Shown here: positions 1 through 64,000 of the stretch, piece by piece
Layout: each line of letters opens with the position of its first letter
Position numbering within the stretch: the first letter of the stretch is position 1
IMG/VR virus record: IMGVR_UViG_3300045135_000898
Location: 17,971-81,970 of that record
DNA: 64,000 bases
Reading direction: 5' to 3' (one strand)
Source of the DNA: a virus
Made by a program: the position numbers and the translations under genes
The notes under the pieces: model-generated
Told to the model about the DNA's origin: nothing
The model's database searches: none
Seen by the model: only the letters and a program-made list of their open reading frames with translations

Positions 1-440
1 GAAGTAATCTCAGGAATGTCAAGCATTTCATCGAATACTTTACTTGGGTTACTATACACGTTACGAATAATGTGAGTGTATGAACGGCTGTGAATGGTTT
101 CAAAGAAAGACCAAGTTTCTACATTCGTCTCAAGTTCAGGAATAGAGACATACGGCAAGAATGCCAAGTTGGGCGAACGGCCCTGCACTGAATCCAACAG
201 AATCTGACGTTTCAGGTTAGATGTAAAGATATGCTGTTCAAATTCTGTTAGCTTACTAAAGTCAATCTTATCCTTCGTAACATCAACTTCTTCAGGACGC
301 CAGAAGAAACCTAGCATCTTATCAGTTAGTTTGTCGAGTGAAGGGTATTTGATTTGATCATAGCGAGCGATATCCACGGGCTCATCAAAAAACATATTAG
401 ATTCAAGATGAGATTTAGTCTTACGTTGGAATACCGACAT
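1..440 (-). CDS. nrdB: ribonucleotide reductase class Ia beta subunit (5' part, truncated by window edge)
   Basis: Manual translation [33 protein letters not shown]...[10 protein letters not shown]...[12 protein letters not shown]...[14 protein letters not shown]; SD GAGAGG upstream; near nrdA. Confidence 0.95.
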
Positions 441-494
441 TCGATTTTTTCCTCTCTTCATTTCACGGGTAAATTATATATCATATTAAGATCG

Positions 495-902
495 TTAAGC
501 GCCTCGGTAGAGACGCTCAATTTCTTGTTGTTTGGCGAAAGAGATATTCTTCTTCCATAACCAGTAACCGATGTCGCGTTCGTCGTCCTGAATCATCAGC
601 AGACCCATAGCACGTTTCCAATTACAACCTTCTTCGCGCATCATCAGCTTGAGCTCATCTTTGAACTCAACCAAAGCTTCTGCTTGCTCTTTTTCTTCAC
701 GTGCGATGTCTTCTAACATCATAGTCATCATTCGGTCAAGAGCCTCGTTGAATGCCACAGCCGACATCTCAACCCAAGATGTCCATTCACCCATACGCGG
801 ACGGTAACCGTAGACATCCTTATGGAAGTCTGAGAAGAAGATATCTTCCATTTCTTTAATACGAGCGTGAGTACCAGCTTTAGTAGTGATTCGCATAGTC
901 AT
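495..902 (-). CDS. hypothetical protein (FSDFHKDVYGYRPR motif)
   Basis: ORF; GGAG SD before ATG at 902; downstream of an early promoter. Confidence 0.75.
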   Translation of the reverse strand: MTMRITTKAGTHARIKEMEDIFFSDFHKDVYGYRPRMGEWTSWVEMSAVAFNEALDRMMTMMLEDIAREEKEQAEALVEFKDELKLMMREEGCNWKRAMGLLMIQDDERDIGYWLWKKNISFAKQQEIERLYRGA

Positions 903-904
903 AA

Positions 905-994
905 TTACTCTCCAAAAGTTCCGCCAATGATAACAAGTGTAACAGCTATGATAGCTGCCCAAGCAACAACATTTAGGATTTCGATTCTAGTCAT
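905..994 (-). CDS. small membrane protein, 29 aa (MTRIEILNVVAWAAIIAVTLVIIGGTFGE)
   Basis: Manual translation; AAGGA SD; first ORF after early promoter; single hydrophobic helix. Confidence 0.65.
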   Translation of the reverse strand: MTRIEILNVVAWAAIIAVTLVIIGGTFGE

Positions 995-1023
995 AACGTT
1001 TCCTTTCATTAATTTATGGATCT

Positions 1024-1052
1024 ATTATACAAAAAAGAAGGGGCAATGTAAA
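1024..1052 (-). promoter_or_regulatory. early sigma70-type promoter
   Basis: TTTACA-17-TATAAT. Confidence 0.85.
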
Positions 1053-1107
1053 CCCCTTCTTTAAGTTTTTTTAGATTAAATTATTCTAAAAGTAGAACGT
1101 TTTATTA

Positions 1108-3399
1108 TTAGATCTTACAGCTTTCGCATTCGCCGTCATCGTAATCAGACTGCTCAAGATCAGGAAGATCTTCGTCAGGTGATTCGCCTGCGCCGTCATG
1201 CGTATTGTTATAATAAAGCTGTTTACCACCGTACTTGTAGAAAGTAACGATATCTTTAAGCAATTGCGACATAGGTACCTTTGAATCATCAAAGTGCTCA
1301 GGATTGTAACTAGTGTTTACACTGATACCTTGGTCAATGTACTTCTGAAGTACAGCACAAACTTTAAGATAACCATCAGGTGATGTTTGATCCCAAAGCA
1401 AATCATATTTATTTTTAAGGTGGTGGTACCCAGGAACAACCTGTGCCATTACACCGTCCTTAGACTGCTTGTATGATACCAACGCGCGAGGTGGTTCAAT
1501 ACCATTCGTACTGTTACTAATCTGAGCTGACGTTTCAGCCGGCATTAATGCCATCAGAGTAGAGTTACGAATACCAGTTTGTTTGATCTTAGCTCGTAAA
1601 CCTTCCCAATCCATACGTTCTTTATGTGGAACAAGTTCATCTACATCTTTCTTGTATGTATTATTCGGGAATATACCGCGAGCATACTTTGTCTCACGAA
1701 TTAGTCCAGGTATACCACGTTCAGCAGCCAGATCAACAGATGCTTTAATTAGATAATAAGACCATGCCTCAGCGTATTCGTCGATTGTTTCAAGAGCGCC
1801 ATCATCATATTTAAGACCGCGTTTCGCCAAGAAGTAAGCTAGGTTAATAATACCTACACCTAATGGACGACGTCCCATTGTTGAAATCTCAGCTGCTTTA
1901 ACTGGATACGCTTGGTAATCCAATAGCGCATCTAGAGCTCGTACAGCAATGTTACAGTACTTTTCAAATTCTGACGGATGGTTAATGACACCCCAGTTAA
2001 TTGCCGACAACGTACATAGAGAGATCTCGCCTTCAGAATCATCAACAGAAGATAGAGGTTTTGTGGGTAAGTCAATTTCACAACATAGGTTAGACTGTTT
2101 AATTGGAGCAAGACTTTCAATGAATGAGCCATGTGTATTAGCGTGGTCTACGTTCATTAGGTAAATACGACCAGTGTCTTTACGTTCCTGTAAGAATGAA
2201 CTAAACACTTCCATAGCAGGTAAAGTCTTCTTACGAATATTCTTATCTGCTTCGTACTTTTCGTACAGACGTTTAAATTCATCTTGGTCAGCATAAAACG
2301 CATCCATAAGACCAGGAACATCATTAGGACTAAACAGTGTAATGTTACCACCCGTTAGTAGACGTTCGTACATTGTCTTATTGAATTGGAATGCATAGTC
2401 CATGTGGCGTACACGGTTTTCTTCAGTGCCTTTGTTATTTTTCAGTACAACAAGGTTTTCAAACTCAAGATGCCAAACTGGAAGGTAAATTGTAGCTGCA
2501 CCGCCCCTTACACCACCCTGTGAGCAGGATTTGACCGCCGCTTGGAAATATTTGAGGAAAGGTATAAGTCCCGTGTGTACAACTGATCCATCGCCGACTC
2601 TAGACCCTTCAGCTCGGATCGAACCTGCTCCAATTCCGATGCCAGCTTTCTTAGAGATATAACGAACCACAGAAGAGGCAGTTGAATTAATAGAATCAAG
2701 AGTATCACCGGATTCAATAAGCACGCAAGAACTAAACTGGCGAGTGGGAGTTCGTACACCGGCCATAATAGGTGTTGGTAGACTAATAGCGAAGTTGGAT
2801 ACCGCATCATAAAAGTCCTTTACATAATTTAAACGAGTTTCGGTTGGATAGTTACCAAATAAGGTAGCACCAATCATCATATAAGCAATTTGCGGAGTTT
2901 CATAGATTTTTTTAGTAGAACGGTCTTGTACAAGGTATTTACCTCGGAACTGTTCCATCGCTACATATGTGAAGCTGTCGTCACGAGAATGCTTGATATA
3001 AGCATCTAATTCATTTAACTCTTCTTCAGTGTATGTAGTAAGAATATCAGCATCGTATACGCCAAAATCAACGTTTGTTTTAATCACATCAATTAAAGGT
3101 AATGGCGTGTATTGCTGGTAAACCTCTTTACGAAGTTTGTAGTTTACCAAACGAGCTGCAACATATTGATAGTTCGGAGTATTCTCAGAAATCAGTTCAG
3201 CTGCTGACTTAATCAACAATTCGTGGATATCATCAGATGAAATTTTATCGTATAGCTGAATGTTAGCACGCATTTCAATCTCTGAAATAGAGACGCCATT
3301 AATACCTTCGGTGGCCCACTCTAGGACTCGATGTACTTTATCTAGGTCGAACGGCTCAAGAGATCCTTTGCGTTTGGTTATCTTGATGGTTTTGATCAT
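1108..3399 (-). CDS. nrdA: ribonucleotide reductase class Ia alpha subunit with ATP cone
   Basis: ITKRKG ATP cone, PTPIM, QFSSCVL, QSNLCCEI, LMPAETS, C-terminal CESCKI. Confidence 0.98.
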   Translation of the reverse strand: MIKTIKITKRKGSLEPFDLDKVHRVLEWATEGINGVSISEIEMRANIQLYDKISSDDIHELLIKSAAELISENTPNYQYVAARLVNYKLRKEVYQQYTPLPLIDVIKTNVDFGVYDADILTTYTEEELNELDAYIKHSRDDSFTYVAMEQFRGKYLVQDRSTKKIYETPQIAYMMIGATLFGNYPTETRLNYVKDFYDAVSNFAISLPTPIMAGVRTPTRQFSSCVLIESGDTLDSINSTASSVVRYISKKAGIGIGAGSIRAEGSRVGDGSVVHTGLIPFLKYFQAAVKSCSQGGVRGGAATIYLPVWHLEFENLVVLKNNKGTEENRVRHMDYAFQFNKTMYERLLTGGNITLFSPNDVPGLMDAFYADQDEFKRLYEKYEADKNIRKKTLPAMEVFSSFLQERKDTGRIYLMNVDHANTHGSFIESLAPIKQSNLCCEIDLPTKPLSSVDDSEGEISLCTLSAINWGVINHPSEFEKYCNIAVRALDALLDYQAYPVKAAEISTMGRRPLGVGIINLAYFLAKRGLKYDDGALETIDEYAEAWSYYLIKASVDLAAERGIPGLIRETKYARGIFPNNTYKKDVDELVPHKERMDWEGLRAKIKQTGIRNSTLMALMPAETSAQISNSTNGIEPPRALVSYKQSKDGVMAQVVPGYHHLKNKYDLLWDQTSPDGYLKVCAVLQKYIDQGISVNTSYNPEHFDDSKVPMSQLLKDIVTFYKYGGKQLYYNNTHDGAGESPDEDLPDLEQSDYDDGECESCKI

Positions 3400-3436
3400 A
3401 TGTTCTTCTCACTTGGTTTAATAATTTATAGAGCTA

Positions 3437-3465
3437 ATTATATATCATTAGCACTTCGATGTAAA
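3437..3465 (-). promoter_or_regulatory. early promoter for nrdA
   Basis: TTTACA-17-TATAAT. Confidence 0.85.
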
Positions 3466-3498
3466 TAGCCTTGGTGCATAAAAATGTAAAAAAACATA

Positions 3499-3558
3499 TT
3501 TACATCTGAAGAAAAGTGTGGTATAATAGATTAACGATCTGGGGGAAGGTAGATATAC
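3499..3558 (+). repeat. plus-strand promoter with 37-bp repeat, copy 1 (TATAATAGATTAACGATCTGGGGGAAGGTAGATATAC)
   Basis: TTTACA 3499-3504, TATAAT 3522-3527; 3522-3558 identical to 46245-46281. Confidence 0.9.
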
Positions 3559-3560
3559 CT

Positions 3561-3917
3561 TTATTCAGGCTTTACAGCCTCTTCGTAATAAAGTATAATT
3601 TCCTTTTGTTGTTCAATGTAACGACGCAGCTCAGCGAAGTTAAGAGATAGGTTTTCGTAGTCTTTAATTGAAATAGCAATGTAGACACGGTCGCCGTTTT
3701 TATCTTCGAACTCAGTAATGAACTCTTCGTAATTATCTTTTGTAACAACGTAGATCTTAACTCGATTGAGTTGAGCTTGTTTGGGTCTAGCTACAATTGG
3801 AACTTCAGTCTTTACAGTGTTAGTTACTGTTACTATCTTCGGTTCCGGTATCAGGCTGCTGCACCCCATTAGGGTTAGTGATGTCAGCAAGATCAGTCCA
3901 TAATTCATCAGTCGCAT
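3561..3917 (-). CDS. outer-membrane spanin (Rz1-like lipoprotein)
   Basis: Signal peptide with lipobox LMGC; overlaps 3' end of upstream TM/coiled-coil gene. Confidence 0.75.
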   Translation of the reverse strand: MRLMNYGLILLTSLTLMGCSSLIPEPKIVTVTNTVKTEVPIVARPKQAQLNRVKIYVVTKDNYEEFITEFEDKNGDRVYIAISIKDYENLSLNFAELRRYIEQQKEIILYYEEAVKPE

Positions 3918-4239
3918 TTTGCATTCTCTTTTCAATTAATCCTGGCTTCTTAAGAGCAAGCTGAGTTAAGTTATGCTTTTGTAGTGTGTTCCTTAACTCA
4001 TCGCCGTATTGTTCAGCCTTTTGTAAATCAGCGGAAAGCTGTAGGTTCATCTCATTAAGACGTTTAGTTTCAGATTCCATTAGCCTTAACGAGTCTTCAC
4101 TCAGTTTCACTGCGGTTTCCATCTTGGCGACATTTGCTCTTGCAGTTTCAAGATCGGACTGCAACTTGGTGACATACCAATAGCCACCAGCTGCTGCAGT
4201 AAGAACCGCAGTGATAATCATAATTCTAATATACATCAT
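3820..4239 (-). CDS. inner-membrane spanin (Rz-like)
   Basis: N-terminal TM helix then long coiled coil; overlapped by lipoprotein gene. Confidence 0.75.
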   Translation of the reverse strand: MMYIRIMIITAVLTAAAGGYWYVTKLQSDLETARANVAKMETAVKLSEDSLRLMESETKRLNEMNLQLSADLQKAEQYGDELRNTLQKHNLTQLALKKPGLIEKRMQNATDELWTDLADITNPNGVQQPDTGTEDSNSN

Positions 4240-4254
4240 ATAATTATATATCTC

Positions 4255-5034
4255 TTATTTTTCGTGTTTCTTAATCAATTTCTCAATGAAAGACATACCT
4301 TGTGCGCGACGGTACATGCGCTCCATATCGCCTTTCTTACGTTTGTCTCGTTTAGCATATCCCGTTGGATTAAGGTCTACACCACCGCCTGCTACTGAAT
4401 TAGCCGCGACTTCTTCTTTGATTGGTTTAAGATACTTACCAGCAGCCACTGTGGTTTTTCCATCGTCCCATTCTACTTCAACGCGGCCACCAGCTTTGTC
4501 ACCACCTTTCACAACAGTACCTTTATTACCGTTGTGAATATTTTGAACTCGCATGTTTTTAATTAGTTTACCTTCTTCAAGCTCAACCTCTTCCATCATA
4601 CCGTACATTTTATCCAACTCACGTGCATCGGTACCACGGAATAATTTGGCCGCATCAGCAGCGCTACGACCAGTGTCCTTCATCCATTCAAGAGCTTTGC
4701 TATAGTTCTTGTTGAACTTTTTACTTAGCATTACCTTAAGCTCTTCCCAAGGAGAACGTTCTTGAAGCTCCGTTGATTCTTTAACAGATTCTTTAGGTAC
4801 GCAATTAGGAACTTCCTTACCGTCTTTCTTTTTCGTACCTAATTGTACATAGCCTTTCCAGCAAGGATCGTCGTCAGACTTTTCAAGCTCTTCCTGCTTG
4901 TATTTCTTTTTACCTTTCTCTTTACGGAGTTCGTATTCTAATTCCTTTTTACGGAATGAAGAAGCACGAGAAGGGCCAATACGGTCACCAAACTTATCGT
5001 ATTTTGCTTCAGTGAATTGCTTAAATGTTTTCAT
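4255..5034 (-). CDS. probable internal head protein / polyprotein
   Basis: N-terminus MKTFKQFTE resembles T4 capsid-targeting sequence; internal acidic E-x-[LV]-x-E linkers; PCWKGY..PNCVP module; SH3/KOW-like module. Confidence 0.7.
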   Translation of the reverse strand: MKTFKQFTEAKYDKFGDRIGPSRASSFRKKELEYELRKEKGKKKYKQEELEKSDDDPCWKGYVQLGTKKKDGKEVPNCVPKESVKESTELQERSPWEELKVMLSKKFNKNYSKALEWMKDTGRSAADAAKLFRGTDARELDKMYGMMEEVELEEGKLIKNMRVQNIHNGNKGTVVKGGDKAGGRVEVEWDDGKTTVAAGKYLKPIKEEVAANSVAGGGVDLNPTGYAKRDKRKKGDMERMYRRAQGMSFIEKLIKKHEK

Positions 5035-5339
5035 TAGTTATCTACCTTTGCTCCTGCGCGCCACTGATAGCACGACCAATATTTAGCTTTCCATTTTGGG
5101 CCTGGATCTTTATCGCATCCATGGCGAGCACGGAATGATTTGCGACGTTCAGGATCATCTCGTTTGATTTCCATATTAGGATCACCAAATTTAACCATAA
5201 CGATGTTTCCTTTATCGTTACGAACGTATACACCGAACTTTTTCTTTTCGCCTGAAGGTAGACGGAAAGGATCGTTCAGTTTTACCTTACGTCCTTGATA
5301 TTCGGCTTGTTCAGAAATAAACTCTTTGAAATTGATCAT
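5034..5339 (-). CDS. basic probable internal head protein
   Basis: MINFKEFISE N-terminus; RRKSFRARH.C...YWSC motif. Confidence 0.75.
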   Translation of the reverse strand: MINFKEFISEQAEYQGRKVKLNDPFRLPSGEKKKFGVYVRNDKGNIVMVKFGDPNMEIKRDDPERRKSFRARHGCDKDPGPKWKAKYWSCYQWRAGAKVDN

Positions 5340-5923
5340 CGTTTTAAATCCTGTGCGGTAACATACAAATCTTGACCAGATATCATATGTTTAACTTTAT
5401 AGATGGATTGTCCTAGTACCGTATCGATAGGATCACTTACTGATTCTACGACAATCTTATGATTCTTTTTACCAATGATTTCTCCTGTAATTGGAGAAGC
5501 AATATCATACGTAAGTTTGTATTCGCCTTGGCCTAGCTTACCTTCAGTAACGATCCAAACATTCGTGTCTTCTACTAAAGTATCATTAAGGTCCATACCT
5601 AATTCAGCAAATACTTGCTCGAACTCATCATCGTTAAAATTGAAGTTTTCTCTTAGTAGGTATAATGCGGTCGCGTACGATGCAAGTTTGCTACGACCAC
5701 CTGGGAGCATTTCAATAGTACGCTTAATGTTAAAAGCAAGACGGTCGAATAAAGTGTAAGATTCTTTTTCTTCGACTGTCTTAAGATCTCGTGTTTTACG
5801 AAGCACTTTGCCTTTATCGTCGATGATGCCGTATTTGAACGCATCCATGTCTTCCCAATCCGTAGTCAATTTACGTAGGAACTTATAGACGAAAAACGCG
5901 CCAGCTGCGTTACTTAAACTCAT
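5336..5923 (-). CDS. conserved hypothetical T4-like protein
   Basis: YKF.R.LT.DW...AFKYGIID..G motif; 4-bp overlaps with both neighbours. Confidence 0.75.
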   Translation of the reverse strand: MSLSNAAGAFFVYKFLRKLTTDWEDMDAFKYGIIDDKGKVLRKTRDLKTVEEKESYTLFDRLAFNIKRTIEMLPGGRSKLASYATALYLLRENFNFNDDEFEQVFAELGMDLNDTLVEDTNVWIVTEGKLGQGEYKLTYDIASPITGEIIGKKNHKIVVESVSDPIDTVLGQSIYKVKHMISGQDLYVTAQDLKR

Positions 5924-6288
5924 ATCTTTCTCAGTGCCTCTACTATCTTAGTATCCAACGGGATTTCTGGTAATGCGTCATCGCCGATGTAATTAAGATA
6001 TATCAAAAATGTTTTAAGGTACGACCAATGTTTACGACTAACTTTGTAGAATGTTAGCTTATGACCGCCTTCTATACCAAACACATTATAAATTACAATC
6101 AGATGATTAAGAATTAACCTTTCTTGTAAATCATCGTTTACTTCGTATCTTTTAAACAATCGTTTAAGATACTTAAATCTGTTCAAGTCGTCGTTGAATT
6201 CGTCAACGCTTGTACATTGAGGATTATCGTATACATGCATAGCATACATAGCGAAGTTATCCTCATTAATGATGTCGAATAAATGCAT
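5920..6288 (-). CDS. conserved hypothetical protein
   Basis: YDNPQC...ERLILNHLIVIYNVFG; downstream of late promoter. Confidence 0.8.
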   Translation of the reverse strand: MHLFDIINEDNFAMYAMHVYDNPQCTSVDEFNDDLNRFKYLKRLFKRYEVNDDLQERLILNHLIVIYNVFGIEGGHKLTFYKVSRKHWSYLKTFLIYLNYIGDDALPEIPLDTKIVEALRKI

Positions 6289-6321
6289 AAAAACCCTATA
6301 AAGATCAACTCAATATAGGGT

Positions 6322-6329
6322 TATTTATA
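6322..6329 (-). promoter_or_regulatory. T4-type late promoter (gp55), with hairpin 6293-6322
   Basis: TATAAATA. Confidence 0.75.
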
Positions 6330-6334
6330 TGCTA

Positions 6335-6559
6335 TTACTTTTTCTTTTTACGAGATACTTTCTTAACAATCTTTTCGACAATTGTATCTTCGGCAGGTTC
6401 TTCTACTTCAGCAACTTCAACCGCAGGAGCAGGTTTAACACCGTTCCATTCTGCGATCTGTTCTGCTGTTAGGCGAGCAACCTTTAGTCGTTCGCCTTTT
6501 GCATTGTAGTAACCGTCTTCTTTTGCGATAGCATCTTTAAGCCAAGTTGGTTTAGCCAT
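6335..6559 (-). CDS. hypothetical protein with basic C-terminus
   Basis: ORF with GGAG SD in operon. Confidence 0.7.
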   Translation of the reverse strand: MAKPTWLKDAIAKEDGYYNAKGERLKVARLTAEQIAEWNGVKPAPAVEVAEVEEPAEDTIVEKIVKKVSRKKKK

Positions 6560-6561
6560 TC

Positions 6562-8283
6562 TTATTCTCCTAGTGCTTTTGCCATTAGCTTTTCAGCTTC
6601 CTTGGCACTTACTTTAAATTTCTTAACGATCATTTTAACTGCATCTTCAGGACGTTTAGCATTTGCCATGATATCAGCAACTGCGTCCATTGATACTTTA
6701 GCTTCAGAAAGATCAGAAACAAGGTTCTTTAGAGTTTCAGATTTGTAACCAGCGTTTTCAGGCAACTTACCACGTTTAACTCCGTTGCGAACCTTCCATG
6801 CGTCTTTCCCATAGTCACGCATTTTTACACCTTTCTTGGCTGCTTTCTTTTCAGCCTTGTCGATGTCAACCATATTGCGAGCGTGAGTCTTAGCGTGTTT
6901 AGGATCTTGCTTCTTGTGCTGATCCTGACGTTCTTTGGCTTTACGCGACATGTAGTCAGCGCCAGCTTTAGACTTAGGAATAGTGAAAGTAACTTCATCA
7001 ATTTGTTCAACTGACTCATTCATTTCAGGATCAAGCTTATCAGCTAGTTTATCAAAACGGTCCATGTAGTTAATCGAAGGATGACGTAAGTCGTAACCTT
7101 TTGCAGATAGCTCCATGTAAACGTCAGCATCAATAAAGTTCCAATTAACTTTACCGCCTTTGTAGTTGCCTTTATCAGCTAAAGCTTTCTTCATTGACTT
7201 TTCAAATTCTTTATCAGAAAGAACATTACGAAGTTTCTTACCTTCTGAAAGCTCAGAAGATTCAAGAATAAGATCTTTAGGATCGACATTCATCTGACCT
7301 GTACCAACCTTAACCATAACTTTAGAACCCATCATACCAACAACTGTTCCTTCGTCATCCTTTGCTAAAGCGTCATATTTTCTAACGTTCTTGATCTTAA
7401 CAGAGTCACCTTTGTTAAATTTGGCTTCTACAACTACTTCAACGCCTTCTTTAAGATCTACATTGCCTGTGCTAGTATAGAAGAACTTATCTCCAACCAT
7501 ACCATACACGTTACCACGTTTAGTATCAATAGCAACTTCATCGCCAGCTTTAAGATCAACGGTTGCAGTTTTACCTTTACGTGTAAAGTTCTTCAATACC
7601 GGAACATAGCCGTTATCTGTATCGAAACTATTGCCACGAACTGGCATAACTTTAGCTGTAACTTTTTGAGCAGAAGCAATCTTAGCAACTTCACCTGAGA
7701 AATCTTTGATAGCATCTTTAGCATCAAATTTCATAAATTCTTCTAACTGTTCAACTTCTTCGTTTATTTTCTCAACAGCTTTCTTGTAGTCAAGTTTTGG
7801 TTTAGAGTAATAAGCAACTTCTTTACCGTTCTCTTTAACTTTGATACCAACACCGTCGTTGACGATTTCGTAATCACCGTATTTGTATGAAGTGTAACCA
7901 GCTTTCTTAGAAACCTTACATTCGATGCCAGCTTTTTTCAGAGCACGTGGCATAATGTTGTCGACGTAATCGCGAGTAGAAGCTTCAGTTAATTCAACTG
8001 ATTCTTTTTTCATTGACTTTTTAATCGCTTTACGACGATTGGCAAGGTACTCATCAGAGTCATCTACGTCGCCATCGTTATCAACATCGGCATCAGCCTT
8101 TCCTACAGGATCAAGAGCTTCCTTTTTACCTTTACGACCACACGCTTCTTCAACGTCGTCTTTCTTTTCGTCTTCAGCCTGATCACCGCCAACAGGCTTT
8201 GCCGCTGGATCTTCCGCTTCGGCCTTCATTTTCATTTTCTTGTATGCTTCAGCAATACCGTTTAGTTTATCGTCAATAAACAT
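6562..8283 (-). CDS. multi-module probable internal head polyprotein
   Basis: Repeated acidic linkers ESVELTEA, EEVEQLEE, EGVEVVVEA, ESSELSEG, ESVEQIDE; DxDxDGDxD Ca-binding-like motif; highly expressed codon usage. Confidence 0.75.
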   Translation of the reverse strand: MFIDDKLNGIAEAYKKMKMKAEAEDPAAKPVGGDQAEDEKKDDVEEACGRKGKKEALDPVGKADADVDNDGDVDDSDEYLANRRKAIKKSMKKESVELTEASTRDYVDNIMPRALKKAGIECKVSKKAGYTSYKYGDYEIVNDGVGIKVKENGKEVAYYSKPKLDYKKAVEKINEEVEQLEEFMKFDAKDAIKDFSGEVAKIASAQKVTAKVMPVRGNSFDTDNGYVPVLKNFTRKGKTATVDLKAGDEVAIDTKRGNVYGMVGDKFFYTSTGNVDLKEGVEVVVEAKFNKGDSVKIKNVRKYDALAKDDEGTVVGMMGSKVMVKVGTGQMNVDPKDLILESSELSEGKKLRNVLSDKEFEKSMKKALADKGNYKGGKVNWNFIDADVYMELSAKGYDLRHPSINYMDRFDKLADKLDPEMNESVEQIDEVTFTIPKSKAGADYMSRKAKERQDQHKKQDPKHAKTHARNMVDIDKAEKKAAKKGVKMRDYGKDAWKVRNGVKRGKLPENAGYKSETLKNLVSDLSEAKVSMDAVADIMANAKRPEDAVKMIVKKFKVSAKEAEKLMAKALGE

Positions 8284-8293
8284 GTTTTTACCC

Positions 8294-8560
8294 CTAGTGT
8301 AAAATGATTAAAGCTGCAATAATACCGACTACGCCGGCGGCCAAAGCAGCACTGATGTATTTATGAGAATTGGCAAATGTCTTAAGGTTACCTAGTGCTT
8401 CCTCAAGATCTTTGATTCGGTTACTATGTTCTGTGGTTTTATCATCAAGATAATCAATACGACGTTCAGCTTCTCGGATAGACTCGATTACTTCACTGAT
8501 TTTGTCGATTTTCTTTTCAATACGATCAAGAATAAGATCTATATTATCGCTATTAGACAT
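8294..8560 (-). CDS. coiled-coil protein with C-terminal TM helix (XhlA/holin-like architecture)
   Basis: Coiled coil then ALAAGVVGIIAALIIL. Confidence 0.6.
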   Translation of the reverse strand: MSNSDNIDLILDRIEKKIDKISEVIESIREAERRIDYLDDKTTEHSNRIKDLEEALGNLKTFANSHKYISAALAAGVVGIIAALIILH

Positions 8561-9407
8561 CTTCTGTCACCGTGTCCTTTCCATCGAGAGATTCAACGTC
8601 GTCAAGCCACTTACGGATTTTCTTACCTTCTTGTGTCTCAACAATTAAGTAGTTCGCGCCACGTGATACAATAGTGGCAAGTTCACCGCTTTCTGAAATA
8701 ACAACGTGTTCGTCTTTTTCAAACAAATCGCCAGCAACGTATGCTTCTCGCGTTTCTGATACAGATTCAAACTGTACATGCTCTCGGAACGAACGTGATT
8801 CTTTAAGACCCATTGCTTTACGAAGATCGTTAAACAATTGTTGGCCTTCTTTGAATCCACTTGGTAAACCTTTATTAAATGAAAGTAGATCATTGGCAGC
8901 TGCAGCAGCTCGCATTTTAGATGCTGACATACCAGATACATCATCAGCGTCAGGATCGCGCTCACCTGCCGATACAATTACAACGCCGTTTTCAAAATTG
9001 TAAAAACCGTGACGACCTTCTACACCGTTATATTTGTTACATAGCGCGTCAAACTCATGGACACGGTCTGAGCCAACAACCATTTGAACTTCGGTGTAAC
9101 CTTTCTTGTATAACTGTACTAGGATATCGAATACCATGCGTACTTTTTTGTCAAGGATAATCTTACGAGCATGGCGCGGAAACATCTTGCGCATGTACTT
9201 GACTTTTGTTTGGTAATCGAAAGGATTCTTTTTAGCATCATTAGACTGAGATGCGTAAATGAAGTAGTCACCACCACGAGCTTCGTTTGCTACTTTATCG
9301 AGTAGCTTTTCGTGGCCTACTGTTGGAGGATTAAATCGACCAAATGTAAAGGTAGCTTTTTTACCTTTTTCTTCGGTCAAGAATTGGGAAAAAGACTTAA
9401 TGCTCAT
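8553..9407 (-). CDS. HIGH-superfamily nucleotidyltransferase (cytidylyltransferase/NMNAT-like)
   Basis: FGRFNPPTVGH, VVGSDR, MSASKMR motifs; N-terminal SFSQFLTE. Confidence 0.85.
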   Translation of the reverse strand: MSIKSFSQFLTEEKGKKATFTFGRFNPPTVGHEKLLDKVANEARGGDYFIYASQSNDAKKNPFDYQTKVKYMRKMFPRHARKIILDKKVRMVFDILVQLYKKGYTEVQMVVGSDRVHEFDALCNKYNGVEGRHGFYNFENGVVIVSAGERDPDADDVSGMSASKMRAAAAANDLLSFNKGLPSGFKEGQQLFNDLRKAMGLKESRSFREHVQFESVSETREAYVAGDLFEKDEHVVISESGELATIVSRGANYLIVETQEGKKIRKWLDDVESLDGKDTVTEDV

Positions 9408-9799
9408 TACTTATCACTGCCTCCGCCACGTTTCTTAGCAAGTTCTTGCTTTTTAACTTGTGGCAGTAGTTTACGAGCGATGCGATCGATTGCACCTTTC
9501 TTTTTATCAACTTGTTTTTCTAGGTTTTGGCGACCAGAGAATGATAGCTCGCTCTTGTCTTTACCTTTTAGCAGTTTCTTTTCTAATGAATCACGAGCTT
9601 GTTTACGAGCACGCTTTTTAAGCTTTTCTGGTGAAGCAATTCGTTTTTCAGCCTTCTTGCGTCCCATAGCAATCTTTGCTTTGTTCTTACGCATAGTTGC
9701 TTTAGCTTTCATGCGTTGCTGAAGTGTCATTGCTTCGTCGAGATCTGCGTCTTCGACCAAATCATCACAAATCTCTAAATATTCTTTTAATGATAGCAT
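9407..9799 (-). CDS. highly basic probable internal head protein
   Basis: MLSLKEYLE...LDE leader then K/R-rich body. Confidence 0.7.
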   Translation of the reverse strand: MLSLKEYLEICDDLVEDADLDEAMTLQQRMKAKATMRKNKAKIAMGRKKAEKRIASPEKLKKRARKQARDSLEKKLLKGKDKSELSFSGRQNLEKQVDKKKGAIDRIARKLLPQVKKQELAKKRGGGSDK

Positions 9800-9833
9800 T
9801 TCTTATTTCCCATTCGGATGCTGACCTACAAAA

Positions 9834-11072
9834 TTAGGCTCGAGACGGCGTGTCCCAGCCTTTCACAATTTCAGGACTGAAGTTATTAAAGCTAAACTCC
9901 ATTCGGTCAACCAGTTTAACGGCGCCGCCTTTCATATGGTCGATAGCCACGAACCCTTCGGCTCCTGTTACCTTGTAACCATTTTTAGTTTTTACAAAAG
10001 TATTTATACTATTTAATTTATTAAGTTTACGTATGATTATTAACTTAGCGTCAACAATTGCTTTTTGCAAATCAAACACAAGCTTTAAGTTAGCCTTATT
10101 TGATTCATCGAAAAACTTAAGGAATTCGTCACGTTTAGCCGATTGAGCAGACTTGCCTTTCTCAGTTTTACGTTTATCAATTTCCTTTTGATATTTATCA
10201 TGGATAAACTTCATCAGTCCGTCCACGTGCTTGCGAGTATCCTTAATGGTTTCGCCTTTACGAACAAATGAGTTATTAAAGGTTTCAATAGTTCGAGCAA
10301 GATCTTGGTTGGCTTCAATCTGCTTAAGAGTTGTACCACTAATCTTGCGGAAGATACGACCTGCATTTGAAAGAGCAGCAGTAACTTCATCAGTATCTTT
10401 CTTTGTAAATGTTACAGTACCGGACAAGTCGTGTAGACCTGCGTCAACAATCCAAGATGATGTTTTCTTGAACTTAGACGCGTCAACACCGTAACTTGCT
10501 TTCATTTCTTCAAAAGAAGCTCCGCTGTAAGAGGTGTGGAATACCACGCCAATTGGTGCTTTGGCGATACGTTTACCTTCTTCTGAGTCTTTTGGGACTG
10601 CGTACAAAATCGTGTTCGGATGAAATGTAACATATGATTCACCTTCGATTTTTTCTGTTTTAAGGTCATCGTTTGTGAACATAATATCGCCTTGAACGAC
10701 ACCCTTAATGCCAAGTTTTGATAACTCAGCAAGAGCAACCTTCATTTTGTTATTAAGTTCTCCATTTGCAATATCTTCGTCGATATCTGCATTCGTTTTA
10801 TACACCTTAGGGTTCTTATTAAAGATACCTTTTTTGGCTACAAAGAATTTACCGTCGCTTGGATCAATACCAGCAAATACGGCAGGAGCGCCATCCCACT
10901 TCACAGTCACGTCCGTAGCACCTTTCGAGGAACCGGCTAGCATGTCACGAAGCGACCTGAGAGCAAGGATGGCGTCCCTTGCACCTTTTACACCGCCATA
11001 GATCACCTGATCTTCAAGGTGAGTCATGTGAGTATTCTTTTCTTCAGTAATAAACGACTTAAAATCAATCAT
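9834..11072 (-). CDS. conserved phage protein with ligase/capping-type nucleotidyltransferase motifs (DUF6267-like)
   Basis: TVKWDG (KxDG), QGDIM, EGFV, VKLVDR; MIDFKSFITE N-terminus. Confidence 0.7.
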   Translation of the reverse strand: MIDFKSFITEEKNTHMTHLEDQVIYGGVKGARDAILALRSLRDMLAGSSKGATDVTVKWDGAPAVFAGIDPSDGKFFVAKKGIFNKNPKVYKTNADIDEDIANGELNNKMKVALAELSKLGIKGVVQGDIMFTNDDLKTEKIEGESYVTFHPNTILYAVPKDSEEGKRIAKAPIGVVFHTSYSGASFEEMKASYGVDASKFKKTSSWIVDAGLHDLSGTVTFTKKDTDEVTAALSNAGRIFRKISGTTLKQIEANQDLARTIETFNNSFVRKGETIKDTRKHVDGLMKFIHDKYQKEIDKRKTEKGKSAQSAKRDEFLKFFDESNKANLKLVFDLQKAIVDAKLIIIRKLNKLNSINTFVKTKNGYKVTGAEGFVAIDHMKGGAVKLVDRMEFSFNNFSPEIVKGWDTPSRA

Positions 11073-11073
11073 C

Positions 11074-12363
11074 TTAATGAGCCTTTAAATATGGACCGGA
11101 CATTTCAGATTCAGAAGCGGCATAGCCTAGAATCGCTGAAACGATATCTCGTTTCTTGTCGTCATTCTGTTTTAGGAAATGATATAGGAATTGAGATCCC
11201 ATAATCATTGAAGTAAAGAATGTATCGTCTTTCTGAGATAATTGCTGAACAAACTCTTCTTGAGACATGTTCTTGCCTTCGATGTAATTATGGAATGTCA
11301 AGAATTTCTTAACGTTTGCTTCAGTTCGCTGAGCAAGTTCTTTTTGTGGAATAAAATCAATGCCAGTGTGGCGTTTCATAATTGACGCAATTGGACCGCC
11401 TGAAATTTTACCTTGGTTTGCAAACTGACCTTTGATTTCGCCTTGCCAAGTTGAACCAAACGTGCGGAACTGGATTTCGCCACCATCGTAACGGATGTAA
11501 ATATCGTTAGAAAGGAAAAAGCCTTTCTTACCTGAAGTCCAACCGGTGTACTCGTATGACTTACGCGATTTATCAATGTTCTTAGGATCAAGACGTGCTG
11601 TACGACCAACCTTCTTAAGAGATACGCCAATGATATCGCCTGACATATACGCATCAAGCATCATGCCGTTCAATTCAACAAGAGTGCTTGCCTGGGTTAG
11701 GTCGATGTTTTCTCCTTTAGCCGTAACCATGTAAATGTCAGCAGGAGACCACTTATTCAAGTTAGAGAATTCCTTCTCCACTTTGTTTAGTTTCTTCCAA
11801 TGATTTTCAAGACGGTCTACCCAACGTGATCCGCGGTGGAATTTGTAACGCTTGGTACGGAATTTATTTTCAATGGCATCAGCGATGACGATACTTGAAT
11901 TACGCCAATCTTCTGGAAGATCGTTAATAATGCGATCAAGTTTATCATCAATATCGAAGTACTTGGTAACTTTACGGAATGTAGAAGCAGTGTAATCGCC
12001 TTTACCGTACCACGCTGCAGCGAGGTAAACACATTGAGCACATTCAGCCATTTTGGTAACATCAGCGCCAGCACCAGAGCCGCCTTTACCTTTTGGATGT
12101 TTTACTTCAATCTTCCAACCATCTTTGGTCTCAACACGACCAACTGATGAACTGCCACCTTTAGGATTATATTTAGCATCAAGCTTTTTAGCAATATCTT
12201 TTAAAGCTGCTTCACGGTCGCCTTTTACTTCAACGGTGATTTGTTTGCCTTTTACTCCGCGGATATCTTTATAACCCGCTTCCTTTAGACGAGTTTGCAA
12301 ATCGTCCTTGCTCATCGCTTCCTTAAGAAACGTTCTAAATAAAATTCCTACCGGTGCTACCAT
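11074..12363 (-). CDS. hypothetical protein, possible PD-(D/E)xK nuclease fold
   Basis: E(C)...WSPADIY...IIGVSLKK pattern; FRTFLKE near N-terminus. Confidence 0.55.
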   Translation of the reverse strand: MVAPVGILFRTFLKEAMSKDDLQTRLKEAGYKDIRGVKGKQITVEVKGDREAALKDIAKKLDAKYNPKGGSSSVGRVETKDGWKIEVKHPKGKGGSGAGADVTKMAECAQCVYLAAAWYGKGDYTASTFRKVTKYFDIDDKLDRIINDLPEDWRNSSIVIADAIENKFRTKRYKFHRGSRWVDRLENHWKKLNKVEKEFSNLNKWSPADIYMVTAKGENIDLTQASTLVELNGMMLDAYMSGDIIGVSLKKVGRTARLDPKNIDKSRKSYEYTGWTSGKKGFFLSNDIYIRYDGGEIQFRTFGSTWQGEIKGQFANQGKISGGPIASIMKRHTGIDFIPQKELAQRTEANVKKFLTFHNYIEGKNMSQEEFVQQLSQKDDTFFTSMIMGSQFLYHFLKQNDDKKRDIVSAILGYAASESEMSGPYLKAH

Positions 12364-12403
12364 TGTTCTAATCCGTTTAATTTAAAATTAATTATATTTA
12401 TAA

Positions 12404-12427
12404 CAAAAAAGCCCCTATGAAAGGGGC
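12404..12427 (-). terminator. rho-independent terminator
   Basis: GCCCC-TTTCATA-GGGGC followed by T7 on minus strand. Confidence 0.8.
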
Positions 12428-12442
12428 GAAGAGGCTTGGAGA

Positions 12443-12724
12443 TTAAGAACGGTTGTAGACATAAACATCGATCTTGGTGGCATTTGCGATACCTCCTACG
12501 ATGTTTCCTGCCCAATCATATGATAGTTTGGACATCTTACCAGTGTAAGGATTGTACTTATCCATTTTAACAAGAGGTTTACGGCCACGAAGAACAACTC
12601 GTTTCTTTACGCTTTTACCTTTATTCATAATTGATACCGCTTTACGAAGTTCTTCAATCTGAAGCATATCAGAAGCAGAGTTGATGTCAGCAGTAAAGAT
12701 GTAAGAAGTAGATGTACGTTTCAT
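12443..12724 (-). CDS. hypothetical early protein
   Basis: ORF with AAGGA SD, own early promoter and terminator. Confidence 0.75.
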   Translation of the reverse strand: MKRTSTSYIFTADINSASDMLQIEELRKAVSIMNKGKSVKKRVVLRGRKPLVKMDKYNPYTGKMSKLSYDWAGNIVGGIANATKIDVYVYNRS

Positions 12725-12755
12725 AATATAGTTTCCTTCAATTGATTATGGTTCT

Positions 12756-12783
12756 ATTATACCAAATTTTCGAAAGATGTAAA
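12756..12783 (-). promoter_or_regulatory. early promoter
   Basis: TTTACA-16-TATAAT. Confidence 0.75.
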
Positions 12784-12789
12784 TAGTTT

Positions 12790-12972
12790 TTACCAAGATC
12801 TTTTAGAATTGTTTGATCTAATACGCATATCTGATATAACGATAGGAATTAAAAATACAGCAAAAATAGCTGGGAATACGATCCAAGGAGGAGCAACTCC
12901 ATCAACAATTCTGAAGTAAACTGCGGTTGCAACAATCATAAGTGATAAGATTAATACTGTAATGTTATTCAT
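12790..12972 (-). CDS. small two-TM membrane protein
   Basis: Two hydrophobic segments; AGGAAGG SD. Confidence 0.65.
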   Translation of the reverse strand: MNNITVLILSLMIVATAVYFRIVDGVAPPWIVFPAIFAVFLIPIVISDMRIRSNNSKRSW

Positions 12973-13180
12973 TTTTACCTTCCTCACGGAGTTTCATAAT
13001 TAAGTCAGTGTAGCTTTCTTCGGTTAAGATGTTATGTCGTTCAAGCAAATTTAGAGTATTCGTTGACCCTGTTACAACACCTTGGTTATGTCCGAAGAAA
13101 AATCCTTTGCGATACATACTTACCATTGATGCAATCCACACTAGTCCTAGAGTTCCTAGCATCCAATAATTAAGAGTCAT
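12965..13180 (-). CDS. small membrane protein
   Basis: N-terminal TM helix. Confidence 0.65.
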   Translation of the reverse strand: MTLNYWMLGTLGLVWIASMVSMYRKGFFFGHNQGVVTGSTNTLNLLERHNILTEESYTDLIMKLREEGKNE

Positions 13181-13586
13181 TTCTAAATTCCTTATATAAC
13201 GATTCTTCTAAACCGTAAGCTTCAATCTCCCACGGCTGCTTTTCATACTTATGTTTGGAAATACGGCCTTTCCAAAGCATTTGCCAACTGCCGCGTTTAG
13301 TAAGTACATCTTTAAGGTGGCCTCGGACGTACTGTCGAACGTGAACCATTTCATGAAGGACTGTTCCAACCATTTCCTTATCAGTCATCTTAGAATTAAG
13401 AGTGATTACGAAATGACGTGGTCCAAGACGTTCGCAGTAGCCGTACTCATCAAGCTCCATTGGGTACGATTCTACCTCAATGAATAAAGTACTCGTCCGT
13501 GGCATCAGACGGGAAATAGCCCAACGAACTACCTTTTCAGGGTCCGTTGGGAATTTACGAGTTGAATCGACTGTAACCAAATTCAT
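13170..13586 (-). CDS. zinc metallopeptidase-like protein
   Basis: HEMVH (HExxH) plus PWEIEA. Confidence 0.75.
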   Translation of the reverse strand: MNLVTVDSTRKFPTDPEKVVRWAISRLMPRTSTLFIEVESYPMELDEYGYCERLGPRHFVITLNSKMTDKEMVGTVLHEMVHVRQYVRGHLKDVLTKRGSWQMLWKGRISKHKYEKQPWEIEAYGLEESLYKEFRNDS

Positions 13587-13610
13587 ACCATTTCTCCATT
13601 TGATATAGCG

Positions 13611-13639
13611 ATTATACTATAGAAAAACAGAAATGTAAA
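13611..13639 (-). promoter_or_regulatory. early promoter
   Basis: TTTACA-17-TATAAT. Confidence 0.85.
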
Positions 13640-13688
13640 TGGTTTTTACCATTAAATTTTTTAATAATAACAGTCTACAGTATAAATT

Positions 13689-14366
13689 TTATTTATCAGA
13701 TACTACCTGACTGGCATATGGGAAAATAGCCAAAATAGCCTCCGCTACAGCCTTAGCGACCTCGCGATGCTCCTTTTGAGTCTCTGGACCAGTTCGAAGC
13801 TCGATAAAGTGAATCCAGCTGCGTATAGAGCCTTGCATGTACATTCGCGATGGTGTTAGACCTTCGGGTAGCAGAGCTCGACGCTGTTCCTTGGCGATAC
13901 CAAGATTTGCCGCATTTGTGTATTCCTTTTTAACGAAACCAGCAACTCGCTGTTGGATTCTAAACCATTCTTCGTTAATTTTTTCGTCTTCTGTTGCATT
14001 TGAATTTTGACGGTTTTTATCGTCTTGAAGTCGAGCTTCACGGAACTCAAATTCAAATCCATCTTCCAATGGATCAGCATAACGCTGACTATATTCTTGG
14101 AAAGCAAACGATCGATGTCGAAGGATCTGACGAGCAATATCACGCGTCGTTTCAATCTCAATCGTAGCAGTAGCCATTTCAAATGGTGACCAATGCTTAT
14201 GTTTAATCAAGTAATTAAGAAGACGTTCTGTCGTCTCCATATTCATTTGGTTAGAAGGATTTGAAACACGGGCACAGTACGAAATAAGGTCTTGTACGTT
14301 CTCCATGTTCAGTTCTTCTTTAGCGCCTTCAGCGGGCTGAGTGTAACCAATTAGTCGTGCTTTCAT
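13689..14366 (-). CDS. thyX: FAD-dependent thymidylate synthase
   Basis: HWSPFE, RQILRHRSFAFQEYSQRY (RHRx7S), TQKEHR. Confidence 0.97.
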   Translation of the reverse strand: MKARLIGYTQPAEGAKEELNMENVQDLISYCARVSNPSNQMNMETTERLLNYLIKHKHWSPFEMATATIEIETTRDIARQILRHRSFAFQEYSQRYADPLEDGFEFEFREARLQDDKNRQNSNATEDEKINEEWFRIQQRVAGFVKKEYTNAANLGIAKEQRRALLPEGLTPSRMYMQGSIRSWIHFIELRTGPETQKEHREVAKAVAEAILAIFPYASQVVSDK

Positions 14367-14372
14367 TTTGCC

Positions 14373-15782
14373 TCACATTTTAAAATTTGAAAAATCTTTC
14401 CTATCACGTTCACCGAAACTATTTATCGGTCCATTATCGGCTGGTGCCGCTGCAGCATTACCACCGCTAATTAAAGTTTGAGCTGATGCTTCAACATCAT
14501 ACAGTTTCATCTTAGCACGATCAACTCCGATGACGAACCTTTTGTTATGACCTGGGTCGTTATAACGATTTTTTAACTGCTTGACCATAATTTGACCAAG
14601 GTTTTCTAGTTCTTCATTTGAAATAAGTGCGAACATAAAGTCAGCTGTCGCTGGTAGACCGAAGGATTCAGAAGTATCCTCGAGGCCAACATCTGTATTT
14701 CCATAACCTGAACGAGTGGTCTGAGTTGCGCTGACAATAGGTACATCATATTCGACTGCAAGTCCACGAATTTCCTCCGCAATAGATTTAATCAATGAAT
14801 ATGTATTCACCGAACCACCAAGACCTTTCATACGAGATGACGAACAAATGTTTAGGTAATCGATGAAGATAATATCTGGTTCAAACTTTTTCTTAAGTTT
14901 GATTTCATTAAGCAATGCTCTGAAATGACCAACATGGGCTGCACCTGTAGGATATTCCTTAATGATTAATTTACCATTTGTTTTGGCTGCAACTTTAGCA
15001 ACCTTAGATTCAAACATATCTTTTGATAACGTCTGAAGTTGGTCAATTGGAGTATTGAACAAGTTAGCATCGATACGTTCTGCGATACGTTCTTCAGCCA
15101 TTTCCATTGTAATGTAAAGAACATTCTTACCTTGCGATAAAGCAGAACCTGCCATATGACACATGAATAACGATTTACCTACACCTGTACCTGCCAATGC
15201 AATGTTAAGTGTTTTATTTGGTAAGCCACCTTTTGTGATATCGTTAAACAGTTCAAGATCGAATGGCATACGAGATTCATCACGGTGGTAGAACTCATAA
15301 CGGCCATCAGCATTTTCAATATAATCGTGGCCAACGTTAGTATCAAAGGTTACTGATAATGCTTTTGTAAGTAAGTCAGGTAACGCGTTCTTCGACAAAG
15401 ATTCATGGTTTCCATCAATGATGTTAATAGATTCCATGATTGCTAAGTAGATTGCACGATCCTGACACCACTTTTCGGTGTGTTCCATTAACCATTCAAG
15501 GTTTGTGTCATCAGGTTTAGAGATTTCGCCAATCACGACGGCAGCATCGGAAAACTGCTCGTCTGTAATATTGGTGTCTTGCATTTCAATTGATAGCGCC
15601 TCAGCGTTGGGAAGCTTGTTATACTTCCCAACGAACGCAACGATCTGATCAAATACAGCACGGTGAATACCTTCAAAGTAATCCTTTTTAAGGAAAGGAA
15701 TTACCTTGCGAGTAAACTGCTCATTATTTAGCAGGTTCCTCAGTATCGTTGTCTGTAGTGTCGGAGTCGTCATCATTACCAC
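14373..15782 (-). CDS. 41: replicative DNA helicase gp41
   Basis: AGTGVGKS Walker A, YITMEMAE, IFIDYLNIC, SATQTTRSG, KQLKNRY. Confidence 0.97.
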   Translation of the reverse strand: MVMMTTPTLQTTILRNLLNNEQFTRKVIPFLKKDYFEGIHRAVFDQIVAFVGKYNKLPNAEALSIEMQDTNITDEQFSDAAVVIGEISKPDDTNLEWLMEHTEKWCQDRAIYLAIMESINIIDGNHESLSKNALPDLLTKALSVTFDTNVGHDYIENADGRYEFYHRDESRMPFDLELFNDITKGGLPNKTLNIALAGTGVGKSLFMCHMAGSALSQGKNVLYITMEMAEERIAERIDANLFNTPIDQLQTLSKDMFESKVAKVAAKTNGKLIIKEYPTGAAHVGHFRALLNEIKLKKKFEPDIIFIDYLNICSSSRMKGLGGSVNTYSLIKSIAEEIRGLAVEYDVPIVSATQTTRSGYGNTDVGLEDTSESFGLPATADFMFALISNEELENLGQIMVKQLKNRYNDPGHNKRFVIGVDRAKMKLYDVEASAQTLISGGNAAAAPADNGPINSFGERDRKDFSNFKM

Positions 15783-16074
15783 CTATTCTATAATTTCCTG
15801 AATTAAGATTATCTTCAATAATAAACTGAAGTATCCGTCCAATGTATTCTTGGAATTCATCATCTTCAATTAAAGCATCATCGCCTTCAACGAGCTGCCA
15901 CGTAAACATAAGGCGAGCAGTTTCTTCGTAATCTTCTTCATCAACCTTAATACGAACATTTCCATACTGATACTTAACGTCCTTATACGGATCTTCAAGA
16001 ATCTGAACCGTATAGAACGTATCATCAGCACGTTCAACTAGCTTGAACGTATCATCGGTAATATTATACTCCAT
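15724..16074 (-). CDS. hypothetical acidic protein in the gp40 position
   Basis: Lies between uvsX and 41 as T4 gp40 does; identity not evident from sequence. Confidence 0.6.
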   Translation of the reverse strand: MEYNITDDTFKLVERADDTFYTVQILEDPYKDVKYQYGNVRIKVDEEDYEETARLMFTWQLVEGDDALIEDDEFQEYIGRILQFIIEDNLNSGNYRIGGNDDDSDTTDNDTEEPAK

Positions 16075-16075
16075 T

Positions 16076-17131
16076 TTATGACTCCTGTAAATCAATTTCT
16101 TCTAAGAAATCTTCAGATAGCTGTGACTTATAACCGATGGTGTATTGTTGCTTAATTGCTTCTTTGAACTTTTCGTTCTGAATCAATTTAGAATAGAATT
16201 CATTGTCAATTTGATTCGCACGGAGTTTCTTCTCTTGGATTTCACCGGTTGCAAAATCCATTACTTGGTACCATGAACCACTCTTAACTATAAACCCAAG
16301 AGCGAGCGCCAAGTCCAATAGTCCAGAATACTGCTCAATACCAGCGTCCCAGCTAACAGAAATAGGAATTTTCGATTTTTCTTTAACATATCGAGATTTT
16401 TCTACATTGATTACAAAGTCATAACCTGTAACCTCTGTGCCTGTTTTATTCTGACGACGACCAAGGATCCAAATATTATCAGCTGAGTAGTAAATACCTG
16501 TACCGCCTGAAACGACAGCTTTAGGAAACAGACCCATTTCTTGATACGTGTGGTTAATCGCCAATAGTGGAATGTCTTTCATTGCAAGATATGGAGTCGT
16601 CATACGGAACAGGCCTTTAAGGGCCTTAGCACGCGACATATCAGCAACGGACTTTTCGTTAATAGCATCTTCAAGTTCTTTCTTAGATGCAAGGTTACCA
16701 ATTGAGTCGATAACAACGATGACTTTTTCGCCACGCTCGATTGCTTCAAGCTGGTTAATCAAATCAAACTTAAGTTTCTCAACATCAGTGATAGGTGTAT
16801 GAAGTACTCGTTCGGTCGGAATTCCAAACGTTTCAAAGTATGCTTGCGGTGAACCAAACTCTGAATCATAAAACAGCATAACTGCTTCAGGATACTTACG
16901 AAGATATGCGCCTGCCATGAGTAGAGCAAACGATGTCTTAAAGTGTTTAGATGGACCAGCAAGTACAGTCAGACCTGGAGAAAGACCGCCGTCTACGCTG
17001 CCTGACAAAGCAACGTTAATCATAGGAACATCGGTAGTTACCATGTCCTTATCAGAAAAGAATTTAGACTCAGATAGAATCGCCGTTTGATCGATACGGC
17101 TGTTCTTTTTGAGTTTATCCATTAGTCCCAT
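16076..17131 (-). CDS. uvsX: RecA-like recombinase
   Basis: AGPSKHFKT, FYDSEFG, IDSIGNLASKKE, SGGTGIYYSAD. Confidence 0.97.
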   Translation of the reverse strand: MGLMDKLKKNSRIDQTAILSESKFFSDKDMVTTDVPMINVALSGSVDGGLSPGLTVLAGPSKHFKTSFALLMAGAYLRKYPEAVMLFYDSEFGSPQAYFETFGIPTERVLHTPITDVEKLKFDLINQLEAIERGEKVIVVIDSIGNLASKKELEDAINEKSVADMSRAKALKGLFRMTTPYLAMKDIPLLAINHTYQEMGLFPKAVVSGGTGIYYSADNIWILGRRQNKTGTEVTGYDFVINVEKSRYVKEKSKIPISVSWDAGIEQYSGLLDLALALGFIVKSGSWYQVMDFATGEIQEKKLRANQIDNEFYSKLIQNEKFKEAIKQQYTIGYKSQLSEDFLEEIDLQES

Positions 17132-17133
17132 TA

Positions 17134-17460
17134 TTAATCCTCTTTAAATTTTACAATCCACTGGTCTTTATCTGCCCAAGATCCACGGCTGGCAAAAAAC
17201 GATCCAACCACACCTGGGAAAGTAGCATTCAGACGATCACGTGGCATGGTCATCTGATATTCAAATAGCTCCTTAGAAGATACAGGCTCGGCGTCGCCTA
17301 GTTCAAATGTTTCGCCGGTTTTTGCGTTTTCCATCACGATGTTTTTTGCTGCAATGGCGTATTGACCACGATCAAGCGTTTTATAAACTGCAGTAGCTTT
17401 AAAACCTTTTTCGTGAGTAAGAGTCGAGCCTACATCGGCTGCAGAGATCGCACGTTTCAT
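17134..17460 (-). CDS. hypothetical protein
   Basis: ORF with GAGG SD. Confidence 0.7.
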   Translation of the reverse strand: MKRAISAADVGSTLTHEKGFKATAVYKTLDRGQYAIAAKNIVMENAKTGETFELGDAEPVSSKELFEYQMTMPRDRLNATFPGVVGSFFASRGSWADKDQWIVKFKED

Positions 17461-17475
17461 AATATAAGTCCTCAA

Positions 17476-17847
17476 TTAAAGAAGCACAGCTTCAACAGAT
17501 TGGCCTGAGCTATTTTCAAGAGCTACAGCAAAACGAAATGCAGTTGACGAGTTATTCACTCGAGCAATACCATGATGATTTGATGGTTCCAACGCGTCGC
17601 CTTTTGAACAAGCAGTTGCGATAAGAACAGTTGCACGACCTTTAATCGTAACATATACTCCAGTATTAAGACGATCATTCATACCTAATGCAGGCTTATC
17701 GGCAATTACACCAACCACTGAATGCGGTTCACGGTCGCTTACCGCCATTAATTCTGCGCTACCGCCACAGCCGACAACAGTACCAACAGGGTATTCTTTG
17801 TCTGTTGAATAACGCTCAGCTAAACTGGCATTCATTGGATTATTCAT
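17476..17847 (-). CDS. stand-alone homolog of tail-fibre C-terminal (peptidase G2/IMC-like) domain
   Basis: LAERY..D..Y.VGTVV..GG...VVGVI...PA..MN...V...GR..V...KGD.L pattern. Confidence 0.6.
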   Translation of the reverse strand: MNNPMNASLAERYSTDKEYPVGTVVGCGGSAELMAVSDREPHSVVGVIADKPALGMNDRLNTGVYVTIKGRATVLIATACSKGDALEPSNHHGIARVNNSSTAFRFAVALENSSGQSVEAVLL

Positions 17848-17880
17848 AATATAAGTCCTCTTTGTTTATTTGATAGATCT

Positions 17881-17909
17881 ATTATATCAAAGATAATGAC
17901 CGATGTAAA
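17881..17909 (-). promoter_or_regulatory. early promoter
   Basis: TTTACA-17-TATAAT; -35 inside inverted repeat ATGACCGATGT/ACATCGGTCAT. Confidence 0.85.
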
Positions 17910-17929
17910 CAACTTTTTTCACATCGGTC

Positions 17930-18014
17930 ATAATGTTTCTTATTGTGTATAATGTATACTATACTGAACATTATTACATATTTTCGTCATAATGTTCACT
18001 ATTCTTAACATTAT
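17930..18014. repeat. five ATAATGT heptamers at ~19-21 bp spacing, mixed orientation
   Basis: 17930, 17949, 17968(rev), 17989, 18008(rev). Confidence 0.7.
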
Positions 18015-19219
18015 AAGAAGGCTTCGAGAGTATTCGTAGCAAGATTGCCAACATCAATCGATTGGCGGTGATTGTTCTGTTTAACGAAGTCAGTTTCAGT
18101 CATTGGTAGTTCACCGCGGACAAACTTAATTGCTTCTTCAACCATAGATGCAGCAGTGCATACAGGAACGTTCTGAGCAATCATATTCATTTTAGCCAAA
18201 CCCCCTTGAAGCTCAAAATCATGCGGGAATGCCATCATATGTAATGCTTCACGGATATTCAAAGAACGATCTTCTTCAGGGTGTACTGTGTCAGCGAGGT
18301 TACGACCAATAACAGCATTCATAGCATCGTCAAAAATATGCGTTGAGCTATCCCAAATTCCCATACCTTTACTGAACTTCATAATAGCATGGTCAGCAAG
18401 CTGTACACCTTTCGTATCACCGGTTTCAGCAAACCAATCTCGAGCTTCATTAAGCAAACCGGCGCGCTGAATAAACGAAAATGCAGTATTACGACCTGCA
18501 CCAATTACAACTTCACGAGCATCTTTACCAAACTTGTGTTCAATAAACTTGAAGTATGATTCACGAGTACCTACACGATCGTTGATAACAAGGTCTTGTT
18601 GAATTGCATTTTTAGGAATTTCACGAAGGTATTCTTTAAAGTTTTTGCGAGGTTCTTTATACCAATGCATAATTGGTGCTTTGCCGCCTTTCCAAAAAAT
18701 ATAGAAAGTACGATCACGATTTTGAGGTACACCATGAAGAGAAGTAGTTGTCTTGTACAGTGTCATGGCATAGCCGTTTTCACGAGCAATTTCAAGAAGC
18801 TTATCAGCAACAGGTTTACCTTTGTTCGTATAAAGCGCAGGGGCATTCTCTCCAATGATTACGTCAGCTTTAAACTTTTGCATACCATCGGTAGCCGATT
18901 GATACATCCATTTGTTTACTTCGGCATCAGCGCCTTTTGCTTCTTTACTCTTACCAGTATTAAGCTGAGATAGGCCTGCACAAGGCGGGGTTGCAACGAG
19001 AATGTTAACCTTTGGTAGACTTGGAGTTTCATCTATAGTAACATACTGTAGACCACTTCGTCCAAGGGTTTCCTTTTGATAGTTAACGTATTGCCCATCG
19101 TTTCCGGCAAAACCGTCGTAAGAATAAATGTTAGTAGGTGGTACGCCTGTGGCCTTTTCAGCGCCTAGAGGTAAACCGCCAATAAGTGGAATTAGCGGTG
19201 CCCATGTAATATCGTTCAT
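18011..19219 (-). CDS. DNA cytosine-C5 methyltransferase homolog with degenerate motif I
   Basis: PPCAGLS (IV), GENAP (VI), VPQNRDRTF (VIII), RSLNIREA (IX), AQNVPV (X); motif I reads IPLIGG. Confidence 0.85.
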   Translation of the reverse strand: MNDITWAPLIPLIGGLPLGAEKATGVPPTNIYSYDGFAGNDGQYVNYQKETLGRSGLQYVTIDETPSLPKVNILVATPPCAGLSQLNTGKSKEAKGADAEVNKWMYQSATDGMQKFKADVIIGENAPALYTNKGKPVADKLLEIARENGYAMTLYKTTTSLHGVPQNRDRTFYIFWKGGKAPIMHWYKEPRKNFKEYLREIPKNAIQQDLVINDRVGTRESYFKFIEHKFGKDAREVVIGAGRNTAFSFIQRAGLLNEARDWFAETGDTKGVQLADHAIMKFSKGMGIWDSSTHIFDDAMNAVIGRNLADTVHPEEDRSLNIREALHMMAFPHDFELQGGLAKMNMIAQNVPVCTAASMVEEAIKFVRGELPMTETDFVKQNNHRQSIDVGNLATNTLEAFL

Positions 19220-19225
19220 AATTAA

Positions 19226-20470
19226 TTATCCAAAAAAGTCAGTCAAGTCAAAAGTTTCAATTACTTTCTTTTCAAAGTTAGCAAGGACAGGTGGTTCATA
19301 ACCTTCAATCAATTCCTGCATAACGACTTGGTTAAGTTGAGTTCCATCGTAGTATTCTGGCTTGCAGAACATATCCTGTAATTCCTGAATAGCTGAATTA
19401 TATATCTTATCATCTGACAGTGCAGCTACTGCTTTAGCAAGATCAGCTGGAGTTTCAGGTCGTAACCATTTAGGTACTTTTAGATTATCCTGCTCATCAT
19501 ATGTCGGATGGAAGAAAGGAATAACTCCAGCATGGATCATTTCCACGTATTTTGAAGTAGTCCAGCCTTTAGCAATTGGGATGATAAATGTTGCCCTAAC
19601 CGACTTAAGCTTTTCTTGCAAATCTTCAAGGGCCATAGAACCTTTAAAGCGATCATCTTCCAACGTGGCTTCGTGATCCCATTTTCCGTAGATTTCGACG
19701 TCGTCGTTTCCATCAAGTACCCACTCCTTTAGCATTTTGTATCGTGACGGTGTACCTTCATTTAACACAACCATAAAGTCGGTTAAACGAGTAAAAGCCG
19801 GACCTGGGTAAGGAGCTTCAGGTTTACCTCGACCGTACAAAAAGATTTTTTCCATTTCAGCATACTTCGCAGGCACTTCAGTTTCAACACGAGTTTGATC
19901 TGCATAGCTACGAGATGCCGTACGTTTGTAGTTATATGTATATTGCGAAAGGCTAATCTTAGGATCAACAAAACAGTCTTTGCTTTGCGCAAGAGTGTAG
20001 CGTGGATCATTGCAGATTTCAATGACATTCATTTCTGGATTTTCATTTAGCCATTTCGTAATAGGCGTAGTGTAGTTACGAGTCATGTCAATAATCGCAA
20101 CAGTCTTACTAGGATCTCGTTGACCCCAAATGCGATCAGGTATTGATACATTACCAACCTGACCCATCATCATAATAAAGTGGTCAGGCTGAAATCCAAG
20201 ATCATCAAAGTACTTAATTACTCGGTCTTGGTCAGCTGGACCTTTATGTCCTTCAAATGCATCTTTTACATTATCGTAAGGAAACAGATCAATTCGCTGT
20301 TCTTCGGTAAGACGGTTGAAGTCAGATCTACCAATGATATGAAAAGTAATATCTGGATTATTATTGGCAAGAATTCGTAACATCGAAGGTGCTTCATTGT
20401 CCCCTCCGACTGGACTAAACGCTGTTACGAATTTAATTGACTTGCCAAGTTTTGCAAATGCTATATTCAT
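19226..20470 (-). CDS. GT-B DNA glycosyltransferase (beta-glucosyltransferase-like)
   Basis: MNIAFAKLGKSIKF N-terminus, NDPR, C-terminal TTSKYVEMIHAGVIPF GT-B motif; next to sugar enzymes and dCMP hydroxymethylase. Confidence 0.75.
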   Translation of the reverse strand: MNIAFAKLGKSIKFVTAFSPVGGDNEAPSMLRILANNNPDITFHIIGRSDFNRLTEEQRIDLFPYDNVKDAFEGHKGPADQDRVIKYFDDLGFQPDHFIMMMGQVGNVSIPDRIWGQRDPSKTVAIIDMTRNYTTPITKWLNENPEMNVIEICNDPRYTLAQSKDCFVDPKISLSQYTYNYKRTASRSYADQTRVETEVPAKYAEMEKIFLYGRGKPEAPYPGPAFTRLTDFMVVLNEGTPSRYKMLKEWVLDGNDDVEIYGKWDHEATLEDDRFKGSMALEDLQEKLKSVRATFIIPIAKGWTTSKYVEMIHAGVIPFFHPTYDEQDNLKVPKWLRPETPADLAKAVAALSDDKIYNSAIQELQDMFCKPEYYDGTQLNQVVMQELIEGYEPPVLANFEKKVIETFDLTDFFG

Positions 20471-20820
20471 TTATCTGCCCATTCTATAAATTGTGAAAGG
20501 TTCATCGCCTTATCGTCAACATAATAAGTAGATGAGTACGGTTTACCGAAGATAAGATTATCATACGGTACGTTGTAAGTATTTAGCCAGTCTTCTGTAA
20601 CAACAAGTACGTCATCTAAGATTTTATTAAGGTCTCCATTATGAGTCAGCATACGACGAGCTGAACTGATCGTGATATGGAAACCTTCATTCTTAAGTTT
20701 ATGCATTCTTTCAATAATTGCAGTATTAGGTCTTGCCAACCCATACTTACGATACGTGGATTTTTCAGAATGATTTGGAAAACAAATTGTATCGTCAAGA
20801 TCAAACACTATACTCTTCAC
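20467..20820 (-). CDS. HAD-family phosphatase (capless)
   Basis: FDLDDTI, SSAR, FGKP, YVDDKA. Confidence 0.9.
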   Translation of the reverse strand: MKSIVFDLDDTICFPNHSEKSTYRKYGLARPNTAIIERMHKLKNEGFHITISSARRMLTHNGDLNKILDDVLVVTEDWLNTYNVPYDNLIFGKPYSSTYYVDDKAMNLSQFIEWADK

Positions 20821-22294
20821 TAAGGTACTCCTCTACATAATATTTAAAGCGTGACTGACGTTCAGGGTCGTCGTAATGAAGTGGTATGCAAGTAGCAATC
20901 AATAAACAACCTGCATCAATGATTTCTTTAACTGGTAAGTTGTACTCTTTAAGCTTACGCACAAAGATGTCTTTAACATACTCGTTATGTTTAACGTTTG
21001 CAACCATTGCGCCGTAGCCATGATACAAGTCATGTGCTAGTTTTGCAAAATCATAAATATGATCGCCTTCAGTACCAACATATGATCCGTACGCTCCTCG
21101 TGGGTCAATCAGTTTAATTTGATTCGTTTGTTGGTTATAAAGAATGTTACCGAAATGAAGATCGCCGTGCATACCTGTAATAGGACGAGTAATGCGATAA
21201 GCTGCTTCACTAATTTTCAACAGCTTTTGGCGATCATTCTCAGTAAACTTAACGTTACGTAAACGCTTAGTCGTTTTCGTTACCCACATGTCTTCAGCTA
21301 ATTGGTCAAACTCTCGGATGAATACTTCGTCATCACAAAGTTCATTGAAGTAATTGAGTTTGATTTTAAATACTTTATCTATGATGTATTCCCATGCCGA
21401 CTCGCTAAGGTTTTCATATAACATTAAGTCAGAAAGAAGCGTACCACTCTCGTACGACATTACAAGATCATGTTTGGTTTCAAGTACGCGAGGAACGAAC
21501 ATTGATTGTTCAGGAGTAAGCATACGGTACCACTTTTTCTCGGTACGAATAGTTTCAACTGAAGTGGCATTATGATAGTCAGGTGACTTACGAACAGTGC
21601 CAAGATCAGGATCATACATCATATCATTGAACGCACGACTCTTCAAATTCAGTAATTTTGCGCATGTTTCATAATATGTAGGTAAATCGCCGATATCATA
21701 CCACTTATTGGTCAGAACACGCTCGTATTTGCCGTAAACTTCAAGGGCATGTGAAATATCGTATTGTTCCACAGTATTAAAGGCGTTTTGGGCAGAAATC
21801 CCATTTTTAAATGAATATAGGCCGACTAAAGCAACCGCATCAGATATCTTATTGGTTGGCTTATTATAATACGCTTCGCCATCCCACATACACCAAGCTG
21901 ATTGATTATCTACCTCTTTACATAAAAGGAAGTCAGAACCAAATGGCATATCTTCTTCAAGAATGATTGCGTCGCCTAACCAAACAACGACAGGTTTAGA
22001 TGGATCCTCAAGAGCATTCATACCGCGAGCAATCGCATCGCGTGGGCCATCATAATTAGGTTGGTTCGCGAACTTGACATCAGGGTGACGTCTGCTGCAG
22101 TATTCACGGATATCGTTAAACTTACCATCAACGATTACAATCTCGGCGATATCAGCAGTCTTACGAGCTTGTTCAATAATATAGTCAAGACACGGCTTAC
22201 CGTTAACGCGAACCATAACTTTGGAAGTGTTACTAGAAAGCGGACGCAGCCTAGTGGCAGCACCCGCAGCTGGTATGATTAAATTTACAGACAT
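20801..22294 (-). CDS. sugar-phosphate nucleotidyltransferase fused to APH/choline-kinase-like kinase
   Basis: IIPAAGAATRLRP...SKVMV..NGKP, WLGD, WYDIG; C-terminal HGDLHFGNI, LIDPRG, YDFAKL. Confidence 0.9.
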   Translation of the reverse strand: MSVNLIIPAAGAATRLRPLSSNTSKVMVRVNGKPCLDYIIEQARKTADIAEIVIVDGKFNDIREYCSRRHPDVKFANQPNYDGPRDAIARGMNALEDPSKPVVVWLGDAIILEEDMPFGSDFLLCKEVDNQSAWCMWDGEAYYNKPTNKISDAVALVGLYSFKNGISAQNAFNTVEQYDISHALEVYGKYERVLTNKWYDIGDLPTYYETCAKLLNLKSRAFNDMMYDPDLGTVRKSPDYHNATSVETIRTEKKWYRMLTPEQSMFVPRVLETKHDLVMSYESGTLLSDLMLYENLSESAWEYIIDKVFKIKLNYFNELCDDEVFIREFDQLAEDMWVTKTTKRLRNVKFTENDRQKLLKISEAAYRITRPITGMHGDLHFGNILYNQQTNQIKLIDPRGAYGSYVGTEGDHIYDFAKLAHDLYHGYGAMVANVKHNEYVKDIFVRKLKEYNLPVKEIIDAGCLLIATCIPLHYDDPERQSRFKYYVEEYLSEEYSV

Positions 22295-22320
22295 AAGGCA
22301 TTACTCCAATTCATTTATCC

Positions 22321-22349
22321 ATTATACACTATGTATGCCTAAATGTAAA
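22321..22349 (-). promoter_or_regulatory. early promoter for the sugar/GT/MTase operon
   Basis: TTTACA-17-TATAAT. Confidence 0.85.
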
Positions 22350-22352
22350 TAG

Positions 22353-22814
22353 CTAAAAGTGATTTAATTCAACAACTTCAAAATCAATGCCAACTTCATT
22401 GAACATTGCTTTGGTATCCTCAAACGATACTTTCCACTTAACTCCCATTTTATCAAACGATAAAGGAAGCCCAATTACAACTCGCTTAGTTCCTACTTGG
22501 ATAAGTCCCTTTGCGCATTCAGAGCAAACAGGTAATCCATAAACGTAAACAGTCGAGCCGTCAAGACTTACGCCGTTATATGTAGCATTATAGATGACAT
22601 TCTTTTCAGCGTGTACGACATATGTGTATTTCTCTTCACGATTATTTAGCCTTTCAGAAGAATCATCAATACCACGAGGAAATCCGTTATAGCCTTGCGA
22701 AAGAATTCGTTTATTATCGTCTACAGCAATGGCGCCGATTTTAGCTGATGGGTCTTTTGACCACATCGCCACTTCTTTAGCCATTGCCATAAAGCGTTCA
22801 TCCCATTTATTCAT
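22353..22814 (-). CDS. cd: dCMP deaminase
   Basis: SKDPSAKIGA, GYNG, HAEKN, PVCSECAK. Confidence 0.92.
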   Translation of the reverse strand: MNKWDERFMAMAKEVAMWSKDPSAKIGAIAVDDNKRILSQGYNGFPRGIDDSSERLNNREEKYTYVVHAEKNVIYNATYNGVSLDGSTVYVYGLPVCSECAKGLIQVGTKRVVIGLPLSFDKMGVKWKVSFEDTKAMFNEVGIDFEVVELNHF

Positions 22815-23500
22815 TAGTCCCACAACGCCTCATAATATTTACCAAACAATCGGAAACCGTTACTGATGCGTTCTTGATATGCTTTACGACCTTCCATGTC
22901 AATTTCGAATGTATGGTTAGGTCCGTGTTTCATTTCAAAGTATTGAGCGTCTTCTTTAGCCACTTCATAACCGTCTTCATCGACAGGTGAAAAATAAACG
23001 TCATGTTCACCGCTACAGAATTGATCTTCCCAATCATCATTAAGTTTCGATTCAAAGGCAAAGATCATTTCGCCCATTACCCATTCCCAACGCTTAAAGA
23101 ATTTGTCATCAGTGGTACCATCTTTCTGGTATGCAGTCTCTTCAACCGATGTTGCCCATAGTTCTTCAGGCACATCTTCAGAGTCAACCTGTGGTGCTCC
23201 ATGTTTAGTCTCTTTAAGTTGCTTCAACATTGGCACCATAATATGTGCTAACGTATGGTCCATGCTCCAAGTATCCCACGGATCAAGTTTTACTTTAATC
23301 TTCTGCTCACGTTTATCCAAGAAGTAATTAATTGGACTATAAAGATTTTGTAAGATATCATCAAACTTATCAAGGAAGCGTTCAAACTTCGTCTGCTTGC
23401 TTTCGCTAGGCCAATGACTAAAGCCATACTTCTTAGTCATATAGTCAGCGTATATTGTTGCTCGTAAACGACTTGGATATGGGCCAATACGTACTTTCAT
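22814..23500 (-). CDS. conserved hypothetical protein
   Basis: WDTWSMDHTLA...GFRLFGKYYEALWD. Confidence 0.75.
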   Translation of the reverse strand: MKVRIGPYPSRLRATIYADYMTKKYGFSHWPSESKQTKFERFLDKFDDILQNLYSPINYFLDKREQKIKVKLDPWDTWSMDHTLAHIMVPMLKQLKETKHGAPQVDSEDVPEELWATSVEETAYQKDGTTDDKFFKRWEWVMGEMIFAFESKLNDDWEDQFCSGEHDVYFSPVDEDGYEVAKEDAQYFEMKHGPNHTFEIDMEGRKAYQERISNGFRLFGKYYEALWD

Positions 23501-23501
23501 A

Positions 23502-24191
23502 TTACTCTCCTAGAAGATGGAAGTGGCGACTATACACATGTAAATTCTGAACTTGCCAATGGATATCACCTGATGATAACAAAGGACCAAAAGTATCTTC
23601 TGCAAAGCTAGCATTGTAATTACTCACCATTAAGTCAAGTAAGTAGCGTTGCCAAGCGTAATCATTTTTGTAACCAAAGATTACATCGTTTGATCGCATC
23701 TGAACTACACAGTGCATTTTACCGTTGCGGATGTAGTATGTAACAGAGTTAGTACAAATGAAGTCAGATTTACCGTTTTCATTATACTCAGTCCAAATTG
23801 ATGGGCGAGTGTAAATCATCGAGGCGCGACGAGAATCAGGATTATTGATTAACTCATACAATGCTTTTTCAAACTGATTAAAGTACTTATTTGAAAACAC
23901 AAGAGTACCGTAGTTTGAATTAATGTTGCCATGATGATCGCCTGTCATTTTCCATGCAGCAGGAGGTTCTTTTTGTCCATGATAAATGTCGTTGATGTTA
24001 GTCGACATTGAGAGATACCAATCAATTTCAGAAGCAACGTACTCTTCATTCACTGTACCAAAGATGGATGGTTCGTCAGCTAGGAAAGATGCACCAAGCA
24101 TTTCGATAGTCTTACCACCGTTACGATCTTGTGTAAAACGCTCAGCCGCAAGTTCAGCTTTAAAATATTCGCGGATGTCTTGTACATTCAT
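23502..24191 (-). CDS. 42: dCMP hydroxymethylase (gp42-like)
   Basis: INSNYG, DFICTN, MRSNDVIFGYKNDYAW (Asp specificity residue as in T4 gp42), LHVYSRHF; ThyX encoded separately. Confidence 0.88.
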   Translation of the reverse strand: MNVQDIREYFKAELAAERFTQDRNGGKTIEMLGASFLADEPSIFGTVNEEYVASEIDWYLSMSTNINDIYHGQKEPPAAWKMTGDHHGNINSNYGTLVFSNKYFNQFEKALYELINNPDSRRASMIYTRPSIWTEYNENGKSDFICTNSVTYYIRNGKMHCVVQMRSNDVIFGYKNDYAWQRYLLDLMVSNYNASFAEDTFGPLLSSGDIHWQVQNLHVYSRHFHLLGE

Positions 24192-24195
24192 AATA

Positions 24196-24378
24196 TTACT
24201 CTTCCTCTTCAATTACAAGATTGCCTGGGATATGATATCCGCATGCTCGTAAGAATTCAGCATATGCTTCTAACATATGATCAAGATTTGCTTCATCAGC
24301 CAATTCCATTTTTACAGAATTCACTGCAGTATACGGAGAATGCATTTCTGGTCTTTTGTAAATTAGTTTAAATGGCAT
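24196..24378 (-). CDS. hypothetical protein
   Basis: ORF in operon, FLRACGY motif. Confidence 0.65.
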   Translation of the reverse strand: MPFKLIYKRPEMHSPYTAVNSVKMELADEANLDHMLEAYAEFLRACGYHIPGNLVIEEEE

Positions 24379-24689
24379 TACATATCTCCGTAAAAACGAT
24401 CGTCTTGTTCAGGGCCTTCGAGAGTCTGGATTTTAAGGATCATAAGCTGAGTGATGGCATGATCAAGATGAGGTAAGCCAGATTCTGGATCATTGTCTTC
24501 ACCAGCCCAGAATGCATTAAGATGACGCTGTGCCGATGAGTAAGTACGGCCAAATGAAGTATTGCCAACATCGTGGCGCCAATTGTTTTCACCGTACTTT
24601 TCAGCGCCAAATCCTAGAACGCGGGCTACTGCCATGATACATTCTGCAGGGATTAGGTGAATAGGCGCTTTGCCGTTATCATATTTCAT
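24378..24689 (-). CDS. dATP/dGTP diphosphohydrolase-family protein (DUF5664-like)
   Basis: KYDNGK..HLIP, FGAEKYG.NNW, RHL.AFW.GED.DPESGLPHLDHA. Confidence 0.85.
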   Translation of the reverse strand: MKYDNGKAPIHLIPAECIMAVARVLGFGAEKYGENNWRHDVGNTSFGRTYSSAQRHLNAFWAGEDNDPESGLPHLDHAITQLMILKIQTLEGPEQDDRFYGDM

Positions 24690-24877
24690 ACTTTTACCTT
24701 TTCAAATTTACGACGTGATTTATAAAATGCGAGTGGCTTTTTAAACTCAACAAGTTCGTTTGTACCTTCTTTTATATAGCCTGTAAGCTTGCCAGCTTGG
24801 TTAAGAAAGTAAATGTGCTCAGGGTAACGAAAACCATCAGCAGTACCAGTAATTTCTTTTAGACCTTCCATAAACAA
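24686..24877 (-). CDS. hypothetical early protein
   Basis: ORF with GAGGAG SD after early promoter. Confidence 0.7.
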   Translation of the reverse strand: MFMEGLKEITGTADGFRYPEHIYFLNQAGKLTGYIKEGTNELVEFKKPLAFYKSRRKFEKVKV

Positions 24878-24900
24878 AAACTCCTCGATTTGATATAGCT

Positions 24901-24929
24901 ATTATACCAAAACCGAGGACTACTGTAAA
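24901..24929 (-). promoter_or_regulatory. early promoter
   Basis: TTTACA-17-TATAAT. Confidence 0.85.
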
Positions 24930-24961
24930 TAGCTTTTTTAGAATAATTTGTTATAACCATA

Positions 24962-25888
24962 TTACTGATTTTTATATGCGTATTCTATCGCGCGGTCGGC
25001 TTCCAACTCAAGTGGTCGGTTTTCGTACCAATTACCAGTTTCCATATCTATTTCACGGGCAAGTTGAGCGATTTCTCGAGATGTAATTGGATAACCTGCA
25101 TCGATAGCTTTATAAGCAATTGATACCATCATCTTGTACATTCCGTGATACCAACCAGTGTCAGTGATATTACGATATGAATCAACGGCTACCTTAGATA
25201 CAAACGGGCAATCATGATATGACTTCCAAGAAAACTTTGTATTTTCCATTGAGTCTTTACGATGCTGCACAATCATTTGTTGCATAGAGTCAGGTAGTCG
25301 TTCAAAGAATGATTTGCCGCTTTTCTTTATCTCTATCGGATGCTTAGCAATAAGAGCATCAGGGTCAATATAAGACCCAGAATTGACGAAGATAAAATTG
25401 TTAGCACCATCATAATTCGCAGGCGTGTAGTACATTCGGCTAAGGTCTTTAGTTTGTCGATCTCCAACTGAGTCAAGCTCAGTGTTGAGAGCGTACCAAA
25501 ACTGTTTGATTCGATCCGCCTTAACAGCTCCTTTAAGTGGAAAGACGAGTCTAAACTTCGGATGATCGACAGTACTGCTAGCAGTGCTATAACAAACGTA
25601 ATACCAATCACCATACCTAGTACGTAATTCATTTTCTAGATCTCCTTCAAATACGTGTTCGTCTACGTCGACTGCAGCCCAACGACCCCACTCGGTAACA
25701 TTTCTGTTAGCACGAGTGGTACCGTCTTCGTAAACTGCTGGAGAGATGAGTTCAGCATCTTTCTTGTCTTTAATATCACGCTTAGACAATTTGAACAACA
25801 AGGCTTCAAATTCTTCCCAAGATTGGAAGGACATGTTCTTGTTAGTCTTGTTATCATAGATGCTTTTAAAGACAGTCAAAGAGTACAT
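24962..25888 (-). CDS. AEP-superfamily primase-polymerase-like protein
   Basis: AAVDVD (DxD), YSTASS..PKFRLVFP, D.QTKDLSRMYY.P; PriCT-like C-terminus. Confidence 0.75.
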   Translation of the reverse strand: MYSLTVFKSIYDNKTNKNMSFQSWEEFEALLFKLSKRDIKDKKDAELISPAVYEDGTTRANRNVTEWGRWAAVDVDEHVFEGDLENELRTRYGDWYYVCYSTASSTVDHPKFRLVFPLKGAVKADRIKQFWYALNTELDSVGDRQTKDLSRMYYTPANYDGANNFIFVNSGSYIDPDALIAKHPIEIKKSGKSFFERLPDSMQQMIVQHRKDSMENTKFSWKSYHDCPFVSKVAVDSYRNITDTGWYHGMYKMMVSIAYKAIDAGYPITSREIAQLAREIDMETGNWYENRPLELEADRAIEYAYKNQ

Positions 25889-26289
25889 TACAGGTCTCCG
25901 TGATTTCCTTCATGCGATGGCGCCTGCCATCCTTCAGGTTTAACAAGATCAGGCAGACCAAATGGATTTGGGCGACCTTCTTTAACACCAACGTTTTTAG
26001 ATAGGTTAGCATGTAGGACTTCATCCCATGCTTGATTTGCATCAACGCCAAATACGTTGAGCGTGCCAATTGCAAATACGCAAAGGTCAATCAAACCATC
26101 AACGATTTCTTCAGGGTCTCCTGCGTCAACCGCATCGTAAGTTTCGTATAGTTCTTCTTTACACATATCGATACGGAAACGAAGATACTTGGCCATCATT
26201 TCATGGTCATCTTTGTTTGCCTCAAACCAATCATGTACGCCAAACTTGACGTGCATATTGTCGATATCTTTTACCCAGTTATTAGACAT
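25888..26289 (-). CDS. MazG/HisE-like NTP pyrophosphohydrolase
   Basis: EELYE...EEIVDGLIDL, V.HANLSK, DLVKPEGW..P. Confidence 0.85.
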   Translation of the reverse strand: MSNNWVKDIDNMHVKFGVHDWFEANKDDHEMMAKYLRFRIDMCKEELYETYDAVDAGDPEEIVDGLIDLCVFAIGTLNVFGVDANQAWDEVLHANLSKNVGVKEGRPNPFGLPDLVKPEGWQAPSHEGNHGDL

Positions 26290-26318
26290 AATGTTCTCCT
26301 TTCATAATTTAGAATACT

Positions 26319-26348
26319 ATTATAACACACTTTTACTAGAAATGTAAA
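26319..26348 (-). promoter_or_regulatory. early promoter
   Basis: TTTACA-18-TATAAT. Confidence 0.75.
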
Positions 26349-26355
26349 CATGTTT

Positions 26356-27639
26356 TTAAAGTTTTTCACCGGCTTCAAATCCACGGAAACATTTAAAACG
26401 AGGGAAACGTAAGCTATAAGTACCATCTTGGTTTTGTGTAATGGCATCAGCTTTAATTTCCACGAGCTGACCGATTACTTCAGACTTGGAATTCCAAATG
26501 TTATCGCGGTCAGCATCAGTAAGGCCAGAGCCAACATTAACAGCGATTTCTCGACCAGTATCGGATCCTCGGCATACAAGCGCTCCAGTCGAACCCACAT
26601 ATTTACCAGTGCCTTCTTCAACATCGACGACCTCCAAAGTTACTTCGATGACGGGTTTAATTTTTAACCATGATTTTGTTCGTTTGGTTTCATAAGGCGC
26701 TTCAGGGTCTTTAAGCATAATCCCTTCATATCCACCTTCAATAGCTTTTGCATTAATTTCACGGAAGATACGTTGACCAATTTGAGTGTCGAGATCAACA
26801 GGAGTTTGCTGAACTACCTTAACACAATCTTCATCTTTGACTGTATTTTTAAGAATCTCAGAACGCACTCGTTGAGGAGCAGTATCGGTACCTTGACGGA
26901 ATGAACGATACGAAACAATGTCGAACAAATACAAACAAGCATCATCGGTCTGAACATCGTCTTTACGGTGTACCTGCTTCATCAGATCCTGAAACGAAGA
27001 AGACATAACCTCGCCATCAAGAACGAACGGAGTATCAATAGCATATTTGGATAAGGCTTCTTCAATTTTAGGAAAGTTCGTTAGTCGTTTACCATTACGG
27101 CTATGCATATCAACACGGCCATCTGGATGAACAATTGAGATTACACGTACACCATCAAGTTTAACCTCAACGTACTTCTCTCCACCGATTTTCTTTTCCT
27201 TTGCGCCATCCTTAGCAAGCTGACATGAAAAAACAGGTACAGCTTTATCGCCTGCTACTTTATTCCAAGTAGTCACGTTAACACCACAACGCATGTCTTT
27301 AAGTAATGCACGACGATAAAAGTTATTCCAATCATCGGCATTTACAAGTTCAGCCACACGAGAGATTTCTTCGGCCGCAGCATTGCCTGTAAGAGTACGA
27401 GATGAAAGGTCGTTCATTAAAGACGTAACATATTGAAGAGCATATTCTTCGTTAAGTCCTGCTGAATTGGTTGACTCAGGTACTTGTTTAACTCCGAATG
27501 TTTCATACGTGTCAAGTGCACGACGAAACATTTCGACAAAACCAATAGGAGGATTGTTAATAGCCTGAGTAAGGATTGCTTCTTTGTCAAGCCTGGAGTT
27601 GGTTGACTCCAGACGTTTCATAATATTTGCCAATGACAT
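26356..27639 (-). CDS. 30: ATP-dependent DNA ligase
   Basis: EVKLDGVR, SRNGK, LDGE, EGIMLK, WLKIK, VGSG, SLRFPRF. Confidence 0.95.
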   Translation of the reverse strand: MSLANIMKRLESTNSRLDKEAILTQAINNPPIGFVEMFRRALDTYETFGVKQVPESTNSAGLNEEYALQYVTSLMNDLSSRTLTGNAAAEEISRVAELVNADDWNNFYRRALLKDMRCGVNVTTWNKVAGDKAVPVFSCQLAKDGAKEKKIGGEKYVEVKLDGVRVISIVHPDGRVDMHSRNGKRLTNFPKIEEALSKYAIDTPFVLDGEVMSSSFQDLMKQVHRKDDVQTDDACLYLFDIVSYRSFRQGTDTAPQRVRSEILKNTVKDEDCVKVVQQTPVDLDTQIGQRIFREINAKAIEGGYEGIMLKDPEAPYETKRTKSWLKIKPVIEVTLEVVDVEEGTGKYVGSTGALVCRGSDTGREIAVNVGSGLTDADRDNIWNSKSEVIGQLVEIKADAITQNQDGTYSLRFPRFKCFRGFEAGEKL

Positions 27640-27650
27640 TATATAATTCC

Positions 27651-28034
27651 TTAGAAGTGTGGATCGTAGTAGTATTCACGAGTACCGACAGACAGACCGC
27701 CATCACTGATCTTGATCCAACGACCTGTGTCAGGGTTAACGAATACTTTCTGAAAACCTGAAGAGCCGTCAGTTTTGAATCGGAAAGTATCGAAGTATTC
27801 GCTTGTGCCATCGACGATGTCAAAGTTACCTGAACGATCTTCGTGGTATTTCACTTCGTCACGGCGAACATCAAGGTAAGTGTAAGCACCTTTCTTGAAT
27901 ACGTTAACGATAGTGCCAGGATGACGGTCTGTCCAAGAAAGGAAGGTAGCATGTGTACCTACTTTAATTTCTGAAGTAACCGTGTTAGACATAAGGTGGT
28001 TAACCAATGAGCCAGTCTGAGTACCAAGTTTCAT
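27651..28034 (-). CDS. hypothetical early protein
   Basis: WTDRHP...YYDPHF; follows early promoter. Confidence 0.75.
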   Translation of the reverse strand: MKLGTQTGSLVNHLMSNTVTSEIKVGTHATFLSWTDRHPGTIVNVFKKGAYTYLDVRRDEVKYHEDRSGNFDIVDGTSEYFDTFRFKTDGSSGFQKVFVNPDTGRWIKISDGGLSVGTREYYYDPHF

Positions 28035-28067
28035 AACGATGTTTCCTATTCATTAATTTATGGATCT

Positions 28068-28096
28068 ATTATACAAACTATTAATGAATGTGTAAA
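28068..28096 (-). promoter_or_regulatory. early promoter
   Basis: TTTACA-17-TATAAT; 28049-28077 identical to 1005-1033. Confidence 0.85.
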
Positions 28097-28161
28097 CAAC
28101 TTTTTTCACAATTTTTAGATCAATTGTGAATAAAAAGTGAGACTGTTAGAACGAAATGATA

Positions 28162-28392
28162 TTAGGCTTTTTTCCAAGTATACTCGACAAGACTGTTGTC
28201 TACAAAGATAGTCTCATCTTCAGTATTCTTAATTACCTTACGTACATCAAGTCGTTGGTGCTCATCTAGACGAAGGAAGTGTCCTTCAATGGGTGGTGAA
28301 TCGTAATGATATTGATAAACATCATTTTCTTTCTTAATCGCTGTTGATTCGTGTGTCTCTATGTGTCGGTAATCGCTTTCGATTATGTACAT
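28162..28392 (-). CDS. hypothetical protein
   Basis: ORF with AGGA SD. Confidence 0.65.
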   Translation of the reverse strand: MYIIESDYRHIETHESTAIKKENDVYQYHYDSPPIEGHFLRLDEHQRLDVRKVIKNTEDETIFVDNSLVEYTWKKA

Positions 28393-28432
28393 CTCAGTTC
28401 CTGCGTTAATAGTTAGTGTACATCGGTATTTA

Positions 28433-28537
28433 TCAATGGTACACTCTTGACGCTATGACTTCTTGTATAGCATCATGGATTGCGTGCAGTTCCTGAATAC
28501 TAATTTCCTCAAGAGGGATCTTTCCTTCAAGGATCAT
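28433..28537 (-). CDS. small hypothetical protein, 34 aa (MILEGKIPLEEISIQELHAIHDAIQEVIASRVYH)
   Basis: Manual translation; ATGA overlap with upstream stop. Confidence 0.5.
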   Translation of the reverse strand: MILEGKIPLEEISIQELHAIHDAIQEVIASRVYH

Positions 28538-28794
28538 TTGTACTCGTCCGGTATCAAGTCCGACCATTTCATCAACTTCTGTTTCTTCGCATCCGCGCAT
28601 TCTGTTAGTTCCTCTTCTGTAATATAACCATGCTCAATGAATAAGGCGAGCATACACGCGACGTCGCCTAATTCTTGTTTAAGATTTTCTTCGCTATCAG
28701 GAGAAAGGCCAAACCGTTTGATCTTAGACATAATCATAATAAGTTCAGCGCATTCTTCTCCAGTGACAGTGAATAGTTCGTCTTCTAAGTTCAC
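28534..28794 (-). CDS. MazG-like pyrophosphohydrolase
   Basis: EECAELI...QELGDV. Confidence 0.75.
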   Translation of the reverse strand: MNLEDELFTVTGEECAELIMIMSKIKRFGLSPDSEENLKQELGDVACMLALFIEHGYITEEELTECADAKKQKLMKWSDLIPDEYK

Positions 28795-31322
28795 CCAAAG
28801 AAATCCTCGAGGCTAACAACCTCTTCTGATGTCCAACCGATTGCATCAAGAATTGGTGTAACCGCATCTAGGAATGTTTTGTTGAACATTGTTTCGTAAT
28901 CGATGTACTTATGTAATTGCATTTCAACTGGAAGATAATCAGGAAACGAAATAACATTTTCACGAATAGGATTAGGTTTACGCAAGTAACAGAACTTGAC
29001 TTTATCGCCATTCTGAATCTTTTCGTATGCTTTAAGACCTTTATCCTCAAGCGTGTTATTGTACATCAGTGCGCCACGAACATGAATAGGAGTACCTTTC
29101 TTGTACACCGTTTTATTGTCGCGCCACTTGATTACATCGGATACCCCACGAGGAAATGATACGTCCTCAGGCGGCAACGTAGTAAAGTGATCTTTAAATT
29201 GCTGGATTGCTTTTTGAGTGTTAGACTCTGAACCTGTCATAATTACTTTGAACATATTCTTCATAGCAGAACGACATACTTCAGGAGTACTTGACTTAAT
29301 AGCCTCGATACCCATGATCTTAAGTTTAGGTTCTTTGTACTCAACGCCTTCAGAGTTATGTACATTAAGAATATAACGTTTCTTAGCAGTCCATACACCT
29401 TTATCTGCAATGACCTCACGTTCCATAACCATCTTCTGAGCATACGAATTCATATGTACAGCAAGTTCGTCGTAAGACTTTGCGATCATTGGTTCAAATT
29501 GGTCAGAGACCATCTTATCAACCAAATCAACTACTTCTTTGATTGGTTTTTTGTCGAAGCCAAGCTTTTTAACCAAAGGACCAAAGTTAACGTAGTTAGA
29601 GTCAGTATCAATAGCGATGACATAATCAAATTTGTTTGTACCACATATCTTGTTCATAAAACCGTTAAACGAGTGTTCAGCCCAACGAATAGCAAGCTGA
29701 CCTGTAAGCGTAATACCTTCGGCGACACGAAGATCGTAATAACGGAACCAACGGTTACCCATCGCACCATATAATGAGTTCATCAAGATCTTGGCAGCCA
29801 TTTGTTGGTTATCCAAAGTTGCTACTTGTTTTTCCAACTTATAAACTTCAATCTTGTTTGACTTATCAACGTTCACCAATTCTTGTTGAGCAGCTAGCAT
29901 CTTTTTCTTAGTTGCTTTACGCTCAGCATAAATGGTTTCGATGATTCCTGGAATAACTCCTTGCTTGTCTTTGCGATACAGTGTACCGTTAGCTGCCATA
30001 GCATATTCGTCAGGTCTAGGATTACTAGGATTAGTGCGAGTAAGACAGTTATCAACATTAACGCCTGGGACTACGTCATTTACGATAGTTTCAGGAGACA
30101 TGTTACATTGCATAATGATGTGTGGGTATAGTGAGTTCAAGTCGAACGAAACTACCCAGTCATGCATACCAACTTGTGGAGCTTTAACGTAACCACCTGC
30201 AAAGTCAGACTTCATCTTGTCTTCGTTAGGAGGTACGACTACACCTTTATCATGTAGGTCACGGTATAGAATAGAATCCCAAATCGCGGTTGTACCTAAT
30301 GTGTCACCATAATTGACACCACCGCGGTACGCAAGTGTCATAGCTAAGTTAATCAGACCAAGCTTGTCATCAAGTCGGTAAACAATGCCAACGTCTTTGA
30401 TGTTATAGTCACCAAACTTTTGAGGATCCTTTTCATATAGATCCTGGAGGTCTTTGTACTCTTCGTAAGACAATTTCTTTTCACCAAGTTCGACGTGTGC
30501 GATGTGGTCAAGCTTGTACGATTCCTGAGCCGTGTAAGTAAACTTTTTGTAAAGTTCAATGTAGTCAAGTTCAGTTACACCAAGGATTTCGTAAAACATT
30601 TGTTCACGACCATTTACCTTAATGTTGCGTTGATTGACCTTACCCCAAGGAGATAACTTCTGAGCAAAGTCTTCACCTAGCAAACGGAGGATACGATTAA
30701 TGACATACGGCGTATCGAAGAAACGACAGTTCCAGCCTGAAATGATATCAGGCGTATTAACCGGAGATGACCACCAACCTACGAATGCTGAAAGCAAGTT
30801 AGCTTCAGTTTCGCAATAAAAGTATTCAACATCCATACCTTCAAGATCAAGCTCAGTCTTAGACTTATCCCATTCTTTTAAGTACCAAAGGTAATACTTG
30901 TTTTCTTGGTTATTGCGGTATGCGATAGCGTTGATAGGGTTAAGAGCTTCAGATGGATCAGAGTAACCATCTTCAGTTTTCATAACCTCGATATCGTAAA
31001 AGCCAACGTTCACGGTGTCAGGATCAAACTCGATATGACCTGGGAAACGTTCTTGTAGATGCTGAACAACATAGTTGGTGTTACCGTACACCTTGAAGTT
31101 AGGCATATCTTTGTAACGCTCGATGAAGTCTTTAGCTTCACGCATGTCATCCAATTGGATAGACGAAACCCTTACGCCGTCAAGCGCAAAGGTTTCCGAT
31201 TTTGGATCCGGCACGAATAGTGTCGGTTTGAAACGAACCTTCTCATGGACCCGATGGCCATTCTTATAGCCGCGGTAAAGAAGGTTGTTTCCATAACGTA
31301 TAACTGATGTGTAAAATTCCAA
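28791..31322 (-). CDS. 43: DNA polymerase gp43 (family B)
   Basis: DIE exo I, SFDLNSLYP, KILMNSLYG, IDTDS; C-terminal SLEDFFG; TTG start after GGAGG. Confidence 0.98.
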   Translation of the reverse strand: MEFYTSVIRYGNNLLYRGYKNGHRVHEKVRFKPTLFVPDPKSETFALDGVRVSSIQLDDMREAKDFIERYKDMPNFKVYGNTNYVVQHLQERFPGHIEFDPDTVNVGFYDIEVMKTEDGYSDPSEALNPINAIAYRNNQENKYYLWYLKEWDKSKTELDLEGMDVEYFYCETEANLLSAFVGWWSSPVNTPDIISGWNCRFFDTPYVINRILRLLGEDFAQKLSPWGKVNQRNIKVNGREQMFYEILGVTELDYIELYKKFTYTAQESYKLDHIAHVELGEKKLSYEEYKDLQDLYEKDPQKFGDYNIKDVGIVYRLDDKLGLINLAMTLAYRGGVNYGDTLGTTAIWDSILYRDLHDKGVVVPPNEDKMKSDFAGGYVKAPQVGMHDWVVSFDLNSLYPHIIMQCNMSPETIVNDVVPGVNVDNCLTRTNPSNPRPDEYAMAANGTLYRKDKQGVIPGIIETIYAERKATKKKMLAAQQELVNVDKSNKIEVYKLEKQVATLDNQQMAAKILMNSLYGAMGNRWFRYYDLRVAEGITLTGQLAIRWAEHSFNGFMNKICGTNKFDYVIAIDTDSNYVNFGPLVKKLGFDKKPIKEVVDLVDKMVSDQFEPMIAKSYDELAVHMNSYAQKMVMEREVIADKGVWTAKKRYILNVHNSEGVEYKEPKLKIMGIEAIKSSTPEVCRSAMKNMFKVIMTGSESNTQKAIQQFKDHFTTLPPEDVSFPRGVSDVIKWRDNKTVYKKGTPIHVRGALMYNNTLEDKGLKAYEKIQNGDKVKFCYLRKPNPIRENVISFPDYLPVEMQLHKYIDYETMFNKTFLDAVTPILDAIGWTSEEVVSLEDFFG

Positions 31323-31347
31323 AGCTTACCTCCATAACAATAGTACA

Positions 31348-31376
31348 ATTATATCAAAGGATGAGGCTGATGTATA
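31348..31376 (-). promoter_or_regulatory. early promoter for gene 43
   Basis: TATACA-17-TATAAT. Confidence 0.7.
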
Positions 31377-31381
31377 TAGTT

Positions 31382-31669
31382 TTACACAATTATTTTCTGG
31401 TCTGGTACCACGATCTGAGATGGGTTAACGGCTTCAACGTACTGTTTAGCCATTTCTTCAACTGGGTTGATAACGAACATGATTGCATCAGTTTTAACAG
31501 TAACTGAATCGTCTGCGTTATACGGCATCCAAGAAGCAAACGTTAGACGACCTTCTTGCATAGGAATTAGTAGGAGTGGGTTTTTCAAAGTTACAGATGA
31601 ACCTTCCTGGGTTACTTCTGCGATTACTTCTTCACCTGTGGTTAGGCGTGTGATCTGTACTGTAGACAT
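31382..31669 (-). CDS. Sm-like fold hypothetical protein
   Basis: RLTTGEEVIAEV...LKNP...WMPY pattern. Confidence 0.65.
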   Translation of the reverse strand: MSTVQITRLTTGEEVIAEVTQEGSSVTLKNPLLLIPMQEGRLTFASWMPYNADDSVTVKTDAIMFVINPVEEMAKQYVEAVNPSQIVVPDQKIIV

Positions 31670-31772
31670 AATATATCCTCAAGATAAAATAGAGGCCGAC
31701 CAATTCGACCTCTGTGCATTATTTATTTACCAAACAATTCATCATATTCTTCGTTGGTATAAGGCCACATAA

Positions 31773-31994
31773 TTAGTCCTTTTTAGAAACGAATGAATAT
31801 AGTTCTTTTGCCTTTTCAGTAAGCTCGTCCATGCTGTATGGTTTCATAGCTTCCTGTAGTTCTTCAGCCGTTTTCTTACCTTCTTCAAACATCTTCTGAG
31901 TGAACTCCATGTTCATCGTCCAAGCGTTATCAAGGTAATCTTTAGCCATTGCTAGCATTTCTGTACGGATTTCGAAAGGGTTTTTATTAGACAT
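31773..31994 (-). CDS. conserved hypothetical protein
   Basis: KNPFEIR.EML.MAKDY...KAKELYSFV; AGGAG SD. Confidence 0.75.
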   Translation of the reverse strand: MSNKNPFEIRTEMLAMAKDYLDNAWTMNMEFTQKMFEEGKKTAEELQEAMKPYSMDELTEKAKELYSFVSKKD

Positions 31995-32028
31995 GTATAA
32001 TCTCCTGTGTGTGTATGTGTTATAGAAA

Positions 32029-32226
32029 TTAAATAGCGGCGATTTCGTCGAATTTAATTTCTTTCTTGCTAAGGATTGCTTTCTTCAATGAGTATTCACT
32101 TACATTGCGAAAGTCCTTATTCTGTGTAACAAGGTAGCGAGCAAGTTCTGCTGCAGCTTGTTCTTCACGAACTCGGATCATGCGGATCATTGCTCGCTTT
32201 AAAGCACGTTTAACTTTTCGTAACAT
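32029..32226 (-). CDS. hypothetical basic protein
   Basis: ORF with AGGA SD after late promoter. Confidence 0.65.
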   Translation of the reverse strand: MLRKVKRALKRAMIRMIRVREEQAAAELARYLVTQNKDFRNVSEYSLKKAILSKKEIKFDEIAAI

Positions 32227-32259
32227 TTTCTTTTCCTGTGTGAGTGTCAGTTACGAAGT

Positions 32260-32267
32260 TATTTATA
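32260..32267 (-). promoter_or_regulatory. late promoter
   Basis: TATAAATA. Confidence 0.7.
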
Positions 32268-32287
32268 CTTTAGTGTACGATTTTTAG

Positions 32288-32366
32288 GTAACTCGGCCGA
32301 GTATATTTATTAACCTTATGGTTAACTTTTATTAACTCATTGGCCGAGTTAACTATATGGTTAACC
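32288..32366. repeat. array of TTAAC/GTTAA and GGCCGAG palindromic motifs
   Basis: ACTCGGCCGAGT palindrome, TAACTC-ATTGGCC-GAGTTA, three GTTAAC. Confidence 0.65.
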
Positions 32367-32800
32367 TATTCGGCTAAGTATTGTTGCTCTTTACTCCGAC
32401 CAATAGGAATCATCTTAGGACGTTTCTCTTCAGGAATGATTTCTTGTAGAGAGATGCTAAGAATACCGTCTTCCATAGATGCGCCCATAACTTCGATGTT
32501 CTCAGAAATGGTAAATGATTTACGGAATTTTTTGGCAGAGATACCCTTATGAAGGAACGTCATAGAATCATCAGATGTAGTGTAGTTTTCTACAGTCTGA
32601 ACCGTAAGTACGCCTTTCTCAAGTTTAATCTCGACGTCGTCTTGATTATAACCAGCAAGTGCCAGTTCAAGAAGGTACTCAGAATCAGTAATCTTGATGA
32701 TGTTATGAGGTGGAAAAGATACTTGTTTGGCGGTGTTCATTCGCTCAAGTTCATTGAACAAACGGTCAAAGCCAACAAATGAAGGGTGTTGTAGAGTCAT
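32366..32800 (-). CDS. hsp20: small heat-shock protein Hsp20 (IbpA-like)
   Basis: GFDRLF, FPPHNI, ELALAG, LHKGISAKKFRKSF, MEDGIL, IPEEKRPKMIPI. Confidence 0.95.
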   Translation of the reverse strand: MTLQHPSFVGFDRLFNELERMNTAKQVSFPPHNIIKITDSEYLLELALAGYNQDDVEIKLEKGVLTVQTVENYTTSDDSMTFLHKGISAKKFRKSFTISENIEVMGASMEDGILSISLQEIIPEEKRPKMIPIGRSKEQQYLAE

Positions 32801-32860
32801 AGTTGTTTCTCCTATTTAAAGCAAGAATTAAATTGCGGACCAGATTATTCTGCATCCGCT
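32801..32860 (-). promoter_or_regulatory. ROSE-like RNA thermometer in hsp20 5' UTR
   Basis: 5' hairpin GCGGA..UCCGC then UUCUUGCU-UUAAAU-AGGAGA pairing over the SD. Confidence 0.65.
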
Positions 32861-32862
32861 AT

Positions 32863-32870
32863 TATTTATA
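32863..32870 (-). promoter_or_regulatory. late promoter for hsp20
   Basis: TATAAATA. Confidence 0.75.
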
Positions 32871-32875
32871 CAAGT

Positions 32876-33880
32876 TTATGGATTTATATCACTAACTTGT
32901 ACATTTTCAAATGCTGAAACTGAGTTAGTAGAACTCAATCCAGCTATTGGACCGCTAGCGGTCCATTGTTTTTCTTCTGTAGTATAAATTACTTGGCTAC
33001 TAAAAGTAGCCGTAAGATTATAAGTTAATAATCCACCGGAATTTGTAATGGTGCCAGTTGTTGATCCATCAGGACCATTGGACCAAGCAGGTACCGTTTG
33101 ACCATCTTCTACCCCATCAAACATTATTGGGCCGAGGTCCCATGTAAACCCAGGAATCACCCCTGTGGTACGAGGTTCAGTCGTTATATTTAGTACGACA
33201 GAAGAACTCATGTTTAACCATGCGTGCCAATCTAAAGCATTCCTAAGATCTGAGCTACGAGTGATTAGATTAGGATCAATGAAAATCTTAGGTTTATATT
33301 GTGCAATATTTTTTGGATCGCCATTATCAAACCATTCAACAAACCAGTCTGGGAAATGAGTCTTTGGGTCAAAGTCGTAAGCTGTGCCGCCAGTCCAAGT
33401 TACCTCTCCAGTAACTGGATCAACTTCCCATGTTGCACGTCCGAGTGTTACGGACCACGCCCAACCATCTGTTAGAGTTGAACCTAAGTAACCAATCCAA
33501 TCTGAAGATGTTTTCATTTGGCCAGGTGCTGTTGCTCTGAATTCAGTGGCAACACCGTAGTCATCATACCAAAGACCGCCTTCGAACTTTCCGTTTGTGT
33601 TTAATGTTGAATCATAATTATTGATCTTTTCTAAGATTTTATTTTGCATCCAAACATGCATATTGTTTGTAGCATAATCAATCAGCTGAGCTTCTTCTGT
33701 TCCGGTGTCACGGGTTAAAGCTTCAACAAATACCTTTGCTGCAGCATAAAAGTTCATCGGATTAAGAGTGAAATCGCCTAATCCGTTTGAAACTTTTGGT
33801 GCAGCTGCGTGAGCAAACCCTTCATTGTAATTGACAGCCGTTAGGGTTTCAGTAAGTGCTGAAGATTTCATTCCCATCAT
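32876..33880 (-). CDS. hypothetical late protein, T/G/W-rich
   Basis: 334-aa ORF downstream of TATAAATA at 33905-33912. Confidence 0.7.
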   Translation of the reverse strand: MMGMKSSALTETLTAVNYNEGFAHAAAPKVSNGLGDFTLNPMNFYAAAKVFVEALTRDTGTEEAQLIDYATNNMHVWMQNKILEKINNYDSTLNTNGKFEGGLWYDDYGVATEFRATAPGQMKTSSDWIGYLGSTLTDGWAWSVTLGRATWEVDPVTGEVTWTGGTAYDFDPKTHFPDWFVEWFDNGDPKNIAQYKPKIFIDPNLITRSSDLRNALDWHAWLNMSSSVVLNITTEPRTTGVIPGFTWDLGPIMFDGVEDGQTVPAWSNGPDGSTTGTITNSGGLLTYNLTATFSSQVIYTTEEKQWTASGPIAGLSSTNSVSAFENVQVSDINP

Positions 33881-33914
33881 TAAATCCTACTTAATATTTA
33901 AGTATATTTATACA

Positions 33915-34166
33915 TCAATCGATGTAAGCGAGAATAAATTTCTCACTAATGATGGCACCTTTAGTACCTTCGTGTGTTACAGGAGCAGCTTCACCCCATT
34001 TAACGTAACACTTTAGTCCAGGTTTTGCTTCAGCTTCTGGACCTGCTGCTAGGATCACCGCTGGCTTAATGCCAGTCTCAACTTCGCCGGTTAGGATAAT
34101 TCCTGCCTTTGTAGTTGATTCACGTTGAACCTCAGTAACGAAAAGATTATCATATGTTGGTTTCAT
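33915..34166 (-). CDS. GroES-like co-chaperonin
   Basis: MKP.YDN..V...TTKAGIIL, V.AAGP, IISEKFILA. Confidence 0.8.
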   Translation of the reverse strand: MKPTYDNLFVTEVQRESTTKAGIILTGEVETGIKPAVILAAGPEAEAKPGLKCYVKWGEAAPVTHEGTKGAIISEKFILAYID

Positions 34167-34167
34167 T

Positions 34168-34581
34168 TCACTTATTGCCTATATTATATTTGGGACACAG
34201 ATTCCAATCGTGTTTATCTTTAAAACCAATAACTTTAATTTGACGCAGTGGAGCTATGTTACTGGCTTGGTCACGATTCACGACATCGATTAGACCCCAA
34301 TCACTTAACAAAGTCGCAATCGTGTTACGACGCTGGATATCATTCTCCATCAGATTAGAAGGCTTTCCATCTAATAGGAACAATTCTTTAAAATGCACAA
34401 TGAAATAGCGACCTTGCTTATGTAGGATATGGCAAGATTGATACAGTGTACGATCTTTTCTTGATGCGACTCCGATACGAGTCAACGTTTCTCGGACTTT
34501 GAGGAAATCGTCCGGTTCATTGATGGTAACTTCCAGCATCATTGCCGGAGTCCATTCAATTGGTTTTTTATTTTCTTCCAC
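34168..34581 (-). CDS. regA: translational repressor RegA
   Basis: EPDDFLKVRETLTRIGVA, YQSCHILHKQGRYFIVHFKE, PKYNIG. Confidence 0.97.
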   Translation of the reverse strand: MEENKKPIEWTPAMMLEVTINEPDDFLKVRETLTRIGVASRKDRTLYQSCHILHKQGRYFIVHFKELFLLDGKPSNLMENDIQRRNTIATLLSDWGLIDVVNRDQASNIAPLRQIKVIGFKDKHDWNLCPKYNIGNK

Positions 34582-34945
34582 CTTTGTTCACCTTTTGCTT
34601 TAACATTTCAATTTGTTCATTATTTAGTAAGGTCAAAGCTTGGCGAGCTTTTTCATCATTATAGCCATAATATTCTTTGACCAATTCAATCGATTCAGAC
34701 TGCTCAGGTTTAAACCATTTTGAGAATCTTTTTCGTTTACGAATTGTATTTATAAGAAAATCGAATTGTAAACGATTGTCGATTTGATGGTATTTATTCA
34801 TCTCGTTGGCATAGAATATTGTGTCGTTAAAATAAGAAAGGCCACGATTGACCATGAATGCCGAGTACTTCTTTTCGGCATCGTCGTCAACCATGATATC
34901 CTTCTTGGTGGAGTTAATTGCATTGAGATATTCAAATGGATTCAT
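34568..34945 (-). CDS. 62: clamp loader small subunit gp62
   Basis: FMVNRGLS..DTI.YANEMN, IRKRKRFSKW; between 44 and regA. Confidence 0.92.
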   Translation of the reverse strand: MNPFEYLNAINSTKKDIMVDDDAEKKYSAFMVNRGLSYFNDTIFYANEMNKYHQIDNRLQFDFLINTIRKRKRFSKWFKPEQSESIELVKEYYGYNDEKARQALTLLNNEQIEMLKQKVNKGGRK

Positions 34946-35526
34946 GATATAGCCTGTGCAAGAGTTTGTAGTCGCATTACATCCATTGCGATATCATGAC
35001 GTGGATCATGAGCAATGAACTTATCATCAAGTCCTTCTGGAATAAACTTATTGCTAAGTCCAGATCCATAAGACATACCTTCAATCATTGAGCGAGTATC
35101 ACGAATAGTCCACCAAGGATATGGTTCAGGTTTACCAATATCCTTCATAATCTGTTCAGTGATAATAGGATCAAACGTATTACCGCGAGTGTAAATTGCT
35201 TTGACTCCTTCGCACCCTTCTTTGAAAATATCATACAGCGCAGTGATTGATAAATCGTCTGCAGTAGGAGTTAACTGTGCATCACGTAGTTCCTTAGGAC
35301 GTTCTCCCCACCAAGCAAGAGTATCTTTATCGATTTTCTTGCCGTAGTTTTTAACTTGATCTTCAACGTCAAATTTAAATTCAACGCATGATTCAACAAG
35401 TTCAGAGAATGAGTAAGGATTTGATGTAAAGCGGTCAGTATCAAACTCAACGACAGCCAAAGATAAAACCGGTAGGGTACTTGGGTCCTTACCTAAGGTT
35501 TCGTAGTCATAAATTGCGCATTTCAT
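34942..35526 (-). CDS. dexA: DEDDh 3'-5' exonuclease (DexA-like)
   Basis: DYETLG, TLAWW, RGNTFD, RDTRS, HDPRHD. Confidence 0.75.
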   Translation of the reverse strand: MKCAIYDYETLGKDPSTLPVLSLAVVEFDTDRFTSNPYSFSELVESCVEFKFDVEDQVKNYGKKIDKDTLAWWGERPKELRDAQLTPTADDLSITALYDIFKEGCEGVKAIYTRGNTFDPIITEQIMKDIGKPEPYPWWTIRDTRSMIEGMSYGSGLSNKFIPEGLDDKFIAHDPRHDIAMDVMRLQTLAQAIS

Positions 35527-35696
35527 ATTATTAATCCTATACCGTGATTTGCGATTGCATTCAAAATAATAAAGATACCAACAACGACTTCGAATAACAC
35601 AAGTACAGTCCTTACGATTGCAACCTTATCGGCTTCTCTGTCGGTTTTACCAGTTTTTGATCCTAACGCTTTTGCCCATATTTTCCACCACATCAT
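35523..35696 (-). CDS. small membrane protein (MMWWKIWAKALGSKTGKTDREADKVAIVRT...)
   Basis: Manual translation; ATGA overlaps at both ends; C-terminal TM. Confidence 0.7.
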   Translation of the reverse strand: MMWWKIWAKALGSKTGKTDREADKVAIVRTVLVLFEVVVGIFIILNAIANHGIGLII

Positions 35697-36631
35697 TTCC
35701 ACTCAGTGTTGGCCATGAGTTCAGTCATACAGGCAACGACGTTAAGTTCAGCATCAGCAACAAACGCTGCTTTATACTGATAGTCAGCAAGAATCAAGAC
35801 AATCTGAGGGACAGACTGTTGTTGAGCCTTATCAGCCATTACATCGTAAATTGAGCGGAAAATAACTTGAGGTTCAACATCAATATTATCAACAACCCAC
35901 TTACGCATTGTCTTGAAGTCTTTTTCCTTCAACGATTTGACCAAAGCATTAATGCTATCCTCAGTCATATCGACCAATGCGCCAGCATCGATCTTACCTG
36001 ATACGGAATAACGCTGTACTTCGTTTAGAACACGACGCCAATCTGGGAAGTGTTTTTCAACAAGCATAGCAAGTGCTTTAGGTTCAAAGTCAACGTTTTC
36101 GGTTTGGAGAATACCGCCTAAACGTTTGAAGAAAGATGCTGCGATCTGTGGCTTCTGTGAAACTGGAATCGCAAACTCATAAACTGAACATCGAGAATGG
36201 AGAGGCTCGATGATACGATTCTTAAAGTTACACGTGAGGATAAAGCGACAGTTATTACTAAACTCCTCAATGAAGCCACGGAGCGCAGGCTGAGTTGACT
36301 GAGGATTAAGGTAATCAGCCTCATCGAGGATAACTACTTTATAACCACCAGTCAGTGAGACTGTAGATGCGAATTGCTTGATCTTCCCACGAAGAGTATC
36401 AATGTTACCTTCTTCAGAACCGTTAATGATGATATAGTCGAGATCAAGCTCATTACATAATGCACGAGCAACAGTGGTCTTACCAACACCGGCAGTACCA
36501 CTAAACATCATATTAGGCAATTCACCGCCTTCTACAATCTTCGAGAAAGTATCCTTTAGCGATTGCGGCAGGATACATTCGTCGATCTTACGTGGACGAT
36601 ACTTTTCGACCCACAGGAATTCATTAGACAT
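35693..36631 (-). CDS. 44: clamp loader ATPase subunit gp44
   Basis: WVEKYRP, GTAGVGKT, ILDEAD, SRC. Confidence 0.97.
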   Translation of the reverse strand: MSNEFLWVEKYRPRKIDECILPQSLKDTFSKIVEGGELPNMMFSGTAGVGKTTVARALCNELDLDYIIINGSEEGNIDTLRGKIKQFASTVSLTGGYKVVILDEADYLNPQSTQPALRGFIEEFSNNCRFILTCNFKNRIIEPLHSRCSVYEFAIPVSQKPQIAASFFKRLGGILQTENVDFEPKALAMLVEKHFPDWRRVLNEVQRYSVSGKIDAGALVDMTEDSINALVKSLKEKDFKTMRKWVVDNIDVEPQVIFRSIYDVMADKAQQQSVPQIVLILADYQYKAAFVADAELNVVACMTELMANTEWK

Positions 36632-36658
36632 TTACAGATTCTCCATTATAAAAAACAT

Positions 36659-36688
36659 ATTATATCACATTCAACCAACAAATGTAAA
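36659..36688 (-). promoter_or_regulatory. early promoter
   Basis: TTTACA-18-TATAAT. Confidence 0.75.
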
Positions 36689-36705
36689 TAGCTAATTTGA
36701 AAAAT

Positions 36706-36781
36706 TGGTGCCGGCACCAAGAGTCGAACTCGGGACATCTTCATTACAAGTGAAGCGCTCTACCTACTGAGCTATACCGGC
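36706..36781 (-). tRNA. tRNA-Thr(UGU)
   Basis: GCCGGTA..AGCTCAG..GG..anticodon loop CTTGTAA..GTTCGA..CCA, 76 nt. Confidence 0.95.
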
Positions 36782-36786
36782 ATAAA

Positions 36787-36910
36787 ACCTCTTACGAGGT
36801 TGGTGCGATCTAATACGTGCCTAGATGCGCATGGCAGGGATGTAAGCTAGTTCCCTGTTTTTGATACACTCATTGACATGGCTTCACTCATAGTTAATCA
36901 ATGTATCGAA
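36787..36910 (-). ncRNA. structured inter-tRNA RNA with two hairpins ending in NCCA
   Basis: CAGGGA..TCCCTG-CCA and GCG(C)ATCTAG..TTAGATCGC-ACCA plus two more hairpins. Confidence 0.45.
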
Positions 36911-36913
36911 ATT

Positions 36914-36989
36914 TGGCTCCTCGACCTGGACTCGAACCAGGGACCAATAGATTAACAGTCTACTGCTCTACCAACTGAGCTATCGAGGA
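36914..36989 (-). tRNA. tRNA-Asn(GUU)
   Basis: TCCTCGA..AGCTCAGTTGG..loop CTGTTAA..GGTTCGA..CCA, 76 nt. Confidence 0.95.
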
Positions 36990-37050
36990 ATAAAGCCTTT
37001 TCGCGGCCAACGATCATTCACTATGTGGGGAATGATACCCAAATTATATA

Positions 37051-37365
37051 TTAACCGAACAATTCTTCGTAGAGACCTTCGATCTCTTCATACTCGGTTT
37101 GTACCTGGGCAAAAGTTTGTTTATGGTACATAGACGCCAACTTCTTGATGTATTTCTTATCTACACCAGTTTCATCGGCAACTTTATCTACAGCTTCTTT
37201 TTGAAAATCACGTTCAGCATCAATACGAGTCATGCTGTTGCTGATTTCGCCAATAGCTTTCGACAGACGTTCTTTATCTTTAGGATTGGTAATCATTTCA
37301 AGTAGTGCTCCAAATTGTTTACGGATTTCTGTACGTACGATATCGTCACGTGCTTCTGTGTTCAT
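37051..37365 (-). CDS. dsbA: DsbA-like dsDNA-binding protein
   Basis: EISNSMTRI.AE.D..KE...K.I.KLA.MYHKQ...E.LYE.LF pattern like T4 DsbA. Confidence 0.65.
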   Translation of the reverse strand: MNTEARDDIVRTEIRKQFGALLEMITNPKDKERLSKAIGEISNSMTRIDAERDFQKEAVDKVADETGVDKKYIKKLASMYHKQTFAQVQTEYEEIEGLYEELFG

Positions 37366-37393
37366 AATAAGGTCCTAAGATAAGTGCCGCGGA

Positions 37394-37633
37394 TTACTCC
37401 GCAGCGGTTTCTTCAGTTTCAGCTTCTTCAGTTTCTTCCTGAGCTGGGGCATTAGCCTGTACGAATGCAGCGATGCGACCACGTACTTGGCCAACAGATT
37501 CCAATTCAGCACCTTCGAATGCACCTCGTTTTGAGCATACATCGATGATTTGAATTACTGCAGCAAGATCGCCAAGGCCAAGGCCGACAGCTTGTTCTTC
37601 GGTTGCAGTTTCAGTTGCAGTGGTATCAGTCAT
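37394..37633 (-). CDS. conserved hypothetical protein
   Basis: DLAAVIQIIDVCSKRGAFEGAEL; AGGAG SD. Confidence 0.75.
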   Translation of the reverse strand: MTDTTATETATEEQAVGLGLGDLAAVIQIIDVCSKRGAFEGAELESVGQVRGRIAAFVQANAPAQEETEEAETEETAAE

Positions 37634-37634
37634 A

Positions 37635-38309
37635 TCATTCTCCTGTAGTTGATGACTTTTCAAGGGCGATGAAGTATTCAGTTCCATCTTCGTTAGTGAA
37701 TCGGGAGATTAGCTTCGAAGAAATATCAACGTTGTAATCACCTGATGTCAGTTTAAAATTAGCAATTGTAAATACATATTTGAAACCTGATGTTTCAGAT
37801 GTACCTGCCTGTAGTTCAATCTTGAACGAGTTAGCAGTTGAGTTTTTAGTGTCAGTAACAATACCAACAAGTTGTCCATCTTCTTCAGTGATAACCAACT
37901 CTGATACACCAAGAGCAGATGCCGCTTTACGAATAGAAGCAAGATCTTCGGAAGTAAGAGTAAAGTTAACATCAACTGCCGGCATATTTATATCCTTACC
38001 TGGAGTAGTGAGGATTTCCGGATCAGAGAAGAAGTAACGAACTGAACTGCGACCTTCGCGTACAGTTACGCTGTTCATATCAGGTGCAAAGTCAAGATCT
38101 GGGTCATTAAACATACCGTACACCGATAGGAATTCGCCAAGATCGTAAATACCAAATGTACCTTCGAATGTTTCAGCGACTTCAGCTTTAGCTAGAACGT
38201 TCTTAGCTTCAGCCATTGTACGAAGTACGTTACCTTCTTGGATAACGATGTTTGAGTTGATGGTCGCAAAGTTCTTAAGCAGATTGACCGTATCAGCAGA
38301 AAGTTTCAT
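37635..38309 (-). CDS. 45: sliding clamp gp45
   Basis: MKLSADTVNLLKNFATINSNI, FGIYDLGEFL, YFIALE. Confidence 0.96.
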   Translation of the reverse strand: MKLSADTVNLLKNFATINSNIVIQEGNVLRTMAEAKNVLAKAEVAETFEGTFGIYDLGEFLSVYGMFNDPDLDFAPDMNSVTVREGRSSVRYFFSDPEILTTPGKDINMPAVDVNFTLTSEDLASIRKAASALGVSELVITEEDGQLVGIVTDTKNSTANSFKIELQAGTSETSGFKYVFTIANFKLTSGDYNVDISSKLISRFTNEDGTEYFIALEKSSTTGE

Positions 38310-38345
38310 AGTGTAGTTCACCTTTTTTCATTAGACAGTAGAGCT

Positions 38346-38374
38346 ATTATACAACAGTTTAAACCAAATGTAAA
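38346..38374 (-). promoter_or_regulatory. early promoter
   Basis: TTTACA-17-TATAAT. Confidence 0.85.
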
Positions 38375-38377
38375 TAG

Positions 38378-38665
38378 CTAGCAAGGATTAAATGGGCCTT
38401 TTAATCGTTCTTGTTGAATTCTATATATAAGCAGATATCCAAGCAAGTCAAGAATAACATCTTCGCCTGCATTGTCTCCACGTTTCAGTCGACTGAGCTT
38501 GTCGTCAATACGAACGTTCAATTGCTCAAGTGCGTCTGACTTTGAAAAGATACGTACAGGGTCCAATGCCGAATCACCGTACGCTTCATTCTTTTTCGTT
38601 AGCAAATTTTCGATTTCAAATAAGACCGAAGCCAATTCACTTTTAAACTTTTCTTGATTATCCAT
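38378..38665 (-). CDS. nucleotide-modification-associated domain protein (DUF1599/Nmad1-like)
   Basis: KKNEAYGDS...VRIDDKLSRL...EDVILDLLGY. Confidence 0.75.
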   Translation of the reverse strand: MDNQEKFKSELASVLFEIENLLTKKNEAYGDSALDPVRIFSKSDALEQLNVRIDDKLSRLKRGDNAGEDVILDLLGYLLIYRIQQERLKGPFNPC

Positions 38666-38675
38666 TATATCTCCA

Positions 38676-39836
38676 TTAGTTAAATGCAGCAGAGATGGCG
38701 TCATCGATCGCTGATTCGCGGTCCATGATTTCGCCTTCAACTTCGGTGGTACCTAGGCTGCCATCTACTTTACTATATAAGTCAAGGAATGCTTCCTTAA
38801 CATCGGCGTCGAAACGATTCACACAAAGTTCAACAGCTTTCTTACGATCTTCGAAGATGCTGTACGTCTGTGCGATGTGACATAGACGGCGTGTCGAGAT
38901 TACCTCGTCCACACCACCATCATCGTAGGTCTTACGGATAGTTTCAGACCAAATTGCCAACAACTCTGCAAATTCGTTATCAGTAGCATTAAATTTATCA
39001 AGATGCTTATTGATAATCTTACGCTCAGTTGCAAGAGTTGGATAAGGCTGTTCCATTGTAATGGTAAAACGCTCTAGGAACGCCTCATCGATGATGGTAG
39101 CCGCGATAAAGCGACCGTCTTCAGAGCCACGACCTTTTGTGTTCGCAGTAGCGACCACGTTGAAACCTGGAGCAGGAGTAACCACTTCACCAGTTTTCTT
39201 AATCATTACCGGCTTACCTTCGAGGACGCCCTGCAAGGCCATGATCTTGTTGGAGCCACGATCGATCTCGTCAATTAGAAGCAAAGCACCAGCTTCCATG
39301 GCTTTCACAACAGGACCTTTAGCAAAAACTGTCTCACCTTTAATGAGACGGAAACCGCCTAGCAGGTCGTCCTCGTCGGTCTCAGGAGTAATCTGAACTC
39401 GAACGTACTCACGATTAAGTTTAGCACAAGCTTGCTCAACCATCGTGGTTTTACCGTTACCGCTCAATCCTGAGATGTAAGTCGGATAAAATTGTTTTGA
39501 TCCTACGATCATTTCGATGTCTTTAGAGTTACCCCATGCGACGTAACAGTCATCTTTAGAGGGAACATACACATCTTCGTTCATAACTGATTGTACAGCG
39601 GAAGCCAATGGTTTCTTCTCCTCGGTAATAGGGTTATCTTGACGGAATGCAACTACCGCACCGGCCATGTCATAAACACCACGACGAACCGATGGGAACT
39701 GCTTAACATATTTATAAGCCTCGGCATTACGCATACCGAGAGATTTTGTAACTTCAAGTACATGGCGAGGAGCGAATTCAGTCTGATCCACGAAGCGAGC
39801 CGCGAGTTCAGCAGTGATACGATCAAATGTAGACAT
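38676..39836 (-). CDS. MoxR/CobS-like AAA+ ATPase
   Basis: GLSGNGKT, TDEDDLLGG, LLIDEID, ATANTKG, LERF, ISTRRL. Confidence 0.92.
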   Translation of the reverse strand: MSTFDRITAELAARFVDQTEFAPRHVLEVTKSLGMRNAEAYKYVKQFPSVRRGVYDMAGAVVAFRQDNPITEEKKPLASAVQSVMNEDVYVPSKDDCYVAWGNSKDIEMIVGSKQFYPTYISGLSGNGKTTMVEQACAKLNREYVRVQITPETDEDDLLGGFRLIKGETVFAKGPVVKAMEAGALLLIDEIDRGSNKIMALQGVLEGKPVMIKKTGEVVTPAPGFNVVATANTKGRGSEDGRFIAATIIDEAFLERFTITMEQPYPTLATERKIINKHLDKFNATDNEFAELLAIWSETIRKTYDDGGVDEVISTRRLCHIAQTYSIFEDRKKAVELCVNRFDADVKEAFLDLYSKVDGSLGTTEVEGEIMDRESAIDDAISAAFN

Positions 39837-39870
39837 AATGTAATCCTCAGTTTTTCAAATTGATAGGGCT

Positions 39871-39899
39871 ATTATACCCCATCTCAATCATAATGTAAA
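39871..39899 (-). promoter_or_regulatory. early promoter
   Basis: TTTACA-17-TATAAT. Confidence 0.85.
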
Positions 39900-39938
39900 T
39901 AGTTTTGTTAGAATAATTTGTTCTAACAGAGAAGGTTT

Positions 39939-40160
39939 TTATACCTCCTCGATGAAGTCCTCGGCAGGAGTATAACCAAGTTGTTCAGTAAGTTCGGTGA
40001 TGTAATGAATGTTATCAGAAGAAAAGCGGTAAAGAGGATTGCCGCCGCCTGGGCCAAATTCTTTAATAAGTTCAGCGATACAGCCGTGATCTTCAGCGAA
40101 TTGTTTTACAGCAGAAAAAGAAGTTTCAGCAGTAATGTCAAGATAAGCAGTGTAAGTCAT
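39939..40160 (-). CDS. hypothetical early protein (GPGGGNP motif)
   Basis: AAGGA SD, own promoter. Confidence 0.7.
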   Translation of the reverse strand: MTYTAYLDITAETSFSAVKQFAEDHGCIAELIKEFGPGGGNPLYRFSSDNIHYITELTEQLGYTPAEDFIEEV

Positions 40161-40191
40161 GTGCGATTCCTTTTGTTTAATTGATGGAGCT

Positions 40192-40220
40192 ATTATACCC
40201 CACCATCTGCTACTTGTAAA
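40192..40220 (-). promoter_or_regulatory. early promoter
   Basis: TTTACA-17-TATAAT. Confidence 0.85.
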
Positions 40221-40261
40221 CATTTTTTTTCACCTTTTTAGAACTTTGAGGAATAACCTTA

Positions 40262-42385
40262 TTACGCTACGGCCTGAGCAAATTGTACGGCCATTGCGCG
40301 GTTACCTTTTTTCGATTTAGCGAACTTCTTGAATGCTCGAGCGATATCGCCTTTCTTAGCATTATCCTTGACATCAAACTCATCGTCAATAGCATCCTGA
40401 CGACCGTCAAGAACGAAGTAAGTATCATAGCCGATGGCACCAACCTGGGCAACCTTCTTATCACGAAGTTCTTTACGGATTTCAGAGTATTCATTGTAAA
40501 AGCGGTGGCGAATATCACGAAGGTTATTAATGATAAAGTAACCTACAATGTTAATACCACTCTTACGCATACACTCAAGAATTTCCTTAGTACCTGCAGA
40601 ACGGCTATGACGCTTGATTTTAACATTTTTGTTATTCATACGAAGAATGATATCGTTGTAGCCATAACTGCCATTACCAACAACGTCCAACCAACCGCCT
40701 TCACCATCCGTAATTGTAACTAGGTTGATCTTCTGAACTGCATTCTTACCTTTAAACTCTTTAATAAGTTCATTCATAATGATAAGAGTTTCATTCAGAG
40801 GAGTACCACCAAGCGCGTCGATATCCGACATGAATGGCATTGACCAACGATCACGGCTATAAGCAACGTACAAAGATTGGGCTGCTGCTGTGAAATCAGT
40901 CTTGTTCATAGTAGAAGATAACTGCTGTACAAGATTCAGTGAACTACAGTTAATTTCACCGTCTTTCTGATTCAGATTTTCGTGTTGGTTTTTCCATGAA
41001 TTAGTCGTAAATGAGTAAATCTCAAATGGGATACCAACTTTACGACAGAACATAGCAAGAACGATTGCTTGGTCGATAACATTACGAAGTACGTCTTGCA
41101 TAGAACCGCTGAAGTCAATTACAGCAACCAAGCCGTGGTTCTTAGCATCAGCAAGTGTAGTTGAACGAAGGAACAAATCATCATTGAACTTGTATGAATG
41201 TAGTTTAGTTACGTCAAGTGAACCTGATTTTGAAGTTTTAGCACGAGCATGTTGGAATGCAGCTTTACGCATTTCAAACTCTTTAGCCATAGTGTTAACG
41301 GTTTTCTTAGATTCATCCATGAAATTGTTAAACTCGTTAACGGCTTCTTCATACTGATTAGCAACATAGCGATCCGTTGCGATAACCGAAGAAACGTGTT
41401 CACGTCGCATAGCTACCGCTTCTTTAGCAGGAACCAATACGTTTTTGATAGTTTCTTTTGAAATACCAATAGTAACAGTAGGTAGATCACCACGTCCGTT
41501 TGTTTCAAGCAGCTCTTCTTCTTTTTCACGGAAAGCGTTATCAGTCATAACTTCATCGATATTGCCATCTTGACCAGCCGATTTAATTGGCTCTGACTTA
41601 GATTCTTCTTTTACTTCATCATTATTATCAGCAGGAGCTGTATCTTTTCCAAAATCTTCAGACTTATTTTCTGAACCTTCGTCTTGTTTGGAGTTGCTCT
41701 CAGCTTTGCTGCTTTCATCCTGACTTTCGTCGTTAGATTCAACTTCAACTTCAGTGTCTCCACTTGAAGGTGTAAAATCATCGTCATCACCCGATTCTTG
41801 AACCGACGGAGCTTCTCCTGGGTTACAACATTCATCTTTCTTTTTCTCCTTCAACCATTCGTAGATAGTTGCACAAGCTTCAAGTACTTCTTCAAATGTG
41901 GTAGGACTTGTAGCAATTTTTACGTAATCAAGCTCTTCAGCTGTAAATGGAACATCCATAAGATCACGAGCTTTAGCTTTAATGTTAAGACGATCCATGA
42001 AACCTAGAGATTCCATAGGACGATCAGCTGTACCAAAGAAATCACGTTCGATCAATTCCATGTAACCACGCTTAAATGAACCTTTTAGCCCAGGGTATTT
42101 AGCCTGCACCAAACGTTCAATACGGATATCTTCAATGATATTGATATATGAGCGAGGGAAGTCGTATGACTTGTCAGATTCGTGCCATCCTTCAGAAGGC
42201 GTATAAAGGGCGTGGCCTACCTCATGTCCTGTAAGTAGGTCTTCAAGGTCTTTGCCGATTTCCTTCCAAATCGGCATGTATAGTACACGATTTACGACAT
42301 CGAATGCTGCCGTACGAGTACCTTTGTATACTACATCTATATTTTCAGTGGCAAGTAGTTTGGCTAATACAGAAGTACGAGACAT
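40262..42385 (-). CDS. metallopeptidase-like plus VWA domain protein (CobT-like)
   Basis: HEVGH, EDIRIE, acidic linker, MIDAS DFSGSM, GGTPL, ITDGE. Confidence 0.88.
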   Translation of the reverse strand: MSRTSVLAKLLATENIDVVYKGTRTAAFDVVNRVLYMPIWKEIGKDLEDLLTGHEVGHALYTPSEGWHESDKSYDFPRSYINIIEDIRIERLVQAKYPGLKGSFKRGYMELIERDFFGTADRPMESLGFMDRLNIKAKARDLMDVPFTAEELDYVKIATSPTTFEEVLEACATIYEWLKEKKKDECCNPGEAPSVQESGDDDDFTPSSGDTEVEVESNDESQDESSKAESNSKQDEGSENKSEDFGKDTAPADNNDEVKEESKSEPIKSAGQDGNIDEVMTDNAFREKEEELLETNGRGDLPTVTIGISKETIKNVLVPAKEAVAMRREHVSSVIATDRYVANQYEEAVNEFNNFMDESKKTVNTMAKEFEMRKAAFQHARAKTSKSGSLDVTKLHSYKFNDDLFLRSTTLADAKNHGLVAVIDFSGSMQDVLRNVIDQAIVLAMFCRKVGIPFEIYSFTTNSWKNQHENLNQKDGEINCSSLNLVQQLSSTMNKTDFTAAAQSLYVAYSRDRWSMPFMSDIDALGGTPLNETLIIMNELIKEFKGKNAVQKINLVTITDGEGGWLDVVGNGSYGYNDIILRMNNKNVKIKRHSRSAGTKEILECMRKSGINIVGYFIINNLRDIRHRFYNEYSEIRKELRDKKVAQVGAIGYDTYFVLDGRQDAIDDEFDVKDNAKKGDIARAFKKFAKSKKGNRAMAVQFAQAVA

Positions 42386-42410
42386 ATGATTTCCTCCATT
42401 TGATAGAGCT

Positions 42411-42439
42411 ATTATATCTATAGTTTCGCCTTCTGTATA
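42411..42439 (-). promoter_or_regulatory. early promoter
   Basis: TATACA-17-TATAAT. Confidence 0.75.
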
Positions 42440-42496
42440 TAGCCAGAGTGAAAAAAGTTAGAATATTTAGGAATATCCTTAGAACTTTCAGGAATA

Positions 42497-44215
42497 TCAG
42501 GCTGACATAACGCTAAAATTATGTTCCTTCTTGAACTCGATTTTTGATCTAAACTTACCTTCAAGTAGGTCGCCTTTGTGAGAAATAACAAACACGTTAC
42601 TATCATCACCAAAGGTGCTAAGAATCTTTAGAAGGTTATCAACACCATCATGGTCTAGACTTGAGTCGAATGTTTCATCAAGAATCAGTAAGTTCGTATT
42701 GGTTGAGTTTTTCATACGAGCAATCTGACGCCATGCAAACAAAAGACTAAGGTCAATACGCTGCTTTTCGCCTTCAGAAAAAGAAGCATAGTTAAAAGCA
42801 TCGCGATGACGAGACTTGATTGTTTCATTGAAGTTTTCATCAAGATGGAATGCCACGAAGAAATCCATAACCTGAAGATACTGATTGATCAACTTGTTCA
42901 TTACAGGCAAGTATTCTTTAATGATCTTAGTCTTAATGCCAGTATCTTTTAGCATTTCAGATGCAGCATCATTATAGGCACGGTCTTCAAGTAATGCAAG
43001 TTTCTTTTCAGTAAGTGTATCACGATCTTCCATCATCGCAGTCAAATCTTCCGATGCTTTCTTGGCATCACCTGTAGTCGAAGATAAATTAGAAATGTCG
43101 GATTCAATTTCAACGATTTCAGATTGGATGCGAGCAATGTCTCGGTTATTCGCATTCATATCATTCTGCGTATCTTTTAGCTTTTGGTTATGTTCTTCAA
43201 GATCGCCGACTTTAGCGCCAATTTCATTCAATTCAATACGTGCTTTATCCATAACCTCAGACAGATCTTTAGCACGAGTCTTAGAGTCGGTGAGACGCTC
43301 TTCTTTTAGCTCTTCAGTCAATTCTTGATGACAAGTTGGACAATGATCGTTATCTTCAAAGAATTTAGCTTCTTCAGCAATCATACGCATCTTTTGTTTA
43401 AACTGACCGTTATACTCAACCATCTTATTATATTTTCGTTGAGTGATACGCAGGTTTTGGAGTACGTCTTCTTGATGCTGTTCAAGATAACTTGAAAGAT
43501 CGATGTTTTGCTGCTGCAGCTCAAGGATCGTTGCTTGCAACTCGTCAATCTTAGCTGTCTTTTGACGTACTTGCTCTTCATTCAAATCAGTAATGTCTTT
43601 AAGGTACTTGCGTTGAATACCAATCTTTTCTTTAATTACATCGATTTGATATGTTGCATCAGTAATCTGTTCTTTAAGCTTGGCTGCCTTTTCCCTAAGA
43701 ACTTGGTTCATTTTTGAAAAAATACCAATGTCAAGTAGATCCTCAATTACAGCACGACGAGTATGCGCAGGTAGTTGCATAAATGGAATAAAAGATGAAC
43801 TACCAAGAACCACGATCTGATGGAATGACTTATGATTAAGCTTCAGGATATTCTGCTCAAGGTACTTTTGGTAATCCTTTGCCGCAGCTGATTGGTTAAT
43901 CATATTACCATTCTGATAAATCTCAAATTTGTTTGGCTTCATACCACGAACAACTTTGAACTGATGGCTACCAATTTCAAATTCGACTTCAACAACACTT
44001 TGTTTGTTATTAATTGAGTTGACAAGCTGAGGTTTGTTAACTGCACGGTGTGGTTTACCAAACAAAGCAAATGACAGCGCATCAAGCATTGTCGATTTAC
44101 CTGCTCCGTTATGTCCAACAATAAGAGTAGTTGGTGAACGATCTAACTGGATTTCAGTGAACTTGTTACCAGTACTTAGGAAGTTCTTATAGCGAAGATG
44201 ACGAAATGTAATCAT
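42497..44215 (-). CDS. 46: recombination nuclease subunit gp46 (Rad50/SbcC-like)
   Basis: GHNGAGKS, CPTC zinc hook, FSEGE, LILDE. Confidence 0.97.
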   Translation of the reverse strand: MITFRHLRYKNFLSTGNKFTEIQLDRSPTTLIVGHNGAGKSTMLDALSFALFGKPHRAVNKPQLVNSINNKQSVVEVEFEIGSHQFKVVRGMKPNKFEIYQNGNMINQSAAAKDYQKYLEQNILKLNHKSFHQIVVLGSSSFIPFMQLPAHTRRAVIEDLLDIGIFSKMNQVLREKAAKLKEQITDATYQIDVIKEKIGIQRKYLKDITDLNEEQVRQKTAKIDELQATILELQQQNIDLSSYLEQHQEDVLQNLRITQRKYNKMVEYNGQFKQKMRMIAEEAKFFEDNDHCPTCHQELTEELKEERLTDSKTRAKDLSEVMDKARIELNEIGAKVGDLEEHNQKLKDTQNDMNANNRDIARIQSEIVEIESDISNLSSTTGDAKKASEDLTAMMEDRDTLTEKKLALLEDRAYNDAASEMLKDTGIKTKIIKEYLPVMNKLINQYLQVMDFFVAFHLDENFNETIKSRHRDAFNYASFSEGEKQRIDLSLLFAWRQIARMKNSTNTNLLILDETFDSSLDHDGVDNLLKILSTFGDDSNVFVISHKGDLLEGKFRSKIEFKKEHNFSVMSA

Positions 44216-44478
44216 TAGCACTTCCTCAATACATTAAGCTCGGCCGTTACACGATAACGCATACGCTCGTAATCGCGCTCTTTGTTAATGATTACCACTT
44301 TCTGATCAATAAGCATTTTGGCCAATTCATGAACCATTTTATCTCTAAGCATGGCACCAGCATCACCAGCACCCATATGTGCTAATTCAATATCATTAAT
44401 CCATACGTCTGTCGCAAACCCGTCGCATTCCCACAGGCCATTACGATATTCAATTTTCGATCCAGGTTTAAAACTCAT
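44215..44478 (-). CDS. hypothetical protein
   Basis: ORF between 47 and 46. Confidence 0.6.
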   Translation of the reverse strand: MSFKPGSKIEYRNGLWECDGFATDVWINDIELAHMGAGDAGAMLRDKMVHELAKMLIDQKVVIINKERDYERMRYRVTAELNVLRKC

Positions 44479-45539
44479 TATGCAATCTCCATATTTGACG
44501 CTTCAGTAAATAACGTACGCATTAGTACTTTCATCTTATCTTTATCAAGGTCAGTCTCAACAGCCTCAACGTAAGAATCAAGCAACGATGGCGTATCCTC
44601 TACCGAGATACTTTCATCTTCAACGTTTTCGCCCAAGAACTCAGAAAAAGTTTCAGCAATTTTCAATTCATGAGTATCAACATTTTGTAAGCGGTCAATA
44701 AACTTATCAAAAGAATACGGATCCGACTTCTTAACAACAACCACCTTAACGAATTTGTCTTTAACTGATTCAACGTCGTATGTACTATAATCGTTTTCTT
44801 CGTCGTTGTAAACAATCTTTTCAAACATAGTGATTGGATTGCGTACAGGAGTCAATTCACGTGTTTCAGTATCAAAAACATGGAAGTACTTAGGGTCGTC
44901 AGCATCAGCCCAGGTAAATTCCATTTGAGATCCAAGGTAGCGAATGTTGCCTTCTTCAGATGCAGTGTGGAAATGACCTGACCAAACATGCTCAAATCTT
45001 GATAGTACGCTTGCATCCATGCCGTGCATGTTCTTAACGCCTTTCATAAGATCAAACCCAGCAAGCTCAAAGTGGCCACCAAGAATTGACGCCTTACAGT
45101 TTTTAAGGAACTTCATGGAGTCGGTATAGTTCTCATTATTGATCCAAGGAATAAGAGCAATTGAACAACCATCGTAATCCATTACTCGTGGTTCCATAAT
45201 AATGTTAACATTGCCTGTGTAATAACCAAGTAGCTCTTTAAGCGAACATAAATCATTAGTGTTTTTGTAAAATACGTCATGGTTACCTGGGATAATATCC
45301 ATGGTAATACCTTCACGTTTTAGTACGTCAAGAAACACTTTACGGTTATGGTTCAATGCTTTAAAGTTTACATATTTACGATGTTCATAATAATCGCCCA
45401 GGTGGATAATGGTTTTGATACCATGTTCCTTTAGGTATGGAAAGAAGACATCCGAATAAAACGCCTCCTGATAGTTCATAAACACTTCAGAGCTGTTACG
45501 TGCTCCACAGTGAGTATCATTCAAAATCGCAATTTTCAT
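44478..45539 (-). CDS. 47: recombination nuclease subunit gp47 (Mre11-like)
   Basis: DTHCG, HLGD, GNHD, SGHFH. Confidence 0.97.
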   Translation of the reverse strand: MKIAILNDTHCGARNSSEVFMNYQEAFYSDVFFPYLKEHGIKTIIHLGDYYEHRKYVNFKALNHNRKVFLDVLKREGITMDIIPGNHDVFYKNTNDLCSLKELLGYYTGNVNIIMEPRVMDYDGCSIALIPWINNENYTDSMKFLKNCKASILGGHFELAGFDLMKGVKNMHGMDASVLSRFEHVWSGHFHTASEEGNIRYLGSQMEFTWADADDPKYFHVFDTETRELTPVRNPITMFEKIVYNDEENDYSTYDVESVKDKFVKVVVVKKSDPYSFDKFIDRLQNVDTHELKIAETFSEFLGENVEDESISVEDTPSLLDSYVEAVETDLDKDKMKVLMRTLFTEASNMEIA

Positions 45540-46126
45540 TAACCAAGTTCTCCAAAGAACAACTCAAGACCTTCTGGGTTGCTCTTATCTTCTTTCTTTT
45601 CGTATTTAGCGAATTCTTTAATTACACGGTCTTGGTCGTGTACTCGTTCAATGCGTGATCTCAATTCATCGACAAATGCGTATTCATCACCTGCTTCATA
45701 TCCATTTTCATCTTGGACTGTAAAGAAGTCTTCGTATCCACCTTTCTCAATGAATTTAAATTTTACGTCCTGCTGTTTCTTTTCCTTTTGGATTCGACGT
45801 AAGAACGCGTAATATGAGATCTGCGTAAAATACGCAAATGCATTTGGTAGACCAGTACGAGTTGCCTTCTCAATGTCATAGTTCATGATTGCCTTAAGAC
45901 TATTTTCAACAGCATCCATCACCATCTCTTCACGGTATGTGTACCTAATGAAGTTAGACTTGTATGATAGACCTTCTGCAATCTTAAGAAAACACTCAGC
46001 TATGTAATCTGGAATGATAGGAACAACTTCGTCTTTATCTTTAGCTTCGTTGACTGACTTGACGTAATCGCAAACTGCCAATGAGAACTCTTTATTGTTG
46101 ACGTAATGTGGTTTATCTTTTGCCAT
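45539..46126 (-). CDS. 55: late sigma factor gp55
   Basis: HYVNNKEF, KIAEGLS.K.NF..YTYREEM..DA.E, NAFAYFTQI.YYAF.RRI.KEK. Confidence 0.96.
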   Translation of the reverse strand: MAKDKPHYVNNKEFSLAVCDYVKSVNEAKDKDEVVPIIPDYIAECFLKIAEGLSYKSNFIRYTYREEMVMDAVENSLKAIMNYDIEKATRTGLPNAFAYFTQISYYAFLRRIQKEKKQQDVKFKFIEKGGYEDFFTVQDENGYEAGDEYAFVDELRSRIERVHDQDRVIKEFAKYEKKEDKSNPEGLELFFGELG

Positions 46127-46159
46127 AATTTAACACCTAAGGTTTTACTGTGTACTATT

Positions 46160-46188
46160 ATTATACTATAGTCTTCGCTAAATGTAAA
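46160..46188 (-). promoter_or_regulatory. early promoter for gene 55
   Basis: TTTACA-17-TATAAT. Confidence 0.85.
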
Positions 46189-46221
46189 TAGAAAAAAGTT
46201 AAAAAAATATGAAAAAAACTA

Positions 46222-46281
46222 TTTACATAATGATGTTTATGTGTTATAATAGATTAACGATCTGGGGGAAGGTAGATATAC
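46222..46281 (+). repeat. plus-strand promoter with 37-bp repeat, copy 2
   Basis: TTTACA 46222-46227, TATAAT 46245-46250; identical to 3522-3558; followed by hairpin ATGGCC-GAA-GGCCAT. Confidence 0.9.
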
Positions 46282-46309
46282 AACCAAAGGTATGGCCGAA
46301 GGCCATTTA

Positions 46310-46696
46310 TTAGTGTATAGTAGTATCGGTATTTGGAGTGTCAGGAATAGGATCTTCTTCAGGTTCTAATTTATCTATATCCTGTTGAGCAAGCGAGATT
46401 AACGCTTTAAGGTATTGTTCCTTTGCGTCTAATTCAAGTGTAGCGAATGCAACGATGTTGGACTTTTGAATGGACACCAAATTACGAACAGCCATTGGCA
46501 TCCATTCTTTAAACGTGTACGTGAACAAACCATCTTCAGTAGCGTACTCTCGTAGAGCCAAAGGCTCTTCAATTAGCATAACTGATTCATCTGTCTTATT
46601 ACGATTAATGATAGCAAAGACTTCATCTCCACTTGTGAGCTTAAGGTGCATTACCTTTAAAGCCTTTGCCTCTTCACGTATCAGTTCATCACTCAT
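46310..46696 (-). CDS. Sm-like fold hypothetical protein
   Basis: LKLTSGDEVFA...IEEPL...WMPM pattern, similar to 31382-31669. Confidence 0.65.
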   Translation of the reverse strand: MSDELIREEAKALKVMHLKLTSGDEVFAIINRNKTDESVMLIEEPLALREYATEDGLFTYTFKEWMPMAVRNLVSIQKSNIVAFATLELDAKEQYLKALISLAQQDIDKLEPEEDPIPDTPNTDTTIH

Positions 46697-48195
46697 ATAT
46701 CAATCTCAAAAATTTTATATCTGAACTTCTCTCTACTATATATCTTGATCCTTTCGGCTGCATGGTTCAAGGTATAGTTCTTTTTCTTTCGCCAATGGAA
46801 GTCATCAGCAATATCGTACAGTTTTGTTGTACGGTTATCATCTGACTTACGAAGACCTCGACCGATACTTTGAAGGATCTTGATCTGCGATTTTGACGGA
46901 GATGCAAATATAATATTATGTAGGTTCTTAATATTTATCCCTGTACTAAACGTACCGAGTGACGCTACAATAATTGCATTCTTTTCTTTTTCAGTAATCT
47001 TACGAACCGCTTCTCGAGTATCAACATCGGTTGCACCCGATACAAAAAATACCTTACGGCGATGATGCGCCTTTTCAAGTATTAAATCGTATAATGGTTT
47101 ACCGTGCTTCTCAACGAATTGGAATAACACAAGAGTATTACCGTCTTGGTCCAAAGCAAGATTACGAATGAAGTTATTTCGTTTTTGATGTTTAACGATA
47201 AAATCAACTTCATCTTGGTATTTCATTTTTACGACATTCTGACAAGTAACATCATCATACTTCATTAGTAGTACACTAATCTCAAGATCAGACAACGCAC
47301 CGCTATCCATAAGATCTTTTGTTGATGTAACTTTATATGATGGACCAAAATGTCCTTCCAATACTAATTTGTGTACCTGCGATCCATCGAGAGTACCTGT
47401 TGTACCAAATCGATATTCTGCTTCTTTACACTTACTTAGTATTGATGTTAATGATTTCGCTTTAAAGTTATGAGCTTCATCACCAATAACCATGCCAAAC
47501 TGCTCAAACCATGGAGTGTGCAATTTGTATATTGACTGCCATGTTGTAATTACGATCTTTTCTTCTTTCGCAATTTTAGGCTGTCCTGCGTAAATCATAT
47601 GACATAATTTACCCGCATCGAATCCATCGTCATGTTCGGAGTAATCAGCAAAGTCTCCGTACATCTGCTTAACTAACGACGTAGTCGGTACTACAAGCAA
47701 GATCTTCTTATTAGGATGCTTATCCAGAAAGTACCTTACCAAAGAGTAAATGATAAACGATTTACCCGACGCGGTTGGACTAATCAGTAGAGCACGTTTA
47801 TTACTAATACCATGATGAATGGCATCTAACTGATAGTCACGGTGTTCAATAGGTTCGCCTCTTGACGTAAAGGTACAATCATTAAGATAGTCAAGATTTA
47901 CGATACCTGTCTGAGATTCAGGAACCCCATAGTAATTATCGTGCTCAATTTCTATATCGTACTGACGAGCATTGGCGAATTCCTGAAGGTACTTAAAGAG
48001 TCCACCTGGGAGCTCTCTTTCACGGCTGTTCCATAACCGTATTTTGCCATCCCACATTTTATTCTTATATGCAGGATGGAACTGATAGCCTTCAGCATAA
48101 AAACAAAAGAAGTCCATCAATTCATTAGAGATGCCTGGGTCAGCATCAATATGCAAAAACGCGTGGTTCTTTTTACGAACCTTTATTGTATCCAT
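46693..48195 (-). CDS. uvsW: UvsW SF2 helicase
   Basis: SPTASGKS, GDEAH, GTTGT, FSTGINI, LQSIGRGLR. Confidence 0.96.
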   Translation of the reverse strand: MDTIKVRKKNHAFLHIDADPGISNELMDFFCFYAEGYQFHPAYKNKMWDGKIRLWNSRERELPGGLFKYLQEFANARQYDIEIEHDNYYGVPESQTGIVNLDYLNDCTFTSRGEPIEHRDYQLDAIHHGISNKRALLISPTASGKSFIIYSLVRYFLDKHPNKKILLVVPTTSLVKQMYGDFADYSEHDDGFDAGKLCHMIYAGQPKIAKEEKIVITTWQSIYKLHTPWFEQFGMVIGDEAHNFKAKSLTSILSKCKEAEYRFGTTGTLDGSQVHKLVLEGHFGPSYKVTSTKDLMDSGALSDLEISVLLMKYDDVTCQNVVKMKYQDEVDFIVKHQKRNNFIRNLALDQDGNTLVLFQFVEKHGKPLYDLILEKAHHRRKVFFVSGATDVDTREAVRKITEKEKNAIIVASLGTFSTGINIKNLHNIIFASPSKSQIKILQSIGRGLRKSDDNRTTKLYDIADDFHWRKKKNYTLNHAAERIKIYSREKFRYKIFEIDI

Positions 48196-48641
48196 TATAC
48201 ACCACTTGTAAACTTCCGCCATTCGATGGCATTACGAATATTTTGGTGCCTCCACTTAATGTTCTCCATAATATCTGACAATGTATCAATCATCGTCTTC
48301 AAGTATTCAATTTTGGCTTGAGCTTCTTGGATATGTGGATCAGAATCATAATAATAATCCATCTCACCTTTCAGGACTTTAAGACCGTTCAGCGCATCAT
48401 ATTCCCAACCTAGCTCGTCGATTTGATCTTTCGACATTTTGCCATTATACCATAACCACTTATTCTTCAATAGAACTTTAAAGTCGGCTTCTCTTTTCTT
48501 CAGTTGCAATTTATATATCGAGAGTATTTCGAGGTACTTCGAGTGTAGCTTTGCAGAGTTAAGACTCGCTTCGTCTAAATTGTTTTCATCAATTCGCGAG
48601 TCTTTTTTCCACATTTCGAGGATTTCATCCAATTGTAGCAT
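48195..48641 (-). CDS. uvsY: recombination mediator UvsY
   Basis: W.KDS.ID...L.E.S....KLHSKY...IRNAIEWRKF.SG. Confidence 0.92.
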   Translation of the reverse strand: MLQLDEILEMWKKDSRIDENNLDEASLNSAKLHSKYLEILSIYKLQLKKREADFKVLLKNKWLWYNGKMSKDQIDELGWEYDALNGLKVLKGEMDYYYDSDPHIQEAQAKIEYLKTMIDTLSDIMENIKWRHQNIRNAIEWRKFTSGV

Positions 48642-48656
48642 AATATAAACATCCTA

Positions 48657-49172
48657 TTAAATGATCTTGTAATATGAGTAGTTAAACGATACCGATGCAA
48701 CGAGATAGTCGACGTCTGTTGCTGTTGTGTCAAATGGAATAGAACTTAGATTCGTTGGGTACGCATCGACGAATTGAATCTGACGAGCTACGTTGTTATT
48801 TGAATCTAAAATTGACAAAGTCATATCACGCGTCTTTTTGGTATTACTATCGCTTTCAACGATTTGTGCCAAAATCCAATCGTGGATCTCTTTATAATTT
48901 ATTAGCTTTTCATCGATAAGAAACGTGCATTCAAAAGGAGAGTAGGTAATCTTATCAGCTGATATGCCAATGTTTCGCATAGGAGTAGCAAAGTTTGCAC
49001 CTTCTGCGCTAATGTCAGGCAAAGACATAGTTTGAATAAGAAACTGTGCGTTCTTAAATTTTATATTATCAATCGTCAGTTGGAAACCCGAAGGACTAAC
49101 AAAGGAAATGTCTTCGATGAAACTTTCCGATGACTCAACTGATGTGATATTGGTTTGAATATTATATGGCAT
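48657..49172 (-). CDS. 3: tail tube terminator gp3
   Basis: SP.GF.L, FLIDE.L.NY.EI.DW, DAYPTNLS; late promoter 49197-49204. Confidence 0.85.
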   Translation of the reverse strand: MPYNIQTNITSVESSESFIEDISFVSPSGFQLTIDNIKFKNAQFLIQTMSLPDISAEGANFATPMRNIGISADKITYSPFECTFLIDEKLINYKEIHDWILAQIVESDSNTKKTRDMTLSILDSNNNVARQIQFVDAYPTNLSSIPFDTTATDVDYLVASVSFNYSYYKII

Positions 49173-49209
49173 AATTCTACCTCATGGTTATACCACTATT
49201 TATACACAC

Positions 49210-49235
49210 AAAAAAGGGGAGGCCGAAGCCTCCCC
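49210..49235 (-). terminator. rho-independent terminator after gene 23
   Basis: GGGGAGGC-TTCG-GCCTCCCC plus T-tract. Confidence 0.9.
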
Positions 49236-49276
49236 GAACGGTCCCTAAGGTAGTAAGGGAACTGTTATACTATATC

Positions 49277-50584
49277 TTATGCAGCGTCAAGGATGTTGCT
49301 TACTGCGAAGATACGGTAGTAAGTGTTGCTACGAACAGCGCCAACTTCGTTAGTGTTGTCAACGAATGGGTTAGCAACCATGCCGTAACGAGTCTTGAAG
49401 CCGATCTTAGGCTGGAAGGTATTTTCACCAACCGCACGAACCATTGTTAGTGGTACGTATGGGCAGTAGAACAGACCAGCGTCGTAAGCAGAAGAACCTT
49501 TGTAACCAACAGTTACGTAGTTATCAGTTGCGTACGGATCCAAGTAAACTTTGATGCCACCAGTGATAGTACCAACAAGAGTTGTACCAGTTACGTCAGA
49601 ACCAACGCCTGCGTTACCAGCAAGAGCAGGAGTGTAATCAAGCATACCAGATGCAGACAGTGCAGCAGCAACGTCAGCAGATACTAGGATGAAGTTACCT
49701 TTACCGCGACGAGTAGTCTGAGCAATTGTGTTAGCTTCACGCTGTAGGTGTACAAGTAGACCTTTGTACTTCTCAACAGACCAACGGCCATCAGCGTCAG
49801 CAGCAAGGTCGAAAGTACCTTTAACAGCGATTTCGCTCTGCTGTGCACCAAGTACAGCGCGTGAGTTGATAGTACGAACAACTTCACGGTTGATCTCAGC
49901 AAGGATCTCACCAGAAAGGATGTTAGCAAGTTCAGACTCAGCGTCAAGACCGTGGATTGCTTTAAGATCCTGAGCAAGTTCCATTGTGTACTCAGCTTTC
50001 AGAGCGCGGCTCTTAGCAGTAACAGTGGTCTTCTCGATGCTGAAAGACATCTCAGCGAAATCAGGACCAGTACCGTCGCCTAGTGCTTCAGCTGCAGCAG
50101 TAGTCATACCCTGACCTAGAGCGAATGAATCATTAACGCCGTCAGCAGGAGTAGTATCAGTGCCACCAAGTGAAGAAGAAGACTCAGCCTGAGTACCAGT
50201 ACCAGAGAATGCAGAGTTCGCTTCGTCGAACAATGCTTCAGTACCGTTCTGTGCACCGTAACGAGATTTCATTGCGAATACAAGACCAGTAGGACCAGAC
50301 ATTGGCTGTACACCACATAGGTCGTATGCGATCAGGTTAGGCATAGCACGACGAACAAGAGAGATCAGGATAGGATCCCAGTTCGCGATAGCAGAACCAG
50401 TTGAGTTAGTAGGAGCAGCTTCAGATAGGTACTGAGACTGGCCACGCTCTTCAGCAAGTGCCTTTTCAGTGTTTTCTAGAAGTACTGCAGTTACCGCTTT
50501 GCGGTGAGAGTCCTGGAATTCTGGAGCTTCTTTTGCTTCCATTACAGGAGCCCATTTTTCCATGATTGTATCAGCTTTAAACAT
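49277..50584 (-). CDS. 23: major capsid protein gp23
   Basis: LVRRAMPNLIAYD.CGVQPM.GPTG, AQDLKAIHGLDAE.EL, FQPKIGFKTRYG. Confidence 0.99.
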   Translation of the reverse strand: MFKADTIMEKWAPVMEAKEAPEFQDSHRKAVTAVLLENTEKALAEERGQSQYLSEAAPTNSTGSAIANWDPILISLVRRAMPNLIAYDLCGVQPMSGPTGLVFAMKSRYGAQNGTEALFDEANSAFSGTGTQAESSSSLGGTDTTPADGVNDSFALGQGMTTAAAEALGDGTGPDFAEMSFSIEKTTVTAKSRALKAEYTMELAQDLKAIHGLDAESELANILSGEILAEINREVVRTINSRAVLGAQQSEIAVKGTFDLAADADGRWSVEKYKGLLVHLQREANTIAQTTRRGKGNFILVSADVAAALSASGMLDYTPALAGNAGVGSDVTGTTLVGTITGGIKVYLDPYATDNYVTVGYKGSSAYDAGLFYCPYVPLTMVRAVGENTFQPKIGFKTRYGMVANPFVDNTNEVGAVRSNTYYRIFAVSNILDAA

Positions 50585-50608
50585 TTTTATGTTTCTCCGA
50601 ATGATTGA

Positions 50609-51574
50609 TTAAGATTTTTTAAGTGCTTCAAGGTAGCTCATCATTGTAGCAGATACTTCTTGAGTAGTACCTTCTGACAATTCTTCAGCTTCTTCCTTGA
50701 TTTCAACAGTCTGTTTGAAGTAAGATTCTTTGATAGTTTCCAATTTAGACTGGAAAGTTTCAGCATCAACGAAGTCTACATCTTCAACTAGTGACTTAAG
50801 TTTTTCAGCTTGTGCTTCAGAAAGACCTGTAGCAGATTCGCGGATCAATTTTTCACGAGACAGTTCTTTAACAGACTCGCTCAATTCGATTGCTTTTTCT
50901 ACTTCAGCATTGTAAGATTCTTCCAAAGATTCTACACGCTGTGCAAGTTCTTCAACTAGGTCAGCCTTACCTTCTGGTACTTCGATGTAATGCTCAGCAA
51001 ATACACCATGTAAAGCACCGATGAATGATTCAGCAAGATCAGCACGTAGACCAGTTTCTACAGCAACCTTGTTATCTTCCATCCAAGATTCTACAACATA
51101 GTTAAGGTAACCGTCGACTTTGTCAACAAGGTCAGCTTTCATTGATGCAGTTTCTTCAGCAAGTTGTTCAGCGTAAGATTCTTCCAAACGCTCAACGTGC
51201 TCAGCCAGTTTAGACTTAAGCGCAGCTTCGAAGATTACAGAAGCTTTATCGCGGAACTGCTCAGATAGAGTAGCTTCGCCTTCTACAAGCGCGTCAAGAT
51301 CTTCTTTAAATGCGTCTTCTTTTACAGCAGCTTTAGCTTTAGGCTCAGCAGCTTTAGCAGGCGCAGACTTCTTAACGTTCTTGACAGTTTCAGCACCAGC
51401 GGCAACCGCGTCGTCTTCTACTGCTTCTTCCATATCTTCGTCTTCTTCAGATTCGTCTTCTTCAGACTCTTCTTCAGCGACTTTTTTCGCTTCCTCGAGT
51501 TCCTCGTCAACCGTAACTTCAACGTCTTCAACGAGTTCATCTTGGAGCTGTTCTTCAACGTCGTATTTAGACAT
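50609..51574 (-). CDS. 22: prohead core scaffold gp22
   Basis: LSEQFRDKASVIFEAA, KVDGYLNYVVESW.EDN; between 21 and 23. Confidence 0.93.
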   Translation of the reverse strand: MSKYDVEEQLQDELVEDVEVTVDEELEEAKKVAEEESEEDESEEDEDMEEAVEDDAVAAGAETVKNVKKSAPAKAAEPKAKAAVKEDAFKEDLDALVEGEATLSEQFRDKASVIFEAALKSKLAEHVERLEESYAEQLAEETASMKADLVDKVDGYLNYVVESWMEDNKVAVETGLRADLAESFIGALHGVFAEHYIEVPEGKADLVEELAQRVESLEESYNAEVEKAIELSESVKELSREKLIRESATGLSEAQAEKLKSLVEDVDFVDAETFQSKLETIKESYFKQTVEIKEEAEELSEGTTQEVSATMMSYLEALKKS

Positions 51575-51703
51575 TTCACACTCCTATTGAGTTAAAGTTT
51601 GAGAGGAAACTACTTGTTGCAATTTCAGTCCCACTTAATCAATGCACCCATAATAATTAGTTGCAGAGATAGCTCAATAATGCTATCCCCGCGATCTGTT
51701 TTA

Positions 51704-51711
51704 TATTTATA
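51704..51711 (-). promoter_or_regulatory. late promoter for 22-23
   Basis: TATAAATA overlapping the gp21 stop. Confidence 0.75.
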
Positions 51712-52366
51712 CTTTAATCGAATTCAAGAAATCTTTAAATAACTTGATTGATGTATCAGTATCCATACGTTTGTAATTTTCTTTTACGAACTTAGCTTGT
51801 TCTTCAACAACTTCCTGAGTCCAAATACCTAGGCTTTCATCAAAGATCCATTCACGGCCTTCCATGATACCGTTTACAAATGCTTCATGAGCAGATGGGT
51901 CTTGAACAATATCTACAGTGTTAAGAACGAAATCATCACCGACAGTAACGCTGCCGTCGCGTCCACGGATTACAGAACCCATACCGCGAGATGATACACC
52001 AAGTTGTACACCGCCTTCCATTAGACCTTTTGCGATCAATCCCATTGGTGTATTTAATAGCTTAGCTTTACCAATTACGTTGTCACCATCCCATTTTAAT
52101 TCGGTGATCAAATGAGATACTTTGTCTAGGTTTACGGTTGGACCTTCAGGGTGATTAAGTTCACCAACTGCGCGTCCTTTAGAGACCTGTTCGTCTACAT
52201 ATCGCTGAACAGCTTTCTCCATAATTGGTTTAGGGTATACTCGTCCATTTCGGTTTTTCATGTTTGACTGCAAGAAAATACCTTCAATGAACATATTTTT
52301 CTCACCGCCTTTACCTTCGGTGATATACTCCAACTCTTGGTCAAAGTGTTCAGTGATAAGCTTCAT
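51707..52366 (-). CDS. 21: prohead protease gp21
   Basis: MKLITE, NRNGRVYP, GELNHP, GVSSRGMGS, DIVQDPSA. Confidence 0.97.
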   Translation of the reverse strand: MKLITEHFDQELEYITEGKGGEKNMFIEGIFLQSNMKNRNGRVYPKPIMEKAVQRYVDEQVSKGRAVGELNHPEGPTVNLDKVSHLITELKWDGDNVIGKAKLLNTPMGLIAKGLMEGGVQLGVSSRGMGSVIRGRDGSVTVGDDFVLNTVDIVQDPSAHEAFVNGIMEGREWIFDESLGIWTQEVVEEQAKFVKENYKRMDTDTSIKLFKDFLNSIKV

Positions 52367-52367
52367 A

Positions 52368-52544
52368 TTAGTTCTCGTCTGTTACTTCTTCCTGACCGTA
52401 ATCAGGAGTGAATGATTTACCTACTTCTACTCGCATTGAATCGACTGCATCGTCAACACGACTTTTCATTTCAGCTTCAAACGCATCCTTCGCTGCAAGT
52501 TTATCGTTGTCAGCAAGCGCGTTAATCAGTGTTTCTATGGACAT
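52368..52544 (-). CDS. 67: prohead core protein (gp67-like), 58 aa
   Basis: Manual translation MSIETLINALADNDKLAAKDAFEAEMKSRV...; GGAG SD; late promoter 52566-52573; synteny. Confidence 0.7.
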   Translation of the reverse strand: MSIETLINALADNDKLAAKDAFEAEMKSRVDDAVDSMRVEVGKSFTPDYGQEEVTDEN

Positions 52545-52575
52545 AATATTAACTCCGGTTTACTATATTTATACT

Positions 52576-54087
52576 TTAAAATTCATCTTCACCATCTTCA
52601 ATAGCAGATCCTTCGTCTTCGATCTGCTTGATGATATCTTCGATTTCTTCATCAGTTTGCATTAAGATATTCTTACGTACCCATTGTGCTGAGTAGTAAC
52701 GACCAACATATTCATCAACTTCACGTAGTGTACCAATACGTTCACGAAGGATTTCAGCATCTTTAAGTTCTGAGAAATGTGAATCCTTAAGGAAGTCGAT
52801 CGCGATATCTTGACGAATATCTTTCCATTCTTCTTCTGTTACAATGCCTTTCAGAACAAGCTGTGTTCTTAATAGATCAATAAACAGTGCTGAAAACTTC
52901 TTACGTAAACGATCAATAAAACGTTGGAATTTTAATTCATCACGTGTAGTTTCAGATGAACGTCCTAAAGACACCATCGCCTGTTGTTCTGGATCAAGTC
53001 GGCTGACCGGTACATTAAGTGATTTATATAACTTACGCTGGAAGTATATAATATCATCGATCTGACCAAGGTTTTCACCGCCTGGAAGAGTCGAAATTTC
53101 AGTACCTCGACCACCTTCACGACGTGGCAACCAAAAGTCTTCAAGCATAGACATATGCTTTTTATCGTCTTTCATTTCGCCGCTGTTTGCATCGTATACC
53201 ATTTTGTTACGGTAACGATTCATAATACCTTGTAGGTATTGCTCAGCTTTACCTTTTGGCAAGTTACCTACGTCAATATAAAAGATACGACGTTCAGGCG
53301 CCCGAGCAAGACGGTAAATAACCAACGAATCTTCAAGCATACGAAGCTGGTTAACTGTCTTGACCGCTTTATGTAAGTAAGAACGAATCTGTGTACGGCT
53401 AGGATCAAACATCCCGCTTGTCACATGACAGATTGCATCTTTAGTAATTTTTAGACCTGTACCTGTAACACCGTTGCCGCCCATGCCATCTTTTTCATAA
53501 ACATAGTATTCTTCTGTACCTACAACGACTTCAGCTCCAGTACGAGGATCTTTATCTTTAATTAATTCTTTTACCTTACGAATCTTAGTCGCATCAATTG
53601 GACGCAAATCAATAAGACCGTTTTTAGGATTTTTGTTGTCGATGATTTTATGGAAGTATAAACGACCATCTACATACCAACGACGGAAAATGTCATGACC
53701 ATACCAATTCATATTGAGTAGTGCCAAAACATGATTAAATTCTTCGCGGATCATTTTCTTGATTTTATCAGGTTGATCCAAATCATCCATTACAATATCG
53801 ACAGGAGCGGAGTTTTCATCTGACACAATAGCTTCAGATACGATGTCATCAATAGCGGCATCACACTCTGCTTGTTCAGCCACATCACGGTATTTTAAAA
53901 TTAATTCGCGATCTGACTTTGCTCGACCACCTTCCATGTCAACGTACGAACCATAGTGTCCGCCTGCGTCGACAACATAGCCGCCTTCATAATCCTCTTG
54001 CGGAACAAAAGACTGTTTTTTCTTTTCTTCCTTTTCGGCCTGACCTTTTCTTACGATCTCAAAACCGAATAAATCAATTCCTGCCAC
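52576..54087 (-). CDS. 20: portal protein gp20
   Basis: WYVDGR, YRLARAPERRIFYIDVGNLPK, EDFWLPRREGGRGTEISTLPGG. Confidence 0.99.
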   Translation of the reverse strand: MAGIDLFGFEIVRKGQAEKEEKKKQSFVPQEDYEGGYVVDAGGHYGSYVDMEGGRAKSDRELILKYRDVAEQAECDAAIDDIVSEAIVSDENSAPVDIVMDDLDQPDKIKKMIREEFNHVLALLNMNWYGHDIFRRWYVDGRLYFHKIIDNKNPKNGLIDLRPIDATKIRKVKELIKDKDPRTGAEVVVGTEEYYVYEKDGMGGNGVTGTGLKITKDAICHVTSGMFDPSRTQIRSYLHKAVKTVNQLRMLEDSLVIYRLARAPERRIFYIDVGNLPKGKAEQYLQGIMNRYRNKMVYDANSGEMKDDKKHMSMLEDFWLPRREGGRGTEISTLPGGENLGQIDDIIYFQRKLYKSLNVPVSRLDPEQQAMVSLGRSSETTRDELKFQRFIDRLRKKFSALFIDLLRTQLVLKGIVTEEEWKDIRQDIAIDFLKDSHFSELKDAEILRERIGTLREVDEYVGRYYSAQWVRKNILMQTDEEIEDIIKQIEDEGSAIEDGEDEF

Positions 54088-54107
54088 AGTATAACCTCTC
54101 TTAAAAT

Positions 54108-54129
54108 TGGGGGAGGATGAACCTCCCCC
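54108..54129 (-). terminator. hairpin between genes 19 and 20
   Basis: GGGGGAGG-N-CCTCCCCC; late promoter 54142-54149 just upstream, so may be a leader hairpin. Confidence 0.55.
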
Positions 54130-54154
54130 TTCGCTTTATATTATTTATACACCA

Positions 54155-54682
54155 TTAAGAGGTCGTATTAGATTCCCAGTATTGTACCTGAAGCTCAACT
54201 GTGAATTCTTCGATTGTATTCTCAGAATCATAGCTTAGGTCAATTGCTGAAATGTTAGTTGGGAACGTACCACGGAAGGTGTAAGACTTAGTTACGTTAC
54301 CTTCTTTGTCAAGTTGCTCAACAATCATATCAGCTTGGTAATCTGTAGGATTTGCCAAACCAGTGTTAGCATTGTGCTGGTTGATACCATTCATCCAACG
54401 TTCAAACGCGTTACGAGTTTCCATAGCAACATCGTTGATTACAGTGATGGTCCATGGTTCAAACGTACGGTCACCTGCGATCTGCAATTGACGACCACGG
54501 AAAGGAATCGTGATCGGTGCGATTACAGACGAAGGTAACTGAGCGCCTTTGATAAGGAAAGATGCTAGTTCAGGGTTACCGCCTGCGTAACCTGGAAAGT
54601 TACAAGTAACCTTGAACATGTTGGCACGAGCGCCACCACCAGTCAGTTTAGATTTAAAATCATCTACGCCTAAGATAGCCAT
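54155..54682 (-). CDS. 19: tail tube protein gp19
   Basis: GGGARANMF, PFRGRQLQIAGDRTFEPW, IEEFTVELQVQYW. Confidence 0.97.
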   Translation of the reverse strand: MAILGVDDFKSKLTGGGARANMFKVTCNFPGYAGGNPELASFLIKGAQLPSSVIAPITIPFRGRQLQIAGDRTFEPWTITVINDVAMETRNAFERWMNGINQHNANTGLANPTDYQADMIVEQLDKEGNVTKSYTFRGTFPTNISAIDLSYDSENTIEEFTVELQVQYWESNTTS

Positions 54683-54692
54683 TTTTTACTCC

Positions 54693-56387
54693 TTACTGTC
54701 CAGTGATCTCTGAGAACTCAACGCCAGTACGAGTAGCAATGAAGTTCAGAGTGATGAAGTTAATTGAACGAGCAGGTTTGATGTAGATATCAGCAACGAA
54801 GTTGTTAGTATCAATAACCTGTCCAGTGTTGTTGGTTTCGTCACATACAACCAAGAAGTCAGTTACACCACGACGACCTTTAATATCGCGTAGGAACGGT
54901 TCTACCATGTTACGGAACTGAGCACGAGTGAACTCATCGTTAAGTTCGAACAACTGGAATTTAGCCGCAGTTGCAATCGCTTTCTCAAGAACGATGAATA
55001 GACGACGAACGTTAATACGGTCAAACGCTGAAGGGCGAGCCAACATAGTCTTATCACCGTAAAGAACTGTACCTTCACCTGGGAAAGAAACCACAGGGTT
55101 GATACGTGCTTTGTAAAGAGTATCACGTTGTGTACGGTTAGGGTTGTACGCAAGTTTAACTACACCAAGCAACTGACCGCGATTTAAACCAGCTGGAGAG
55201 AACCAAGCATCAGATACAGAGTCAGTGTATGCACAAAGACCAGCAGTATGACCGTTTGCGGGAATCCAACGGTAAACATCGTTGTACTTATCGTATACTT
55301 TTACTGCAGTCGAATCAGACACTGCGTAAGAAGTAGAAGTAAGTTGGTCGAAGTAAGCTTTAACCGCATTCGTTGGGTTAGAGTTACCAACTGTAGAGTT
55401 CATAGGTGGAGAGATGAACGCGACGATATCGCGACGTGCTTCAGCCATTGCGATAGCCGCGGATGCAGCAACAGTAGTAGCATCAGTTTCGTCAACAGTT
55501 GCAATCAGAAGGTTGATGTCAACAGTATCAGCATCAGAGAACAAGTCAAGAGCTTGCTGTAACTGACCGATAGTTGGAGTAGTACCGTCGAAACCACCAC
55601 CGAATGTGTAAAACACTGCGTCTTGCGTTACGAACGCATGAGTAGAGTCGTTAGAGTTAGATGCATCAACTACGTTAGCATCATGATCCATCCAGTAAAT
55701 GTAAGATGAACCGCTGTTAATTACATTTTTGTAATAGTTAGAGCTGCCGTCATTTTTCTTAGCATCGGTTGCTGCTGAAACATAAGCAAATGTTTCAAGG
55801 ATTGAACCAACAGTACCAGTGATCTTACCATCAACATCGTATACAACAACGTGCATTTCATCGTTCGAACCACCACGAGCTTCAACGTATTCAGACGTAC
55901 CTGGAGCAGTATCGAAGTTTGATGAGAAGTCGTAACCAGCTGCAGTCCAAGAAGCGAACTCAGTTGAGCTAGCAGGACATACAGTTACACCGATTGAGTT
56001 ACCAATAGTACCAGGAGCACGTGCTGCAAATGCACCTACGTTCGCTGAACCATCTTCGAAGTTATCTTCGTAATCGGTCATGTTTTTGATTTTAAGACCA
56101 GAGTTGTCGGCTGTAGCGTTAAGCTGACCGATGTCGGCACGGATAACTTTAAGAGCGTTACCGTATTTTAAGAATGACGCAGCTTGGAAAAATTCTACGT
56201 ATTTGTCATTGGTCGGTTGACCAAAAATAGAGACTAGTTCAGCCTCAGAAGAAACTGTTACAATTTCTTCGATCGGACCTGCAGCAAAGTCACCAACGAT
56301 CGCACCGATCGAAGTTGAAACGGCAGGTACCACGTTGGTTAGGTCGATTTCTTTGACCTGAACACCCGGAGATACTTGGAATGCCAT
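54693..56387 (-). CDS. 18: tail sheath protein gp18
   Basis: SPGVQVKEIDLT, WFSPAG.NRG, AFDRINVRRLF, IKPARSINFI; late promoter 56451-56458. Confidence 0.98.
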   Translation of the reverse strand: MAFQVSPGVQVKEIDLTNVVPAVSTSIGAIVGDFAAGPIEEIVTVSSEAELVSIFGQPTNDKYVEFFQAASFLKYGNALKVIRADIGQLNATADNSGLKIKNMTDYEDNFEDGSANVGAFAARAPGTIGNSIGVTVCPASSTEFASWTAAGYDFSSNFDTAPGTSEYVEARGGSNDEMHVVVYDVDGKITGTVGSILETFAYVSAATDAKKNDGSSNYYKNVINSGSSYIYWMDHDANVVDASNSNDSTHAFVTQDAVFYTFGGGFDGTTPTIGQLQQALDLFSDADTVDINLLIATVDETDATTVAASAAIAMAEARRDIVAFISPPMNSTVGNSNPTNAVKAYFDQLTSTSYAVSDSTAVKVYDKYNDVYRWIPANGHTAGLCAYTDSVSDAWFSPAGLNRGQLLGVVKLAYNPNRTQRDTLYKARINPVVSFPGEGTVLYGDKTMLARPSAFDRINVRRLFIVLEKAIATAAKFQLFELNDEFTRAQFRNMVEPFLRDIKGRRGVTDFLVVCDETNNTGQVIDTNNFVADIYIKPARSINFITLNFIATRTGVEFSEITGQ

Positions 56388-56470
56388 AAGCTTCTTTCCT
56401 CATTAGGATAATTTTAAGAATTCATAATACGATTTTGTTATCAACTAAGATATTTATAATATTCTTATTT

Positions 56471-58069
56471 CTACCACTTAGCTGATGAATCAAACGTACC
56501 GTCCCATACTTCTTCAGTGTATGGTTTTTGTTCTTCGTATGTAGTACCACCTATGAAACCAAATGGTACAAGTTCGTCTTCGATTAGTTTAATGTTCTCG
56601 GCGTGAATCATATTACGAACATCAATGTCGGTTAGTTCTTGGAAGTAAGCGTTTGTCGCAAACCAACCAAATAATACAAGGTTCATTACCAAGTCGTCAT
56701 GGTTACCTTTTGACGCCTCGAATGAAGAACCTCTTGCTTCAAAGGTAGAAAGCTCAATAATAGTTTCTTCGTCGACTACTTCAAGTTTACCTTCTTCAAT
56801 CAAATCTTTAAGATTAGAACAACCAATGCGTTTAACCTTTTTAGTCATGGTTACGCCTAGAGCATTGGCTTTTACCGATGATTCAGTAAATACGTTTTCA
56901 TACTCAAGTTCATAATATAAGCCATTACATACAACAGCGCCTTGGTCATTCGATTCAATAACCACGTACGCATCTTTATAAGTCTTGGCGTACTTATAAA
57001 TTATGTCAGGAAATAATAAAGGAGATATCATATTATCACGATAGATAGCAACCTGCCTGAACGGTCGTACACTGATGTCAATGATATTGAAGGTCGAGTA
57101 GTCCATTCCTCGGCCTTTCGCAACATCGACGAACATCATATATTCGCCATCTTCTCGTGGCTTTTCATACACTTTAATCGCGCCTTGTTGGTAAACTGGC
57201 ACCTTAGCTCGTAAACCTAACAGAGTATCGCCATCAATTAGAGTCGTACCATTACCTAGGAATGAGTTACCAAACTCCTGCATAAACTGAAGTTCAGATG
57301 TGTTGTCAATTGTCTGACGTTTCCACTCTTCGTCTCGTCCAGGAACGTCCCACCAATCAACACGGAACGGCGCATACGTGTTAGTCTTTTGAACAGCACC
57401 TTCCCAAATCTTATGGAAAGTATTACCAAGACCGTTTGCTGTAGACGTAATGATAACTCGTGATGTTGCACCAGATGATACTACAGGATATGTTGAAGTA
57501 TAGAACTCTACATCATTTTCAACGAATGCAAATTCGTCAAGAAATAGTAGTGAAATAGACATACCACGAATAGAAGAACCGGATGTTGCCGCTGCGATTA
57601 TACGAGAGTTATTACTAAACTCAATAGAACCTTTGTTAAGAGCTTTTGTTCCTGGTTGTAAAAAGAACGGAAGGTTTTCAAGCATCAGTGTAATGCGTCC
57701 TAACATTTCACGAGCGGTTGAACCTTTGTTCGCAAGAATAGCGATTGTCTTTTCAGGATTGAAACATGCATACCATAATAGATACGCCACAGAACTAATT
57801 GACTTACCTGACTGACGACAAGCAAGTACAATACTAAAGCGATTTTCATTAAAGTGCTTAAACATGTTTTCTTGATATGGATACAAGTCAAATGGGACTA
57901 AACCTTTATCAAGATGGATAACTTTTAGGTACGTCTTAGCAAAGTAAGCAGGATCATTCATACACTTTGTATATTCAGTGATCTCTTCTTTACTAAAATT
58001 TGAGACTACTCCGTCTCGTTTTACGTTAGGATTACCTAAGTAACTATCTGGGCTCTGTCTAAGCGTCAT
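56471..58069 (-). CDS. 17: terminase large subunit gp17
   Basis: YLGNPN, RQSGKS, FLDEFAF, ITSTANG, DVAKG, HDDLVM. Confidence 0.97.
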   Translation of the reverse strand: MTLRQSPDSYLGNPNVKRDGVVSNFSKEEITEYTKCMNDPAYFAKTYLKVIHLDKGLVPFDLYPYQENMFKHFNENRFSIVLACRQSGKSISSVAYLLWYACFNPEKTIAILANKGSTAREMLGRITLMLENLPFFLQPGTKALNKGSIEFSNNSRIIAAATSGSSIRGMSISLLFLDEFAFVENDVEFYTSTYPVVSSGATSRVIITSTANGLGNTFHKIWEGAVQKTNTYAPFRVDWWDVPGRDEEWKRQTIDNTSELQFMQEFGNSFLGNGTTLIDGDTLLGLRAKVPVYQQGAIKVYEKPREDGEYMMFVDVAKGRGMDYSTFNIIDISVRPFRQVAIYRDNMISPLLFPDIIYKYAKTYKDAYVVIESNDQGAVVCNGLYYELEYENVFTESSVKANALGVTMTKKVKRIGCSNLKDLIEEGKLEVVDEETIIELSTFEARGSSFEASKGNHDDLVMNLVLFGWFATNAYFQELTDIDVRNMIHAENIKLIEDELVPFGFIGGTTYEEQKPYTEEVWDGTFDSSAKW

Positions 58070-58403
58070 CGGCTGGCTCAATATCCTTCATTTTATTATG
58101 TAGCACACGTTGTAAATCAGTCGTTGATCCAACGAACAAATTGTTTTGTGTCACAGGAGCATTAAGCGATGGTAGGTTGGACTCTTTTTCCAAGTCTTTC
58201 TTTTTCTTTTGTAAGTCCATCAGCTTATCTGTAATTTCGGCATTCTGTTTTAACATGCCAGCCAAAACCTCAAATGCACGTGGGTGCTCAGACTCTCGTG
58301 CAAGGTCCATCATTAAATCGATAGCTTCTTGTCCTTTTTCAGCTAAGTTATAATACTGCGATCTCGCAAAATCATAATCGTCATTAGCATCTTCTTTACT
58401 CAT
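58059..58403 (-). CDS. 16: terminase small subunit gp16
   Basis: DYDFAR, ESEHPRAFEV, NNLFVGSTTDL. Confidence 0.93.
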   Translation of the reverse strand: MSKEDANDDYDFARSQYYNLAEKGQEAIDLMMDLARESEHPRAFEVLAGMLKQNAEITDKLMDLQKKKKDLEKESNLPSLNAPVTQNNLFVGSTTDLQRVLHNKMKDIEPADDA

Positions 58404-58419
58404 AATAACCTCGATTCAA

Positions 58420-59400
58420 TTACCAGATTTCGGTAAGACCTAAAATCTGAGTCGTATAAGAACCATCTTGATTTGAAAGCGACTCACCATCCGAATAATT
58501 ACCGTCCGGGAATTGAATAGTCAGCACTGTATGGTTAGCATTATTAGTATTTATAGCTTCAACTGATCCGCTTGCCAATGTGTTAGTCCCAAACACGATA
58601 TCACCAATTTCGAATTCATCGGTTAAAGCAACTTCAACTTCAACCTTTTCAGGGTATGCAACATAATTGTAATCAACATCAACAGTGTAAGGATCGGTTT
58701 CAGCCGTACCAAACGGATTGAGTATTTGAAGTTGACGTTCAATTAAAGATCCATCGTTTTGATTAATAGCATTAACTTGTGTCTTACGAATAATAGATGA
58801 TGTTCCAACTGGACCGTAAAAACGTACGCGTGTTTCAAAATCAAGTGTGTAAATGATTGAACGACGAGTTAAGTAATCGCCTTCGTAATCATCATTCATC
58901 GTTACACCCTGCAAAACAAATGGCATATCCGTTCTAAACTGATCTTGAACTTGCTTGATTGTTACGCTATACTCAGGCTGAAAGAATGGGACGATTTGTT
59001 CAAGAATCTGCAATGCGTCATCTTGATTTTTCGCCATGATGTTAAGTTGCATACCCATACGGTAACCAACAGGACCGATGACAGACTGATAAGAACCGTC
59101 ACTTGTCTGAATTCTTTGGCGTTGACCCTTTTGCATCTTGGTGTTTGTATCGTATGTTAAAGAAGTAATCTCAAAAGACATACGAGGCAACTTTAAAGCA
59201 ATCTTAGCGTCATCCAAATTAGCTTGCTGTTCAATGCGAGACAAGAACTTTTGACGTGGGCCGTATGCAAGAGGAACTTTAATCGCATTAAGAACATTTC
59301 CGTTCGAATCACGACGAACAACGCCGATGTCATTAAAAAGAGTACCAAACACCGCGACTGCGCGGCGAATGGTCTCGTGGTAAAAGTGTGTTCCAAACAT
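58420..59400 (-). CDS. 15: tail sheath stabilizer gp15
   Basis: FYHETIRR.V..FG.LFN.I, VPLAYGP..KF, LPRMSFE, EQIVPFFQP. Confidence 0.95.
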   Translation of the reverse strand: MFGTHFYHETIRRAVAVFGTLFNDIGVVRRDSNGNVLNAIKVPLAYGPRQKFLSRIEQQANLDDAKIALKLPRMSFEITSLTYDTNTKMQKGQRQRIQTSDGSYQSVIGPVGYRMGMQLNIMAKNQDDALQILEQIVPFFQPEYSVTIKQVQDQFRTDMPFVLQGVTMNDDYEGDYLTRRSIIYTLDFETRVRFYGPVGTSSIIRKTQVNAINQNDGSLIERQLQILNPFGTAETDPYTVDVDYNYVAYPEKVEVEVALTDEFEIGDIVFGTNTLASGSVEAINTNNANHTVLTIQFPDGNYSDGESLSNQDGSYTTQILGLTEIW

Positions 59401-60356
59401 TAGGTCGGTTCTCCAAACGGATTAGTTTCGCTAAAGTCGATTATGTCATCACCTTCTTGCTCAAACGTCCAGTTTTGAGCATTTTCATCATTGTGGAAAG
59501 TTTCGTCGATTGTATTATTTAAGTCGTAGATTTCGTACAGATTAGCGGATATCGTAGGAGTATTAATATCATCAACTAAGTATGTATCGATATCGTTAAG
59601 AGTCGATACAATGAATCCTGTTACATCTCCGTCATTGACTTCAAAGTCAGTAAGCTCAAGCTGAATCGCGTTAATAGATCCACCGATTGCCTCCATCGAC
59701 GCAATCTCTCCTGAGATCCATTTCGTAGGTGTACCATTATCATCACGGCTAATAACTTGGTACATACGCATACCTTTCTCGAAGTCACCTGTAATATCAT
59801 TAACTGCGACCGATAGTGTGTAAGCATACTGAGCTTCAATATCATCGATTTCTTCAATGCCTGTCGAGAAGTCTTCATCGTTGAATTCAAATAAACGAGC
59901 TTGAAGTTTATAGACTGGAAGATTAGCTAATTGATAAAATGGAGATTCATGCTCAACAAAAGATATCTCAAAGAATGATTGAGACATTGGCATATAAATT
60001 AGATCGCCTTCGTTTGGACGATTGTTTTCTAATGCGTTATTCCAAAGACCAACTAATTTATTCCAAGTACGGCGAGCAACAATAAATGTGGCTTCATCTC
60101 GGATTTCCAATCCAAATTTAGATAAGAGGTTGCCTTCGCCTTCAAATCCTTCGGTATTTTCAATGTACATTTCAATCATGTACGCATCGTCGAATTGAGC
60201 TTCAACATCTTCGTTAAGAATCATATCGCGTGTTAATATTTTACGCGGTAAGTAATAGACGTCTTGCCCATAGATCTTCAGTGCTTCAATCTGCAAGTCT
60301 TCATACAAATTCTGCTCTGGGATATGCGCCTGACTAAAGTATACATTACGTGGCAT
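59400..60356 (-). CDS. 14: neck protein gp14
   Basis: IYGQDVYYLPR, KFGLEIRD, PNEGDLIY, DFSETNPFG. Confidence 0.95.
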   Translation of the reverse strand: MPRNVYFSQAHIPEQNLYEDLQIEALKIYGQDVYYLPRKILTRDMILNEDVEAQFDDAYMIEMYIENTEGFEGEGNLLSKFGLEIRDEATFIVARRTWNKLVGLWNNALENNRPNEGDLIYMPMSQSFFEISFVEHESPFYQLANLPVYKLQARLFEFNDEDFSTGIEEIDDIEAQYAYTLSVAVNDITGDFEKGMRMYQVISRDDNGTPTKWISGEIASMEAIGGSINAIQLELTDFEVNDGDVTGFIVSTLNDIDTYLVDDINTPTISANLYEIYDLNNTIDETFHNDENAQNWTFEQEGDDIIDFSETNPFGEPT

Positions 60357-60360
60357 TTAA

Positions 60361-61116
60361 TTACCCCATGTAGAAATCAACTGGCATCTCGTATCGCAGC
60401 TGCATTTCTTCTTCGATTTTTAGAATTTCTTCGTTAGCTTGTTCTAGGATTTGCATGCCGTTCATAGTTACGCCACCAGGAAGTTGCATACCTTCAAACT
60501 TAGACATGTTTTGACCCCACTGACGTTTAATCAGCGCAGTTACATAACGCTTAACGAACATATCATTATATACATCAGTGTAAGTAGCAGGATCGACAAT
60601 AGCTGAACCTTCGACGATAATCCAATCGTCTTCTTTAATATCCACACCCCATTCAACGTCAAGGTGTAAGCGATTCATATGACGATTGAATCGAGTCGAA
60701 ATAGTTGCGTTACCAAACAGGCCATTCATTAACGTGATGTACTGTTGAGTCAAAGAATACTCAGCAAGATTACCGATGAAACCACCGCGAAGTAGGAATG
60801 CGTCGTTAAGAGCCATTTGGTAATTCACATTAAACATTCCACCTGAACCAGTCCCAACACTGTCAGGAAGCACTCGACGCACCACAGTCATCTGATCTGG
60901 AATATCGATATAACCATTCGTTACATCAGTTGCTGTAATCTGGTACTTCAGATAAGTATCTACGATGCCATCTGAATTATACTCTTGGAAGTATTGAAGC
61001 GCTTCATCAACACGATCCTCTAACTGATCTTCGTCGACGTTGACTTCTAACACAGGCGCGCCAAGTCGGCGTAGAGCGTAATCAATCAACTCTTGTCTTG
61101 ATGCTGGGTTCGCCAT
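60361..61116 (-). CDS. 13: neck protein gp13
   Basis: YALRRLGAPV..VNVD..Q, KRQWG.NM.KF.G.QLPGG; late promoter 61152-61159. Confidence 0.95.
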   Translation of the reverse strand: MANPASRQELIDYALRRLGAPVLEVNVDEDQLEDRVDEALQYFQEYNSDGIVDTYLKYQITATDVTNGYIDIPDQMTVVRRVLPDSVGTGSGGMFNVNYQMALNDAFLLRGGFIGNLAEYSLTQQYITLMNGLFGNATISTRFNRHMNRLHLDVEWGVDIKEDDWIIVEGSAIVDPATYTDVYNDMFVKRYVTALIKRQWGQNMSKFEGMQLPGGVTMNGMQILEQANEEILKIEEEMQLRYEMPVDFYMG

Positions 61117-61161
61117 AAAAATAATCCTAATTAGTTAAAATTCTATACGATTATTTATACT

Positions 61162-61587
61162 TTAAAGCTTCCCATCTTTTCGCATTTCAGCTCTGATTTT
61201 TGTAGCGCTGATGTCGTGAATTTCTTCGCCTAAATCATGCTCAGTAAAAGTGTAACCAACGCCACGTCCATAAGAAATGTCAACGATGTTAGGAACAACC
61301 ATAATGGTGTAATCCGAGTTATACGCATAGCCTTCTTTCCATAATGCTGCTACTATGTTAGTGTGAACGTCATCAACGCTGAAGGGATTATCGTCTTGCT
61401 TTGCTGTACGTCCTGCACCAGCATCTTCACCTACAATGCCACCGACATCGCGAATCATAATACATACTTGACCGGTTTCAGCTAATGCTTTTTTAAATAA
61501 CGCAGTATGCCCGTCATGCCAAGGCTGCCAACGACCTAACATCTGAGTTGTTGGTTTATTCCAATCGAAGGTTTTTAGAGAGTTCAT
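61162..61587 (-). CDS. small HIGH-superfamily nucleotidyltransferase
   Basis: GRWQPWHDGH, YGRGVGY, ISATKIR. Confidence 0.85.
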   Translation of the reverse strand: MNSLKTFDWNKPTTQMLGRWQPWHDGHTALFKKALAETGQVCIMIRDVGGIVGEDAGAGRTAKQDDNPFSVDDVHTNIVAALWKEGYAYNSDYTIMVVPNIVDISYGRGVGYTFTEHDLGEEIHDISATKIRAEMRKDGKL

Positions 61588-61966
61588 AGATTTCTTCATC
61601 AGTCATTAATTCCTTAATAATATAATCAGCATTTAAAGGAGGTTCAAATACCGCGTTGGTATTTTCATATTTTGATTCTTTGATAGTGTCTAACCAAATA
61701 ATAACGTCAGGATCAAACTGAGCTCGAGTATGTTCGGTCGGACAAATGAAATCGCATATTACTTGACGACCATTCGCGATTTCAAAGTTGGCAAATGTTT
61801 TCATGCGCGTTGCTTGACGTAAACGACCTTCAACTGAAAAGTCCCAATCATTAGCCATTTCACGTACTATGTCGGCATTATACCACGCGCATTTTAAATA
61901 TCGTTGGAGTTCTTTAGCAAGATACGATTTGCCTGAGCCAGGAAGGCCCATTACTAAAATTTTCAT
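61556..61966 (-). CDS. adenylyl-sulfate kinase-like P-loop kinase (CysC-like)
   Basis: GLPGSGKS, NAD.VR...DFS.EGR.RQ, DFICP, FEPP. Confidence 0.75.
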   Translation of the reverse strand: MKILVMGLPGSGKSYLAKELQRYLKCAWYNADIVREMANDWDFSVEGRLRQATRMKTFANFEIANGRQVICDFICPTEHTRAQFDPDVIIWLDTIKESKYENTNAVFEPPLNADYIIKELMTDEEIYELSKNLRLE

Positions 61967-62028
61967 AATAAAAAAGTCCTACAGGTTTTACTATAGGACT
62001 ATTTATTATGCTTTAGAAAGTTAACGGA

Positions 62029-62214
62029 TTACCATTTATTTAATGGGCACTCTCCAATTGGCTGAGTTACTTTTTCCTGAATTACTTTAGTACAGCAATG
62101 TTCAGTTAGTATACAATACTTATCATTAACATGCTCATGCTGGATAGCATGCTCGCATGAATAACATATATCAGATTTTCTTTTTTCTTCAGCTTTTCGA
62201 TCTATGGTTGCCAT
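62029..62214 (-). CDS. small Cys-rich protein
   Basis: ICYSCEH...C...CC...CPLNKW. Confidence 0.6.
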   Translation of the reverse strand: MATIDRKAEEKRKSDICYSCEHAIQHEHVNDKYCILTEHCCTKVIQEKVTQPIGECPLNKW

Positions 62215-63950
62215 GTCGTATTTTCCTTCATCCACATACCAACTTCCAATAAGTACGGTTCAGAAGCCCAACAAACAAATTGACATCTCATACGTGATTG
62301 CCCATCCGTATTATTATATGCAATCCAGTGCCTAGCACCCCAGCTTCTCATGTAGTTACTAGAACTTTGTCCCTCCGGATCAATGTAGTTAGCAAAACCA
62401 CGTGAATCACCGCTAATGTATAATCTATCTGTTGATCCATAGTTATATGTACCACCAGAACCTCCATAGTTACCACCATCAACATATAGCGTAACCTGAT
62501 TTGCCAGTACTGAAGAAGGAGAACCTCCATGAATTGTTGAGTAAATATGAGCAGGCGAGACACTAGAACCCATATCAAGTATATCGTATGCTTGACGGCT
62601 AATTCTAGAGTTGACATGGTTAATACCATTGGTGTTGCTATCGTTCATGTCATAATCAACAATCGAGTGAGAAGAATTGTACATATTATACGTTTTCATC
62701 ATCTTAACACCAGTTCTATTTTTAGAACTGATCCATACCTGAGTTCTACCAGCTCCATAACTGCTTCCATTATATCTTCTAGGAGATAGATTAGAAGTGT
62801 GACTGCTATTATTAAGGTTATCATAAAATGTACCAGTCTGCGTCATGTTTACGTTACCACCTTGGTTCATAAACAATAGCATCCAGCCGCCGCCTTCATT
62901 ATTCATATCACAGAAAATTTGCTGTGGGCTAGTCATATCTGGAGTTTGTATCCAGTAAAAACCATCTGTAGTAGTACCGGTTAGTTCCTTAATATATCTA
63001 GCACTTGGCGCAGCTCTATCTGAAGAAGAACCATCTATATATCTTTTAATTAAAAAACTAAATGATCTATACTCTGATTGAGTGTTCGCATTAGCTGAAA
63101 TCGTGAATGGATACGTAGTATCAGATGCAACATCTCCTGGATCACCAGTAATTGCTCCACTTGATGCGTTTAAAGATACACCCGAAGGAAAAGATCCAGA
63201 AACGACAGAGTATGTAACGGTATCACCATCAGGATCTGTAGCAGAAACCGACGTACTTATTGTTTGTGATCTATCGTAGTAAGTTCCTAAAGAACCAGAA
63301 GCTGTAGACCAAGATGGGTCTCTGTCTACTGTGCCAGCGGGCTCAAGAGTAGACGCTAGACCAGATGGATTTGTTACTTTAACAATAAATGATTGAGCGC
63401 CCGAGTAGTTAACATTACTAGCATTAGTATCTGCTGTCAATTCTACGCTAGACACATAAGTAGTAACTAGAGCTCTTGGAACACCTCCAACGGCAGCACC
63501 TTCAACATATACTATAGAACCAGACTTAAAGTTAGATCCGCTTATAGTAATAGTAGAACTAGTATTTTCATTAATCACACCGGAAAAAGAAGTAACAGTA
63601 GGAGGAGCATCGATACCTTGCCACCCAGAGGCATTATACTGTTCAACTAAGCCGGTATCAGTATTATATCTAACAGAGCCTAATGGAGGGCTAGATGGTC
63701 TTTGTAAGGTAGTCCCTTGAGGAAGAAGAATTGAATCTGTCCTTTCAGATAAATCTAAACTAGCATTAGGAGAATTAGGACCAATTCCAAGATTCCCCGT
63801 AACTGTCAAGTCACCATTCATCGCATCGCTAGTATCTTTTCTCAAAAACTGAGCCGAGTCAATACCATCAATTAAGTCTGCTGTTACGTTACCAGCTGAG
63901 TCAACCGCAGCTGCAGCTAGTGCTAAATTTCTTGCTTTAGTACCTGACAT
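62202..63950 (-). CDS. virion fibre/structural protein with Ig-like and fibrinogen-C-like domains
   Basis: LP.GT..QRP..RYN, IPT/Ig repeats, DPDGD..YS...G.SLN..GAI.G, DGFYWI...FCDM..GGGWML. Confidence 0.8.
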   Translation of the reverse strand: MSGTKARNLALAAAAVDSAGNVTADLIDGIDSAQFLRKDTSDAMNGDLTVTGNLGIGPNSPNASLDLSERTDSILLPQGTTLQRPSSPPLGSVRYNTDTGLVEQYNASGWQGIDAPPTVTSFSGVINENTSSTITISGSNFKSGSIVYVEGAAVGGVPRALVTTYVSSVELTADTNASNVNYSGAQSFIVKVTNPSGLASTLEPAGTVDRDPSWSTASGSLGTYYDRSQTISTSVSATDPDGDTVTYSVVSGSFPSGVSLNASSGAITGDPGDVASDTTYPFTISANANTQSEYRSFSFLIKRYIDGSSSDRAAPSARYIKELTGTTTDGFYWIQTPDMTSPQQIFCDMNNEGGGWMLLFMNQGGNVNMTQTGTFYDNLNNSSHTSNLSPRRYNGSSYGAGRTQVWISSKNRTGVKMMKTYNMYNSSHSIVDYDMNDSNTNGINHVNSRISRQAYDILDMGSSVSPAHIYSTIHGGSPSSVLANQVTLYVDGGNYGGSGGTYNYGSTDRLYISGDSRGFANYIDPEGQSSSNYMRSWGARHWIAYNNTDGQSRMRCQFVCWASEPYLLEVGMWMKENTTWQP

Positions 63951-64000
63951 TATTTAGCCTCCAATGCTTCAATACGTGCTTCTAAATCTGCGATTTTAGC
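63950..64000 (-). CDS. 3' end of upstream fibre-type gene (partial)
   Basis: ...AKIADLEARIEALEAK* coiled-coil tail. Confidence 0.55.
   Translation of the reverse strand, partial: AKIADLEARIEALEAK

Follow-up and report, generated by a model that had tools for sequence, protein, structure and literature searches.

The DNA considered here belongs to a virus record of 81,970 bp that is judged 45% complete, and the window, i.e., the whole stretch that we analysed, covers 64,000 nt of it. Comparison with PHROGs assigned nrdA (1108-3399), gp55 (45539-46126; phrog_234 at 4.8e-52), gp47, two spanin-like genes (3561-3935 and 3820-4239), a UvsW-like helicase (46693-48222) and UvsY (48195-48641), all of which lie on the minus strand. 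Two sites, one before nrdA and one before gene 55, carry the same promoter-like element on the plus strand. The features of both sites are as follows, in window coordinates.

3437..3465, minus strand: predicted early promoter of nrdA, TTTACA-17-TATAAT, 11 of 12 consensus positions; -35 at 3465-3460, -10 at 3442-3437
3466..3498, no strand: A-rich spacer of 33 bp between the -35 boxes, copy 1; 73% A+T, 16 A on the plus strand
3499..3527, plus strand: predicted backward (antisense) early promoter, copy 1; TTTACA-17-TATAAT, 11 of 12 positions; TGn at 3519-3521
3522..3558, plus strand: 37-bp repeat, copy 1, consisting of the -10 hexamer and the leader; model score 23.2 bits
Within copy 1, plus strand: likely transcription start at ~3533-3535 (from the usual spacing); purine tract 3541-3549; TATAC 3554-3558
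3561..3935, minus strand: o-spanin-like ORF (phrog_812 at 1e-15), last gene of the late block starting with TATAAATA at 6329
3571..3599, plus strand: third promoter-like match, 72 bp downstream of copy 1 and outside the repeat
46160..46188, minus strand: predicted early promoter of gene 55, TTTACA-17-TATAAT
46189..46221, no strand: A-rich spacer of 33 bp, copy 2; 88% A+T, 23 A
46222..46250, plus strand: predicted backward early promoter, copy 2; TTTACA-17-TATAAT, 11 of 12 positions; TGn at 46242-46244
46245..46281, plus strand: 37-bp repeat, copy 2, at the putatively ancestral gene-55 site; model score 21.2 bits
Within copy 2, plus strand: likely transcription start at ~46256-46258; purine tract 46264-46272; TATAC 46277-46281
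46292..46306, both strands: two-way terminator-like hairpin; 6-bp stem, 4 GC pairs, T-rich tails on both strands
46310..46696, minus strand: orf128 (phrog_471), downstream of uvsW, last gene of the late block starting with TATAAATA at 49204

The exact 37-bp repeat occurs twice in the window, with 0 occurrences expected from 100 shuffles, and its count in the whole 81,970-bp record is likewise two, none lying beyond the window pair. A sequence-only reading of this DNA had placed the repeat behind plus-strand TTTACA-17-TATAAT promoters, and both the repeat and the promoters were found as described, with a TGn motif in each copy. The same reading had called these promoters the only two on the plus strand, which was wrong: the third match at 3571-3599 lies inside the 3' end of the o-spanin-like ORF, lacks TGn and is not followed by the repeat. 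The remainder of the described layout held. A minus-strand TTTACA-17-TATAAT promoter stands back-to-back with each copy, 33 bp separate the -35 boxes at both (A at 16/33 and 23/33 positions), the 17-bp promoter spacers differ between the copies, and no credible plus-strand ORF follows either of them. The duplicated backward promoter element is thus confirmed as an observation. Identity between the copies extends from the -10 hexamer to TATAC; to the right of it, the flanks compared without gaps agree at 10% of positions.

Scanning the record for the promoter pattern returned 26 minus-strand matches versus 4 on the plus strand. The extended consensus of the minus-strand promoters continues beyond the -10 as TATAATAG, next A or C, then TC..., and the ten bases that open the repeat, TATAATAGAT, are the extended consensus of the phage's own early promoters. 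Because these ten bases are generic, the part specific to the element amounts to ~27 nt. Both copies have the TTGACA-like -35, the 16-18 bp spacer and the TATAAT -10 of T4-type early (sigma-70) promoters. T4 early promoters are further described, in the available part of PMC2988021, as having a TGn extension and A/T-rich upstream (UP-like) DNA; here, TG precedes both -10 boxes, and the upstream 33 bp are 73% and 88% A+T. In quality, the backward promoter is at the level of the phage's own early promoters.

On its minus strand the record has 19 occurrences of the late-promoter consensus TATAAATA, against one on the plus strand, and the element contains it on neither strand. From 6329, one such block runs to the spanin-like genes and ends at 3561; from 49204, another comprises a 171-aa gene, uvsY, uvsW and orf128 and ends at 46310. 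Since the blocks before both copies start at TATAAATA, both copies sit at the end of a late block, right before an early operon. Promoter scanning combined with the TATAAATA positions did not find the element at other late-to-early junctions of the record, and TATAAATA lies within 3 kb upstream of gp55 in some relatives only. UvsW of T4 is made from a late promoter, according to the available part of PMC3016281. The position of orf128 after uvsW is kept in phage C48C1 and in cyanophages. Its product resembles Sm_like weakly (21.6 bits against a cut-off of 29.4), a sequence search for a solved relative found none (best E 1.8), and its Atlas neighbours are viral hypotheticals, of which a minority are labelled Sm_like or DUF6561.

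Conservation of the element was assessed at the gene 55 site. Megablast detected no close relative at the DNA level in a phage collection, a distant DNA search of this collection gave nrdA (~65%) as the sole match, and an exact 19-mer had 0 matches in viral contigs. We give the comparison for 80 gp55 loci from IMG/VR contigs, at 59-71% amino-acid identity, with a sequence-only model made from 23 aligned elements (A1 and R1). This model matched 55 of the 80 loci (including 21 that had supplied model sequences) once each, always upstream of gp55 and on the opposite strand, with no further match at E<=1 in the 442 kb of these loci. When the window was scanned, the next match after the two copies scored 8.5 bits. 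A strict pattern applied to the 80 loci without the model identified 71 distinct promoter matches, 13 of them antisense and <=250 nt upstream of gp55; TATAC stood 19-29 nt past the -10 in 11 of these 13 versus 0 of the 58 others, and neither TATAC nor a G run was present at this distance in any of 25 sense promoters of the own record. Conservation thus covers the promoter, a Shine-Dalgarno-like purine tract and, ~25 nt past the -10, TATAC.

Twenty-five gp55 loci had no model match, two of them with <115 nt of upstream DNA. Apart from L064 and L078, the others were read individually. The element was recognised by pattern in L053 and L054 and, by eye, a promoter with a variant motif in L041, L045, L058, L072, L076, L080 and L081; no promoter was seen by eye in L029-L037, L066, L067 and L070. 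Lack of conservation in relatives had been named as evidence against the element, and the relatives do carry it, at 55 of 80 gp55 loci and in C48C1. On this comparative evidence, the backward promoter is a real family feature, and the element is ancestral at the junction between uvsY-uvsW-orf128 and gene 55 in marine T4-like phages related to Kyanoviridae. In one relative with a 49.6-kb record (G004), a structural gene is preceded by a second copy, which is not identical to the first.

The nearest named phage, C48C1, is a member of Kyanoviridae with a complete 156 kb genome and a gp55 that is 62% identical; its gene order is uvsY-helicase-hypothetical-gp55-gp47-gp46, and it has one copy of the element in the same place. 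The order uvsW-hypothetical-gp55 was present in 7/7 cyanophages (S-RIM8, S-H9-1, S-CAM7, S-TIM4, S-RIM2, MED4-213 and S-CAM8), and all seven have, as read by eye, a sigma-70-type promoter divergent from the gp55 promoter, the two -35 boxes being interleaved or separated by 3-5 bp. Five of the seven share a common leader that differs from the leader of this phage and also has a purine tract. Gene order at gene 55 differs in Vibrio phage QD01 and T4, and the T4 genome gave no match to the model. We found no description of a backward promoter before gene 55 in the literature, including the available parts of PMC5931967 and PMC5082946, which do not mention one; a Syn9 start site at this position may have been published.

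At the nrdA site, the element was found in 1 of 80 loci, L098, which is the closest of them (NrdA 82% identical), and the nrdA-site copy is, on this count, lineage-specific. Across its -10 and leader, L098 shares a 40-bp identity with the gene-55-site element of L011/L184 and L185; these sister-lineage copies come from separate contigs of two neighbouring samples. The sister 40-mer differs from the leader of this phage at 11 of 31 leader positions. In both lineages, identity between the copies spans the -10 region to TATAC, and the right flanks are 10-12% identical. Copies that are identical within a lineage and divergent between lineages point to concerted evolution or to co-evolution with a partner, and the comparison indicates that the unit from -10 to TATAC is subject to one or the other. 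The gene faced at the nrdA site is spanin-like here and phrog_6637 in the sister lineage, and the adjacent nrdA promoter is present in both.

DNA contigs from four seawater runs, read over the parts that they cover, showed no difference within 46245-46281. In run X7, one contig links the repeat with the flank of copy 1, which means that copy 1 exists in another sample, and both copies thus occur, unchanged, elsewhere. These contigs say little on selection because they are interrupted at the repeat and differences in the surrounding intergenic DNA are few.

The RNA that would start at the element had been described as an identical G-rich hairpin. This description did not survive folding: the AUCUG/UAGAU stem has -2.8 kcal/mol with a z of -1.26, and as good a fold is reached by 27 of 200 shuffles. 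Part of the alternative AGAU/AUCU stem falls upstream of the likely start, as placed by the usual 6-8 nt spacing. For covariation, RNAalifold found 0 conserved pairs in 23 leaders, and inverted repeats in 22 leaders (72 versus 68.4 +/- 4.0 in shuffles, P 0.21) showed no excess; nor did the complementary RNA of the leader fold. A hairpin RNA was accordingly rejected as a conserved feature. A known RNA family was also rejected, as Rfam at gathering thresholds reported two tRNAs only in the window and, at E up to 5, nothing at copy 1 and one chance-level match on the other strand at copy 2 (16.5 bits versus a gathering score of 88).

What the leaders do have in common is predicted pairing with the 16S tail. 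In all 23 it is stronger than in shuffles of the same leader (mean -7.7 versus -5.3 kcal/mol), and it also exceeds that of 23 real leaders of the phage's early genes (mean -5.3), so that the G-rich tract is Shine-Dalgarno-like. Neither copy has ATG, GTG or TTG within reach of the tract. In related leaders, ATG or GTG follows the tract in 14 of 21, the codon being the reverse of the upstream gene's conserved His-stop (hand count). A small ORF behind the tract was rejected as a conserved gene: the start is absent here, and the frames of relatives, as read by hand, range from ~8 to 38 codons.

The predicted transcripts of the two copies would end differently. At copy 2, the hairpin at 46292-46306 may terminate both a plus-strand RNA of ~55 nt and the late uvsY-uvsW-orf128 transcript; contigs of runs X2 and X3 show its loop in inverted form. 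Such an RNA would stop at the orf128 stop codon, with no coding overlap. Copy 1 is followed by no plus-strand terminator-like site before 3756-3775, and hence an RNA of ~240 nt is predicted, with antisense overlap with the spanin-like ORF. A terminator is missing in most relatives, where the leader leaves no room for one because it directly adjoins the upstream gene's stop codon.

The reading that we favour, with a probability of roughly 40%, is that the element is a backward early promoter making a cis-acting antisense or boundary RNA. Its anatomy, conservation, position and concerted evolution are properties of the DNA itself, and from these we infer the firing of the promoter, the timing and each functional step. 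The cassette would consist of a host sigma-70 type early promoter and ~25 transcribed non-coding bases with a Shine-Dalgarno-like tract and a TATAC end. Early in infection, host polymerase would start at this cassette and run, contrary to gene flow, into the last part (3' end) of the late operon before it, and the cassette would most likely act in cis, at the late/early boundary. There, the RNA may pair with read-through transcripts of the late block, or converging polymerases may collide, or both. As an outcome, late genes, e.g., uvsW, would stay unexpressed early, and upstream transcription would be kept out of the next early promoter. The untranslated RNA may be stabilised by 30S subunits bound to its purine tract. 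In this lineage, the cassette would have been copied from the gene-55 junction to the nrdA junction and the two copies kept identical.

Early antisense silencing of late genes had been among the proposals of the sequence-only reading, and it fits the layout best, with both copies facing late-block ends. It is weakened by the terminator-like hairpin in front of the ORF at copy 2 and by the gene that the sister copy faces at the nrdA site, phrog_6637, so that the spanin is not a specific target. The absence of the element from other late-to-early junctions of the record, and the fact that TATAAATA lies within 3 kb upstream of gp55 in some relatives only, also speak against the favoured reading. 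Antisense action needs no conserved leader, and so it leaves the purine tract and TATAC without an explanation.

A role of the divergent pair at the DNA level, in which the RNA product would be irrelevant, is possible but unlikely. The backward promoter would tune the sense promoter of gene 55 or nrdA through shared upstream A/T DNA, polymerase competition or transcription-driven supercoiling; alternatively, positions +1 to +25 would be an operator bound by a phage regulator. Variation of the faced gene at the nrdA site implicates the neighbouring promoter rather than a target gene, and what stays the same across the two sites and the two lineages is indeed the adjacent sense early promoter. 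Its -35 box is 33 bp away from that of the backward promoter at both own sites and, by hand count, at the sister nrdA site, and in relatives and cyanophages the paired -35 boxes are 4-5 bp apart or interleaved (by eye), which suggests coupled or competing use. Identity within a genome combined with divergence between lineages is also the pattern of an operator/regulator pair. However, the -35 spacing ranges from ~4 to 56 bp among relatives, with no fixed geometry; the leader is strand-asymmetric and Shine-Dalgarno-like, suggesting a feature at the RNA level; and we found neither a conserved palindrome in 22 leaders nor a candidate regulator.

Slightly less likely still, in our estimate, is a replication origin. 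A short, G-rich RNA from the backward promoter would persist as an R-loop and prime leading-strand synthesis, as at T4 oriF/oriG; late UvsW, encoded next to it, would dissolve the R-loop, and this lineage would have two such origins. The R-loop origin had also been proposed from the sequence, and RNA that comes from a promoter without a gene and begins purine-rich (G 36%, C 12% over the first 25 nt) does fit it, as does the place of the element next to uvsY-uvsW in every relative. In T4, the origins are promoter-driven R-loops for which no specific sequence is needed, UvsW unwinds R-loops, and oriE seems to use an early-mode promoter, as stated in the available part of PMC3016281. Moreover, only the promoter and ~25 nt are kept identical between the copies, as expected if function ends soon after initiation. 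Against this reading, the downstream 50-nt windows are 58-68% A+T (31st to 84th percentile of the record) with no marked A+T-rich unwinding element, and G content falls to 17-23% over the 200 nt past the leader. The promoter has a -35 and no MotA box, and MotA and AsiA were not found in the own record, C48C1 or two large relatives; for MotA, PF09114 had 0 matches in the own record (45% complete), C48C1 (complete) and the two relatives, against a T4 control of 207 bits that covered MotA only. Cumulative GC skew is monotonic and does not turn at either copy, although skew is uninformative as an origin test because all genes are on one strand.

That the element, at least copy 1, has no function of its own is quite improbable. 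It would then be an inverted promoter cassette spread and homogenised by recombination among similar cassettes, in the manner of PeSLs. The long consensus of the sense early promoters does include the first 10 bases of the repeat, a copy at the nrdA site occurs in only 1 of 80 loci, and the second copy of one relative sits elsewhere again. Promoter cassettes are known recombination substrates in T4-type phages, as reported in the available parts of PMC4122927 and PMC2839356. Nevertheless, the copy at the gene-55 site is kept, with specific leader features, across very divergent phages, and in two lineages the copies are identical between unrelated flanks while the leaders of the lineages differ.

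The least probable alternative is a trans-acting small RNA or decoy, of ~55 nt at copy 2 and longer at copy 1, that titrates CsrA/RsmA or 30S subunits or pairs with a distant mRNA: the terminator-like hairpin that bounds copy 2, the double dose that two identical 5' ends would give, the GGA in 20 of 23 aligned leaders (hand count) and the Shine-Dalgarno-like strength above that of real leaders would suit it, but each RNA has a single purine tract, its hairpin is neither significant nor conserved, it has no Rfam match, and most relatives have no terminator. Moreover, when the 25-nt leader was scanned for duplexes across the 82-kb record, which lacks the other half of the genome, the best non-self value was -24.4 kcal/mol, within the -23.2 to -31.7 of 15 shuffled leaders. 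Known CsrA sponges have many GGA loops, and the proposal of a CsrA/RsmA sponge is unsupported, as each leader has one GGA-type tract and no conserved loop, rather than several GGA in hairpin loops.

The T4-like Kyanoviridae, together with related uncultured marine phages, count among the most abundant viruses of the sea, and to our knowledge the early regulation and replication origins of marine T4-like phages are largely unmapped. A promoter that serves no gene, is strongly conserved and keeps a fixed position between the uvsW block and the late sigma gene may offer a handle on how late genes are silenced early without MotA/AsiA, or on where replication starts. The latter would carry further, improbable as it seems to us: the cassette would be the early-mode replication origin of a large family of marine T4-like phages, cyanophages included, and the present lineage would have gained a second one before nrdA and kept both primers identical. 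An R-loop nucleated by the purine-rich 5' RNA would then prime DNA synthesis beside uvsW, and late UvsW would erase the R-loop and so lead over to recombination-dependent replication. A duplicate that is identical within the genome and diverges between lineages is in effect a natural experiment, which would delimit the functional unit as the -10 hexamer through TATAC. The homologous promoter predicted in cultured cyanophages should permit a direct test in existing infection systems, and probably in existing RNA-seq data.

Several known systems resemble the element in part. Lambda OOP RNA is a short, non-coding RNA transcribed against gene flow, and its sequence is complementary to that of the upstream gene around the 3' end; its neighbours are replication genes, and a role as primer at the origin was at one time discussed for it. 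The likeness consists in a backward promoter beside replication genes and, for copy 2, in a predicted RNA of similar size (~55 nt). However, there is no sequence relation, the conserved first 25 nt lie outside the upstream ORF here, and the present element is back-to-back with a sense promoter and has two identical copies. The STAB-SD 5' mRNA stabiliser, described in Gram-positive bacteria, likewise has a Shine-Dalgarno-like tract near the 5' end from which no protein start is used; by contrast, ATG or GTG follows in 14 of 21 related leaders here, and stabilisation is putative.

T4 oriF (uvsY) and oriG (34) share with the element a promoter-driven non-coding transcript near uvsY/uvsW and more than one site per genome, but, in the available part of PMC3016281, they have MotA-dependent middle promoters and an A+T-rich unwinding element, whereas an early -35/-10 promoter is present here. 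The PeSLs of T4-type phages are repeated early-promoter cassettes with an extended consensus that serve as recombination points, as far as the available parts of PMC4122927 and PMC2839356 describe them, and PeSL-type recombination is a plausible route by which the element was copied and homogenised. PeSLs are co-oriented with the genes that they serve, according to the available text of PMC4122927, in which the words antisense, opposite and orientation do not occur; the present element is inverted, serves no gene and has a leader of its own. Its orientation is opposite to that of all flanking genes, and a stem-loop is found at copy 2 only.

The T4 'anti-late' RNA arises from early transcription opposite late genes and is ascribed mainly to read-through. 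Antisense transcription of T4 gene 32 is covered by reference 149 of PMC2988021, as cited in the available part of that article. The predicted early transcription on the strand opposite late genes is what the present element would have in common with both, and it differs from them in having a dedicated conserved promoter, a conserved leader and a fixed syntenic site.

The element is the putative backward (plus-strand) early promoter together with its leader. In two large relatives (record G003, loci L085 and L088; record G002, loci L086 and L089), the TATACCTAATG end of the element found at the gene 55 site was tandemly duplicated. In another relative, the cassette occurred a second time in diverged form, and this copy had no back-to-back sense early promoter:

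26222-26260 of record G004 (locus L087), second cassette copy, flanked by a 117-aa ORF and a gene for a structural protein

A terminator-like hairpin is located between copy 2 of the element and orf128 (46292-46306). In DNA contigs from two seawater runs, X2 and X3, its stem was unchanged and its loop was flipped, with the three loop bases at window positions 46298-46300 reverse-complemented from GAA to TTC. By eye, the corresponding hairpin of the sister lineage, which has an identical 40-mer of its own at both sites, apparently also has the TTCG-type loop on the opposite strand.

The gene beyond this hairpin occupies the same position in the window phage, the nearest named phage C48C1, and cyanophages:

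46310-46696, minus strand, orf128, conserved gene with uvsW on one side and the element on the other

Its Sm_like signal was weak (21.6 bits, under the cut-off), and its Atlas neighbours were viral hypotheticals, a minority of them labelled Sm_like or DUF6561. Where it was read, the C-terminal end of orf128 was His-stop: this held for the window phage and for the sister lineage, as well as for 14 of 21 related leaders.

A third TTTACA-17-TATAAT match on the plus strand, 72 bp downstream of copy 1, lacks both TGn and the repeat, and may be due to chance or be a tandem backward promoter:

3571-3599, plus strand, promoter match within the 3' end of an o-spanin-like ORF

At Rfam gathering thresholds, nothing in the window matched besides two tRNA genes:

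36709-36781, minus strand, tRNA gene
36917-36989, minus strand, tRNA gene

Upstream of gp55, five cyanophages of different genera (loci L095, L096, L187, L188, and L190) have in common a distinct, conserved leader behind the backward promoter, in the order AACCATGT, a purine tract, and a GGTTCAGAG-like sequence. Their -35 boxes either stand back-to-back or interleave as TTGACA-N4-TGTCAA, an arrangement in which the two promoters would compete.

Across the whole record, sense early promoters have the extended -35 CTATTTACAT and share a long consensus past the -10, namely TATAATAG, A or C, TC, T or C, and ATCAAAT... In these features, they resemble the PeSL-type cassettes (early promoter plus stem-loop), which mediate shuffling in other T4-type phages.

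Follow-up and report, generated by a model that had tools for sequence, protein, structure and literature searches.

A T4-type capsid-targeting leader points to probable head packaging of a DUF6267 protein and a nucleotidyltransferase in an uncultured marine phage

Several late proteins of an uncultured marine T4-like phage share an N-terminal leader that resembles the capsid-targeting sequence (CTS) of T4 internal proteins, among them a DUF6267 protein and a HIGH-signature nucleotidyltransferase. Packaging of these proteins in this phage appears likely, judged from the leader and from virion proteomes of relatives. The full reading, in which a T4-type leader-packaged module is delivered with the DNA and the pair performs nucleotidyl transfer, is considered moderately probable. 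The window, i.e. the whole stretch of DNA that was analysed, has a length of 64,000 nucleotides. The leader block and its surroundings comprise the following features:

12756-12783: promoter TTTACA-16-TATAAT in front of the 93-aa gene
12443-12724, minus strand: upstream early gene, 93 aa, with a terminator at its end
12411-12427, minus strand: intrinsic terminator ending this early gene, with a T run after a GC-rich stem of 6 bp
12395-12402, minus strand: late promoter box of T4 type, TATAAATA, with the ATG of the 429-aa gene ~30 nt downstream
11074-12363, minus strand: gene of the 429-aa protein (ORF call; phrog_1462 family)
9834-11072, minus strand: gene of the 412-aa DUF6267 protein (ORF call; PF19782)
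9407-9799, minus strand: gene of the very basic 130-aa protein (ORF call; phrog_23027)
8553-9407, minus strand: gene of the 284-aa HIGH-signature nucleotidyltransferase (ORF call; phrog_395)
4255-8560, minus strand: remainder of the leader block, downstream of the 284-aa gene
8294-8560, minus strand: 88-aa XhlA/holin-like membrane protein
6562-8283, minus strand: 573-aa charged modular protein, start ...G-I-A-E/A
6335-6559, minus strand: 74-aa protein
6322-6329: second TATAAATA late box, in front of the DUF7207 gene
5920-6288, minus strand: DUF7207 protein, preceded by this second box
5336-5923, minus strand: 195-aa protein
5034-5339, minus strand: 101-aa protein, start M-I-N-F-K-E-F-I-S-E
4255-5034, minus strand: 259-aa protein, start M-K-T-F-K-Q-F-T-E/A

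The genes of the 429-, 412-, 130- and 284-aa proteins, all on the minus strand, overlap or are spaced by gaps of at most 34 nt, and their extent (8553-12363) is as given in the earlier note. In front of them the order is terminator, TATAAATA and operon. The TATAAATA box has 16 matches in the window, every one on the gene strand, against an expected count of 5.17 ± 2.52; 16 matches were reached in 0 of 100 shuffles. Further boxes lie upstream of the gp20, gp21 and gp22 genes. The four genes are read as the head of a late transcription unit in an 8-kb 'internal protein' block. Further down this block, the 573-aa protein matches S-SCSM1_92, annotated as 'virion protein' (E 7e-4), and weakly phrog_8765, 'internal virion protein'.

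A leader of T4 CTS type on all four proteins had been claimed before, and comparison with the T4 record bears this out, the copy on the 130-aa protein being a variant (M-L-S-L-K-E-Y-L-E). In that record, IPII and IPIII begin with M-K-T-Y-Q-E-F-I-A-E/A and IPI begins with M-K-T-F-K-E-F. The 412-aa protein carries M-I-D-F-K-S-F-I-T-E at residues 1-10 (nt 11043-11072), in the register of IPII and IPIII; the leader of the 284-aa protein (residues 1-12, nt 9372-9407) is offset by two residues, and that of the 429-aa protein (residues 9-15, F-R-T-F-L-K-E) by five. For the 429-aa gene, translation could also begin at Met17, which follows an AAGGAA box, and the leader is lost if this start is used. 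According to a review on T4, CTS positions 4 and 7 serve targeting, while positions 8 and 10 serve cleavage; at these functional positions the window leaders agree with the T4 sequence.

The leader is found in 6 of the 11 ORFs of the block (4255-12363) versus 0 of 103 elsewhere in the 82-kb contig (Fisher one-sided p = 1.7e-7, for a pattern that was defined after the leaders had been seen). In its canonical ten-residue form, the pattern occurs at 100 of 1,074 ORF N-termini of 80 related loci versus 0 of 4,629 internal Met positions. A complete relative of 146.6 kb displays convincing leaders at 39.8-42 kb only, which is the same locus; the loosest screen flagged three other ORFs there, read as chance. 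Codons vary among the leaders, which hence are not a DNA repeat. The leader is modular, being present in some orthologues of one protein and absent in others, and it is found on unrelated folds.

The head genes that such a leader would require are encoded in the same window:

51707-52366, minus strand: gp21 S77 protease (PF03420, E 1e-42), start M-K-L-I-T-E
50609-51574, minus strand: gp22-like acidic scaffold
49277-50584, minus strand: gp23 (PF07068, E 1.6e-144), with a Y-L-S-E/A-A-P site

Four of the five long related contigs encode the S77 protease. Compared with the CTS-loaded, gp21-trimmed T4 proteins IPI, IPII, IPIII and Alt, the window leader has the same register and an [LI]-x-E cleavage-type end; a small basic protein among the cargo, late expression, the S77 protease with its scaffold, and a cargo set that varies among relatives are further likenesses. 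The window cargo differs in being mostly enzyme-like (DUF6267 protein and HIGH nucleotidyltransferase, with kinases in relatives), its genes lie in one block between helicase/ThyX genes and nrdA, and packaging and cleavage in the window phage, unlike those in T4, are deduced from the genes.

Virion association of nucleotidyltransferase homologues has already been published. Proteome reports list the homologue in virions of four cyanophages, and its sequence carries the leader in all 3 checked from these phages, namely S-CREM2 gp154 (M-K-N-F-S-S-F-L-T-E), S-SZBM1_140 and S-SCSM1_91 (M-K-S-F-L-Q-F-L-K-E). The 284-aa protein is 41% identical to S-SCSM1_91 and 38% to the S-SZBM1 homologue, and the locus is the same in these three cyanophages, between helicase/MazG and primase/nrd genes. 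A kinase of S-CRM01 starts with M-I-S-F-D-Q-F-L-S-E; its detection in the virion is cited second-hand by another paper. S-SCSM1_90, 35% identical to the 429-aa protein, is annotated as 'virion protein'. Neither the route into the virion nor the leader is mentioned in the accessible text of the cyanophage proteome papers. DUF6267 proteins were absent from the cyanophage virion lists checked; in these phages, in contrast to the window, the full-length or short copies (S-SZBM1_141, S-CREM2 gp87, S-SCSM1_257) are leaderless. Since virions of relatives hold leader-bearing nucleotidyltransferases while leaderless DUF6267 proteins are unlisted, packaging appears likely. However, the leader is neither necessary nor proven sufficient, because leaderless proteins of the same locus are virion-listed as well (S-SCSM1_89, _90 and _92, S-SZBM1_139, S-CREM2 gp155, gp156 and gp160).

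The proteins might instead stay outside the head, the shared N-terminus being a short helix with another role (assembly of a cytoplasmic late complex, a degradation or regulatory tag cut outside the head, or common ancestry of gene starts) and the virion detections of homologues being carry-over of abundant late proteins. Such a reading would fit the low numbers of unique nucleotidyltransferase peptides (3 in S-CREM2, 2 in S-SZBM1) and the proteome authors' own caveat that late enzymes, being abundant, may end up as contaminants in CsCl preparations. The match to the T4 tag at four functionally mapped positions, the gain and loss of the leader between orthologues, its occurrence on unrelated folds, its restriction to one late locus and the detection of leader-bearing nucleotidyltransferases next to undetected leaderless DUF6267 proteins in the lists checked speak against it, and we regard it as quite improbable. 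For the virion-packaged enzyme set of the earlier note, leader, gp21 and scaffold, late promoter and proteomes of relatives support the packaging, but not the ligase, NMNAT and nuclease identities.

The 412-aa protein belongs to Pfam family DUF6267 (PF19782, E 1.5e-104, residues 13-399), which comprises 2,706 clusters at 50% identity. Its layout is leader, H15-x-x-H18-x-E-D, KWDG (K58), QGD (127-129), an insert of ~190 aa, EGFV (372-375) and K386-L-V. Conservation was read from an alignment of 113 diverse homologues (mean identity to the query ~42%), with 11 invariant and 34 nearly invariant positions. K58, D60, G373 and K386 are invariant, and G61, Q127, G128, D129, E372, V375, L387 and V388 are conserved in at least 90% each, so that the ordered motifs described earlier show full or almost full conservation. 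Only 26 residues follow K386, which leaves no space for a C-terminal OB domain; this agrees with the earlier description, as does the presence of a separate normal DNA ligase in the same phage:

26356-27639, minus strand: ordinary ATP-dependent DNA ligase (PF01068, E 1.5e-27)

From these motifs, the 412-aa protein is a putative covalent nucleotidyltransferase. Profile searches of Pfam, PHROGs, NCBIfam and PDB sequences gave no significant match to a ligase or other nucleotidyltransferase, and thus did not add to the motif part of this earlier claim. Alignment by hhalign with Rnl1, Rnl2 and DNA-ligase profiles yielded E 0.026-0.63; the best local alignments, all non-significant, place motifs IV-V on their Rnl1 counterparts (E 0.026-0.14), while KWDG falls on motif I of the DNA ligase that the phage itself encodes (E 0.31). 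This negative result has no power, because the same set-up also failed to link true ligase families in a control. Pfam RNA_lig_T4_1 is touched by 4 of the 113 family members (best E 6.2e-4). The Atlas has a confident model for a homologue with 74% identity, and the neighbours of this model all belong to its own family.

DUF6267 may also have a structural or DNA-binding role as an internal protein, or it may be an enzyme of another fold in which conserved K, D, E and H residues mimic the motifs of a ligase. Besides the lack of profile matches, this would agree with invariant residues outside the classical ligase motifs (the H15/H18 block, N153, Y157 and H179) and with the distance of ~190 residues between the IIIa-like block and motif IV. 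We consider this distinctly unlikely: the many invariant and nearly invariant positions point to catalysis, KxDG, QGD, EGF and K-L-V-D-R persist in short forms from which most of the insert is missing, pairing or fusion with a nucleotidyltransferase is constant, and the hhalign result carries no weight.

The 284-aa protein passes the Pfam CTP_transf_like cut-off (27.8 bits, cut-off 21) and matches phrog_395 (E 3.7e-77) and positions 421-681 of phrog_455. It consists of the leader, a catalytic domain (~18-200) and, at the C-terminus, a small module rich in beta structure (~215-284). The conserved motifs are TxGH, GxDR, SAGxRDPD and GMSAxKxR, with T29-x-G31-H32 and G159-M-S-A-x-K-x-R166 retained in 58 orthologues. 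Homologues occur in 550 phage records, with 'cytidyltransferase' among the cyanophage annotations. Its best NCBIfam matches are NMNAT/PPAT families (E 0.004-0.03, N-terminal region only), with a weak best match to the NadR NMNAT domain; these reach 13.8-16.6 bits, below cut-offs of 27.7-341. The protein thus appears to be a divergent HIGH-signature nucleotidyltransferase: of the NMNAT/cytidylyltransferase-like label given earlier, the CTP_transf_like part stands and the NMNAT identity is unproven.

The phrog_455 profile covers both DUF6267 and the nucleotidyltransferase. CTP_transf_like is fused to DUF6267, N- or C-terminally, in 6 of 20 long representatives, and a nucleotidyltransferase lies at most 2.5 kb from DUF6267 in 53 of 59 related loci. 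An AAA_33/zeta-type P-loop kinase is fused to DUF6267 in one relative (P0123), fused to the nucleotidyltransferase in another (L086), and a separate leader-bearing protein in a third (L085). Because of these fusions in either order, sometimes with the kinase, the pair probably works as one functional unit. In locus L071, DUF6267 has a leader-bearing neighbour whose start is DxDxT-like and which weakly matches Pfam DUF2608 (E 0.0015); we read this neighbour as a possible phosphatase. The conserved core comprises DUF6267, the small basic protein and the HIGH-signature nucleotidyltransferase. A literature search agrees with the earlier statement that the pair has no assigned function.

As a specific version of the chemistry favoured here, the pair may belong to a healing and sealing kit for RNA or DNA ends, in which DUF6267 is a nick- or end-joining ligase, the P-loop kinase of some relatives phosphorylates 5′ ends and the HIGH enzyme aids adenylylation. 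Entering along with the DNA, the kit would mend tRNA, or nucleic acid of the phage, after cleavage by nucleases of host defence. We give this possibility a fairly low probability. The conserved ordered motifs, the pairing of like motifs in the non-significant alignments, the RNA_lig_T4_1 hits, the kinase fusions and neighbours and the L071 protein are in line with it. Like T4 Rnl1, which heals and seals tRNA together with polynucleotide kinase, DUF6267 has a KxDG lysine, E-G-[FY]-V followed by a conserved lysine 13-14 residues on (14 between motifs IV and V, versus 13 in T4 Rnl1), no C-terminal OB domain, a helical region, and an occasional association with an AAA_33-type kinase. It differs by the missing significant sequence or profile similarity to this or any ligase, the insert before motif IV, and a motif V (K-L-V-D-R) without the second lysine. 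To our knowledge, T4 Rnl1 has no capsid-targeting leader. The conserved partner of DUF6267, the HIGH-type nucleotidyltransferase, is absent from the T4 pathway and has no known role in healing and sealing; AAA_33/zeta kinases also act on small molecules, and a kinase is absent from the leader block of the window. The complete relative G001 encodes canonical Rnl1-type and Rnl2-type ligases, hence DUF6267 is not simply 'the' RNA ligase; the window likewise has its DNA ligase.

Alternatively, the packaged 284-aa enzyme could be an adenylyltransferase of NMN or a similar compound that sustains NAD+ against NAD-depleting defences, or that supplies a partner which consumes NAD; in that case DUF6267 would act as a lysine adenylyltransferase dependent on NAD+, and the 284-aa enzyme would recycle the NMN that it releases. 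NadR is a bifunctional NMNAT and ribosylnicotinamide kinase, and the fusion of nucleotidyltransferase and P-loop kinase in L086 follows what we take to be the domain logic of NadR and CoA synthase. A fusion with the KxDG enzyme would permit product channelling. The L086 kinase, however, is of AAA_33/zeta type, and a KxDG partner is foreign to NadR. The TxGH motif in place of HxGH is presumably more PPAT-like. The NMNAT/PPAT matches and a PHROG 'nicotinamide-nucleotide adenylyltransferase' match (E 0.006) argue for NAD supply, but all NMNAT scores lie far below the family cut-offs (13.8-16.6 bits against 103-341), no evidence ties DUF6267 to NAD+, no ORF among those read stood out as a nicotinamide phosphoribosyltransferase partner, and packaged enzyme in a few dozen copies would be a poor means of refilling a metabolite pool. 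The authors of cyanophage proteome papers name the homologue NMNAT-like and propose effects on NAD+. Overall, we consider NAD supply unlikely.

The remaining two proteins are of different standing. The 429-aa protein matches phrog_1462 (E 1.5e-57), and no Pfam family or solved structure (PDB) was found for it. Its family displays invariant D209, S248, L249, K250 and E309, with K311 in at least 90%. The PAD...SLKK motif noted earlier is hence real, and its PD...SxK pattern may be called nuclease-like, a nature left unproven by the family and structure searches. Membership in the unit was not borne out: the family was found in 22 of the 80 related loci, and in no more than 10 of 66 does its gene immediately precede that of DUF6267, suggesting a variable add-on or cargo slot. 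The 130-aa protein (phrog_23027, E 6.4e-19) has homologues immediately behind DUF6267 in 40 of the 59 related loci; leaders of its orthologues are of M-x-S-F-K-x-[FY] type, and it probably binds DNA as an internal protein comparable to the T4 IPs.

In the reading preferred here, a leader with aromatics at positions 4 and 7, followed by [LI]-x-E, would dock the cargo onto the prohead scaffolding core, and a gp21-type protease would cleave after the leader Glu. Together with the DNA, the mature proteins would remain in the head and then pass into the host, where they would act at the very onset of infection. The pair would most likely transfer a nucleotidyl group onto a phosphorylated substrate, either in sealing or adenylylation of nucleic-acid ends or in synthesis or recycling of NAD-type dinucleotides. 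Packaging, cleavage, injection, ligase-type chemistry and substrate are all what we infer for this phage. The tag by which T4 loads proteins into its head is thus found on a number of late proteins, two of them nucleotide-handling enzymes that are so far unstudied, and the phage probably injects leader-bearing enzymes with its DNA.

The operon lies on an 82 kb IMG/VR source contig of an uncultured T4-like phage with an estimated completeness of 45% (CheckV), the closest deposited relative being phage C48C1 (Kyanoviridae), with 57% protein identity over the 412-aa protein. Its four genes overlap or are separated by gaps of at most 34 nt. On the 5' side of the operon, a near-consensus sigma-70-type, early-type promoter leads into a 93-aa gene.

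Genes and transcription signals of the operon
11074-12363, minus: gene of the 429-aa protein
9834-11072, minus: gene of the 412-aa protein
9407-9799, minus: gene of the 130-aa protein
8553-9407, minus: gene of the 284-aa protein
12411-12427: intrinsic terminator, between the 93-aa gene and the late box
12395-12402, minus: T4-type late promoter box TATAAATA, a consensus match directly after the terminator

The TATAAATA box is present in 16 copies in the window, every one on the gene strand, against an expectation of 5.17 +/- 2.52 (shuffles reaching 16: 0 of 100), and it also stands in front of the gp20, gp21 and gp22 genes. A terminator search returned no convincing internal terminator within the four operon genes. 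Co-transcription, as claimed in the earlier note, is reasonable because of this result and because a shared upstream TATAAATA box follows the terminator, these signals being consensus matches only. By this layout the operon looks like a late unit. The segment 12395-12783 (minus strand) holds a compact early-to-late switch, with promoter, 93-aa gene, strong terminator and late box, the last within 30 nt.

In T4, the first ten residues of the internal protein IPIII are described as enough for head loading, with targeting mainly via residues 4 and 7 and processing via residues 8 and 10 (PMC9026906, available part). The N-terminus of IPII and IPIII is M-K-T-Y-Q-E-F-I-A-E, followed by A; IPI starts with M-K-T-F-K-E-F and has I-T-E/A further along, Alt starts with M-E-L-I-T-E, and gp23 contains F-L-T-E/A-E-I-G-G (all T4 GenBank record; a slash marks the cleavage-type position). 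A leader was accordingly defined as about ten N-terminal residues with a hydrophobic or aromatic residue at positions 4 and 7, L or I at 8, and E at 10 (cleavage site). The earlier proposal of a leader shared by the operon proteins is borne out, with the following grades of fit.

Leaders of window proteins
412-aa protein: M-I-D-F-K-S-F-I-T-E, exact fit
101-aa protein (5034-5339): M-I-N-F-K-E-F-I-S-E, exact fit
259-aa protein (4255-5034): M-K-T-F-K-Q-F-T-E-A, one residue short
130-aa protein: M-L-S-L-K-E-Y-L-E, one residue short
284-aa protein: M-S-I-K-S-F-S-Q-F-L-T-E, shifted by 2
429-aa protein: ...I-L-F-R-T-F-L-K-E-A, shifted by 5

The contig has 114 non-overlapping ORFs that begin with ATG and encode 50 aa or more; the pattern is found in 6 of the 11 within 4255-12363 and in none of the other 103 (one-sided Fisher test, p = 1.7e-7, a value which is only descriptive because the pattern was defined after the leaders had been seen). 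In 80 related loci on viral contigs, the strict ten-residue pattern occurs at 100 of 1,074 ORF N-termini versus 0 of 4,629 internal methionines. The complete relative genome G002 (146.6 kb, terminal repeats) has convincing leaders only at 39.8-42 kb, which is the syntenic locus; three further ORFs flagged elsewhere by the loosest screen are read as chance matches. Leader codons vary among the leader-bearing genes of the window, so conservation is at the protein level, and a DNA repeat is ruled out as the origin of the likeness.

The window also encodes T4-type head machinery, and its gp23 has a cleavage-type site, Y-L-S-E/A-A-P.

Head maturation genes in the window
51707-52366: gp21-type S77 prohead protease (PF03420, E 1e-42), N-terminus M-K-L-I-T-E
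50609-51574: scaffold-like acidic ORF of 321 aa, gp22-type

The S77 protease is found in 4 of 5 long related contigs, the fifth being a 51% fragment. Further proteins of the leader block were observed alongside. The 573-aa protein (6562-8283, minus strand) is highly charged, consists of short modules and has an N-terminus with ...G-I-A-E/A; it weakly matches phrog_8765, 'internal virion protein', and matches (E 7e-4) S-SCSM1_92 of cyanophage S-SCSM1, which is annotated as virion protein. Possibly the 573-aa protein is a polyprotein that the head protease cuts. An 88-aa protein in the middle of the block (8294-8560, minus strand) combines a coiled coil with a C-terminal membrane helix and has weak XhlA/hemolysin-type PHROG matches; its position is conserved in 20 related loci. 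In P0122, a 516-aa metagenomic protein, the family of the 101-aa leader protein seems to be fused N-terminally to DUF6267; by eye, P0122 starts much like the 101-aa protein encoded here (minus strand).

A homologue of the nucleotidyltransferase occurs in four published cyanophage virion proteomes, as far as the available parts of these publications extend; these are homologues only of the window protein. The S-CREM2 virion list includes gp154, 'cytidylyltransferase' (unique peptides: 3), along with the neighbouring gp155, gp156 and gp160 (PMC10665884, Table 3); the N-terminus of gp154 is M-K-N-F-S-S-F-L-T-E (GenBank record). The available part of the S-SZBM1 list names the cytidylyltransferase S-SZBM1_140 together with _139 and _136 (PMC9146016); S-SZBM1_140 begins with M-R-F-R-Q-F-I-I-E. 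The adjoining S-SZBM1_141 is a DUF6267 protein that begins at the conserved block, has no leader, and is absent from this part of the list (PMC9146016). For S-SCSM1, the accessible text reports the 'NMNAT' ORF91 in virions (PMC9602691), and ORFs 89-93 of the syntenic locus are noted as 'virion protein' in the GenBank record. ORF91 shares 41% identity with the 284-aa protein and starts with M-K-S-F-L-Q-F-L-K-E; ORF90 shares 35% identity with the 429-aa protein (E 6e-53) and is without a clear leader. S-SCSM1_93 (L215:41626-41835), a 69-aa 'virion protein', carries a leader-like T-F-K-E-F-L-E-Y-I-E at its C-terminal end, not at its start. In S-CRM01, a virion kinase has the N-terminus M-I-S-F-D-Q-F-L-S-E, and its gene lies between the homologues of DUF6267 and the nucleotidyltransferase; its detection is second-hand (Dreher 2011, as cited in the available part of PMC10665884).

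Two short DUF6267 forms lie at genome positions away from the nucleotidyltransferase locus, and neither is marked as a virion protein in virion list or GenBank notes.

Short DUF6267 forms of cyanophages (294-295 aa range, leaderless)
L220:3407-4291: S-SCSM1_257
L221:1891-2778: S-CREM2 gp87

Carry-over of abundant late proteins is considered possible by the authors of the S-CREM2 study (PMC10665884) and, in the available part of their article, of the S-SCSM1 study (PMC9602691), and several virion-listed proteins are without a leader. Leader-bearing proteins are nonetheless, in our estimate, probably packaged into the phage head. The literature search, in part confined to titles and abstracts, returned, in the library covered, no paper that links these proteins to the capsid-targeting sequence; among the papers listed on that sequence, none deals with marine phages by its title or the start of its abstract, and one candidate (PMC13326640) proved unrelated.

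Distribution of the leader among relatives is that of a movable module. For DUF6267, 150 representatives were listed from 50%-identity clusters; among these, 37 have the leader in canonical register and 8 in a near form, and 21 begin right at the conserved H-x-x-H-x-E-D block. The strict pattern missed 70 of the 150 listed, many of which are plain leader variants. Among 55 N-terminally complete nucleotidyltransferase orthologues there are 5 canonical and 28 near forms, and the family of the 429-aa protein has members both with and without a leader. In relatives, the leader is further found on a zeta/AAA_33 kinase (related locus L085), on DUF5824 proteins, on about 15 unannotated families, and on a possibly phosphatase-like protein that starts with a DxDxT-like motif and weakly matches DUF2608.

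The 412-aa protein belongs to Pfam DUF6267 (E 1.5e-104), a family with at least 8,000 candidates at E <1e-5 (8,000 of 8,000 scored), 2,706 clusters at 50% identity and members in 407 deposited phage records, mostly of cyanophages; a literature search for DUF6267 found no paper in the library covered. The ordered nucleotidyltransferase motifs that the earlier note had pointed out are real and conserved in an alignment of 113 homologues (A1). Motif I (KxDG) has an invariant K58 and D60, with G61 at least 90% conserved, and QGD (127-129), F150/N153/Y157, EGFV (372-375) and K386-L-V are conserved in ligase order, with about 190 residues ahead of motif IV and a motif V without the second lysine. 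The short forms S-SCSM1_257 and S-CREM2 gp87 are missing the larger part of the central insert and keep KxDG, QGD, EGF and K-L-V-D-R. K58 is a candidate for the nucleotidylated lysine.

The same note's claim of a ligase-like nucleotidyltransferase holds for the motifs, whereas the profile searches, including hhalign at low power, gave no significant similarity to any ligase. PDB sequences, Pfam, NCBIfam and PHROG provided no ligase link for the window's 412-aa protein, and neither phmmer nor profile searches against PDB sequences gave a relevant hit for the 412-, 284- and 429-aa proteins, A1 or A3 (the alignment of the 429-aa family). In per-member Pfam and PHROG scans, Pfam RNA_lig_T4_1 was weakly touched by 4 of the 113 members of A1 (best E 6.2e-4), the 412-aa protein not among them; SWI2_SNF2 matches in 14 of the 113 are regarded as shared local resemblance. 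Comparison by hhalign of DUF6267 with Rnl1, Rnl2 and DNA-ligase profiles yielded E 0.026-0.63 (targets: T4 Rnl1 alone, T4 DNA ligase alone and the Rnl1 family alignment A2; local runs with A1 column blocks and with Rnl2 and DNA-ligase alignments from viral contigs). The top local alignments set motifs IV-V against their counterparts in Rnl1, and KWDG against motif I of the DNA ligase that the phage itself encodes. In the control, DNA ligase, Rnl1 and Rnl2 were not joined to each other either (E 0.055-0.19). The negative result says little because the same set-up fails on true ligase families, and hhalign is therefore rejected as a test, not the ligase idea. Searches with hmmsearch in both directions gave weak, repeated matches between helical parts only, and the Atlas model of the homologue P0077 (pTM 0.78) has only DUF6267 neighbours. 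In G002 (38510-39818, locus L093), the DUF6267 frame is seemingly interrupted near the N-terminus: the open frame starts past the H-x-x-H block, though the tblastn match covers residues 1-411. A frameshift, a fault in the assembly or a non-standard start could account for this.

The 284-aa protein passes Pfam CTP_transf_like (PF01467) with 27.8 bits versus a gathering threshold of 21, and T29-x-G31-H32 and G159-M-S-A-x-K-x-R166 are at least 90% conserved in 58 orthologues; on these motifs, it is classified as a HIGH-type nucleotidyltransferase. The more specific suggestion of an NMN adenylyltransferase finds no support in the equivalogs (NadD/NadR/NadM), which score 13.8-16.6 bits against NCBIfam cut-offs of 103-341; the matches span just the N-terminal 60-130 residues, and PPAT matches are likewise far below family thresholds. 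The C-terminal stretch of about 60 residues (8553-8760, minus strand) constitutes a small separate beta-rich module, phrog_4808, which in several cyanophage records is a separate ORF or mislabelled as NrdA/NrdB. By eye, the 573-aa and 259-aa proteins contain short modules of a similar kind. The 130-aa protein is very basic, like the T4 internal proteins. In the 429-aa protein (phrog_1462) many polar residues are invariant, including D209, S248-L-K250 and E309, and K311 is at least 90% conserved. The D...SxK residues behind the label 'nuclease-like' are thus conserved, while Pfam, PHROG and PDB searches linked the protein to no nuclease family or solved structure (0 Pfam families, no consistent family over 74 members, no PDB match).

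DUF6267 and the nucleotidyltransferase are repeatedly found together. The phrog_455 profile covers both, as does an Atlas cluster of 760-aa proteins. CTP_transf_like is fused to DUF6267 in 6 of 20 long representatives scanned (four C-terminal, two N-terminal), which further include one with an AAA_33/zeta kinase and one with DUF5824. Where related loci have enough downstream sequence, the nucleotidyltransferase lies within 2.5 kb of DUF6267 in 53 of 59, and the gene for the basic protein is immediately 3' of DUF6267 in 40 of 59. The complete relative genome G001 (195 kb) carries, 4 kb downstream of DUF6267, a nucleotidyltransferase fused to an AAA_33/zeta-type kinase (at least 948 aa; L086:12377-15220). 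Fusion and linkage clearly point to the two working together. The family of the 429-aa protein has a member immediately 5' of DUF6267 in 10 of 66 loci and is represented in 22 of 80 loci overall; these counts rule it out as a fixed third member. G001 also encodes Rnl1-type and Rnl2-type ligases, by which a role of DUF6267 as stand-in for missing RNA ligases is ruled out.

The evidence best fits a T4-style locus for internal proteins with enzymatic cargo. As to the chemistry of the pair, we slightly favour nucleic-acid healing or sealing ahead of NAD-type dinucleotide supply or another reaction. In a possible mechanism, DUF6267 would act as a lysine nucleotidyltransferase, and the HIGH adenylyltransferase coupled to it would produce or restore the nucleotide donor, for example an NAD-type cofactor rebuilt locally from NMN. 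Injected with the genome, such a machine would act on the ends of nucleic acids, by sealing, capping or adenylylation, ahead of phage gene expression, and it would be independent of the ATP/NAD state of the host and of NAD-depleting defences. The joint reading, in which a T4 tag addresses a swappable enzyme toolkit in marine T4-like phages, with an injected DUF6267-HIGH nucleotidyl-transfer machine at its core, is speculative, and we consider it rather improbable as a whole.

Capsid-targeted internal proteins are already known, and the association of the nucleotidyltransferase with virions has been published. What is new is that the tag is recognised on these proteins, that it has spread as a module across a varying set of enzymes, and that DUF6267 and the nucleotidyltransferase form an obligate pair. 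The leaders could act as cargo-loading tags for non-coli T4-like phages. Should the tag function as it does in T4, ten residues recognisable in the sequence alone would predict the injected proteins of the very abundant marine T4-like phages, which would cover cyanophages and uncultured relatives, and scattered 'non-structural proteins in virion proteomes' would become a defined, testable class. The partnership of DUF6267 with the nucleotidyltransferase points to undescribed chemistry in the first minutes of infection.

Follow-up and report, generated by a model that had tools for sequence, protein, structure and literature searches.

The question raised by this locus is what a phage does to its cytosine when genes for a nucleotide pool, a sugar donor and a glycosyltransferase are followed by a homologue of C5-methyltransferases. 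The window, i.e. the whole stretch of 64,000 nucleotides analysed here, belongs to a record (IMGVR_UViG_3300045135_000898, below G000) of 81,970 bases, ~45% complete according to CheckV, to which all record-wide searches refer, and the results are all computational, from comparisons of sequences and predicted structures. With a probability of roughly 0.65, positions 18011-24689 are best explained as a cassette with which a marine T4-like phage hypermodifies the cytosine of its DNA. A preliminary description had proposed that this phage builds a non-glucose NDP-sugar and places it on 5-hydroxymethylcytosine (hmC), and this still stands as the best reading since a thymidylate synthase (TS) homologue of the hmC type, donor enzymes homologous to those for UDP-arabinose (AfhE/AfhF) and a tail-bearing glycosyltransferase (GT) with a predicted fold like that of beta-glucosyltransferase (beta-GT) are found together. 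As the genes for hmC, donor sugar and transfer are accompanied by a conserved methylase look-alike (MTl), the DNA of this phage is probably the home of a base so far undescribed; no paper describing the MTl family was found in the literature searched.

All genes named in the preliminary description were found in place, on the minus strand, and the proposed single promoter with four coupled genes agrees with the gene spacing, the fusion gene and the HAD gene overlapping by 20 nt, the HAD and GT genes by 4 nt and a gap of 6 nt separating GT from MTl. The promoter-like site at 22349-22321 is one of three of the TTTACA-17-TATAAT kind within 17500-25200. The features are as follows.

37659-38309, minus strand, gp45-type sliding clamp (PF09116 E 3.6e-16, G000 55629-55934; weak PF02916, G000 56088-56279)
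28791-31322, minus strand, family B DNA polymerase with C-terminus SLEDFFG, the reference for the shared tail
25888-26289, minus strand, second MazG-like NTP pyrophosphohydrolase (PF01503 E 1.7e-10; phrog_671)
24901-24929, minus strand, promoter-like TTTACA-17-TATAAT, 11 of 12 consensus positions, heading the nucleotide-pool unit
24686-24877, minus strand, 63-aa ORF without family match
24378-24689, minus strand, MazG/MazZ-type NTP diphosphohydrolase, candidate dCTPase (PF18909, phrog_801)
23502-24212, minus strand, gp42-type putative dCMP hydroxymethylase (1b49 match, three Asp kept)
22814-23500, minus strand, 228-aa protein (PHROG match, phrog_11543)
22353-22823, minus strand, dCMP deaminase (PF00383 E 4.9e-21; phrog_174 E 8e-43)
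22321-22349, minus strand, promoter-like TTTACA-17-TATAAT, 11 of 12 consensus positions, heading the four-gene operon
20801-22294, minus strand, AfhE-like putative fusion of sugar-phosphate kinase and sugar-1-phosphate nucleotidyltransferase (NTP_transferase and APH)
20467-20820, minus strand, AfhF-like putative small HAD phosphatase (DLDDT motif, phrog_1238, TIGR01689)
19226-20470, minus strand, predicted GT-B DNA glycosyltransferase, beta-GT-like, C-terminus DLTDFFG (AlphaFold2 model, Foldseek)
18011-19219, minus strand, MTl, C5-methyltransferase-fold protein, C-terminus NTLEAFL (PF00145)
17896-17931, minus strand, 14-pair hairpin 3' of the operon, partly shared with the promoter-like site that follows (17909-17881)
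13719-14306, minus strand, ThyX flavin-dependent thymidylate synthase (PF02511 E 2.5e-41; G000 31689-32276)

The ORFs of 228 aa and 63 aa had not been mentioned before; a homologue of the former was seen in one related locus (L036) and it is not conserved in the cluster.

Profile searches matched the dCMP deaminase, the gp42-type enzyme and the diphosphohydrolase upstream of the operon, as well as a ThyX encoded elsewhere, all as first described. The TS-fold protein matches PF00303 (E 4.4e-15) and its closest solved structure is T4 dCMP hydroxymethylase (1b49, E 5.1e-69), with a mere E 6e-8 to the 9iqc group of 234-238-aa entries named thymidylate synthase. The string RSND..G..ND.AW is present in its alignment, where the protein reads SDFIC...MRSND...GYKNDYAW, placing Asp at the equivalents of ThyA L143, D169 and N177. 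According to the available part of PMC13326640 the marker of a 5-hydroxy-dCMP synthase is D169N; the RB69-type TS homologue of phage MY742 has MRSQN and shares just 25% identity with the protein here. All three Asp are kept in 34/34 TS homologues beside MTl in related loci, and the comparison supports a gp42-like enzyme of the hmC-making type, in line with the hmC synthesis first suggested. The protein at 24378-24689 matches the dATP/dGTP diphosphohydrolase_N family (PF18909, E 1e-29), and many related loci have a homologue of it preceding that of gp42; by homology its substrate would be dCTP. Since neither an hmdCMP kinase nor a proven dCTPase was identified in the partial (~45%) genome, we can only infer a complete replacement of C by hmC.

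A survey of gene neighbourhoods, which the preliminary description had proposed, covered 50 distinct viral loci related to this one, each having 4.5 kb or more upstream, and gave a near-constant pair, GT preceding MTl in 49/50, with a gp42-type gene in 47/50. In the reverse direction MTl was present in 53/53 GT loci with room downstream. The donor-synthesis genes occur in three interchangeable versions across these loci, and MTl is the constant partner of the GT irrespective of donor module, so the idea that a methyltransferase homologue is present instead of an isomerase and a U32 protein had to be abandoned. The two genes are not strictly interdependent, as one locus (L012) has MTl but no GT within 13.6 kb and Enterococcus phage 9183 has a GT homologue in a TS-HAD-fusion-GT cluster without MTl.

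MTl itself matches PF00145 (E 7.3e-19, from profile position 50 onward only) and the dcm superfamily, its fold matches M.HaeIII and M.HhaI, and the catalytic residues are kept throughout the family (n=120): C80 in 120/120, E124 in 120/120, R168 in 119/120, R170 in 120/120 and N350, the motif X Asn, in 118/120. Together with a solitary homologue in cyanophage S-TIM5 (31% identity) this could speak for an ordinary SAM-dependent, sequence-specific 5mC methyltransferase which guards residual unmodified C, or DNA synthesised while no hmC pool is yet in place, and which sits in the operon for co-expression only. Acidic residues following predicted strands 2 and 3 in the copy of this phage, D35 and D63, fit as well, as they may contact the ribose of SAM and the adenine, and with N350 also kept this copy might bind SAM; the motif II-III alignment is unreliable (hhalign probability 9.4%). 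Across the family, whose members are otherwise 53-90% identical to the query, the two positions are however acidic in just 72/120 and 79/120, while S33, F37, N40, D41 and Y44 nearby are invariant. The motif I sequence is I-P-L-I-G-G, where Leu takes the position of the first Gly of FxGxG in 119/120, and Ala replaces the Gln of PCQ in 118/120; in M.HhaI this Gln adjoins the transferred group and Q82A slows methylation (PMC3526304, in the part available). Both curated profiles, NCBIfam and Pfam, match from about position 47-50 onward and miss the N-terminal 46-49 positions. As the hmC which this phage is predicted to make has no free C5 and the linkage to the GT is near-obligate, an ordinary methyltransferase is rather unlikely. 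MTl retains every catalytic motif, with the cofactor region rebuilt.

The fusion protein consists of NTP_transferase (residues 6-111, E 5e-14) and APH (241-433, E 1.7e-6) domains and is 27% identical (E 1e-13) to the enzyme of the RB69-type arabinosylation cluster in phage MY742. Its top PDB sequence match is LicC (1jyk), and the characterised enzymes likewise resemble LicC and choline kinase (PMC13326640, Table 1, in the part of the paper at hand). The small HAD protein, with the DxDxT motif, matches phrog_1238 (E 5.6e-22) and TIGR01689 (E 2.9e-23, below its cut-off), has Pfam matches all below cut-offs and is 27% identical (E 3e-9) to its MY742 homologue. By sequence the two are distant homologues of the sugar-nucleotide enzymes AfhE and AfhF of RB69/HY126-type phages, which replace the HddA/GmhB/HddC route first taken as the model as the closest known analogue; a homologous phage set of kinase, phosphatase and nucleotidyltransferase has been shown to produce UDP-arabinose (PMC13326640, available text). 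The arabinose of RB69-type phages, also cited at first, is now reported in the same available text to sit on 5-hydroxycytosine and not on hmC. SIS, U32, Rpe and Tet_JBP gave no match in the 81,970-base record (~45% complete). The absence of an isomerase and a U32 protein noted earlier was thus reproduced, but the lack of an isomerase is weak evidence because just ~45% of the genome is present and two relatives that share the GT-MTl core have a SIS protein and an Rpe-family epimerase.

The GT (414 aa) had no Pfam, PHROG, NCBIfam or PDB sequence match, and the earlier assignment to GT-B was borne out by an AlphaFold2 model (pLDDT 84.4) with this fold. Its top six Foldseek matches in the PDB are T4 beta-glucosyltransferase (BGT) entries (E 6e-11 to 7e-9, best 1nzd, E 6e-11), at a moderate TM of 0.53-0.66, and a BFVD match (E 4e-27) is named 'DNA beta-glucosyltransferase'; the HY126 GT ranks 47th. 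The model supports a beta-GT-like GT-B enzyme. With a UDP-glucose enzyme as best fold match and a HAD protein like capsule-biosynthesis phosphatases (TIGR01689), the GT might draw on a host donor such as UDP-glucose, the T4 way, leaving the fusion and HAD proteins to another role, for instance in nucleotide salvage or in making a sugar for the capsule or surface. This is very unlikely, as the four genes follow a single promoter with overlaps or hardly a gap between them, the GT is immediately preceded by a donor module in 49/50 loci, with the type of module varying while the GT is constant, and phage 9183 has the same HAD-fusion-GT order.

When comparing C-termini, a tail of the L-E-x-F-F type was found to be common to GT, MTl and DNA polymerase. 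Among 252 record ORFs of at least 60 aa only the polymerase and the GT end in ..FFG; the tail is present in 109/120 MTl family members and on all three proteins in three further loci (L004, L044, L062). Its likeness to the polymerase tail suggests that it tethers GT and MTl to the clamp. LPS and small-molecule GT-B enzymes do occur among the lower fold matches, but action of the GT and its donor on LPS, protein or a small molecule is highly improbable with a DNA glucosyltransferase as top match, the polymerase-type tail, a gene placed in the replication module and a gp42-type gene in 46/49 GT-bearing loci. Least credible is arabinosyl-5-hydroxycytosine as product, in the style of RB69/DLP3/HY126, which the AfhE/AfhF homology favours but the kept D169, the TS (25% identity to the RB69-type against E 5e-69 to T4 gp42), the lack of both SIS isomerase and U32 genes in 82 kb and a GT that resembles T4 BGT more than the HY126 enzyme oppose.

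For the preferred reading, a self-made NDP-sugar on hmC, the following route is proposed. By homology, the MazG/MazZ-type pyrophosphatase would convert dCTP to dCMP and the gp42-type enzyme dCMP to 5-hydroxymethyl-dCMP, which would be phosphorylated and enter DNA in place of C, while dCMP deaminase and ThyX would provide dTMP. If the donor enzymes work like AfhE/AfhF, a host sugar-phosphate would be phosphorylated at C1 by the kinase half of the fusion, lose its distal phosphate to the small HAD protein and become an NDP-sugar through the nucleotidyltransferase half. The GT, presumably brought to newly made DNA by its polymerase-like clamp-binding tail, would move the sugar onto the hmC hydroxyl. 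Most likely, the conserved Cys80 of MTl would attack C6 of a cytosine that already bears a 5-substituent (hmC or glycosyl-hmC), and MTl would perform a further step other than ordinary SAM methylation.

Compared with the hmC pathway of T4 (gp56 dCTPase, gp42, alpha- and beta-glucosyltransferases), the cassette shares a gp42-type enzyme whose active-site Asp residues are those of T4, a dCMP deaminase with a MazG-type pyrophosphatase, and a GT fold nearest T4 beta-GT. It differs in a donor that phage genes would supply where T4 uses host UDP-glucose, in one GT, without sequence-level match to beta-GT, plus a C5-MTase-fold protein, and in ThyX in place of Td. With the arabinosyl-5-hydroxycytosine clusters of RB69/DLP3/HY126, listed in the available part of PMC13326640 as AfhE, AfhF, an A5P isomerase, GT-B enzymes and a D169N TS homologue, it has in common a bifunctional kinase/nucleotidyltransferase and a small HAD protein beside a TS homologue and a GT-B enzyme, but D169 is kept (hmC type), a C5-MTase-fold gene is added, SIS isomerase, U32 protein and Tmk-like kinase were not seen in the ~45% genome and identities are 25-27%. 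Phage MT/5mYOX (TET)/GT clusters, as far as the available parts of PMC8256090 and bioRxiv 10.1101/2023.12.21.572611 describe them, likewise combine a C5-MTase-family gene with a GT acting at cytosine C5, and the latter reports GT-B genes often near ThyS, methyltransferase and APH genes; their MT is an ordinary 5mC writer upstream of TET, whereas here there is no Tet_JBP gene in 82 kb and hmC would come from the nucleotide pool. CmoX, the Cx-SAM-dependent DNA C5-carboxymethyltransferase of Synechococcus phage S-B43 (8yf3; PMC12783734) and second-best fold match of MTl, is also a phage C5-MTase fold whose reaction is not methylation, but it keeps the SAM contacts F25, E47, F48 and D69 and has R350 at the position of M.HhaI N304, where MTl, with a different motif I, has Asn in 118/120.

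The source record, 81,970 bases long and rated ~45% complete (the part of the genome to which the absences reported below refer), carries a family B DNA polymerase sharing 47-51% identity with its counterparts in marine T4-like cyanomyoviruses and in 'Phage C48C1', and no near-identical relative of the window DNA was found in the phage collection. Gene calls and family searches recovered in the window all the genes named in the preliminary description, and the locus is surrounded by UvsX, a DnaB-like helicase, primase, ligase, a gp45-type clamp and ThyX, the last of which had correctly been said to be encoded outside the modification genes and lies near them. All genes under discussion are located on the minus strand. 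In the four-gene operon, the gene for a nucleotidyltransferase/APH kinase fusion (20801-22294) overlaps that of a HAD phosphatase (20467-20820) by 20 nt, the latter overlaps the glycosyltransferase gene (GT, 19226-20470) by 4 nt, and a 6-nt gap separates GT from the gene for a C5-methyltransferase-like protein (MTl, 18011-19219). The promoter proposed to head these genes was found again at 22321-22349 and has two counterparts of identical form, so that the following features can be listed:

24929-24901, minus strand: promoter-like site (TTTACA-17 nt-TATAAT, 11/12 positions), heading the genes from a 63-aa ORF through dCMP deaminase
22349-22321, minus strand: promoter-like site (TTTACA-17 nt-TATAAT, 11/12 positions), heading fusion, HAD, GT and MTl
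17931-17896, minus strand: 14-pair hairpin after the four-gene operon
17909-17881, minus strand: promoter-like site (TTTACA-17 nt-TATAAT, 11/12 positions), overlapping the hairpin

The three sites look like the early promoter form of the phage. Behind the first of them follow the 63-aa ORF, a PF18909 pyrophosphatase (the dCTPase of T4 is gp56), a gene of thymidylate synthase (TS) fold, a 228-aa ORF and dCMP deaminase. The 228-aa ORF (22814-23500, minus strand), flanked by the genes for dCMP deaminase and the gp42 homologue, matches only phrog_11543, a family of unassigned function (E 5e-52), with no relative in Pfam, NCBIfam or the PDB, and a homologue of 44% identity is found in one related viral locus, L036.

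The proposal that hmC is synthesised by a gp42-type enzyme is well supported by the sequence of the TS homologue (23502-24212), which matches the T4 dCMP hydroxymethylase 1b49 over residues 5-234 of 236 (E 5.1e-69) and shares with it the motifs SDF(I/M)C, MRSND and G(Y/F)(K/R)NDYAW, its GYKNDYAW and SDFIC aligning to GFRNDYAW and SDFMC of the T4 enzyme. A 2026 study (PMC13326640) describes TS homologues of RB69, DLP3 and others that make 5-hydroxy-dCMP with flavin; in its account, Asn in the place of ThyA D169 is diagnostic of these synthases, Asp in that of N177 confers specificity for dCMP, and an acidic residue corresponding to L143 admits water. In the alignment Asp stands at all three positions of the window enzyme, which by this published rule would therefore be a maker of hmC; the same three Asp were found in 34/34 TS homologues of the related loci. 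A 5-hydroxy-dCMP synthase of the RB69 gp48 type was rejected, the diagnostic Asn being replaced by Asp and the motif reading MRSND vs MRSQN in MY742, a phage with an RB69-type cluster whose TS enzyme is only 25% identical to that of the window. Cytosine would then be fully replaced by hmC in the phage DNA.

When analysing the donor genes, the 497-aa fusion was found to consist of a sugar-1-phosphate nucleotidyltransferase domain (PF00483, residues 6-111) and an APH-type kinase (PF01636, 241-433), which is the layout of AfhE, the fusion enzyme of the arabinosyl-5-hydroxycytosine route, with an N-terminal nucleotidyltransferase and a C-terminal APH kinase in one protein. It aligns over residues 6-419 with the enzyme of MY742 (E 1e-13, 27% identity), where the gene order is arabinose-5-phosphate isomerase, fusion, HAD, U32, TS, Tmk. 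The 117-aa HAD protein contains the sequence FDLDDT, i.e. the DxD nucleophile motif, its gene adjoins that of the fusion as expected for the phosphatase AfhF, and it is 27% identical to its MY742 homologue (E 3e-9). According to PMC13326640, citing work on HY126, AfhE phosphorylates C1 of arabinose 5-phosphate and later makes UDP-arabinose, and AfhF takes off the 5-phosphate. By analogy, the logic of AfhE and AfhF, though not their sugar, may be carried over to the window proteins, and hmC would be glycosylated with an NDP-sugar made by the phage. The earlier remark that a sugar isomerase and a U32 protein are lacking also holds for the entire 82 kb, where no SIS protein (PF01380), Rpe or U32 was found; a phage arabinose-5-phosphate isomerase, sought through PF01380, is thus absent from the 81,970 bases, ~45% of the genome. 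Arabinose as the sugar was at first thought to be supported by the SIS and Rpe genes of two related loci, L053 and L078. This argument was dropped because their SIS protein does not resemble the arabinose-5-phosphate isomerase of MY742 (E 39). Its best solved relatives are a 3-hexulose-6-phosphate synthase fusion together with MJ1247 and YckF, the latter two being 6-phospho-3-hexuloisomerases.

The 414-aa GT gave no sequence match in Pfam, PHROG, NCBIfam or the PDB. A model built from 15 homologues (pLDDT 84.4, pTM 0.85) predicts a GT-B fold with two Rossmann domains, and its six best PDB matches are all entries of T4 beta-glucosyltransferase (E 6e-11 to 7e-9), the match to 1nzd having E 6e-11 and TM 0.54/0.62; lower matches are other GT-B enzymes, with the GT of HY126 in 47th place. 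A search of BFVD gave an entry named 'DNA beta-glucosyltransferase' (E 4e-27). The predicted fold, nearest to T4 beta-glucosyltransferase, thus agrees with the GT-B type assigned before, and the gene context together with a polymerase-like tail makes hmC in DNA the putative acceptor.

This tail was identified in a comparison of the C-termini of all 252 ORFs with a length of 60 aa or more across the whole record. A loose pattern was passed by 10 of them, and only the polymerase (SLEDFFG) and GT (DLTDFFG) end in ..FFG; MTl ends in NTLEAFL. Tails resembling (T/S)(L/I)E.FF are present on polymerase, GT and MTl alike in the related loci L004, L044 and L062, a tail of this kind is found in 109/120 MTl relatives, and in L053 and L078, where a divergent GT lacks it, the tail of MTl is kept. 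The C-terminus of the T4 and RB69 polymerases binds the clamp, and T4 alpha-glucosyltransferase is reported to bind gp45. GT and MTl may therefore, by analogy, be tethered to the clamp and ride on it, and two clamp-tailed enzymes suggest a modification coupled to the replication fork.

The GT-MTl cassette is common: 516 MTl relatives (E <= 1e-5) were found in metagenomes, and scans of viral contigs revealed 217 stretches encoding MTl, using the family alignment, and 299 encoding a GT relative. For the neighbourhood survey that the preliminary description had suggested, the best 80 of the 217 stretches were used, restricted to loci whose upstream sequence reaches at least 4.5 kb and with identical MTl DNA counted once, which gave 50 distinct loci from 73 records. 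In this sample GT precedes MTl in 49/50 loci and a gp42-type gene is present in 47/50. The one locus lacking GT, L012 (7137-13165), harbours gp42-type, fusion, HAD and MTl genes with no GT in 13.6 kb, and MTl is followed by a SegE-like GIY-YIG homing endonuclease and a UvrD/Dda-like helicase. A reverse survey of the best 80 of the 299 GT stretches, which covers the closest relatives only, found MTl in all 53 newly fetched loci with at least 1300 nt downstream, adjoining GT in 46 and following a 1.13-kb ORF in 7; the remaining 11 of the 64 newly fetched loci are shorter, and the start of MTl is visible in all of them. In some relatives, among them the cultured Pseudoalteromonas phage vB_Psh_XG4, GT and MTl are separated by an additional ORF of 368-377 aa without Pfam family (L041:8866-9999, L080:8898-10004, L001:4238-5344), which may be a second transferase.

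The donor module takes three forms in the 50 loci. The small HAD and nucleotidyltransferase/APH fusion of the window were found in 17; the commonest form beside GT-MTl (31 loci) follows the same kinase/phosphatase/nucleotidyltransferase logic with different parts, a 344-aa HAD-APH fusion and a 144-aa PF01467 cytidylyltransferase-like protein (L044:7089-8711; L062, L074 and 28 further loci), in some cases with an additional 312-aa ORF of no assigned function. The third form, restricted to two loci (L053:2528-5794 and L078), comprises HAD, a SIS protein, an Rpe-family epimerase and a 528-aa fusion, next to the tail-less GT of 30% identity. In one group of relatives a 119-aa ORF (L022:5917-6276) separating dCMP deaminase from the donor genes shows a weak match, just under the cut-off, to the uracil-DNA-glycosylase superfamily (PF03167, E 4.4e-5). 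A GT homologue of 406 aa (29.5%) was also found in Enterococcus phage 9183 (MT939241.1 28004-32956), in a cluster of Tmk, TS (MRSND), dUTPase, HAD, nucleotidyltransferase/kinase fusion and GT with no MTase-like gene, probably a pyrimidine glycosylation cluster of a Gram-positive siphophage; no literature on DNA modification in this phage was found. Cellular genomes hardly contain the MTl family: among prokaryotes, with one genome scanned for each of 185,579 species, a single relative turned up. It sits on a contig of 3,455 bases from a gammaproteobacterial MAG (CAZJZH010000068.1), and this contig is probably binned phage DNA.

MTl retains the catalytic motifs of PF00145 and was rightly described as a C5-MTase homologue. 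Motifs IV, VI, VIII and X (TPPC, ENAPAL, QNRDR and AQNVP) are kept in 118-120 of 120 members; C80, E124 and R170 are invariant, with R168 conserved in 119 and N350 in 118. MTl is folded like M.HaeIII and M.HhaI, with the Cx-SAM carboxymethyltransferase CmoX as second-best match, and residues 180-305 recover only DNA_methylase-labelled clusters in the ESM Atlas. The N-terminal part departs from this pattern, as Pfam and NCBIfam profiles match only from profile position 47-50 on. Motif I, placed by phmmer alignment to M.HaeIII and hhalign to E. coli Dcm, reads I-P-L-I-G-G instead of the SAM-binding FxGxG, with Leu for the first Gly in 119/120 members, and Ala takes the place of Gln in the PCQ motif in 118/120. 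In M.HhaI the corresponding Gln82 adjoins the transferred group and methylation is slower with Q82A, as stated in PMC3526304. Positions 35 and 63, which follow predicted strands 2 and 3 and are candidates for the acidic SAM contacts of motifs II and III, carry an acidic residue in only 72/120 and 79/120 relatives; the alignment is unreliable in this region, the family profile matching Dcm with a probability of 9.4%, too weak for placing motifs II-III; beside them S33, F37, N40, D41 and Y44 are invariant in the 120 relatives. The N-terminal pocket is thus conserved yet different; MTl probably has a ligand, perhaps other than SAM in the usual manner. That MTl is an ordinary 5mC methylase, possessing the catalytic motifs and fold of one together with an altered motif I and PCQ, is considered rather unlikely. 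The homologue in cyanophage S-TIM5 (31%) is solitary, is encoded on the opposite strand and offered no lead on function.

Ordinary C5-methyltransferases can, as reported by the Klimasauskas laboratory, swap or strip the hydroxymethyl group from hmC in vitro when SAM is absent. Our preferred guess is that MTl would act by covalent catalysis on C6 of a cytosine already substituted at C5, so that its C5 side chain is altered further. To a joint reading we give a probability of roughly 0.4: MTl would be a new kind of DNA-modifying enzyme, of C5-methyltransferase fold but no longer methylating, applying Cys-C6 covalent chemistry to hmC or its glycosylated form by means of a rebuilt and strictly conserved pocket that takes a different co-substrate, and it would produce a cytosine adduct as yet undescribed; with three interchangeable donor modules and a clamp-tethered GT-MTl pair, this would give abundant marine myoviruses a whole range of unknown bases. 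A literature search revealed no published description of the MTl family in hmC phages. The gene content, hmC-type signature, donor-enzyme homology, GT-B/beta-GT-like fold, shared tails and conserved linkage were computed here. MTl may hold new DNA chemistry, which if so would be useful for understanding escape from restriction, glycosylases and CRISPR and as an enzyme tool, and since vB_Psh_XG4 is cultured and has the same cassette the question is directly testable.

For the comparison of MTl with known systems, PMC12783734 describes CmoX as keeping the usual SAM contacts and binding the carboxymethyl group by an Arg at the equivalent of M.HhaI N304, whereas 118/120 MTl members have Asn there, so carboxymethylation of the CmoX type was rejected. 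The MT-TET-GT (MT/5mYOX/GT) route was dismissed, no match to PF12851 being found at E <= 1 in the 82 kb, ~45% of the genome. Until now, AfhE/AfhF-type modules were linked to 5-hydroxycytosine; their position here next to an hmC-type synthase leads to the prediction of a different glycosylated base.
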